A stretch of DNA of 32,000 nucleotides, taken from Propionibacterium ruminifibrarum (GTDB lineage: Bacteria > Actinomycetota > Actinomycetes > Propionibacteriales > Propionibacteriaceae). The stretch covers positions 1-32,000 of the forward strand of contig NZ_OMOH01000009.1 of assembly GCF_900289195.1 (NCBI RefSeq), written 5' to 3'. The position numbers and the translations under genes are program-made. The notes beneath the pieces are model-generated. The model searched no databases, was not told where the DNA came from, and was given only the letters and a program-made list of their open reading frames with translations. Positions 1 through 32,000 of the stretch are shown here, in pieces. How positions within the stretch are numbered: position 1 is the stretch's first letter; each line of letters opens with the position of its first letter.

Positions 1-1190
1 CATGGACCCACCACTACAACTACCATCGACCCCACACCGCCTGCGGCGACCAGCCCCCGGCCACACGCCTCCACACCCACGTCGACAACGTCATGACCAA
101 CTACAGTTAGGGGCCCCGCCTCCAGGTACCCCCTGCGCAGCGTGGTGCTCTCGAAATCGTTCCCGTTTCGTGCATCGAAGGCAGCGGCCAGGTCGAGGGC
201 CTGGCCCGACAGCTCGTCGTAGAGGGCCTGGTCGATGACGATCTCCTCGCCGGTGCGGGTGAGCAGACACTGGCCGGCCATGCCCTCGGCGAGACAGGCG
301 CCGACCAGGCGGGCGGTCGCTGCCCGCAGGTTCATGCTGACGCTGGGCACGTCGAAATCACGCACCTGCTCCCAGCGGTGGGCCATCAGTTCCAGACCCC
401 GGGACAGGGCGCCGGTGCGGGCGCACAGCAGGATGTTCCTCGCCACGTCCGAGGCGCGCCCCTCTTCGTCGCGGATCTCACGCCAGGCGCGCAGATGGTA
501 GTCGGCGGCCTCGTCCATCCGGCCCAGCTCGGCGGAGCACACCGCGGCCAGGCTCAGCGAGGAGCCCGGCTCCTGGGCGCACGTGGCGTCGCCGCGCAGG
601 GCGGGGGCGAGAAGCTCCAGGGCCCGCTCGTACTGGCCCTGGTCGTACCAGTAGCCGGCCTGGCCGCGGGACGAGCAGACCTGGCAGTCGCTCAGGTCGC
701 AGCGGGGCAGGGCGGTCCAGGCGGCGAACTCGTCCGCTGCGCTGTCGTTACCGCGAGTGGACGAGGCGAGCTTGTAGGCACAGTGGGCGACCGGTTCGGG
801 GCCGATTCCGGCCGCCGCGTAGCGCCGCCGCATATCTGCCAGCAGCGCCTCGATCTGGTCGAGCGGGATCTGCGGGTAGGCCGTGGCGTGATCGACCATC
901 CACTTGTTGCTCCACAGAATGCGGTGGCGGTAGCGGTCGGTGAGGGCGGGCGAGTCGGCGTCGTAGCGCTGGACGAGCCAGGCGAACGGCACGAAGGCCT
1001 CCGAGACGCGACCGCCGAAGACGAGGGCCGAGACGAACGCCAGGCGCATGGCGATACCCATACCCTCATCGCCGATATCATCTGCCATTTCGACGGCCTG
1101 CCGCAGCGGCGCGATCCGCTCTGCGTAGGGGCGCCGGATCACCGCGTCGTGCAGCTGGATGATCCGGTCGCGGATGTCCTCGTCGCTCAT
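1..1190 (-). CDS. TPR-like helical protein with CX4CX2C motif; third gene of the HSP90-paralog operon (3' end at or beyond the window edge, uncertain)
   Basis: This minus-strand frame is absent from the supplied track because it has no stop inside the window. ATG is at 1190-1188, 5 nt after an AGGAGGA Shine-Dalgarno (1196-1202), and 22 nt downstream of the stop (1213-1215) of the preceding gene. Hand translation reads MSDEDIRDRIIQLHDAVIRRPYAERIAPLRQAVEMADDIGDEG... and stays open to position 3. It contains RCDLSDCQVC and a TPR-like segment GYWYDQGQYERALELLAPAL. Codon style collapses below about position 110, so the true end is unclear. Confidence 0.55.
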   Translation of the reverse strand, partial: MSDEDIRDRIIQLHDAVIRRPYAERIAPLRQAVEMADDIGDEGMGIAMRLAFVSALVFGGRVSEAFVPFAWLVQRYDADSPALTDRYRHRILWSNKWMVDHATAYPQIPLDQIEALLADMRRRYAAAGIGPEPVAHCAYKLASSTRGNDSAADEFAAWTALPRCDLSDCQVCSSRGQAGYWYDQGQYERALELLAPALRGDATCAQEPGSSLSLAAVCSAELGRMDEAADYHLRAWREIRDEEGRASDVARNILLCARTGALSRGLELMAHRWEQVRDFDVPSVSMNLRAATARLVGACLAEGMAGQCLLTRTGEEIVIDQALYDELSGQALDLAAAFDARNGNDFESTTLRRGYLEAGPLTVVGHDVVDVGVEACGRGLVAAGGVGSMVVVVVGP

Positions 1191-1212
1191 GGGCGTCCTC
1201 CTGGGGGGTGTG

Positions 1213-3021
1213 TTACGACGTCTGGTCGTCGTTCCAGTAGCGTATGGCCTCCTCGTGACGGCCGTGCTCGGCGAGCCAGTCGCGGCCTGCGGCCAGCACC
1301 TGTCGGCGTGTCCGCTCGTCACCGCCGTGTTCGGCCAGCTGCAGGCAGCGGCCAAGGGCGGTGAAGGCGTCCTGCTCCATGTCGAGCTGCAGACACAGCC
1401 GGGCGCGCAGCCAGAAGCCGTCCAGGGCCAGGGCCCGGTCGCCGTGCTCGGCGGCCTGCTCCGGCAGCCCGACGAGCCAGCCGATGGCGTTCTCGTAGGC
1501 CTTGGAGGCCGCAATCAGCTTGGCCTGCTCAATCTTGACGCTCAGGACGAGCATCTCCCCATCGACCCCGCTGCTGCGGGCCAGTTCCGGGTTCGTGGCG
1601 AGGGTGTCACGCAGCTGCTCGGCGATCTTCAGGGCCCGCTCCTGCATCTGGGCGGCCTCCTTCATGCCGGTGCAGATGGCGATGGCCCAGGCCCGCCGGC
1701 GGGTCATCTCAAGGACGCGCAGGCCATCCTGGTCCTGGTGGGCCAGCCTGGCGGCCCTCTCGAAGGCCCGGTCGGACTCGGCGGCGTCAGTGGGCATGAT
1801 CGCCTCGCCGACGAGCTCCCACATGACGGAGGCGCGGCCGGGATCACCGAGCTGCTCGGCGTCCTGCGCCGCCCCGCGGGCCAGGGCGCAGGCCCGGTCG
1901 GCGTGCTCGAGCTCGTAGTGGACGCGCGCCCCCATGTCGCACAGGGCCCAGTGGGCCTCGATGAGGTCCTCGCCGATGATGAGGTGGCGGGGCCCGTCGA
2001 CGGTTGCGAGCAGGGCCAGTGCCTCGTCCACGACCGCGGCGCCCTCCTCGGCCCGGTCCTGGTTGAGCAGGCGCAGGGCGAGGCCCTTGAGCGCGTCCAC
2101 CTCGTACTTGGTGACCCCGGAGGAGTGGGCAGCGGCGACGGCCTCACGGATCGCCTGCTCGGCGCCGACCGGATCGCCCAAGTCCTCCAGCTGGTCGGAG
2201 AGCCGGTGCATGACCCTGGTCAGCTCCACCGTCTCGCCCATCGAGCGCTGGCGGTCCGCCTCGGCGCGCAGGACGGCGACGGCCTGGGCGCCCTGGCCGG
2301 TCTGCTGGGCCAGCACCGCGCGGCGCCGCACCTGCATGGAGCGCAGCATGGGGAACTCGTCGTCGAGCAGATAGGCGTCGACGATGTCGGGCAGGTCGAG
2401 AACGCTGTCGAAGGCCGGGCCGAGGCCGAGGATCGCAAACCCCATCCGCAGGCGGGTCATCGGCTCGCTCGTCACGTCCACGGCCAGGGCGCGCAGTTCG
2501 GCGAGGCGGGCGCGCACCGCGTCGAGGTCATCGGCGGCGATCCAGCTGCGCGAGATCGAGGTGACCAGGGCGCGCGGGTCGCCGGTGGCGCGGATCCGGT
2601 CAAGCAACTCGCCGCCGCGCACCGGGTCGTTGTCCAGTTCGACAGCGAGCATGTGCTCCAGGTCGAGCGCGCGGGCGGTGTCCCCGGCGCGGGTGAACAG
2701 GTCGATCGCGGTCTCGATACGCTCCAGGTCACGGGCGTCGGTGGCCGCGTAATCGGCGATCTCGGTGTCCATCTCGAGGCAGGCCAACGCATGGAGCAGC
2801 CCGGGGTCCCCGGTGACCCTGGCCCATTCGATGGCCCCGTCGCGCAGTTCCTCCCAGCGTGCGATGACGGCCTGCTGGACATCATGGCCGCCCCAGCGGG
2901 TTGCGGTGATGAACAGTTCTGCGAGACGGCCGGCATCGGCCTGCGCCACCGCATCGAGAGGCGGGGCGAAGCGGTGCCGCGACAGGCCGCTGACCGGCCG
3001 GTGTGGGGTGTTCTCAGCCAT
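1213..3021 (-). CDS. large all-helical TPR-like repeat protein (602 aa), partner of the HSP90 paralog
   Basis: This is track ORF 1213..3162 trimmed to the internal ATG at 3021 (MAENTPHRPVSG...). That ATG overlaps the stop of the upstream HSP90-like gene (3014-3016) in the sequence ATGGCTGA. The longer N-terminal extension (MTNSSRPPPSRSTPVPCWPP...) is Pro/Ser/Thr junk lying inside the upstream gene. The protein is rich in Ala/Leu/Glu/Arg/Asp with repeated amphipathic-helix segments, e.g. ALKGLALRLLNQDRAEEGAAVVDEALALL. I recognise no catalytic motif. Confidence 0.7.
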   Translation of the reverse strand: MAENTPHRPVSGLSRHRFAPPLDAVAQADAGRLAELFITATRWGGHDVQQAVIARWEELRDGAIEWARVTGDPGLLHALACLEMDTEIADYAATDARDLERIETAIDLFTRAGDTARALDLEHMLAVELDNDPVRGGELLDRIRATGDPRALVTSISRSWIAADDLDAVRARLAELRALAVDVTSEPMTRLRMGFAILGLGPAFDSVLDLPDIVDAYLLDDEFPMLRSMQVRRRAVLAQQTGQGAQAVAVLRAEADRQRSMGETVELTRVMHRLSDQLEDLGDPVGAEQAIREAVAAAHSSGVTKYEVDALKGLALRLLNQDRAEEGAAVVDEALALLATVDGPRHLIIGEDLIEAHWALCDMGARVHYELEHADRACALARGAAQDAEQLGDPGRASVMWELVGEAIMPTDAAESDRAFERAARLAHQDQDGLRVLEMTRRRAWAIAICTGMKEAAQMQERALKIAEQLRDTLATNPELARSSGVDGEMLVLSVKIEQAKLIAASKAYENAIGWLVGLPEQAAEHGDRALALDGFWLRARLCLQLDMEQDAFTALGRCLQLAEHGGDERTRRQVLAAGRDWLAEHGRHEEAIRYWNDDQTS

Positions 3022-4819
3022 CTCGGGCTTCCAGGGCGCTGGTGAGCAGGGCGAGGAAGGAGTGGTCGACGGCCGCCAGGTCGGCGGCGCGCAGCCGGTG
3101 TCCGGCGGCCAGCAGGGCACGGGCGTAGAGCGACTCGGCGGCGGGCGCGACGAGTTCGTCATCGCCCAGGTCGAGCACCCTGCGCACCAGTTGGTTGTCG
3201 TCGTTGAGCAGCAGCCGGGGCCGGGTCGGGGCAGGACGCATCGTCGCCAGCAGGGCCGCCCAGGTCTCGTCGGCCCCGGCGGCGACCTCGTCGGAGGCGG
3301 CCGCGGCGCGGGACCGTTCGTCGTCGAGGTAGAGCGCGGGCATCGAGGCGGGCGCGAAGGCGCGCAACTCGACGTCGACGTCGAGCCGCGTCAGCACGTG
3401 GCGGACGCGTTCCAGGCCGGGGCCGGCGGCCCGCAGCCGCTCCTCGGGGACGGCGCGGATGCTGGCGTCCAGGTCGTTCACGGACAGGGGTTTGGTCTGC
3501 AGGCCCGACATGACCTGCGGGGCGCGCAGCGCGAGCTCGGTGTCGTAGACGTAGCCGCCGTTGAGGATGTCGATGCCCTGGGCCGCGCCGACCGCGGCCA
3601 CCTGGTGGTAGTCCTCGACGGTGCGGGCGACGTGGACGACGTCGGTGCGGCCGGCCAGCTCGGGCAGGGTCGCCTCGCCGGTGTTCGTCTCGAAGCGGAA
3701 GGCCGGCAGCAGGGTCTCGAAGAGCTCGTCGTCGTCCAGGGCCATCGCCTTGGCCGCCACGGCGTGCACCGACAGGAACTGGCCGATACGGGCCCGGTCG
3801 GTGGCGGCCAGGCGCAGGAGCCAGCGGCGGATCTGCTCGCCGAGCGCGGCCCGGACCGTCTCGAGCAGGTCGTCCTCGTAGAGGCCCTCGCGGCTGGCGG
3901 TGGGCGTCAGGCGGGTGGAGTCGACGACGGCGCGGGCGAAGAAGGCCCAGTCGGGCAGCAGGCCCGGCACGTTCTCGGAGGCGAGCATGCCGTGCAGGTA
4001 GACGCGGTGGCCGCCGCGCGAGCCGGCCTGCGCCTGCTGGCCGAGGATGACGACGACACCATCCAGGCCGGCCTCGGGCACGGCCACGGGGAGGGTGGCG
4101 AAGGGTTCGACGCCCAGCTGCTGGCGGGCGAGGTTCTCGCACTCGCGCCGGCGGGCGCGCCCGGCCAGGCGCCACGGCGGCGTGGTGGGTGCGACCGGCG
4201 ACGTCGCACCGGCGCCCCGGGCGCTGACGATGCGGTAGGGAAGATAGGAGCCGAAGGTCTTGGCCAGTTCGGTGACGCGGGCGGCGGTGAGCCAGTGCGC
4301 GGTGCCGGTGGTGGGACGCAGGGTGACGCAGGTGCCGGGGCCCTTCGCGAGCCAGGCGGCGCGTTCGTCGTCGGCGACGGGCGGGTCGGCCATTTCGTGG
4401 GTGCCGTCCTCGTGGCCGATCCAGCGGACCAGGTGCCCGTCACCCTTGCGCGTGAGCACCTCGACCTGGTCGGTGACGACGAAGCAGCTGAGCAGGCCGA
4501 TGCCGAAGCGCCCCAGCATCGTCTCGTCGTGGCCGCGCTTGGAGGAACCCCCGATGGTCGCCAGGAAGGTGCGCACGTCGTCCTCGTCGAGCCCGACGCC
4601 CGAGTCGAGGCAGTGCATGCGGCCGTCGGCCGAGACGTCCGAGCCGACGAGCATGATGCCGGGGCGCCGGTCGCCGGGCCGTGGGTCGGCGGCCGTCAGG
4701 GCATCGACGCCGTTCTGCAGGAGCTCGCGCACGAAGATGCGCGGGCTCGAGTAGAGATTGTGGCTGAGCAGGTCGACCAGACCGTGCAGATCGACCCGGA
4801 AGGCGTCGTTGCTGGACAC
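3014..4819 (-). CDS. HSP90-family protein (divergent HtpG paralog, GHKL ATPase)
   Basis: The N-terminus aligns by eye with the Hsp90 N-domain: FRVDLHGLVDLLSHNLYSSPRIFVRELLQNGVDAL versus the [29 protein letters not shown] type. Bergerat motifs are present: ExxxNxxD (about 4700-4730), DSGVGL (about 4606) and GRFGIG (about 4513). There is also a middle-domain SRE motif (TASREGLYED). The track start is ATG 4861, but its first 14 codons have poor GC3. GTG 4819 (VSSNDAFRVD...) lies 7 nt after a TAGGCT -10-like hexamer, so I prefer the GTG start. The start remains uncertain. Confidence 0.85.
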   Translation of the reverse strand: MSSNDAFRVDLHGLVDLLSHNLYSSPRIFVRELLQNGVDALTAADPRPGDRRPGIMLVGSDVSADGRMHCLDSGVGLDEDDVRTFLATIGGSSKRGHDETMLGRFGIGLLSCFVVTDQVEVLTRKGDGHLVRWIGHEDGTHEMADPPVADDERAAWLAKGPGTCVTLRPTTGTAHWLTAARVTELAKTFGSYLPYRIVSARGAGATSPVAPTTPPWRLAGRARRRECENLARQQLGVEPFATLPVAVPEAGLDGVVVILGQQAQAGSRGGHRVYLHGMLASENVPGLLPDWAFFARAVVDSTRLTPTASREGLYEDDLLETVRAALGEQIRRWLLRLAATDRARIGQFLSVHAVAAKAMALDDDELFETLLPAFRFETNTGEATLPELAGRTDVVHVARTVEDYHQVAAVGAAQGIDILNGGYVYDTELALRAPQVMSGLQTKPLSVNDLDASIRAVPEERLRAAGPGLERVRHVLTRLDVDVELRAFAPASMPALYLDDERSRAAAASDEVAAGADETWAALLATMRPAPTRPRLLLNDDNQLVRRVLDLGDDELVAPAAESLYARALLAAGHRLRAADLAAVDHSFLALLTSALEARDG

Positions 4820-4826
4820 GCGACCA

Positions 4827-4832
4827 AGCCTA
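4827..4832 (-). promoter_or_regulatory. candidate -10 hexamer TAGGCT, 7 nt upstream of GTG 4819 (possible leaderless HSP90-paralog mRNA)
   Basis: The minus strand reads TAGGCT-TGGTCGC-GTG. This fits the actinobacterial TANNNT -10 pattern. There is no Shine-Dalgarno between the hexamer and the start. Confidence 0.35.
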
Positions 4833-4995
4833 TGACCTGCCTCAGCACCCCCGCCTGGCAAACCGGAACCCCCTGAGCCCGTGGTTCAGGGACACCCGGG
4901 GAATCTCCCCGTCCCAGGGGCCTGCCGGGGGGCTCCAGGCCGTCTGGGAACCAGCCTGTGACAAGGCCAGTCCTCCACCGGCCCGGCTGGGCTTA

Positions 4996-5001
4996 TAGCC
5001 T
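4996..5001 (+). promoter_or_regulatory. candidate -10 hexamer TAGCCT, 6 nt upstream of the malQ GTG (possible leaderless mRNA)
   Basis: The sequence is TAGCCT-AGAGAC-GTG(5008). The in-frame TAG at 4996-4998 leaves GTG 5008 as the only possible start. No Shine-Dalgarno is present. Confidence 0.45.
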
Positions 5002-5007
5002 AGAGAC

Positions 5008-6936
5008 GTGAGTTGGAACGAGAATGCTCACGCCGGTGGTCCCAGCGGCCAGGGTGCGGGCGCGGAGAGCATCGGGACACGTCGGCGTCGTGATGACCTT
5101 CTGAGGCGTCTGGAACCGTTGGGCGTGGCCGGCAGCTACCTCAGCGCGCGCGGCACCGTCGTCGAGGTCCCCACCGCCACGCTCGAACTCGTCAACGACC
5201 ACTTCCACGAGGGCCTGCCCCCCGGTATCGGTGAACCGCTCGTCTGCACCCCGGGCCGCTACCACCCCGAACTCTTCGGCGACCTCGTCCTCGAGAGCGG
5301 GCACCACTACCAGGCGCACGGGGTCGTCGACGTGCCCGGCTACCACGTCCTCCGCACCGACACCGGTCAGCGCCGCTTCGTGATCGCGGCCCCCGAGCAC
5401 CTGCGCACACCGGAGCGCAGCTGGGGCTGGCAGGTTCAGCTGTACGCAGCCCGGTCGAGGGACTCCTGGGGCATCGGCGACTTCCGAGATCTGGGCCGCA
5501 TCTGCCGCATCGCCCGCGCCCAGCACGCCTACTGCGTCCAGGTCTCGCCGGTGCACGCCATCGCCCCGGTCAGCCACCCGCAGGACTCCCCGTATTCACC
5601 GGCCAGCCGCCAGTTCCTCAATCTTCTGCACATCGCGCCCGGCAACGCCCCGGGCGCCGAACGCGTCGACCTGTCCGACCTGTCGGAGGCCGGGCGGGCC
5701 CTCAACGAGGACCGTCTCATCAACCGGTCCGCGGTGTGGTCTCTCAAGAAGGAGGCCCTGCTGCGCATCTGGAACGTCGTGCGCGCCGAGGAGGACATCG
5801 AGTACCTCGACTACTGCCGGCACCGGGGCCGGGCCCTTCACGAGTTCGCGGTCTGGTGCGCCATCGCCGACGAACTCGACAACTCCAACTGGCAGCAGTG
5901 GCCCGACGAACTGCACCGCCCGAGTTCACCGGCGGTGCGCCGCTGGGCAGACGAGCACGCCGACAAGGTCGCCTTCTACTCGTGGTGCCAGTGGGTCGCC
6001 GAGGTCCAGTACGCCGAGGCCTGCACCTGCGGGGTCGACGTCGTCGCGGACCTCGCGGTGGGCTTCGACCAGGGCAGCGAGGACGCCTGGGCCTTCCAGG
6101 ACTCGCTGTGCTTCGACTTCGAGATCGGCTGCCCACCCGATACCTACAACATCGAGGGCCAGCGCTGGGGCCTGCCGCCGTTCAACCCCCAAAGACTCAC
6201 CCGCGCCGACTTCGGGCCGTTCATCGAGATGGTCCACGAGGGGCTGCGCCACGCCAAGGCGCTGCGCATCGACCACGTCATGCAGCTGTGGCGGCTGTAC
6301 TGGATACCGAAGGACAGCACGGCCGCCGACGGCGTCTACGTCGACTACCCGGTGCACGCGCTGCTCGCCATCCTCAGGCTAGAGGCCATGCGCGCCGGCG
6401 CCTGGATCGTCGGCGAGGACATGGGGACCGTCCCGCCCGGTGTGCGCGAGTCGATGGCCGACATCGGCATGCTCGCCAACCGCTCCGCCATGCGGGCCGA
6501 CACCGACGACTTCCCCGAGCTGGGCGTCGGCACCTCATCGACCCACGACCAGGTCACCATCGCAGGTCTCATCACCGGCGCCGACGTCGAGGCCCTGCGG
6601 CACATCGGCAAGAACGCCGACTGGGACCAGATCGAACACACCCGCCGCTCCCTGGCCGCCGATGCCGGTATCGACCCCGACAAGCCCTGCCAGCAGATCG
6701 ACGGGCAGGAGATCCATGACGCCGTCCTGGCCCGCTATCGCCGCCTCAGCTCCGCGCCGAGCAGGGTCGTGCTGGCCGTCCTGGACGACGCGGCCATGGT
6801 GCGCGAGCGCCCGAACATGCCCGGCACCGTCGGCGTCTACCCGAACTGGCGACTGGCCCTGCCCGAACCGGTCGGCGCCACGATGCTGAGCCCGATGACA
6901 CGCGACCTCGTGCAGCTGCTCGGTGAGAACCGCTGA
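5008..6936 (+). CDS. malQ: 4-alpha-glucanotransferase (amylomaltase, GH77)
   Basis: 642-aa ORF with GH77-typical segments: WGIGDFRDL, PYSPASRQFLN, ALRIDHVMQLWRLYWIP, GEDMGTVP and PNWR near the C-terminus. The N-terminal domain (LLRRLEPLGVAGSYLSARGTVVEV) resembles that of actinobacterial MalQ. Confidence 0.9.
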   Translation: MSWNENAHAGGPSGQGAGAESIGTRRRRDDLLRRLEPLGVAGSYLSARGTVVEVPTATLELVNDHFHEGLPPGIGEPLVCTPGRYHPELFGDLVLESGHHYQAHGVVDVPGYHVLRTDTGQRRFVIAAPEHLRTPERSWGWQVQLYAARSRDSWGIGDFRDLGRICRIARAQHAYCVQVSPVHAIAPVSHPQDSPYSPASRQFLNLLHIAPGNAPGAERVDLSDLSEAGRALNEDRLINRSAVWSLKKEALLRIWNVVRAEEDIEYLDYCRHRGRALHEFAVWCAIADELDNSNWQQWPDELHRPSSPAVRRWADEHADKVAFYSWCQWVAEVQYAEACTCGVDVVADLAVGFDQGSEDAWAFQDSLCFDFEIGCPPDTYNIEGQRWGLPPFNPQRLTRADFGPFIEMVHEGLRHAKALRIDHVMQLWRLYWIPKDSTAADGVYVDYPVHALLAILRLEAMRAGAWIVGEDMGTVPPGVRESMADIGMLANRSAMRADTDDFPELGVGTSSTHDQVTIAGLITGADVEALRHIGKNADWDQIEHTRRSLAADAGIDPDKPCQQIDGQEIHDAVLARYRRLSSAPSRVVLAVLDDAAMVRERPNMPGTVGVYPNWRLALPEPVGATMLSPMTRDLVQLLGENR

Positions 6937-7040
6937 AGCGCCACGGTCCCGTCCCGCGGCTGGCTGTCACGATCGGTGTCCGCCGGTCACGGGCTCGTGG
7001 CGGCTCCGGGGAAAGAATCTAGCGTTGTGCCGACGACAGA

Positions 7041-7077
7041 CGGGTGTTCCCGGGCAGTTCCTGCCCGGGAACACCCG
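7041..7077. terminator. bidirectional hairpin terminator between convergent malQ and the 257-aa gene
   Basis: Perfect 17-bp inverted repeat CGGGTGTTCCCGGGCAG / CTGCCCGGGAACACCCG with a 3-nt spacer. It lies 105 nt after the malQ stop and 33 nt after the stop of the minus-strand gene. Neither side has a U-tract. Confidence 0.6.
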
Positions 7078-7109
7078 CTCATCCGGTCTGTTGGACGATC
7101 ACCGAGGAT

Positions 7110-7883
7110 TCATGGCGTGCGGACGGTGACCTCACCGGGGTGGGCAGCGATCACCCGCGCCTTGTCCGTGGCGGCCAGGAGCTCGGGCGCCAGCTGATGT
7201 TCGACGGACAGCGCGAAGCCGACCCTTCCGCCCTGCTGCCTCACCAGATCGATCAGCCGTTCGAGTACTTCCTCACGTCCACCGATCAGGTCGATCCGCT
7301 CGGGAGCCGCCGTCGTGAACAAGTCGACCTCAAGGTCTTCGTCGAAGTGGATGAGAAGACTTGCCACGAGCCGGTCGACGTCGTGGCTGCCCAGGACCAG
7401 CCAGGAATCCGGCGATATCGTCGAGGTCACCTTGGTGACGATCTCCTCATGGCCCCAGCCGAGTCGCCATTGCAGTCCCAGCTGGCCGCTTGCCGGCCCG
7501 GGATGCACCACGATCCCCTCGGGATCGTCGTCGAGGGCGGCAAACATGATCGTCACGAAATCGTCCAGATCGGTGTCGATCGTCCATGCCCCTTGGACCC
7601 GGGCGAAGTAATCATCGACGGCATCGCGTTCCATGACCATGACGAATTCGACCCGCCCGCTGAACTCGGCGAACAGTTCCGCGGCCGTCCGCCGGGGATC
7701 GGTGATCGAGGTCGGGGCATTGGGGAGGGGTTCCCCGTCGGAGAAACGCGCCTTCTGAACTCGGCCATGGTCGTGGATGATGACCAACCGGGGAGCAGCC
7801 TTCCCGGAATGCAGGATGAGGTCCTGGGCGGCGCGCCATTGATCGACGTCGATGTCAAGCATCTGCGCATTCGCGTGCAACAT
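7110..7883 (-). CDS. hypothetical acidic protein (257 aa), last gene of the GH35/ABC sugar operon
   Basis: Clean ORF with coding-like composition. ATG 7883 lies 8 nt after the SD core of GAAAGGAA, which overlaps the GH35 stop. The gap to the upstream gene is 12 nt. I recognise no family motif. Confidence 0.7.
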   Translation of the reverse strand: MLHANAQMLDIDVDQWRAAQDLILHSGKAAPRLVIIHDHGRVQKARFSDGEPLPNAPTSITDPRRTAAELFAEFSGRVEFVMVMERDAVDDYFARVQGAWTIDTDLDDFVTIMFAALDDDPEGIVVHPGPASGQLGLQWRLGWGHEEIVTKVTSTISPDSWLVLGSHDVDRLVASLLIHFDEDLEVDLFTTAAPERIDLIGGREEVLERLIDLVRQQGGRVGFALSVEHQLAPELLAATDKARVIAAHPGEVTVRTP

Positions 7884-7895
7884 TGATGGTTCCTT

Positions 7896-9980
7896 TCAGT
7901 CCAGGGCGATGCGGAAGGCGTGGACGGTGTAGGGCGGGAGTTCGCACATGAGGGGTCCCGTGCTGGACAGCTGTTCACCCGACCACGCATCCTGGCATGC
8001 CACGATGGGGCTCTCGGCCGTGACCGTAGCGGTCTGCGGCTCGTCCGTCGGGTTCGCGATGAAGACGACGACATCCTTCGGGTTCGTCGAATTCAGATGG
8101 ATCGTCGAGCGCAGCAGCGGGTTGTCGACTGTCACCGGGGTTTCCCCGAGATCGGCCAGGACCTGGCCCAGTACAGCTGCCATGTCACCGGGCGACACGA
8201 CGACGTGAACGCTTCCCTCGCCGAGCCTCGCCGATCCCGCCGAATTGCCGCCCAGGGCGTCGGAAAGGATCGTGCACGGCTCCATGTCGGCGCCAAGAGT
8301 CGGGATCGTGGGGCCGAGGATCAGCGTCCCACCTTGGCGAACGTAATCGACAAGGGTCTGCTGGGTCTGCGCAGAGAGGAACTCGAAGGTGGTGAGGACA
8401 ACGATCCTGCGCTGCGCGAGCTGCTCGAGATCTGCCTCCGTGTCGCTGATGACGAAGCCGGCACGTGACTGCTCCAAGTTCTCGTACCATGCCCCGAACC
8501 AGTCGCGCTTCGCCAGCTGGACGGGCTGCTGGAATCCGATGTCGCTCTCATCGACGGTGAGAATGTTCGGGTACTCGCTGAACGTGCAGGGGGTCTCCAG
8601 GAAATCGCCCGGGAACGACACGAGTACGCTGGCGGCCTCCAGCCTGTCATAGTCACGATTCGCCAGCAGGACGACCGGGGCGAGAAGATCCATGTGCTGC
8701 CAGTCGAGGCGGTCGAGCATTCTGTTGGCCTGCCCGAAGACGTGGGCCTTGTCCTCGCGCACGGTGCCGTCACGACGGATCGGGGAGTCGAGCCACCTGT
8801 CGCGTTCGACGAGCATGTACCTGCTGAACCCCTTGATGCCATGCATCAGTGCAGCCTTGGTGACGAATTCCTCATCGCGCAGGTCCCCGGGGTTCAGGTA
8901 CCAGGCCCAGACACCTGCGATGAACTCCGGGATGTATGGGTACCGGCTCGACCCGGACACATAGCTCGTGACCGTTTTTACGTGCTGGAAGAGTTCCTTG
9001 CGGGAATAGACATCGAAGCCGACGAAGTCGACAACTCGCTCCAAGGCGATGAGATTGAATGGCGTCGTGAAGTTGGACGAGGCACCGCCCGGCCCAAGCG
9101 GGTGCGGGTAGTTGTGGAAGAGCGGGATCGAGGCCAGGCCACGCTCACGGAGCATGTCGGCGAGCCGGGCAATCGAGTCGACCAGATAGCTCTCCCGGTA
9201 CTCCGCCCAGTCCAAGTAGACCGGCAAGTCGCCGGGCTGCCGTGCGCAGAACTTGCGCGGCGGATCCACGTCCTCCAAGGCGTCGTACCGGGTACGGTGG
9301 GCCTTGGAGATCTCGGCCAGGGAACCGTACTTCTCGGCGAGGAACGCGCGATACTTCTCGATCGAGGTCTCGGAGTAGTCCGACGAATAGTAGTTGAGTC
9401 CGAAGAAATAGGCCATCTCGTTGTCAACCTGGCAGGCGACGAGCCCGCCCTTCGGGTAGGCGTGCCGGGCGAGGATGGGGCAGATCGCGTCATACCACAA
9501 CGCGGTCTCCTCGAAGAACTTGTCAGCGGCGTAGCTCAGGGCCGGGATCGGGCGGGGCGCCTGGGTGAGGACCACTCGCGTACCGCGTGCATTGCGGGCG
9601 TGCAGCGACTCATCAGCGAGGATACGCTGCGGGTACCCGAATCCGGTGAGCTCGGAATTGATTTGCGGCCCCGGCCGCACGACGATGCGAAGACCCTTCT
9701 CCTCACAAAGACTCAGGAAGGCATCAATGTCGTTCGCGGGGTTTACCTCACCGAAATCAAACCTGCCCCGTTCCAGCTCATGGACCTCCCACGGGATGTA
9801 GATGGAGATCATGCGATAACCCATGGCCACGACGGTGTCAAGAATCTCTGACCATTTCTCGGGGTCAAGCCGCCAGTAGTGGACGGCACCGCCGTAGAGC
9901 GCCCCGGGCTCACCCTCGATCCAGAATCTCTGGTTCGCCACCCCGAGCTGAGGCGTCTTTTCCAATGGAACGGTTCCCAT
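7896..9980 (-). CDS. glycoside hydrolase family 35 beta-galactosidase
   Basis: The N-terminal TIM-barrel pattern is typical of GH35: GGAVHYWRLDPEKWSEILDTVVAMGYRMISIYIPWEVHELERGRFDFG...LRIVVRPGPQINSELTGFGYP. The acid/base region is QVDNEM. The nucleophile-like region is YPYIPEFIAGVW. The start is moved from track GTG 9995 to ATG 9980 (MGTVPLE), which has GAAAGGAA 6 nt upstream. Confidence 0.8.
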   Translation of the reverse strand: MGTVPLEKTPQLGVANQRFWIEGEPGALYGGAVHYWRLDPEKWSEILDTVVAMGYRMISIYIPWEVHELERGRFDFGEVNPANDIDAFLSLCEEKGLRIVVRPGPQINSELTGFGYPQRILADESLHARNARGTRVVLTQAPRPIPALSYAADKFFEETALWYDAICPILARHAYPKGGLVACQVDNEMAYFFGLNYYSSDYSETSIEKYRAFLAEKYGSLAEISKAHRTRYDALEDVDPPRKFCARQPGDLPVYLDWAEYRESYLVDSIARLADMLRERGLASIPLFHNYPHPLGPGGASSNFTTPFNLIALERVVDFVGFDVYSRKELFQHVKTVTSYVSGSSRYPYIPEFIAGVWAWYLNPGDLRDEEFVTKAALMHGIKGFSRYMLVERDRWLDSPIRRDGTVREDKAHVFGQANRMLDRLDWQHMDLLAPVVLLANRDYDRLEAASVLVSFPGDFLETPCTFSEYPNILTVDESDIGFQQPVQLAKRDWFGAWYENLEQSRAGFVISDTEADLEQLAQRRIVVLTTFEFLSAQTQQTLVDYVRQGGTLILGPTIPTLGADMEPCTILSDALGGNSAGSARLGEGSVHVVVSPGDMAAVLGQVLADLGETPVTVDNPLLRSTIHLNSTNPKDVVVFIANPTDEPQTATVTAESPIVACQDAWSGEQLSSTGPLMCELPPYTVHAFRIALD

Positions 9981-10000
9981 GTTATTTCCTTTCACTTCTC

Positions 10001-10972
10001 TTATTTCTTGCTGCCCAGCGCCACGGCAAGGATGATGATGATCCCCCGGACGACCTGCTGCTGCGGGGAACTGAGACCCGCCAGAATCAGCCCATTGTTG
10101 ATGAGGCCCATGAAGAGTGCACCGAACACGGTCCCGAGGACTGAGCCACGACCGCCTGCCAGGGCCGTGCCGCCAAGGATGACGGCCGCGATGGCATTCA
10201 TCTCGTCACCCTGACCCCACTGATACCGCCCGGATTGCAGCCGCCCGGCGTACAGCATTCCGCCGAGCGCAGCGACGACCGAGGAGATCAGCATGACCAA
10301 GAATTTTGTTCGGACAACACTGATCCCGGTGTAAATCGAAGCAGTCGGATTGGCACCGACCGAGATGACATGACGTCCGAAGCGGGTCTTCTTGAGAACA
10401 AATGCACCGCAGCCCGCTATGATGAGGAACCAGATCACCAGACCCGGCACCGGGCCGATGTCACCGGAGCCGAAAGCCATGTTGTAGCCCTGCTTCAGGA
10501 TGGGCTGGGGCGCAGAATCAGTGACCCATTGGGCCAGGCCGAACGCGATCCCCATCATTGCCAGAGTCACCAGGAATGACGGGATCTTCACGAAGGCCAC
10601 CAGACTTCCGTTGACGAGACCGATGAGCATCCCGACCATGAGCCCCGCGACGATTCCGGCAAGAATGCCCCAGTGGGAAATCGCCATGGCAGTGACCACG
10701 GAAACGAGTCCGGCAACCGAGCCGACCGACAAATCGATTTCGGCATCGGCGATGACGAAAGTCATCCCCACCGCGATCACGCCGACGATGGCGCTCTGCC
10801 GGAGGATGTTCATGAGGTTTCCACTGGTGAGAAAACCTCGGTCGTCAAGCGCGACAGCGAACAGGATGAAGGTGACGGCGAACGCCAGGTATATGATGTA
10901 CTGCCCAAGGTTCACCCGGCTCAACAGGCCCTTGGCCCGGGAATGCGTTCCCTCGATTCGTAATTCGGTCAT
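10001..10972 (-). CDS. sugar ABC transporter permease (RbsC/CUT2-type)
   Basis: 323-aa polytopic membrane protein with RbsC-like segments: IDLSVGS, GRHVISVGANPTASIYTGI, ILGGTALAGGRGSVLGT. The start overlaps the ATPase stop (ATGA at 10969-10972). Confidence 0.9.
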   Translation of the reverse strand: MTELRIEGTHSRAKGLLSRVNLGQYIIYLAFAVTFILFAVALDDRGFLTSGNLMNILRQSAIVGVIAVGMTFVIADAEIDLSVGSVAGLVSVVTAMAISHWGILAGIVAGLMVGMLIGLVNGSLVAFVKIPSFLVTLAMMGIAFGLAQWVTDSAPQPILKQGYNMAFGSGDIGPVPGLVIWFLIIAGCGAFVLKKTRFGRHVISVGANPTASIYTGISVVRTKFLVMLISSVVAALGGMLYAGRLQSGRYQWGQGDEMNAIAAVILGGTALAGGRGSVLGTVFGALFMGLINNGLILAGLSSPQQQVVRGIIIILAVALGSKK

Positions 10973-12480
10973 TGCTCAACTCCTTGCACCCACATCTCCA
11001 ATGTGGTTTCGTCCCGCACCGCATCCGCCGGAAGACTCCGGATGATGGAGCCACCTCGCATGATGAGATACCGATCACTCATGGCGATGAGTTCCTGGTA
11101 TTCACTCGAAACAACAAGGACGGCACCGCCGTTTCGAGCAAACTCCCTCACCTGTTTGACAATTTCTGATTTCGTTCCGATGTCCACACCCGCGGTCGGC
11201 TCGTCCATGAGCAGCAGACGGGGACCGACCCCCAGCCACTTGCCGATCACCACTTTCTGCTGGTTGCCACCCGACAGCACCTCGACTGGCAGGTTCGGAC
11301 CGGCGCCCCTGATGCCGTAGGAACCGATCAGCTGAACTGCGCGATCCCGTTCGGCGGCCGCGGAGAGCAGACCGCCGCGCAGCACCGCCGAGAGATCCGG
11401 AAGAACGAGGTTCTCCTGGACGGAGTGCTTGAGTATGAGCCCTTGACGGCGCCGGTCCTCGGGAATCAGCACAACGCCTGCTGCGATGGCATCCCTCGGA
11501 CTCCTCGGCGACATGGGTTGACCGTCGAGGACGATACTGCCCCTGGTTGTCAGATTGATTCCGAACAAGGCCTCCAAGAGCTCGGTCCGGCCGGATCCCA
11601 TGAGCCCTGCCACCCCGATGACCTCGCCGGCGTGCACCTCGAAGGAGACATCGTGCAGCTTGCGCTGCGCACTCACGCCGGTGGCTTTCAGCAACACGTC
11701 GCCGCATTGTCCCGAGGAACCAGCAGCGGTGAGGGCCACGGCTTTCCCTGCAATCCCCCGGACGATCTCCTCCTGGGTGATCTCGGAGATCTGCTTGGTG
11801 AGCAGATTCGATCCATTGCGAAGAATCGTTATCCGATCCGCTATCTCGTAGATCTCCTCCATGCGGTGGGATATGTAAATGATGCCGATGCCCTGCTCTC
11901 GCAGGTTCCGCAGCAGCTCAAAAAGCCGATCGGCCTCCTTCCTGGCCAATGACGCGGTGGGCTCGTCCATGATGAGCACCCGAGCTTCCCCCCGTAAGGC
12001 CTTGGCGATTTCGGTGAGCTGCCAGTAGGCCGTGCTCAGACTCGCCAGCTCGGCACGCGGGTCCAGGTCGACCTGCATCCGCCCCAATATCTCCCGGGCG
12101 CCGGAAATCATCTCGGCATCCCGGATGAGCATTGCCGAACGCGGCTCATCGTTGAGGTAGATGTTCTGCGCAACCGTCAGGGAAGGGACTAGGGAGAACT
12201 CTTGGAAGACCATCCCGATGCCCTGACGCCGCGCATCGGCGTATGTGTTCAGTTGGGCCGGCCTCCCCTGGATCTCGATCGTTCCAGCATCTTTCTGGTA
12301 GACGCCTTGGAGGATCTTCATGAGTGTTGATTTACCGGCCCCATTCCCACCCGCCAGCGCGTGTATCTCCCCTGCTCTCACCTCAAAGCCGGCATCATTG
12401 AGGACCTGCACGCCGTTGAAACTCTTGCAGATGCCTGACATCCTGATCAAGGCCGGCTCGGTGCAACCGGACACGGTCAT
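10969..12480 (-). CDS. sugar ABC transporter ATP-binding protein (duplicated ABC domains, RbsA-like)
   Basis: First half: Walker A GGNGAGKST, signature-like region and Walker B LIMDEPT. Second half: degenerate P-loop GLMGSGRTE, LSGGNQQKV and LLMDEPT. The start is taken as ATG 12480 (MTVSGCTEPALIRMSGI...), which forms an ATGA overlap with the SBP stop. The longer track start lies inside the SBP gene. Confidence 0.9.
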   Translation of the reverse strand: MTVSGCTEPALIRMSGICKSFNGVQVLNDAGFEVRAGEIHALAGGNGAGKSTLMKILQGVYQKDAGTIEIQGRPAQLNTYADARRQGIGMVFQEFSLVPSLTVAQNIYLNDEPRSAMLIRDAEMISGAREILGRMQVDLDPRAELASLSTAYWQLTEIAKALRGEARVLIMDEPTASLARKEADRLFELLRNLREQGIGIIYISHRMEEIYEIADRITILRNGSNLLTKQISEITQEEIVRGIAGKAVALTAAGSSGQCGDVLLKATGVSAQRKLHDVSFEVHAGEVIGVAGLMGSGRTELLEALFGINLTTRGSIVLDGQPMSPRSPRDAIAAGVVLIPEDRRRQGLILKHSVQENLVLPDLSAVLRGGLLSAAAERDRAVQLIGSYGIRGAGPNLPVEVLSGGNQQKVVIGKWLGVGPRLLLMDEPTAGVDIGTKSEIVKQVREFARNGGAVLVVSSEYQELIAMSDRYLIMRGGSIIRSLPADAVRDETTLEMWVQGVEQ

Positions 12481-13640
12481 GCTTCCAGCGCCTGCCGGAC
12501 TTCTTCGGGGGGATCGGTGTGATAGACGCTCCGCCACGCATCAGCAACGTTGTCCTTGGTCACCGCCAGCGGGCTCAGCGCGATGAAGGCCGGAATTGAC
12601 TGACCAAGCAGGGCCTTGGCCGCTGCATTTGCCTCAGTGACCCCGGCGTCATAGGGACGCTGTGCTCCGAGTCCGCAGACATACTGACCCTGGGCCATTG
12701 CGATGGCAACGTTCTTGCCAAGATCCTCGGAGGCCAGTCCAAGATCTGTCCGGCTTGCCGAGCGCGCCGCAGCGATGACCCCCTCAGCAGGGACGTCCCA
12801 CACGGCCCAGATGCCGTTCAGATCGGCGTTCTGGTTGAGGAGGGCATCTGCTTGTTTCTGAGCCGAGCCCGCGAGATCTGAACCACTGATGCCTCGCTCC
12901 GCAATGATCTGGATGTCCGGGTAATTGCTCGTGAGCGTCTCCTTGAACCCCTGGTAACGCTGGTTCGTCACGAAGTAATCGGCTTCGTAGTAGATGGCCG
13001 CGATCTTCCCCTGCCCACCGAGGGCCTTCGCCATGAGATGCGCCGAGATCGCTCCGTTCCCGTAGTTGTCAGATGAGACGACACAGGCATAGTCCGGACC
13101 TGCGGTGAAACCGTCCGGACAGTTGTCCATGAACACGACCTTGACGCCTTGGTCCACGGCCATTCGATATGCCGACGCGGTCGCGACAGGATCGGTGGGA
13201 ATGGAGATCAGAATATCCGGTTTCTGGGCCAGGATCGTCTCGACGTCGGACACCTGCTTGCTGGGGTCCATGTTCGCATCCGTGGTCGACGTGATCTTGA
13301 TGCCGAGCTCGTTGAATCGTGACGTGAGGCCGGCGATCTGCGCCGCCGACCAGTCATCACCGCTCGTGTGCATCGCGATTGCAGCAGTCGCCCCCATCGC
13401 CTTCACATTGGCGATGTCGTCCTCGGTGAGGTCAACCTCCGAAGCGGCAGCGGCACTCTCGCCATGCGGCCCCGTTGCGCTCACCGCCGATTCCAGCTGA
13501 CGGATCGCCTCGTCGGCCTTCGCGTTGATCTCCGCATTCGTCGCCGCTGCCGTGCTCTCACCCGAAGACGTACATCCTTGCAGGAACAACGCGCTGATCG
13601 GAATACCAGCCGCAGCAAGCAGGACAGTTCGTCGTTGCAT
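12477..13640 (-). CDS. sugar ABC transporter substrate-binding lipoprotein (periplasmic-binding-protein type I)
   Basis: Signal peptide plus lipobox: MQRRTVLLAAAGIPISALFLQGC. The body is PBP1-like (KPDILISIPTDPVA, VKVVFMDN). ATG 13640 is preceded by GAAGGAG 8 nt upstream. Confidence 0.85.
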   Translation of the reverse strand: MQRRTVLLAAAGIPISALFLQGCTSSGESTAAATNAEINAKADEAIRQLESAVSATGPHGESAAAASEVDLTEDDIANVKAMGATAAIAMHTSGDDWSAAQIAGLTSRFNELGIKITSTTDANMDPSKQVSDVETILAQKPDILISIPTDPVATASAYRMAVDQGVKVVFMDNCPDGFTAGPDYACVVSSDNYGNGAISAHLMAKALGGQGKIAAIYYEADYFVTNQRYQGFKETLTSNYPDIQIIAERGISGSDLAGSAQKQADALLNQNADLNGIWAVWDVPAEGVIAAARSASRTDLGLASEDLGKNVAIAMAQGQYVCGLGAQRPYDAGVTEANAAAKALLGQSIPAFIALSPLAVTKDNVADAWRSVYHTDPPEEVRQALEA

Positions 13641-13700
13641 CGTCAATCTCCTTCGATCCACGTTGACTCACGGTTGACGTTCCCGTCCCAATCCCATGGT

Positions 13701-13737
13701 TGTGAACGTTTCGTCATCACATAGTGTGAACGTTTCG
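13701..13737. promoter_or_regulatory. tandem 13-bp repeat TGTGAACGTTTCG (13701-13713 and 13725-13737); candidate operator pair for the adjacent LacI-family regulator
   Basis: Two identical 13-mers, 24 bp start to start, lie 61-97 nt upstream of the SBP ATG. Each is part of an imperfect 15-bp palindrome TGtGAAcGtTTCgCA. On the minus strand a CACTAT -10-like hexamer lies between them. Confidence 0.45.
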
Positions 13738-14021
13738 CATACCCGTGTCAAGCGCTGCTCCCGCTCTGATCAGTGCCGCTGATGCGGGTCCAGATCGACC
13801 CCGGGCGAGGCATCGCATCCTCTCCCCTGGTGGGCAGCGGGATCGGACAAGAAGGGGCGCGGTACGTGACGTGAACCCCACCCGGCACCCGGCGCAGTGG
13901 TGTGATGCCTGGTTACCGGCGGGCACCACGCCCGCCCCGTCAACCCGGCTCGCTCAGCGGGCTTCCCGTTGCTGTACGCAGGCGGACCGTAACGCGGTGC
14001 CCCGGGTCACCGACCGGGAAC

Positions 14022-15098
14022 TCACCCAGCGGCGCCGGACCGGGCGACAGCGACGCGAGGTCGTGTGACAGAACTCCGCACCGTCAGCACCGGCGGTATG
14101 ACGACCGTGCCGGCTGGTTCGCCCTGGATGAGGCGCAGGAGCATGTGAACAGCTTCCTGTCCCAGACGGTCGAAATCCTGCCGGACGCTGTCGAGCGGGG
14201 GATGGAACTGGGCGGCGAACTCACTGTCGTCGAAGGAGACCACGCTGATGTCGTCCGGCACGCGCACCCCGGCCTCGTAGAAGGCCCTCAGCATCCCCAG
14301 GCACATGAGATCACTCGCAACGAAGATCGAGGAGGGCAGGCCCTCGTCCAGCATGCGCCTGCCCGCGGCATAGCCGCTCTCACCGGTCCAGTCGCCCTGG
14401 ATGTGAGGTGGTGGCTCGATACCCGCTGCGCGCAGCTCGGACTGCCATCCGCGCAACCGCACCCGGCCATCCAGCCAGCTGAGGTCCCCCGCAAGATGAG
14501 CCACTTCACGATGTCCCTGGTCGAGCAGGTGACGTGTCGCGAGCCGCGCACCGTATTCCTGGTCCTCCGAGACGACGGCGACCCCTGGGACGCTTGACTC
14601 CCCGGCAGCGACCATGACGACCGGCACTGAGAACTTCGTCTCGCGGACTGCCTCCGCCAGAGGCAGCTTGGGGGCGATGACCACGATGCCGGCAACACCC
14701 TGATCGATGAAGTGCTGGTACGCGCGAACCGTGCCACGCGAGTCGGCCTCGGCAAGCACCAGGACATTCGCGGCGTATCCCTCGTCCCTGGCCGCGTTCT
14801 CGACAGCAGCGAGAATGCCGGCCGGCCCGTAGCGCGTCGATCCATCGGTGAGGATCCCGATGAGGCTCGACCTCTGCATGACCAGTGCCCGGGCTGCTGG
14901 GTTCGGGACGAAACCCGTCGACTGGATGATCTGCCACACGTGATCGCGGGTATGATCGCTCACCCGTGGGTCATCATTGATCACGCGTGAGACGGTCTGG
15001 TAGGACACATCTGCCAGGCGGGCAACGTCTTTGATGCTCATACGGTCCGAACGGTGGCCCCGCGCGCCTGTCGTACTGGTCTTCTTGGGGTTGCTCAC
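14022..15098 (-). CDS. LacI-family transcriptional regulator
   Basis: N-terminal HTH MSIKDVARLADVSYQTVSRVINDDPRVSDHTRDHVWQIIQSTGFVPNPAARAL, followed by a PBP-like sugar-binding core. GTG 15098 sits 6 nt after a GACAAT -10-like hexamer. An internal ATG at 15041 (MSIKDV) is an alternative start. Confidence 0.9.
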   Translation of the reverse strand: MSNPKKTSTTGARGHRSDRMSIKDVARLADVSYQTVSRVINDDPRVSDHTRDHVWQIIQSTGFVPNPAARALVMQRSSLIGILTDGSTRYGPAGILAAVENAARDEGYAANVLVLAEADSRGTVRAYQHFIDQGVAGIVVIAPKLPLAEAVRETKFSVPVVMVAAGESSVPGVAVVSEDQEYGARLATRHLLDQGHREVAHLAGDLSWLDGRVRLRGWQSELRAAGIEPPPHIQGDWTGESGYAAGRRMLDEGLPSSIFVASDLMCLGMLRAFYEAGVRVPDDISVVSFDDSEFAAQFHPPLDSVRQDFDRLGQEAVHMLLRLIQGEPAGTVVIPPVLTVRSSVTRPRVAVARSGAAG

Positions 15099-15104
15099 CT
15101 CGAA

Positions 15105-15110
15105 ATTGTC
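15105..15110 (-). promoter_or_regulatory. candidate -10 hexamer GACAAT, 6 nt upstream of the lacI-family GTG 15098
   Basis: The minus strand reads GACAAT-TTCGAG-GTG, with no Shine-Dalgarno. Confidence 0.35.
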
Positions 15111-15312
15111 CCACTTCAGTCGTGAGAACTGGCCGACTCGACCCAGATCTCCTCGCCGTTGCGCGGCGCTCCTGCCCCGACGCCCGGCTCTTCAGGCGAT
15201 CACCCATGCGCAACGGTCGCATGAACTGGGCCGGTGCGGTACGCGCCCCGACGACACCGGCAGCCAGCTGTTCACGCCAGGACGAACGCCCGCCTGCACG
15301 CCTGACACGGAC

Positions 15313-15343
15313 GGGGCCGGTCACCACTGAGGTGACCGGCCCC
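15313..15343 (-). terminator. hairpin terminator downstream of pntB
   Basis: Perfect 13-bp stem GGGGCCGGTCACC / GGTGACCGGCCCC with a 5-nt loop. It ends 20 nt after the pntB stop (15363-15365). No U-tract. Confidence 0.55.
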
Positions 15344-15362
15344 GCTCAGCACCGGAGGCTCG

Positions 15363-16751
15363 TCACAGTGCGGCGTTGATGGCGTTGATCGACTCCTTCG
15401 CGTCACCGAAGCACATCACCGTGTTCTCGTTGTAGAACAGCGGGTTCTGCACGCCCGCGTAGCCGGCGCTCATGCCTCGCTTGAAGACGACGACCCTGCC
15501 GGCCTCCCAGACGTGCAGGACGGGCATGCCGGAGATCGGGGTGCCCTGCTCCATGGCGGCGGGGTTGACGGTGTCGTTGGCGCCGATGACGAGCACGACG
15601 TCGGTCGTGTCGAAGTCGTCGTTGATCTCGTCCATCTCCAGGACGATGTCGTACGGTACGTGGGCCTCGGCCAGCAGCACGTTCATGTGGCCGGGCAGGC
15701 GGCCCGCCACCGGGTGAATGCCGAACCGCACCTCGACGTCGTGGCTCTGCAGCTTGCGGATGAGTTCGGCGACCGGGGCCTGCGCCTGCGAGACCGCCAT
15801 GCCGTAGCCGGGCGTGATGATGACCGACGTGGAGCCCTTGAGCAGGTCGGCGACACCGGTCGTGTCGAGCTCGGTGATCTCGCCCTCGGGCCCCTCGCCC
15901 GCCCCGGCGCTGCTCTGGCCGAAACCGCCCAGGATGACCGAGACGAAGTTGCGGTTCATCGCCTTGCACATGATGTACGACAGGATGGCACCGGATGCGC
16001 CGACCAGGGCGCCGGTGACGATGAGGACCGGCAGCTGGAGGCTGAAGCCGCTGAAGGCGGCGGCCCAACCGGAGTAGCTGTTCAGCATCGAGATGACCAC
16101 CGGCATGTCGGCGCCACCGATCGCCGCGACCAGGTGGACGCCGAGCAGCAGCGACAGGATCGTCAGCATGATGAGCGGGAACCAGCCGCCGCCGTTGGCG
16201 AACCAGACGCCGAAGGCGATGATCGCGATGAGGCCGCCCAGGTTGAGCCAGTTGCGTCCGGGCAGGGTCAGCGGCGCCGACTTGATCTTGCCGGCCAGCT
16301 TGCCCCAGGCGACGATCGAGCCGGTGAAGGTGACGGCGCCGATGAAGACGCCGATCCACATCTCGTACATCTGGAAGGCCGGGGCGTCCGGTTCCTCGAT
16401 GAACGCGTTGATGCCCACCAGCACGGCGGCCAGGCCGACGAAGCTGTGCAGCTGGGCGACCAGCTCGGGCATGCCGGTCATCTCGACCTTGGCGGCCTTC
16501 CACAGGCCGATCGCGGCACCGATGATCATGGCGATGACGAGGAGCACCCAGGCGATGGCCTTCGTGTCGCCGCTCGCCACCGAGACGATCGAGGCGATGA
16601 GCGCGAGGGTCATGCCGAGGATGCCGAAGATGTTGCCGCGTTTGGCCGTCTCGTGCTTACTCAGCCCGACGAGGGCGAGAATGAAAAGCAGGCCCGAGAT
16701 GATGTAGGTGGCCTGTGTGAAATTGGCGACGCTCGCTTCGAGGAGAGTCAT
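15363..16751 (-). CDS. pntB: NAD(P) transhydrogenase subunit beta
   Basis: 462 aa. The N-terminal membrane domain begins [27 protein letters not shown]. The C-terminal NADP(H)-binding domain III contains [33 protein letters not shown] and [14 protein letters not shown]. Confidence 0.95.
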
Positions 16752-18316
16752 CAGCGATCACCCTTCCTGAACATGTTGAGCATCCGGCGTGTGACCGAGA
16801 AGCCGCCGAAGATGTTGATCGACGCGATGAGCACGCCCAGGGCGGCGATGATCGTGATCGCCATGTTGTCCTTGGGCAGCTGCATCAGCGCGCCGACGAT
16901 GATGATGCCGCTGATGGCGTTGGTGACGCTCATCAGCGGGGTGTGCAGTGCGTGCGAGACGTTCCACACCACGTAGTAGCCCACGACGCAGGCCAGGGCG
17001 AAGGTGCCGAACAGGCTGACGAAGCTGCCGGGGGCGAAGGTCAGCAGGGCGATGAGCGCCACCGACAGCAGGCCGACGACGAGCAGCAGGAACCACCAGG
17101 GCCGTTCCTTCTTGGGTTTCTCGGGTTCGGGTGCCGCAGCGGCCTTCGCGGCGGGTGCGGTCGGGGCGGCGGAGACCTGGATCGGGGGCGGTGGGAAGGT
17201 GATCTCGCCGTCGCGGGTCACCGTCATATTGCGCAGCACCTCGTCGTCGAAGTCGATGACGAACTGGCCGTCCTTGCCCGGGGTGGCCAGCTTGGCCAGG
17301 TTCACCATGTTCATGGCGTACATCTGGCTGGACTGGGTGGGCAGCCGGCTGGCCATGTCGGTGTAACCGATGATGTGGATGCCGTCGTCGGTGGTGTACT
17401 CCTCGCCCGGGTGGGTGAGCACGCAGTTGCCGCCACCGAGAGCGGCCATGTCGACGATGACAGAGCCGGGCTTCATCGAGGCGACCATGTCGGCCGTGAT
17501 GAGTTTCGGGCTGGGTTTGCCGGGGATGGCGGCCGTCAGGATGATGATGTCGACCTTCTGGCACTGTTCGGCGTAGAGCTCGGCGGCCCGCTTGTTGTAG
17601 TCATCGGAGGTCTCCTTGGCGTAGCCGTCGGCGCTGACGCCCTGGTCGCCGGCCGCCGAGCGGACGTGCAGGAAGGTGCCGCCCATCGACTCGACCTGCT
17701 CGGCCGTCTCGGGCCGGACGTCGGTGGCGAAGACCTCGGCGCCCATGGACTTGGCCGCGCCGACCGCCGCCAGGCCGGCGACGCCGGTGCCGACGACGAG
17801 GACCTTGGCCGGCGCCGTCTTGCCCGCCGCGGTGACCTGGCCGGCGAAGGTCTTGCCGTACGCGTAGGCGGCCTCGACGACGGCCCGGTAACCGCCGATG
17901 CTGGCGGTGGAACTCAGGGCGTCCATGGCCTGGGCGCGCGAGATGCGTGGCACCATGTCCATGCTCATGCCGGTGACACCGGCCTTCTGGAGGGCCTCGA
18001 CCAGGCCGGGATTGGCGCGCGGGTGGAGGAAGGTGATGAGTATCGAGCCAGGGCGCATCATGCCCAGTTCCTCAACGCTCGGCTCGTTGACCGCCATGAC
18101 GATGTCACTGCCCCACACCGTGCTGGTGTCGGCGAGGTCGGCGCCCGCCGCCGCGTAGTCATCGTCCGGGTAGGAGGCGCGCTCGCCCGCGCCCTGCTCG
18201 ACTACGACGCTGTAACCCAGCTTGATGAGCTGTGGAACCGTCCTGGGTGTTGCCGCGACTCGTTGTTCACCGGGCAGCGACTCCCTTGGTATACCAATTC
18301 TCATGGCCTTGACCAT
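16751..18316 (-). CDS. pntA: NAD(P) transhydrogenase subunit alpha (fused alpha1 and alpha2)
   Basis: [20 protein letters not shown] matches the canonical PntA N-terminus. There is an alanine-dehydrogenase-like domain I with [13 protein letters not shown], and a C-terminal four-helix membrane part. The stop overlaps the pntB ATG by 1 nt (TGATG at 16749-16753). ATG 18304 (MRIGIPRE) is an alternative to ATG 18316. Confidence 0.95.
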
Positions 18317-18412
18317 AGCCTGTGCGCATTGTCCTCGCGGCAGGGGGTCGCGTCCAATCGGGGAATGGTTTCCGACCAGTCAACGCCGGTTTTGGTCAAG
18401 GAGGCGCGGCGG

Positions 18413-18856
18413 TCAGCTCTCGTCGGCGGGCTGCTCGATCATGCCCACCCGGCGGGCGTGGCGGCCCCCCTCGAACGGTGTCTGGAGGAATTCGTCGACG
18501 ATCATCTCGGCCAGGCCCGGGCCGAGGACGCGCGCGCCGAGGGCCAGCGCATTGGCGTCGTTGTGCTGGCGTGCCAGGTGCGCGGAGTAGGGCTCGGAGA
18601 CCATCGCGCACCGGATGCCCGGCATCTTGCCGGCGCTCATCCCGATGCCGATGCCGGTGCCGCACACGAGGACGGCGAGGTCGGCCTCGCCGTCGAGGAC
18701 ACGCTGGGCCGCCGCCTTACCGAACGACGGGTAGTCGACGCTGTCCAGGCTGTGGGTGCCCACGTCGATGGTCTCGTGACCCCTGGAGCGCACGTACTCG
18801 ACGAGACGCTCCTTCAGCTCGTAGCCGGCATGATCGGCGCCGAAGGCGATGCGCAT
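18413..18856 (-). CDS. rpiB: ribose-5-phosphate isomerase B (RpiB/LacAB family)
   Basis: 147 aa: MRIAFGADHAGYELKERL..., VLVCGTGIGIGMSAGKMPGIRCA, ARQHNDANALALGARV. A CAGGAG Shine-Dalgarno lies 7 nt upstream. Confidence 0.9.
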   Translation of the reverse strand: MRIAFGADHAGYELKERLVEYVRSRGHETIDVGTHSLDSVDYPSFGKAAAQRVLDGEADLAVLVCGTGIGIGMSAGKMPGIRCAMVSEPYSAHLARQHNDANALALGARVLGPGLAEMIVDEFLQTPFEGGRHARRVGMIEQPADES

Positions 18857-18981
18857 GAGAACTCCTGATGGTCGTCGAGGACTCTACGGTGAACCCATTG
18901 TGACACCGCTGGTGTCGCCGCCCCGCCAACGGGTTCTCGTGGCATGCTGAGCAGCACCGGCACTTCTCCAGGAGCACACCC

Positions 18982-20574
18982 ATGGCGACGACGATCCGAA
19001 CAGCACGGCAGCTCGGCACCGACGCGCCCGAGCGGGTGCGACGGACACGGGTCGTGGTCGTCGGCGCCGGCGCCGCCGGGCTGACCGCCGCCATGCAACT
19101 GGCCGCCGCCGGCGTCGACACGATCCTGCTGACCGCGGGAACACTGCTCGACTCGGCCACCGCGATCTCCACCGGCCGCATCGCCGCGTGGTCCGGGCCC
19201 AGGGACCACGAGGAGGCGCTGGCCAGGGGCTTCGGGGTGGCGGACGAGGAAGCGCTGCGGCACCTGCTGGCTGCCGCACCACTCGTCCACGACAAGGTCA
19301 TGGAGTTCATCGAGCGCGCCGACGCGCTGCACGCCGGGCGCTACGAGACCAACGGGTACCGGGTGCAGCGCAGCCTCGCGTCGGTGGTGCGCACCATGGC
19401 GGGGCGCCTGGGCTCGAGCCTGCGGGTCGAGACCGGCGCTCGCGGCATCGACGTCCTGACCGACGACTCCGGCCGTGTCGCCGGCCTTCGCACGGTGTGC
19501 CTCGACGGTTCGATCGTCGACATCTCTGCCCCCGCCGTCGTTCTGGCCGGCGGCGGCGCTGAACGGTTCTGGGCGCGCACGACGGCCCCGGCGACCGCCA
19601 CCGGCGATGCCGTGGCGATGGCGTTGCGCGCCGGCGCCGAGCTGCGTGACATGGAGTTCACCGCCTTCGCCCCGGCCGCCGTCGACCTCCCGGCCGAGCT
19701 GACCCTCCCCCTCGATCCTGCGGTCACGCTGGGCCGTGAGCTGCGGCAGGCGGGCGCCAGGATCATCGACCAGCAGGGCCGCCCCGCCCTGGCCGGGCTC
19801 GGCGAGGACGAGACGAAGCCCTCGGACGAACTGGCGATGGCGATCCACGACTGGCTGACCGGGCACGTCGGCCAGCAGCTCTTCCTGGACGGCACCCTCA
19901 TCGGGGAGACGAGCTGGGCGGCCCCGCCCCTGTCCGCCACGCTGGCCGCCTGCCGTGCCCGCGGGATCGACCCGACACGTGCGCCGGTGCCGATCCGCCC
20001 CGCCCCGCAGACGATGATCGGCGGCATCAGCGTCACCCCGAACGGCGCGAGCACCGTCCCGGGCCTGTACGCGGCCGGTGAGGCCGCCTGCACCGGCGCC
20101 CGCGGCGCGGCGGGCCCGTCGAACACCGGCCTGGTCGAGGCCCTCGTCGGCGGCTTCACCGTCGGGGCGCACCTGGCCCGCACGGTCGGCTCGTTCGGTG
20201 AGCCCGGTGAACCGGCAGCCCGGGAGACGGGCGGTTGCGTCCCCGCCGCCGCCAGACCCCGCATCACCGGCGCCGGGCAGGCCGCCGGCCTGATGCGCGA
20301 GCACACCGAGCTGACACGGGCCGCCGAGGGACTCGTCGCCCTGCCCACCGGGGCCCCGTTCAGCGGACCCGCGCTGTCGGCGACGAATCTTCGCCTGGTC
20401 GGAGCGGCCGTCCTCGCGGCCGCCAAGGCCCGCCCCGAATCACGCGGCTGGCATCGCCGCGCCGACCACCCGGACAGCAGCGAGAAGTGGGCGCGCACCA
20501 TCCGCGTCGACCTGGACGACGAGGGCCGCCTGCGTGTGCGGAGCAGCGCCGTCGGGAACCGGGCCGGCCGGTAG
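18982..20574 (+). CDS. FAD-dependent oxidoreductase of the L-aspartate oxidase / succinate dehydrogenase flavoprotein family (divergent NadB-like)
   Basis: Dinucleotide-binding VVVVGAGAAGLTAA, VLAGGGA, GDAVAMALRAGAEL, GLYAAGEAACTG, and C-terminal RPESRGWHRRADHP typical of NadB. The family FHPT and HGANR motifs are replaced by FAPA and RGAAG. A CAGGAGCA Shine-Dalgarno lies upstream of ATG 18982. Confidence 0.7.
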   Translation: MATTIRTARQLGTDAPERVRRTRVVVVGAGAAGLTAAMQLAAAGVDTILLTAGTLLDSATAISTGRIAAWSGPRDHEEALARGFGVADEEALRHLLAAAPLVHDKVMEFIERADALHAGRYETNGYRVQRSLASVVRTMAGRLGSSLRVETGARGIDVLTDDSGRVAGLRTVCLDGSIVDISAPAVVLAGGGAERFWARTTAPATATGDAVAMALRAGAELRDMEFTAFAPAAVDLPAELTLPLDPAVTLGRELRQAGARIIDQQGRPALAGLGEDETKPSDELAMAIHDWLTGHVGQQLFLDGTLIGETSWAAPPLSATLAACRARGIDPTRAPVPIRPAPQTMIGGISVTPNGASTVPGLYAAGEAACTGARGAAGPSNTGLVEALVGGFTVGAHLARTVGSFGEPGEPAARETGGCVPAAARPRITGAGQAAGLMREHTELTRAAEGLVALPTGAPFSGPALSATNLRLVGAAVLAAAKARPESRGWHRRADHPDSSEKWARTIRVDLDDEGRLRVRSSAVGNRAGR

Positions 20575-20585
20575 CGCCGGCCCGG
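20559..20585 (+). terminator. GC-rich hairpin overlapping the stop codon of the NadB-like gene
   Basis: 10-bp stem CCGGGCCGGC / GCCGGCCCGG with a 7-nt loop that contains the TAG stop (20572-20574). No U-tract. Such hairpins can arise by chance in GC-rich DNA. Confidence 0.3.
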
Positions 20586-20715
20586 CACCGCCGGCGCCAA
20601 GACTCCCGGGAGGTCCGGGCCCAAGGGCATGGCGTCGTGCCGGACGCACAGGCACCGCGCCGGTCCCGGCGCGGTGGAGCGACGCCGGTGCCGTCTCCCG
20701 GCCGCTCCGCCGCGC

Positions 20716-21120
20716 TCAGCGGGCCGGCCGGTCCGCAGCCGGGGCACCCGCCTCGTCCGCCCCCAGGCGCATCTGCTCCACGCCCCAGGAGTAGAGCTCG
20801 TTGAGCGCGGGCAGCAGCGCCTCGCCGCGGGCGGTGAGCGAGTACTCCACATGCGGCGGCACCGTGTCGCGCTGATCCCGCAGCACGAGCCCTGCGCCCT
20901 CCAGTTCGCGCAGGCTCTTGGTGAGCATGAGATTCGATATGCCCGGCACTCGGCGCTTCAGCTCGTTGAAGCGCGTGGTCGGTCTCTCGTGCAGGTACCA
21001 CAACAACGGCAGCTTCCACTTCTGCCCGATGATGCTGAGCGCATAGAGGATGGGACACCCCTGCCCGCTGACATTCCCCTCGGGCGTACCCATCGGGTAG
21101 CTCACTGCCGTATCCGTCAC
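20716..21120 (-). CDS. HxlR/DUF24-family winged-helix transcriptional regulator
   Basis: The sequence is CPILYALSIIGQKWKLPLLWYLHERPTTRFNELKRRVPGISNLMLTKSLRELEGAGLVLRD...PPHVEYSLTARG, which is the family signature and includes the conserved N-terminal Cys. The start is GTG 21120 or ATG 21093. Confidence 0.85.
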   Translation of the reverse strand: MTDTAVSYPMGTPEGNVSGQGCPILYALSIIGQKWKLPLLWYLHERPTTRFNELKRRVPGISNLMLTKSLRELEGAGLVLRDQRDTVPPHVEYSLTARGEALLPALNELYSWGVEQMRLGADEAGAPAADRPAR

Positions 21121-21158
21121 CTCTGCCCCACCACCAATCCAGGTAAGGAAAAACTGCG

Positions 21159-21175
21159 TACTTTAAATTAACTTA
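21159..21175. promoter_or_regulatory. AT-rich imperfect palindrome TACTTTAAATTAACTTA in the hxlR/hydrolase divergent promoter; candidate HxlR operator
   Basis: 6 of 8 arm positions pair around a central A. It lies in the only strongly AT-rich stretch of the window (about 21140-21190), 39 nt upstream of the hxlR GTG. TANNNT hexamers (TAAATT, TATCTT) occur nearby. Confidence 0.35.
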
Positions 21176-21372
21176 TCTTCGTCGTTGAATGCACCACAGC
21201 GAGGAACACTCCGGAAGGAACACCGTGGCACAACAGACGAAGCGATCCGGGCCGGGCGACGCACGGCCGGGGAACGCGCCGGTGGACGCGCTCGCCGGCC
21301 CGAGCGGACCCGTGCGGAACGGCGCAGCGGCGGTCGAGTCCCCGGCCCCGTACGTGGGGACGGGACGCTGAG

Positions 21373-22280
21373 ATGGTGGACAGGGTCCAGATTCCGGTTC
21401 CGACCGAACGCGGCACCGTGCTCCCCGGGACGCTCTTCCGCGAGGGCGAGCACCGTACGGCGAGCACGTGCGTCGTGGCGATCACCGGCATCCACGGCAA
21501 CTTCTGGTCGAACCCCTTCTACTTCCCCATGGGCGACACGCTTGCGACGACGGGCATCGACTTCGTCTACGCCGAGACGAGCGACGCCCGGGGCGAGGTG
21601 GAGACCGTGAACGTGCGCACGGGCAGGCGCGAGATCATGGGTTCGTTCAACGAGGACTTCGCCCACATCGATGACGACGTCGGCGCCTACGTGGAGTGGG
21701 CCCGGCGCGAGGGCTACGACCGCGTCGTACTGGCCGGGCACTCGCTCGGCGCGAACAAGGTCATCCACTACCTGTCGACCCACCGCGCACCCCTCGTCAG
21801 CCATTTCGTGCTGCTGAGCCCAGCGAACATGGATTTCCTGCTCAACCAGGTGGACGCCCGGCAGCGCGATCTCATCGACGCGATGGTCGCCGAGGGACGC
21901 GGGGGCGACATGCTCCCCTTCGCCCTCTTCGGCTGGGCACCCATGCTGGCCTCCACGGCCTACCAGTGGACGCACGACAACCCGCTCGACAGCGTGCACC
22001 TGACGGAGGAACGCGACTTCTCACAGGTCGAGAGGGTCGAGCAACCGGGGCCCTGTTCATCGGCACCTACGACGCGTTCGCGCTGGGAACCCCCACCACG
22101 CTCGTGGAGACGACGAACGCGCACTTCCCGAGGGCCGACGAGAACCGCATCATCATCATCCCGCGGACCGGGCACACCTACCAGGACAAGGAGCAGTACA
22201 CCGCCGACGCGCTGCGCGACGTGGTGCTGTCGTGGCAGGACGAGCTGACCGGCGAGGAGACGACGACATGCCGTTCGTGA
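21373..22280 (+). pseudogene. alpha/beta-fold hydrolase interrupted by a frameshift near 22047-22053
   Basis: Frame 1 (track ORF 21373..22248) gives a good hydrolase sequence with the nucleophile elbow GHSLGA up to ...FSQVERVEQPG, then Pro/Arg/Ser/Thr-rich junk. Frame 3 (tail of track ORF 21696..22280) continues sensibly from the same point: ALFIGTYDAFALGTPTTLVETTNAHFPRADENRIIIIPRTGHTYQD..., carrying the expected Asp and His regions. The junction is at the GGGGCCC run. Confidence 0.7.
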
Positions 22281-22630
22281 TCGTCAGGACGAACGCGGAA
22301 CTGACCTGGGCGCAGGAGTCCGAGCTCGCGGCATCCATGGGCCGGGCGATGTCGCACGTCCCCGGCAAGTCGGAGGCCGACCTGCTCCTGGCCATCGACA
22401 GCGGGCAGCGCCTGTGGCTGGCCGGACGCGACGACGTCCCGGCGGCCTATGTCGACGCGGCGCTGTTCGGCACCGAGAACCACCTGGGCTATCCGGAGTT
22501 CTCCACCGCGGTGGCAAGGGCGTTCGCCGATGTGGCGGGAATCGACGCGCGGAACGTGTTCGTGCAGCTCTCCGAGATCGGTGCGTTCAGCGCGGGCCCG
22601 GCGTTCTTCGACAGGGGGTTGTTCACATGA
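22268..22630 (+). CDS. tautomerase-superfamily protein, MIF/phenylpyruvate-tautomerase-like (N-terminal Pro1)
   Basis: Starts MPFVIVRTNAELT..., with GK at about position 33. Length and pattern parallel MIF (MPMFIVNTNV...). A GAGGAG Shine-Dalgarno lies about 8 nt upstream of ATG 22268. The longer track start (22232) lies inside the hydrolase tail. Confidence 0.7.
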   Translation: MPFVIVRTNAELTWAQESELAASMGRAMSHVPGKSEADLLLAIDSGQRLWLAGRDDVPAAYVDAALFGTENHLGYPEFSTAVARAFADVAGIDARNVFVQLSEIGAFSAGPAFFDRGLFT

Positions 22631-23511
22631 GCACAGCGGTGACCGTCACGACCTTCACCGACCCCATGATGGGGCTCTCCTACGAGCAGGAGCCGGTCTA
22701 CCGCGCGCTGGAGACCCACTTCGGGGAGCAGCTGCAGTTCCGCTACCGCATGGGGCTGCTCGTACCGGACGTGATGCGTCTGGTCGACCCGCACGACCTG
22801 CCTCTCGGCGAGGACGAGGCGATCAGGCGGTACAACACGCGGCTCGCGCAGGTCTACCTCGACGAGGAGCCGATCGGCGGGCTCCCCATCGTGATGGACG
22901 GCTTCGCGCTCTTCTCGGCCGAGGAACGCAGCACACTCAACCTGTGCCTGGCCTACGAGGCGGCGCTCATCGTCGAGCCGGAGCGCGCGGACGCCTACCT
23001 CTACGCCCTCCGCTTCGCGACCATCGTGATGGCACGGCGCACGACACGTCTGGCCGTGGCGATGGACGTCGCCCGCGAGGAGGGCCTCGACGCAGGGGCC
23101 CTGGAGAACTGCGTCGCTGACGGGCGGGCGGGAGTCGCGCTCGCCGACGACCTGGCACGCGCCCGTGGCCTCGGCATCCGGGGCCTGCCCGCCGTGCACG
23201 TGCGGTGCGGCGAGCGCTCGGAACCGGTCCACGGGCTTGCGGACCGTGCCGCCTTCGTGGCGTCGATCGACCGGGTCTCGGACGGCGCCGTCAAACCATC
23301 AGTGCCGGACGCCACTGCCGAGGGGCTGAGTTCGCTGCTCGGCTCCCATCCCCTCATGTCGGCGCAGGAGATCACGGCCGCCTTCGACCTGGACGGCATC
23401 GACGCCGCGGAAGAACTCGCCGCCCCGCTCGTGGCGAGTGGGACGGCCGACATGGTGCACGTCAAGGACGGCTGGTTCCTTCGCCGACAACCACGACCAG
23501 CCCAGCTCTGA
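22627..23511 (+). CDS. DsbA/FrnE-like thioredoxin-fold protein lacking the CXXC motif, with an extra C-terminal domain
   Basis: ATG 22627 overlaps the tautomerase stop (ATGA). The N-terminus VTVTTFTDPMMGLSY occupies the place of the family pattern xxDxxCPWCY. The later ARGLGIRGLPAVHV matches the G(V/I)xGxPxF segment of DsbA-family proteins. About 90 extra residues lie at the C-terminus. Confidence 0.55.
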   Translation: MSTAVTVTTFTDPMMGLSYEQEPVYRALETHFGEQLQFRYRMGLLVPDVMRLVDPHDLPLGEDEAIRRYNTRLAQVYLDEEPIGGLPIVMDGFALFSAEERSTLNLCLAYEAALIVEPERADAYLYALRFATIVMARRTTRLAVAMDVAREEGLDAGALENCVADGRAGVALADDLARARGLGIRGLPAVHVRCGERSEPVHGLADRAAFVASIDRVSDGAVKPSVPDATAEGLSSLLGSHPLMSAQEITAAFDLDGIDAAEELAAPLVASGTADMVHVKDGWFLRRQPRPAQL

Positions 23512-23531
23512 CACGGATCGGACCGGCGCCG

Positions 23532-23552
23532 GGGGCGGACTCGTCCCGCCCC
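23532..23552 (+). terminator. short GC hairpin 20 nt after the DsbA-like stop
   Basis: 7-bp stem GGGGCGG / CCGCCCC with a 7-nt loop. Weak, no U-tract. Confidence 0.3.
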
Positions 23553-23591
23553 GCGGGCATCGCGCCGCTCCCAGAGGTGTCACCGAGCATC

Positions 23592-23622
23592 GGCCGGCCC
23601 CGCGTATGCCACCGGGCCGGCC
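23592..23622 (-). terminator. GC hairpin about 60 nt after the stop of the 1467-aa gene
   Basis: 9-bp stem GGCCGGCCC / GGGCCGGCC with a 13-nt loop, in the convergent intergenic region. Confidence 0.3.
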
Positions 23623-23681
23623 GGTTCTCACTCCAGACCGCGATCGGGCGCCGTCGCCGTGCGCCCCGCGTACCGCCCGGC

Positions 23682-26600
23682 TCAGGCGTGGGACCTCACT
23701 GTGCCGTCGTCGACGCGGACGTCCGGGCTCGCCGGGGACGCCGCGTCGAGCGGGGAGGCCGTGTCGAAGTCGGACTGCCACTGCTTCAGGCCGACGGTCT
23801 TCTCGTTCTTGAAGGCCGTGGCGATCATCAGCTTGATGCGGTTGAGCTGGTTGACCTCGGAGGCGCCCGGATCGTAGTCGATCGAGGTGATGTTGGCCTG
23901 CGGGTACAGCTCGCGCAGCGCCTTGAACATGCCGCGCCCGACCACGTGGTTGGGCAGGCAGGCGAACGGCTGGGCGCAGATGATGTTCGGCGTGCCGTGC
24001 TCGATGAGGTGCATCATCTCGGCGACGAGCAACCAGCCCTCACCGGCCTGGGTGCCGAGCGAGATGAGCCTCTGGGCGCGCATGGCCATGTCGTGGATCC
24101 GCTCGGGCACCTCGAACTTGCCGTTCGCGCTCGCCAGGGCCTTGTTGGCCGTCTTCTGGGTCTGCTCGATGTACCACAGCATCATCTTCTTGACGTGGCG
24201 TCCGGTCTTGTCGAGCCCGAAGTTCTCGTACCGCCACTGGCCGGTCTCGAGGGACTGCAGGAAGAAGCCCATGAGGCCCGGCATGACGGCCTCGCAGCCC
24301 TCGTCCTCGATGACGCCGATGACGTTGTTGTTGGCGTCCGGCTGGAACTTCACGAGGATCTCGCCGACGACGCCCACGCGCGGCTTGCGCGGGATGTCGA
24401 GCAGCGGCAACTCGTCGAACTCCTTGACCATCTGACGGCACAGCCACTTGAACCCGACCTTGCGGCCCTCGGTGGGCGAGTACGACGGGTCGGCCATGAA
24501 CTCGCGCACCAGCGTGTTCCAGCGCTCGTAGAGCCGCATCGCCGAGCCCTCCTCGCGCTCGTAGGGGCGCACGCGCAGCAGTACCTCCTGGAGCAGGTCC
24601 ATGAGGACCAGCCCCTGGATGGCCGAGTGGATGAGGGTCGGGGTCAGCTTGAAGCCGGGGTTGGACTCCAGGCCCTGGGCCGAGACCGCCAGCACCGGCA
24701 CCTGCTCGTAGCCGGCGGCCTTCAGACCGCGGCGGAGCATGCCGACGTAGTTCGTCGCGCGGCACATGCCGCCGGTCTGGGAGATCGCCACGACCGAGGC
24801 GTCGGGGTCGGCTCCGCCGGTGATGAACTTGTTGATGAGCTGGCCGATGACCATGATCGCCGGGAAGCAGGCGTCGTTGTTGACGTACTTCAGGCCGCAC
24901 TCCATGTCCTCGCGCGAGGCGTGCTCGAGCAGTTCCATCTTGTAGCCGGCGCGCCGGAACAGCGGCTCGATGGCCTGGAAGTGGATCGGGGACATCTGCG
25001 GCAGGTAGACCGTGTGGGTCTTGCGCATCTGCTTGGTGTAGGGCGGGGTCGTGCTCGCCGGCACCGTGATGAGCTCGTCCGGTTCCTCGGGGCCCACCGT
25101 CGTGTCGACCTCGCGCGAGACCTCCTCGCGCTCGGCGGCCGCGGCGCGCAGCGAACGCAGCCGGATCCGGGCGGCGCCGAGGTTGGAGACCTCGTCGATC
25201 TTCAGGACGGTGTAGATGTCGCCGGCCTGCTCCAGGATGTCCTGGACCTGGTCGGTGGTGACGGCGTCGACGCCGCAGCCGAAGGAGTTCAGCTGCACCA
25301 GGTTGAGCTTCGGGTTGGCGCGCACCTGGGCGGCGGCCTCGTAGAGGCGGGTGTGGTACACCCACTGGTCGCGAACCCGCAGGGGGCGGTTGAAACCGGT
25401 GATGCGCATGCCGTTGGTGAGCGCGTCCTCGGAGAGGACGACCATGCCCAGCTGCGTGATCTGGTCGGGAATGCCGTGGTTGATCTCGGGGTCGACGTGG
25501 TAGGGCCGGCCGGCCAGCACGATGCCGCGCATGTCGTGCTCGATCATGTACTGCATGGCACGGTCGCCCTCGGCGCGGATGTCGGCCTTGGCCTTGTCGA
25601 GCTCCTCGAAACCGGCCGCGACGGCGGCCTTCATCTCGGGCAGGTCGATGTGCCAGTCGGACAGGATGTCGACCATGCGTTCGGCCAGCTTGTCGGGATC
25701 GTCCAGGTTGAGGAACGGGTCCATGAAGGTGACGCCGGGTTCGCGCAGCCGCTCGACGTTCTTCTCGATGACCTGCGGGTAGAAGGCGACGATCGGGCAG
25801 TTGAAGTTGTTGTCGGCCTCGGCGATCTCCTTGCGCTCGTAGTTGACGCAGGGCATCCAGATGTTCTTGACGCCGTGGTCGAGCAGCCACTCGATGTGGC
25901 CGTGGGCCAGCTTGGCCGGGTAGCAGACGTTCTCGGAGGCGATCGACTCCATGCCCGACTCGAACAGGTCGTGGTTGGAGCGCCCCGAGATGAGCACCTT
26001 GAAGCCGAGCTGAGTGAAGATCGTGAACCACAGCGGGTAGTCCTCGTACATGCCCAGCGCGCGGGGAATGCCGATCTCGCCGCGGGTGACCTTCTTGTCG
26101 GTGAGCCTGCGGTAGGCGAACATCCGCTTGTACTTGTAGTCGTACAGGTTCGGGATCTCGCTCTTCTTCGGCTTGGCCTCGAGGCTGGCGCCGCGCTCGC
26201 AGCGGTTGCCGGAGACCTGGCGCGAACCGTCGTCGAAGGTCGTGATGGTGAGCTTGCAGTGGTTCTGGCACAGCTTGCAGATGCGCTGGCTGGACTCCAC
26301 CGAGAAGCCCTCGAGGTCGCGGCTCATCATGGCCGAGACGTCGCCGGGGGCGGCGTGGGCCTTCGCGATGAGGGCGGCCCCGTAGGCGCCCATGTGGCCG
26401 GAGATGTTGGGGCGCTTGACCTTGACGCCGGTCAGCAGCTCGAAGGCGCGCAGCACGGCGTTGTTGAGGAAGGTGCCGCCCTGGGCCACGACCTTGTCGC
26501 CGAGCTCGCCGGTGTCGCGCAGCTTCATCACCTTGTAGAGGGCGTTGCGCACGACCGAGTAGGACAGGCCGGCGGAGATGTCGGCCATGCCGGCGCCCTC

Positions 26601-28085
26601 CTTCTGGGCCTGCTTGACCGAGGAGTTCATGAACACGGTGCAGCGGCTGCCGAGGTCGACCGGGGCCTGGGCCTGCATGCCGACCGTGGCGAAGTTCCGC
26701 ACGTCGGTGCCCATCGTCTCGGCGAAGGTCTGCAGGAAGGAGCCGCAGCCGGCCGAACAGGCCTCGTTGACCGCGATGGAGTCGACGACGCCCTCGCGGA
26801 TCCGGACGAACTTCATGTCCTGGCCGCCGATGTCGATGACGCTCGTCACGCCGGGGCACACGACCTGGGCGGCGCGGAAGTGAGCCATCGTCTCGATCTC
26901 GCCCTCGTCGGCGTGCAGAGCCGTCTTGACGAGGTCCTCGCCGTAGCCGGTGACACACGACCGGGCGATCGTGGAGCCCTCGGGCAGGGCCGCGATGACG
27001 TCCTTGGCGATACCGACGGCCGCCTTCACCGGGTCGCCCTGGTTGGAGTCGTAGCTGGAGTGGACGATCTTGCCGTCGTCGTCGATGAGGACCGACTTGA
27101 TGGTCGTCGAACCGGCGTCGATGCCCAGGTAGAGGTCGCCGACGGCCTGGCTCATGTCGGCCTGCTCGACGTCGATCACCGAGTGCCGCTCGTCGAACTC
27201 GGCGCGCTCGGCCTCGTCGAGGAACAGCGGGCGCATCGTCTTGGACGCCACGGAGGCGTCGCCCGCACCGTCGAGCATCTCGGCGAGGTGCCGCAGCGAG
27301 AGCGCCGGGCCGTCGGCGAGGAAGGCGGCGCCGACGGCGACGTACAGCTGGCCGTCGTCGGGGGTGACGTAGTCCTGGACATGGTCACCCAGGACCCGCC
27401 GGAAGGCCTCGCGGAGCTCGGGCAGGAAGTGCAGCGGGCCGCCGAGGAAGATGACCTTGCCGCGGATCGGCCTCCCGCAGGCCAGGCCGGCGACGGTCTG
27501 GGTGGCGACGGCCTGGAAGACCGAGGCGGAGATGTCCTCGTGGCGGGCGCCCTGGTTGATGAGCGGCTGCACGTCGGTCTTGGCGAACACGCCGCACCGG
27601 GAGGCGATCGGGTAGATGTTCTCGTACCGGCTGGCGAGCTCGTTGAGGCCCCCCGCGTCGGTGCGCAGCAACGAGGCCATCTGGTCGATGAAGGCGCCGG
27701 TGCCGCCGGCGCAGGAGCCGTTCATGCGCTGCTCGGGGGTCGGGTGGAGGTAGGTGATCTTGGCGTCCTCACCGCCGAGCTCGATGACGACGTCGACGTC
27801 CGGGTTGAGCTGCTCGATCGCCTCGGTGGCGGCGATGACCTCCTGGATGAAGCTGACGTTCATCATGCGGGCGACGCCCAGACCGCCCGAACCGGTCATG
27901 GCGACCTTGAGGGTGTCCTCCGGGAACTGCTCGCCGATGTCGAGCAGCAGCCGTTTCATCTCTCCGCGAACATCGGCATTGTGACGGCGGTAGTCGCTGA
28001 AGAGCATCTCGTGGCCACGCATGACGGCGGCCTTCACCGTCGTCGAGCCGACGTCGAGGCCGAGGCGCAGGACTTCGTCAGTCAT
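23682..28085 (-). CDS. fused double activase ATPase (BcrA/BadF/HgdC type) plus two 2-hydroxyacyl-CoA-dehydratase/benzoyl-CoA-reductase-like modules; candidate fused PlsA-PlsR-type enzyme
   Basis: ATG 28085 (MTDEVLRLGLDVGSTTVK) has GAAGGAG 9 nt upstream. There are two acetate/sugar-kinase-fold ATPase domains (LGLDVGSTTVK and LGIDAGSTTIK). Each has the two activase cluster cysteines: SCAGGTG with SRCGVF, and EACSAGCG with SRCTVF. Next comes a Cys motif CKLCQNHC...NRC (about 26199-26279). Two HgdA/B-like modules follow, with conserved Cys contexts NVCYPAK, NFNCPIV, SFGCGVD, NDACFPA, GGMCRATNY and PFACLPNHV. Confidence 0.85.
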   Translation of the reverse strand: MTDEVLRLGLDVGSTTVKAAVMRGHEMLFSDYRRHNADVRGEMKRLLLDIGEQFPEDTLKVAMTGSGGLGVARMMNVSFIQEVIAATEAIEQLNPDVDVVIELGGEDAKITYLHPTPEQRMNGSCAGGTGAFIDQMASLLRTDAGGLNELASRYENIYPIASRCGVFAKTDVQPLINQGARHEDISASVFQAVATQTVAGLACGRPIRGKVIFLGGPLHFLPELREAFRRVLGDHVQDYVTPDDGQLYVAVGAAFLADGPALSLRHLAEMLDGAGDASVASKTMRPLFLDEAERAEFDERHSVIDVEQADMSQAVGDLYLGIDAGSTTIKSVLIDDDGKIVHSSYDSNQGDPVKAAVGIAKDVIAALPEGSTIARSCVTGYGEDLVKTALHADEGEIETMAHFRAAQVVCPGVTSVIDIGGQDMKFVRIREGVVDSIAVNEACSAGCGSFLQTFAETMGTDVRNFATVGMQAQAPVDLGSRCTVFMNSSVKQAQKEGAGMADISAGLSYSVVRNALYKVMKLRDTGELGDKVVAQGGTFLNNAVLRAFELLTGVKVKRPNISGHMGAYGAALIAKAHAAPGDVSAMMSRDLEGFSVESSQRICKLCQNHCKLTITTFDDGSRQVSGNRCERGASLEAKPKKSEIPNLYDYKYKRMFAYRRLTDKKVTRGEIGIPRALGMYEDYPLWFTIFTQLGFKVLISGRSNHDLFESGMESIASENVCYPAKLAHGHIEWLLDHGVKNIWMPCVNYERKEIAEADNNFNCPIVAFYPQVIEKNVERLREPGVTFMDPFLNLDDPDKLAERMVDILSDWHIDLPEMKAAVAAGFEELDKAKADIRAEGDRAMQYMIEHDMRGIVLAGRPYHVDPEINHGIPDQITQLGMVVLSEDALTNGMRITGFNRPLRVRDQWVYHTRLYEAAAQVRANPKLNLVQLNSFGCGVDAVTTDQVQDILEQAGDIYTVLKIDEVSNLGAARIRLRSLRAAAAEREEVSREVDTTVGPEEPDELITVPASTTPPYTKQMRKTHTVYLPQMSPIHFQAIEPLFRRAGYKMELLEHASREDMECGLKYVNNDACFPAIMVIGQLINKFITGGADPDASVVAISQTGGMCRATNYVGMLRRGLKAAGYEQVPVLAVSAQGLESNPGFKLTPTLIHSAIQGLVLMDLLQEVLLRVRPYEREEGSAMRLYERWNTLVREFMADPSYSPTEGRKVGFKWLCRQMVKEFDELPLLDIPRKPRVGVVGEILVKFQPDANNNVIGVIEDEGCEAVMPGLMGFFLQSLETGQWRYENFGLDKTGRHVKKMMLWYIEQTQKTANKALASANGKFEVPERIHDMAMRAQRLISLGTQAGEGWLLVAEMMHLIEHGTPNIICAQPFACLPNHVVGRGMFKALRELYPQANITSIDYDPGASEVNQLNRIKLMIATAFKNEKTVGLKQWQSDFDTASPLDAASPASPDVRVDDGTVRSHA

Positions 28086-28124
28086 CCGTCTGTTCTCCTT
28101 CGGGTTCGGGCGAGCACCATCCAA

Positions 28125-28146
28125 AAACAGAACGTTCGCTCTGTTT
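28125..28146. promoter_or_regulatory. inverted repeat AAACAGA-N8-TCTGTTT with central GAACGTTC, at the predicted transcription start of the activase-fusion gene
   Basis: 7-bp perfect arms with spacer ACGTTCGC. On the minus strand it directly follows TTGACC-TACTAT (28159-28148), where TACTAT is a good TANNNT -10. It lies 40-61 nt upstream of ATG 28085. Confidence 0.35.
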
Positions 28147-28254
28147 CATAGTAGGTCAATTTCCGGCCCTGCCACACCCCGATCCGGCACCGGAGCGGCC
28201 GGCCCCCGCGCCACGACCGGACGAGGTGTCGCGGATTCGCCGGGCCGTGGCGCA

Positions 28255-28277
28255 CCGAGAACCGGTCCGGTTCTCGG
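28255..28277. promoter_or_regulatory. 23-bp perfect palindrome CCGAGAACCGG-T-CCGGTTCTCGG; candidate repressor operator
   Basis: 11-bp perfect arms around a single central T. It ends 2 nt before a GATAAT -10-like hexamer (28280-28285), 43 nt upstream of the lipoprotein ATG 28328. No upstream same-strand gene ends here, so a terminator role is unlikely. Confidence 0.45.
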
Positions 28278-28279
28278 TG

Positions 28280-28285
28280 GATAAT
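28280..28285 (+). promoter_or_regulatory. candidate -10 hexamer GATAAT for the beta-lactamase-like lipoprotein gene
   Basis: The hexamer has a 5/6 match to TATAAT and is preceded by TG. A GGGAGA Shine-Dalgarno lies 7 nt before ATG 28328. Confidence 0.35.
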
Positions 28286-28327
28286 GTGGGGCGCTGCCCC
28301 GTGAAGACCAACTTCGGGAGATCCCCC

Positions 28328-29170
28328 ATGTCACCTCATCTGCCCAGCCGTGTCCGCTCGGTCGTCACGACGCTCGCGGCCGCCCTCAGCTGTTCCCTCG
28401 TGCTCAGTGGATGCGGCGCAGCCGACCCCTCGGCCGAGTCCTCCGACGGAACGGTGCGGGGCATCCTCGAGGAGCTCGTGGCGGCCTTCCCCGATGACGC
28501 CCAGGTGTCCGTCATGGCCGCCGACGGCGACATCATCACGGTCGGCGAGGTGCCCGAGAGCATCGCGTGGTCGACGATCAAGGTGCCGATCGTCATCGAG
28601 GCCCTGCGCGAGGGCGAGGACGATCTCGGCGAGCAGGCGAAACTGGCGATCACCGAGTCGGACAACGATGCGGCGAGTGCGTTGTTCGACACGCTCGGCG
28701 GCGGCTACCAGGCCAGCACGAAGGTCGACAACCTGCTGCGCGAGGCGGACGACACGACGACGCTGACCCTGCCCAATGCCGCGCTCGGCGGCGACACCGG
28801 CTTCGGCATGACCCAGTGGTCGAGCGCGGACCAGGCCAGGTTCGCCGCCTGGATGGCCTGCTCCGACGAGGACGCCGTGCAACACGTCTACCGGCTCATG
28901 TCCGACCTGGTCGACTCGCAGGCGGTCGGCATCGAGACGACCGACGGCGGTCACGCCAAATCCGGCTGGGGCACCAACGAACACACCGGCGTCTCGACGA
29001 TGCGTCAGATGGGCACCATCGACACGGACGCGGGCCTGGTCGCGATGAGCATCGTCATCACCGGCGACCGGCTCGATGACGTCACCGAGGAGATCGACGT
29101 GCTGGATGACTGGCTGGCCGACCATGCCGGCGAGCTGCCCCGCACCCAGTGCGACGCCGAGGGGCAGTGA
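28328..29170 (+). CDS. class-A beta-lactamase-like serine hydrolase lipoprotein
   Basis: Signal peptide plus lipobox: MSPHLPSRVRSVVTTLAAALSCSLVLSGC. SxxK motif STIK at about 28571. SDN motif in ITESDNDAASALFDTLGG at about 28658. KSG motif (HAKSGWG) at about 28958. I could not find a clear omega-loop Glu166 equivalent. Confidence 0.7.
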   Translation: MSPHLPSRVRSVVTTLAAALSCSLVLSGCGAADPSAESSDGTVRGILEELVAAFPDDAQVSVMAADGDIITVGEVPESIAWSTIKVPIVIEALREGEDDLGEQAKLAITESDNDAASALFDTLGGGYQASTKVDNLLREADDTTTLTLPNAALGGDTGFGMTQWSSADQARFAAWMACSDEDAVQHVYRLMSDLVDSQAVGIETTDGGHAKSGWGTNEHTGVSTMRQMGTIDTDAGLVAMSIVITGDRLDDVTEEIDVLDDWLADHAGELPRTQCDAEGQ

Positions 29171-29229
29171 CGCCGATCACGTCAGGGCCCGCCGCACGAT
29201 GCGATGCGGGCACGGGAGGGAACCGGTGT

Positions 29230-30312
29230 TCAGGCGTCCTGCCTGCTGAAGCCGAGCAGCCACAGCAGGTAGAGACCACCGATCGCCGAGCTCACCAGGC
29301 CGACGGGGATCTGGAAGGGGGCGAGCAGGCGCTGGGCCAGCAGGTCCGCGGCGCCGAGCAGGGCCCCGCCCATCGCGACGGCGGGCCAGAAGGCGATACC
29401 GGGCGTGCCGGCCAGGCGGCGGGCCAACTGGGGGGCGGCCAGGGCGAGGAAACCGATCGGGCCGGTGACGGCCACGACGACCGCGACGAGCAGGACGCCG
29501 TAGACGAGCATGGCCAGGCGTTGGCGTCCGGGACGCACCCCGAGCCCGGCGGCCGTGTCGTCGCCGAGTTCGAGGATGCGCGAGGGACGAGCCAGCCAGA
29601 CCAGCTGCGGCAGCAGGGCGGCGAGCCCGGCAGCCAGCACGCCGGTCTGGGCCCACCCGATCGTGTTGAGGCTGCCGAACTGCCAGGCCTTCGCCGCCTC
29701 GGCCGACTCCAGCGGGGCCCGGCTGATGAGGTACTCGTTGACCGCCGAGATCATGGCGGCGATGGCGATGCCGGCCAGGACGAGGTTCTCGCCGGCCATG
29801 CCGCGGCGGACCGTCGCCGTGATGACGAGGGCCGCGGTGAGGAAGCCGCCGGCCGCCGTGCCGAGAGCCAGCGAGGCGACACCGGGGGCGCCCATGCAGA
29901 TGATGAGGATCAGACCGCCCGCGCTGGCGCCCGTGGTGAACCCGACGATGTCGGGGCTGCCCAGCGGGTTGCGCGAGAGCGACTGGAAGACGGCGCCCGA
30001 CAGGCCCAGGCCGGCTCCGGCCAGCCATGCCGCGATGGCGCGGGGCAGCCGCTGGTCCAGCACGATGAACCGGTCGGTCTCGGAGCCGCCGCCGCGCAGG
30101 ACCTCGATGACGCCGGCGAGGTCGAGGTCGTAGGAGCCGGTCGCGACGGCCAGCACGGCGATGAGTCCCGCGACGACGACCAGGGCCGCGGTGACGGCGG
30201 CGGCTCGCGGCCGCACCGGCAGGCGGGCGCCGCCCGGCAGGGGCAGTGACGCCGTCGACGATTCGTCGTGCCAGAGGCCCGCCTGCGTGCGGGAAGCCGA
30301 TGGCGTGCTCAT
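29230..30312 (-). CDS. iron-siderophore ABC transporter permease (FecCD family, FepG-like)
   Basis: Lower part of track ORF 29230..31290, starting at ATG 30312 (MSTPSASRTQ...). An AGGAGG Shine-Dalgarno lies 6 nt upstream, and the ATG forms an ATGA overlap with the upstream permease stop. FecCD hallmarks are LDQRLPRAIAAWLAGAGLGLSGAVFQSLSRNPLGSPDIVGF and the C-terminal GGLYLLWLL. Confidence 0.9.
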   Translation of the reverse strand: MSTPSASRTQAGLWHDESSTASLPLPGGARLPVRPRAAAVTAALVVVAGLIAVLAVATGSYDLDLAGVIEVLRGGGSETDRFIVLDQRLPRAIAAWLAGAGLGLSGAVFQSLSRNPLGSPDIVGFTTGASAGGLILIICMGAPGVASLALGTAAGGFLTAALVITATVRRGMAGENLVLAGIAIAAMISAVNEYLISRAPLESAEAAKAWQFGSLNTIGWAQTGVLAAGLAALLPQLVWLARPSRILELGDDTAAGLGVRPGRQRLAMLVYGVLLVAVVVAVTGPIGFLALAAPQLARRLAGTPGIAFWPAVAMGGALLGAADLLAQRLLAPFQIPVGLVSSAIGGLYLLWLLGFSRQDA

Positions 30313-31325
30313 CGTCCCCTCCTGAGAATGACCAGGGCGAGCAGCACCGGCGCGCCGACGAAGGCCGTGACGACGCCCGCCTCGATCTCGTCGGGCCGGG
30401 TCAGGACGCGCCCGACGATGTCGGCGGCGAGCACCAGGATCGGACCGCCGACGATCGACAGGGGCAGCAGACGGCGCTGGTCGGGGCCGACGACGAGCCT
30501 GAGGACGTGGGGCACGACGAGGCCGACGAAGCTGATCGGCCCGGCCGCCGCGGTCGCCGCGCCGCACAGCAGGGTGATGGCGGCCAGCGAGGCGACCCGC
30601 ACGACACCAAGACGCGCGCCGAGGGCGGTGGCCTGCTCGTCGCCGAGGGCCAGGACGTTGAGACTGCGCCCGCAGGCCAGCGCGAGGAGCAGACCGGACA
30701 CCACGAACGGCGTGGTCCAGGCGACCGTGGCCATGTCGCGGTCGGCGAAGGACCCGAGGGTCCAGAACCGGTACGAGTCGAAGGCCGCGGTGTCGTACAT
30801 GGTGACGGTGCCGGTCACCGAGTTGAGGGCCGCGGCGAGCGCGACGCCCGCGAGAACCAGGCGCGCGTGCCCCGCGCCGGGGCGGCGCCTGGCCATGGTC
30901 TGTACGAGGACGGCTGCCGCCGCCGACCCGATGAACGAGAACCAGACGTAGCCGGAGACCGCGCTCACGTGTCCGACGGAGATGGCCAGGACGACGGCGA
31001 AGGAGGCTCCCGCGTTGACGCCCAGGATGCCGGGCTCGGCGAGCGGGTTGCGGGTGAGTGCCTGCATGACGACGCCCGCCGCGCCGAGCGCGGCGCCGAC
31101 GACGACGGCCACCACCGTGCGGGGCAGGCGCAGCTGCCAGACGATGATCGACGCGGCGCTCCGATCGCGCGCGACGAGCCCCTCCCACGCCTGGACGAGC
31201 GTGAGCTGACGCGACCCGATGGACATGCTGACGAGTGCCAGAAAGATGATGACGATGAGCCCGAGCAGCACGCCGAAAGCCGTTTGGCAACGTTTTTCAG
31301 CTGACGGCGCAAGGAACTGAGACAC
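30309..31325 (-). CDS. iron-siderophore ABC transporter permease (FecCD family, FepD-like)
   Basis: Contains WQLRLPRTVVAVVVGAALGAAGVVMQALTRNPLAEPGILGVNAGA and the C-terminal VTAFVGAPVLLALV. GTG 31325 sits 6 nt after a TAGCCT hexamer. Confidence 0.85.
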   Translation of the reverse strand: MSQFLAPSAEKRCQTAFGVLLGLIVIIFLALVSMSIGSRQLTLVQAWEGLVARDRSAASIIVWQLRLPRTVVAVVVGAALGAAGVVMQALTRNPLAEPGILGVNAGASFAVVLAISVGHVSAVSGYVWFSFIGSAAAAVLVQTMARRRPGAGHARLVLAGVALAAALNSVTGTVTMYDTAAFDSYRFWTLGSFADRDMATVAWTTPFVVSGLLLALACGRSLNVLALGDEQATALGARLGVVRVASLAAITLLCGAATAAAGPISFVGLVVPHVLRLVVGPDQRRLLPLSIVGGPILVLAADIVGRVLTRPDEIEAGVVTAFVGAPVLLALVILRRGR

Positions 31326-31331
31326 GCAATG

Positions 31332-31337
31332 AGGCTA
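31332..31337 (-). promoter_or_regulatory. candidate -10 hexamer TAGCCT, 6 nt upstream of permease GTG 31325 (leaderless)
   Basis: The minus strand reads TAGCCT-CATTGC-GTG, with no Shine-Dalgarno. Confidence 0.4.
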
Positions 31338-31344
31338 TCCGATC

Positions 31345-31363
31345 CAACCTTAGGCTTACCTTA
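31345..31363. promoter_or_regulatory. IdeR/DtxR-like iron box candidate CAACCTTAGGCTTACCTTA
   Basis: By hand count, 13 of 19 positions match the IdeR consensus TTAGGTTAGGCTAACCTAA; the reverse-complement strand also matches 13 of 19 against the DtxR consensus TTAGGTTAGCCTAACCTAA (12 of its first 14 positions). It covers the putative -10 and start of the siderophore SBP gene. Confidence 0.3.
31351..31356 (+). promoter_or_regulatory. candidate -10 hexamer TAGGCT, 6 nt upstream of SBP ATG 31363 (leaderless)
   Basis: The sequence is TAGGCT-TACCTT-ATG. The in-frame TAG inside the hexamer excludes any upstream start. No Shine-Dalgarno. Confidence 0.4.
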
Positions 31364-32000
31364 TGAACACGCACATTCAGCGCCGCACGTTCGGTCTCGG
31401 CGCCCTCGCCGCGATCGCCGCCCTCGCCGGCTGCTCCTCCGATAACTCCGACGGCTCCGCGTCGTCCGGCTCGGGATCGTCCGCGTCCTCGGCCGCCGCG
31501 CAGGCCAGTTACCTCGTGCCCCGCGGTATGGCCGAGGGCATGGGCAGTGGCGTCGCCGACGGCGTCTGGCCGCGCACCGTCACCCACCACAAGGGGGAGA
31601 CGACGATCGAGGCCGAGCCGCAGCGGATCGTCGTCATCTCGACCGGCCAGCTCGACGTCGCCCTCACGATGGGGGTCGTGCCCGTCGGTTCCACCGGCGT
31701 CGACGGCTCCAGTGTGGTGCCGCAGTACCTCTACGACGCCTTCCCCGACGAGGCGTCCGGCCTGGACGCCATCACCTACGTCGGAAGCCGCACCGAGCCG
31801 AGCGTCGAGTCGATCGCGAACCTCGACGCCGATCTCATTCTCGTCAATTCCGCCGGCAAGAACATCGACACCCTCTACGAGAGCCTCACGGCCCTGGCAC
31901 CGACCATCGTCACGCAGGGCACCGGCCTGTACTGGAAGCAGGACTTCCAGCTCATCGCCGACGCCCTCGGCAAGCTCGGCCAGGCGCAGGACTGGCTCAC
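31363..32000 (+). CDS. iron-siderophore ABC transporter substrate-binding lipoprotein (partial, continues past the window)
   Basis: Hand translation: MNTHIQRRTFGLGALAAIAALAGCSSDNSDGS...WPRTVTHHKGETTIEAEPQRIVVISTGQLDVALTMGVVPVGS...DADLILVNSAG. It has a twin-Arg-like signal with lipobox LAGC and the FepB/FhuD-type pattern (IVxxxxxxxDxxxALGxxPVG). It is not in the track because no stop lies in the window. Confidence 0.85.
   Translation, partial: MNTHIQRRTFGLGALAAIAALAGCSSDNSDGSASSGSGSSASSAAAQASYLVPRGMAEGMGSGVADGVWPRTVTHHKGETTIEAEPQRIVVISTGQLDVALTMGVVPVGSTGVDGSSVVPQYLYDAFPDEASGLDAITYVGSRTEPSVESIANLDADLILVNSAGKNIDTLYESLTALAPTIVTQGTGLYWKQDFQLIADALGKLGQAQDWL

What the first reader, a model, noticed from the sequence alone, without database searches (positions are those of the whole stretch)
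1..4861. Translationally coupled operon: divergent HSP90/GHKL ATPase plus two uncharacterised TPR-like helical proteins
Seen in sequence:
- Three minus-strand genes are tightly coupled. The HSP90-like stop (3014-3016) overlaps the start of a 602-aa helical protein (ATG 3021, sequence ATGGCTGA).
- That gene is followed, after 22 nt containing AGGAGGA, by a third helical protein starting at 1190, which carries a CX4CX2C motif and a TPR-like segment.
- The ATPase keeps all Bergerat-fold motifs (ELLQNGVDA, DSGVGL, GRFGIG) and the middle-domain SRE arginine, so it looks catalytically competent.
- It is clearly not canonical HtpG. It ends ...LTSALEARDG, with no MEEVD-like tail.

Established knowledge: eukaryotic Hsp90 is regulated by TPR co-chaperones, whereas canonical bacterial HtpG is not known to use dedicated TPR partners. 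Bacterial HSP90 paralogs are largely uncharacterised.

Inference: this may be a dedicated HSP90-paralog/TPR-adaptor machine (a client-specific chaperone). Alternatively it may be a GHKL-ATPase plus repeat-sensor conflict or defence module. Neither partner protein shows a motif I can assign.
Basis: partly seen in the sequence, partly recalled or inferred. Interest (0 to 1): 0.72.

Follow-up and report, generated by a model that had tools for sequence, protein, structure and literature searches.

The report
HSP90 paralog with dedicated TPR-like partner
A divergent bacterial HSP90-type ATPase is followed, here and in several bacterial phyla, by a translationally coupled gene for an uncharacterised helical-repeat protein, which matters because bacterial Hsp90s are thought to work without dedicated partner proteins.

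Summary
Three minus-strand genes are coupled exactly as described. Gene 1 is a full member of the curated but unstudied 'HSP90 family protein' clade (NCBIfam NF010683), not canonical HtpG.

New findings:
- Gene 3's first ~360 residues are a confidently modelled alpha-solenoid domain with no Pfam or NCBIfam family. It follows the HSP90 paralog on the same strand in 80/80 actinobacterial genomes and 70/77 diverse metagenome loci, and in Listeria (lmo0942-lmo0941-lmo0940) and Paenibacillus. The partner's start usually overlaps the HSP90 stop.
- Actinomycetota add a fast-evolving ~600-aa TPR array to this domain.
- Gene 2 is a lineage-specific standalone copy of that array (34% identity), absent from a close relative at the same locus.
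- In this window gene 3 is cut after codon 362 by an IS481-family element.
A third conserved Cys lies 32 residues downstream.
- Against a near-identical relative, divergence jumps 25-fold (dS) at the HSP90/gene 2 junction.

Best reading (about 0.45): a dedicated HSP90-paralog plus adaptor or co-chaperone pair. A defence role is weaker: no effector, core-genome synteny, no PADLOC match. Physical interaction is untested.

The parts
3014..4819 (-). Gene 1: HSP90-family ATPase, 601 aa from GTG 4819 (the longest ORF reaches TTG 4861, 615 aa). Member of NCBIfam NF010683/PRK14083 'HSP90 family protein'.
   Evidence: NF010683 scores 597 bits against a cutoff of 455. Canonical HtpG NF003555 scores 123 bits against a cutoff of 371. 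Bergerat motifs and the middle-domain Arg are invariant in the family alignment. The best solved relatives are TRAP1, Hsp82 and HtpG at only E~1e-20, with a shorter lid.
3014..3021 (-). 8-nt overlap ATGGCTGA: gene 2 ATG (3021-3019) and gene 1 TGA (3016-3014).
   Evidence: Read directly. The same 8-nt overlap joins HSP90 to gene 2 in relatives L002 and L097. In L098, which lacks gene 2, it joins HSP90 directly to gene 3.
1213..3021 (-). Gene 2: 602-aa all-helical TPR superhelix. It is a lineage-specific standalone copy of the C-terminal module of gene 3.
   Evidence: 34% identity to residues 381-966 of intact gene 3, E 6e-79. AF2 gives pLDDT 89 and pTM 0.83. Best Foldseek matches are the LGN/Pins TPR domains, E 2.5e-9. 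Only 21 hits in 1.84 billion representatives, mostly the C-terminal halves of ~970-aa proteins. Absent in L098.
1191..1212 (-). 22-nt spacer between gene 2 TAA (1215-1213) and gene 3 ATG (1190), with AGGAGGA at 1202-1196.
   Evidence: Read directly. In relative L002 the two genes overlap by 4 nt instead.
106..1190 (-). Gene 3, codons 1-362: the conserved partner domain, a TPR-like alpha-solenoid. Motifs: W93-x2-K96-W97 (900-914), C169/C172 (675-686), C204 (579-581), F338-D-x-R-N-G343 (162-179).
   Evidence: AF2 gives pLDDT 94.1 and pTM 0.90. Foldseek finds only generic TPR/PPR solenoids, best APC5 at TM 0.6. No Pfam or NCBIfam family. Conserved residues are from the 51-sequence cross-phylum alignment. 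The domain is found after the HSP90 paralog in 80/80 and 70/77 loci.
1..105 (+). Terminal ~105 nt of an IS481-family insertion sequence. The plus strand (3-104) encodes the transposase C-terminus WTHHYNYHRPHTACGDQPPATRLHTHVDNVMTNY. It interrupts gene 3 between the partner domain and the TPR module.
   Evidence: Homology to intact gene 3 (L097, L002) ends at window 106. The peptide is 65-67% identical to annotated IS481-family transposases. An independent contig, L001, carries the same junction for 25 nt and then ends.
4820..5007 (.). Intergenic region between the operon and the divergent GH77 4-alpha-glucanotransferase gene (5008-6936, +). Presumed promoter region.
   Evidence: ORF map and Pfam calls for the neighbours. 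No sigma-70-like consensus, HAIR or CIRCE heat-shock operator was found.

Best explanation
This is a dedicated two-component protein-handling machine.

**Components**
- An HSP90-family ATPase of the uncharacterised NF010683 clade.
- A cognate helical-repeat partner made in fixed proportion from the same mRNA by translational coupling.

**Proposed mechanism (inferred)**
- The partner's conserved ~360-aa solenoid domain is proposed to dock on the ATPase dimer. This domain carries the invariant W-x2-K-W, D-C-x2-C...C-x3-P and F-D-x-R-N motifs.
- In Actinomycetota the appended, fast-evolving ~600-aa TPR superhelix is proposed to hold extended segments of clients or accessory proteins.
- ATP-driven closing of the HSP90 clamp would then act on what the partner presents.

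**State in this Propionibacterium**
- The TPR module has also been copied into a separate gene (gene 2), inserted between the ATPase and the original partner.
- The original partner gene is split by an IS481 element, leaving an N-domain-only product. This resembles the natural ~350-aa partners of Listeria and Paenibacillus.

**Shown:** gene order and coupling, family membership, conservation of the pair, paralogy of gene 2, predicted folds, intact ATPase motifs, IS disruption, allelic divergence.

**Inferred:** physical contact, the adaptor or co-chaperone role, client binding, and metal binding by the three cysteines.
For: - **Family membership of gene 1.** NF010683 scores 597 bits (cutoff 455), with catalytic motifs invariant across 16 diverse members. 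Listeria lmo0942 belongs to the same family at 799 bits.
- **Conservation in genomes.** The partner N-domain lies directly downstream on the same strand in 80/80 genome loci covering Streptomyces, Micromonospora, Actinoplanes, Nocardia, Amycolatopsis and Cellulomonas. It is the only gene family besides HSP90 shared by all loci.
- **Translational coupling.** The partner start overlaps the HSP90 stop in 70/80 loci.
- **Conservation in metagenomes.** In a sample spanning 33-77% GC, 70 of 77 loci with room downstream have the partner.
- **Other phyla.** The pair also occurs in Listeria (two partner copies), in Paenibacillus, and in locus L094, a MAG contig of unidentified taxon (two copies).
- **Co-inheritance.** Pairwise identities of HSP90 and partner correlate at 0.98 (N-domain) and 0.95 (TPR module). 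The rate gradient is 69.6 / 54.1 / 39.2% mean identity.
- **Context.** Neighbours are housekeeping genes and synteny is stable: malQ and acylphosphatase in Propionibacterium, fri in Listeria, and shared flanks in ~45 loci, mostly Streptomyces.
- **Folds.** Both partners model confidently as TPR-type peptide-binding solenoids.
- **Literature.** Papers on canonical bacterial HtpG describe collaboration with DnaK and name no TPR partner (e.g. PMC9478669). HtpG groups B and C are uncharacterised (PMC1525184, PMC3708813). No paper describing this pair was found in nine searches.
Against: - No interaction was computed or measured.
- Synteny and coupling prove co-expression, not contact.
- The paralog lacks any EEVD-like anchor. 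The short acidic tails seen in Actinomycetota may simply reflect the Shine-Dalgarno sequence of the overlapping partner gene.
- No HAIR or CIRCE heat-shock operator lies upstream, so nothing ties the operon to the classical stress regulons.
- 7 of 77 metagenome loci have no partner within 7 kb. Actinomyces oris has a partner without an adjacent HSP90.
- Some features are more typical of recognition or conflict genes than of housekeeping co-chaperones:
  - the fast-evolving TPR module;
  - gene 2 dN/dS of 0.62, with one 60-codon block near 2;
  - the abrupt allelic replacement at the HSP90/gene 2 junction;
  - a nine-copy tandem array in one locus.
Confidence: 0.45

Rival explanations
1. A conflict or immune module. 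The TPR-like proteins would be diversifying sensors that recognise invader or non-self proteins. The HSP90-like GHKL ATPase would be the switch that converts recognition into a response.
For: - The TPR module evolves 3-4 times faster than the ATPase.
- Between genomes that are 99-100% identical upstream, identity falls to 76-89% exactly at the start of gene 2. dS rises from 0.010 to 0.27 and gene 2 has dN/dS of 0.62.
- Gene 2 is present or absent among close relatives.
- Locus L096 has nine tandem partner paralogs flanked by a Metallophos phosphoesterase and an Endonuclease_NS gene.
- Listeria lmo0941 was flagged as under selection (PMC6901971).
- Some loci sit near defence-type genes: Mrr_cat and SLFN_AlbA_2 in Cellulomonas, toxin-antitoxin genes in A. 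oris.
- A more distant HSP90-like ATPase plus TPR pair lies next to TIR, helicase and vWA genes on a Pseudanabaena plasmid.
Against: - The great majority of loci have no effector domain. The pair is the only conserved unit.
- PADLOC gives only generic GHKL-domain similarity and nothing for the partners.
- There are no relatives on IMG/VR viral contigs. The few 'phage' or 'plasmid' records with hits look like chromosomal fragments or megareplicons.
- Inheritance is clock-like and vertical, with stable core-genome flanks.
- dS rises together with dN at the junction. This points to import of a diverged allele rather than to positive selection alone.
Confidence: 0.2
2. The helical-repeat protein is the obligate client or the regulated output, not an adaptor. 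Either the large solenoid needs its own HSP90 paralog to fold or assemble, or a Cys3 metal/redox-sensing solenoid tunes the ATPase under metal or oxidative stress.
For: - The strict 1:1 coupling and co-inheritance would equally fit a chaperone plus dedicated client.
- Three cysteines are conserved in 50/51 sequences across phyla, at the starts of successive repeat helices.
- In Listeria the operon lies beside fri (ferritin/Dps) and a HesB-type gene.
Against: - Seven of the nine tandem paralogs in L096 have lost the CxxC and W-x2-K-W motifs but keep F-D-x-R-N. The cysteines are therefore not essential to family function.
- The Listeria neighbourhood is not shared by other lineages.
- Helical repeat proteins generally fold without ATP-dependent help (established knowledge).
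Confidence: 0.15
3. The adjacency has no functional meaning: unrelated genes that happen to share an operon.
For: No direct functional or interaction data exist for any member (literature searches).
Against: The adjacency and the start/stop overlap persist across lineages whose HSP90 paralogs have diverged to about 26% identity and in 150 of 157 sampled loci, while all other neighbours change.
Confidence: 0.03

Closest known systems
Eukaryotic Hsp90 with TPR co-chaperones (Hop/Sti1, PP5, Tah1, FKBP51/52, CHIP)
   Same: - An HSP90-fold ATPase is paired with TPR-type helical-repeat proteins.
- The repeat arrays resemble peptide-binding TPR superhelices. The best structural match of gene 2 is LGN/Pins.
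   Different: - The paralog has no MEEVD anchor.
- The conserved partner domain is a new family, not a three-repeat carboxylate-clamp TPR.
- The partnership is hard-wired by operon and translational coupling rather than by a shared docking motif.
- Interaction is unproven.
Canonical bacterial HtpG (hsp90A; NCBIfam NF003555)
   Same: - Same overall N-terminal ATPase, middle and C-terminal architecture, and a similar size.
- All catalytic motifs and the middle-domain Arg are present.
   Different: - Scores 123 bits against the HtpG cutoff of 371.
- The lid is shorter and the C-terminal third is divergent.
- HtpG works with DnaK and has no known dedicated partner gene (PMC9478669).
HtpG groups B and C, the 'ancient bacterial Hsp90 paralogs' (Chen et al. 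2006, PMC1525184; Press et al. 2013, PMC3708813)
   Same: A long-branch bacterial HSP90 paralog that can coexist with canonical HtpG, for example the two copies in Streptomyces coelicolor. Function unknown.
   Different: - Those papers treat only the HSP90 gene and set groups B and C aside. No partner gene is described.
- I did not test which of the two groups NF010683 corresponds to.
GHKL/sacsin-type ATPases in restriction and defence proteins (BbrUII/HgiDII enzymes, PADLOC TmtA)
   Same: Weak similarity limited to the ~100-residue ATP-binding core.
   Different: - Scores are far below the family cutoffs (20 bits against 550).
- No nuclease or other effector is fused or adjacent.
- The full HSP90 middle domain is present.
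HSP90-like 'ATP-binding protein' plus 'tetratricopeptide repeat protein' pairs on Xanthomonas vasicola and Pseudanabaena plasmids
   Same: - Same gene order: an HSP90-like ATPase followed by a TPR protein.
- The ATPases match the paralog profile at E 1e-66 and 1e-90.
   Different: - Their TPR proteins are not detectably homologous to the partner domain: no hmmsearch hit and hhalign probability 4%.
- The Pseudanabaena pair sits among TIR, helicase and vWA genes.

Membership tests
NCBIfam NF010683 / PRK14083 'HSP90 family protein' (gene 1) | Full-length score at or above the curated cutoff of 455 bits | tested here: met
   597 bits, covering residues 17-613 of 615 and profile positions 4-599 of 604.
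NCBIfam NF010683 / PRK14083 'HSP90 family protein' (gene 1) | GHKL/Bergerat ATP-binding motifs (E-x3-N-x2-D, D-x-G-x-G, G-x-x-G-x-G, G-T) and the middle-domain catalytic Arg | tested here: met
   RELLQNGVDA, DSGVGL, GRFGIG, GPGT and TASRE are all present. They are invariant in 16 diverse members. The Arg aligns with 'LSRE' of TRAP1.
Canonical molecular chaperone HtpG (NCBIfam NF003555) | Score at or above the curated cutoff of 371 bits | tested here: not met
   123 bits, with alignment only to residues 20-403.
Eukaryote-type Hsp90/TPR co-chaperone system | C-terminal MEEVD-type anchor on the Hsp90 | tested here: not met
   The protein ends ...LTSALEARDG. Tails in 92 family members are variable, and their acidic residues can be explained by the partner's Shine-Dalgarno sequence.
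Eukaryote-type Hsp90/TPR co-chaperone system | Direct binding of the TPR protein to the Hsp90 | not testable with these tools
   No multimer prediction or experiment was available. Only synteny and coupling were shown.
TPR repeat proteins (Pfam TPR clan) - gene 2 and the C-terminal module of gene 3 | TPR profile match and/or TPR superhelix fold | tested here: met
   Intact gene 3 orthologue: TPR_12 at 32.2 bits (cutoff 30.1) and TPR_19 at 27.9 bits (cutoff 25). Gene 2 has no Pfam hit above cutoff, but its model (pLDDT 89) matches the LGN/Pins TPR domains at E 2.5e-9, target-normalised TM 0.6-0.7.
TPR repeat proteins - conserved N-domain of gene 3 | TPR profile match above cutoff | tested here: not met
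   Only sub-threshold TPR_16/TPR_7 hits, in 3 of 46 members. The fold is a TPR/PPR-like solenoid, best APC5 at TM 0.6. It works like a TPR-type scaffold but is not a member of a curated family.
Known anti-phage defence systems (PADLOC-DB 2.0) | System-specific protein models matched by the components | tested here: not met
   Gene 1 gives only N-terminal GHKL-core similarity to TmtA and a type II REase (35 bits or less). Genes 2 and 3 give no hit.
IS481-family insertion sequence (window 1-105) | Transposase with the rve-type C-terminal Y-N-x2-R-P-H motif running into the element end | tested here: met
   A 34-aa peptide is 65-67% identical to annotated IS481-family transposases in 73 records. 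Only the last ~105 nt are in the window, so inverted repeats and target duplication could not be checked.

The most novel reading that the evidence does not exclude
The NF010683 HSP90 paralog and this unnamed solenoid family form an ancient, previously unrecognised bacterial Hsp90/co-chaperone system.

- The system is present in several bacterial phyla, Actinomycetota and Bacillota among them.
- The conserved Cys-cluster domain docks on the ATPase.
- Swappable, duplicable and rapidly diverging TPR arrays (or tandem partner paralogs) set which proteins the machine acts on.

If so, bacteria would have a programmable Hsp90 adaptor system, overturning the view that bacterial Hsp90s lack co-chaperones.
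Probability: 0.35. Interest if true: 0.85.

Novelty: new variant of a known kind. Interest (0 to 1): 0.66.

Why it matters
**The open question.** Bacterial Hsp90 is usually described as working without dedicated co-chaperones. The long-branch bacterial paralogs have been set aside in comparative studies (PMC3708813). One review notes that no specific function is known for HtpG in a streptomycete (PMC3603443).

**What this adds.** A partner gene that is conserved, translationally coupled and co-inherited with one paralog clade across phyla gives a concrete candidate for a bacterial Hsp90 partner.

**Why it is testable.**
- The pair exists in genetically tractable organisms: Listeria monocytogenes lmo0942-lmo0941-lmo0940 and Streptomyces.
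- Natural variation already provides experiments. The variants are partners with and without the TPR array, a split version (this window), a duplicated TPR module and a nine-copy array.

**If the conflict reading is right instead,** this would be a new ATPase-plus-sensor architecture built on an HSP90 fold.

Tried and rejected
- **Family searches on the partners.** Pfam, NCBIfam and PADLOC gave nothing above cutoff, apart from TPR_12 and TPR_19 in the intact gene 3 orthologue.
- **PDB sequence search with the N-domain profile.** Only designed helical proteins at E of 4e-4 or weaker.
- **Heat-shock operators and promoter/terminator scan.** HAIR and CIRCE with up to 3 mismatches, plus sigma-70 promoter and terminator scans, found none.
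- **Apparent HSP90-partner fusions.**
  - P0088 (948 aa) is a frameshifted gene call.
  - The 949-aa HSP90 in L054 carries only a Gly/Ser-rich low-complexity tail.
  - Neither is a Rosetta-stone fusion.
- **P0126.** This 4917-aa protein, with 26 matches to gene 2 residues 8-54, is a repetitive RTX/cadherin-like protein. The match is spurious.
- **EEVD-like tail.** Actinobacterial tails often end ...EDGR. That sequence coincides with the partner's ribosome-binding site, and Listeria lacks it. It was not used as evidence.
- **Xanthomonas TPR neighbour.** Tested as a distant homologue of the partner domain and rejected: hhalign probability 4%.
- **YbjN and SMI1/KNR4 neighbours.** YbjN genes flank the pair only in Sanguibacter and A. 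oris. SMI1/KNR4 is next to it only in Listeria. They are lineage-specific, not core components.
- **Viral contigs.** No relatives found.
  - A metagenome scan with the N-domain alignment failed for lack of a conserved stretch. An HSP90 alignment was used instead.
- **Literature.** Nine full-text searches found no description of the pair.

Full report
**1. The observation**

The minus strand of window 1-4861 carries three tightly packed ORFs.

- The HSP90-like ORF runs 4861-3014 (615 aa from TTG). Gene callers on identical contigs and the family alignment favour the GTG at 4819, giving 601 aa.
- Its TGA (3016-3014) sits inside ATGGCTGA. The ATG at 3021 opens a 602-aa ORF that ends with TAA at 1215-1213.
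- After 22 nt containing AGGAGGA (1202-1196), an ATG at 1190 opens the third ORF.
- The quoted ATPase motifs, the TASRE arginine, the ...LTSALEARDG end and RCDLSDCQVC are all present.

**2. Gene 1**

- It is a full-length member of NCBIfam NF010683/PRK14083 'HSP90 family protein': 597 bits against a cutoff of 455.
- It fails the canonical HtpG model: 123 bits against a cutoff of 371.
- In an alignment of 16 members down to 44% identity, the Bergerat motifs, the G-T motif and the middle-domain R-E are invariant. The ATPase is therefore under purifying selection.
- No member of the clade has a solved structure. The nearest are TRAP1, Hsp82 and HtpG at E~1e-20, and the lid segment is about ten residues shorter.
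- Over 5,000 homologues exist. Ranked hits follow taxonomy: Propionibacterium 76-100%, other Propionibacteriaceae ~56%, Cellulomonas ~53%, Micromonosporaceae ~45%, and Streptomyces 42-45% in the genome scan. The window comes from a Propionibacterium close to P. australiense.
- The literature recognises ancient bacterial Hsp90 paralog groups but leaves them uncharacterised (PMC1525184, PMC3708813).

**3. The partners**

*Family searches.* Neither partner matches Pfam, NCBIfam or PADLOC above threshold.

*Complete operon in relatives.* The window and its twin contig both stop inside gene 3, so I recovered the complete operon from relatives. It consists of HSP90, a ~602-610-aa gene 2 and a 974-975-aa gene 3. 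A convergent acylphosphatase gene follows, and a divergent GH77 gene lies upstream.

*Gene 2 is a copy of part of gene 3.* Gene 2 aligns end to end with residues 381-966 of gene 3 (34% identity, E 6e-79).

*Rarity of the TPR module.* An exhaustive profile search of 1.84 billion representatives found only 21 relatives. Most are the C-terminal halves of ~960-1000-aa proteins. The standalone gene 2 is therefore a local derivative.

*Gene 2 is dispensable at this locus.* A Propionibacterium relative whose HSP90 is 85% identical, with the same flanks, lacks gene 2 altogether. There the same 8-nt ATGGCTGA overlap joins HSP90 directly to gene 3.

**4. The conserved unit**

*Actinobacterial genomes.*
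- In 80 genome loci retrieved with an HSP90-paralog alignment, every one has a ~920-1000-aa ORF directly downstream on the same strand.
- Its first ~370 residues match the N-terminal domain of gene 3, with phmmer E from 1e-34 to 1e-65.
- All-against-all clustering shows no other gene family shared by all loci. The remaining shared neighbours reflect local synteny among about 45 loci, mostly Streptomyces.
- A partner start codon overlaps the HSP90 stop in 70 of 80 loci.

*Other lineages.*
- Listeria monocytogenes has lmo0942 (NF010683, 799 bits), followed by two ~320-aa N-domain-only proteins, lmo0941 and lmo0940.
- Paenibacillus has one 353-aa partner with a 4-nt overlap.
- One MAG locus of unidentified taxon (L094) has two 369-aa partners.
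- One 50%-GC contig has the HSP90, a Metallophos gene, nine tandem partner paralogs and an Endonuclease_NS gene.

*Metagenome sample.* In a sample spanning 33-77% GC, 70 of 77 loci with room downstream carry the partner. It is ~350-390 aa in low- and mid-GC loci and ~900-1000 aa in high-GC loci. Seven loci have none within 7 kb.

*Conclusion.* The ancestral unit is the HSP90 paralog plus a ~350-aa partner domain. The TPR extension was seen only in high-GC, actinobacterial-type loci.

**5. Anatomy of the partner**

- The N-domain models at pLDDT 94 and pTM 0.90 as a TPR/PPR-like alpha-solenoid with one small hairpin.
- Foldseek finds only generic solenoids: APC5 at TM 0.6, NOT10 and designed PPRs.
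- Across 51 sequences from several phyla the near-invariant positions are W93, K96, C169, C172, C204, P208, F338, D339, R341 and N342.
- C169/C172 and C204 lie at the starts of successive repeat helices.
- In the nine-copy array only two copies keep CxxC and W-x2-K-W, while seven keep F-D-x-R-N.
- Gene 2 models at pLDDT 89 as a TPR superhelix closest to LGN/Pins, a peptide-binding TPR.

**6. State of the locus in this window**

*IS interruption.*
- Homology of gene 3 to intact orthologues ends after codon 362 (window 106).
- Window 1-105 encodes, on the plus strand, the C-terminal 34 residues of an IS481-family transposase. These are 65-67% identical to annotated examples.
- An independent contig shows the same junction and then ends, as contigs do at repeats.
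- Gene 3 is therefore split exactly between the partner domain and the TPR module.

*Allelic divergence.*
- Compared with a relative that is 99-100% identical over window 12000-3003, identity drops to 89% and then 76% through gene 2, and to 86-91% in the N-domain.
- Synonymous divergence jumps from 0.010 (HSP90) to 0.27 (gene 2) and 0.26 (gene 3 N-domain). dN/dS is 0.62 for gene 2 and 0.37 for the N-domain.
- Against P. australiense all three genes are uniformly ~90% identical.
- The other lineage therefore carries a replaced, much older allele of the partner cassette.

*Across 77 loci.*
- Mean pairwise identity is 69.6% for HSP90, 54.1% for the N-domain and 39.2% for the TPR module.
- Correlations with HSP90 identity are 0.98 (N-domain) and 0.95 (TPR module).
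- This indicates co-inheritance with graded constraint.

**7. Interpretation**

*Best reading.* The strongest inference is a dedicated functional pair. The conserved domain most likely contacts the ATPase, and the variable TPR arrays or extra paralogs supply specificity. This works like an Hsp90 adaptor or co-chaperone. It is not a member of the eukaryotic MEEVD/TPR-clamp system, which it fails on the anchor motif.

*Defence or conflict reading.*
- For: cassette replacement, rapid divergence, tandem expansion and occasional defence-type neighbours.
- Against: no effector, stable housekeeping context, clock-like vertical descent, no PADLOC match and no viral copies.

*Client or metal-sensor reading.* It cannot be excluded.

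*Regulation.* No classical heat-shock operator lies upstream.

**8. Novelty**

- The HSP90 clade is catalogued but unstudied.
- The partner family has no curated model and no literature that I could find. lmo0941 appears only as a 'hypothetical protein' under selection (PMC6901971), and lmo0942 only in gene lists (PMC10393277).
- I rate the finding a new variant of a known kind: an Hsp90 with helical-repeat partners. It has good experimental handles.

Noticed in passing
window 1-105 (+): End of an IS481-family insertion sequence. The window and an independent contig both terminate in it, so the remainder of gene 3 and the element itself are not visible.
   Followed up: yes
window 106-3002 compared with L002:10001-12911: Sharp allelic break at the HSP90/gene 2 junction. 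There is 99-100% nucleotide identity upstream, against 76-91% in genes 2 and 3, and dS rises from 0.010 to 0.27. This suggests recombinational replacement of the partner cassette within a species.
   Followed up: yes
L096:1-13178: On a 50%-GC contig the HSP90 paralog is followed by a Metallophos gene, nine tandem partner-domain paralogs (367-388 aa) and an Endonuclease_NS gene. Only two of the nine paralogs keep the CxxC and W-x2-K-W motifs.
   Followed up: partly
L093:3630-9085 and L089:4325-9042: In Sanguibacter, YbjN-domain genes flank the HSP90-partner pair. In Actinomyces oris, YbjN-like genes precede a 1011-aa partner that has no HSP90 gene within 6 kb. YbjN neighbours were not found in the other 80 genome loci.
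   Followed up: partly
L099:4947-9170 and L100:4950-9813: More distant HSP90-like 'ATP-binding protein' genes are followed by TPR proteins on a Xanthomonas vasicola plasmid and a Pseudanabaena plasmid. The Pseudanabaena pair lies beside TIR, DEAD/DEAH helicase and vWA genes. Their TPR proteins show no detectable homology to the partner domain.
   Followed up: partly
L088:8014-8760: In Listeria the two partner genes are followed by an SMI1/KNR4-family gene and a low-molecular-weight tyrosine phosphatase gene. The ferritin gene fri lies divergently upstream. SMI1/KNR4 is a family often seen as immunity proteins.
   Followed up: no
window 7000-14000: GC content drops to 60-64%, against 70-74% in window 1-7000. 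The low-GC stretch covers the GH35 beta-galactosidase and sugar ABC transporter cluster. This may reflect horizontal origin of that cluster.
   Followed up: no
window 7110-7883 (-): A 257-aa ORF between the GH35 and GH77 genes has no Pfam match. It is called and conserved in all Propionibacterium relatives examined.
   Followed up: no
window 23682-28124 (-): A 1480-aa protein with two BcrAD_BadFG ATPase stretches plus DUF2229, a CoA-enzyme-activase type. The rest of the window encodes PntAB transhydrogenase, a LacI regulator and a DsbA-like protein. There are no tRNA genes and no Rfam matches.
   Followed up: partly
C-termini of HSP90 paralogs in L006-L092: Actinobacterial paralogs often end ...(E/Q)EDG(R/K) after the last helix, whereas Listeria ends ...MLRILEML. 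The acidic tail coincides with the Shine-Dalgarno sequence of the overlapping partner gene, so its meaning is ambiguous.
   Followed up: partly
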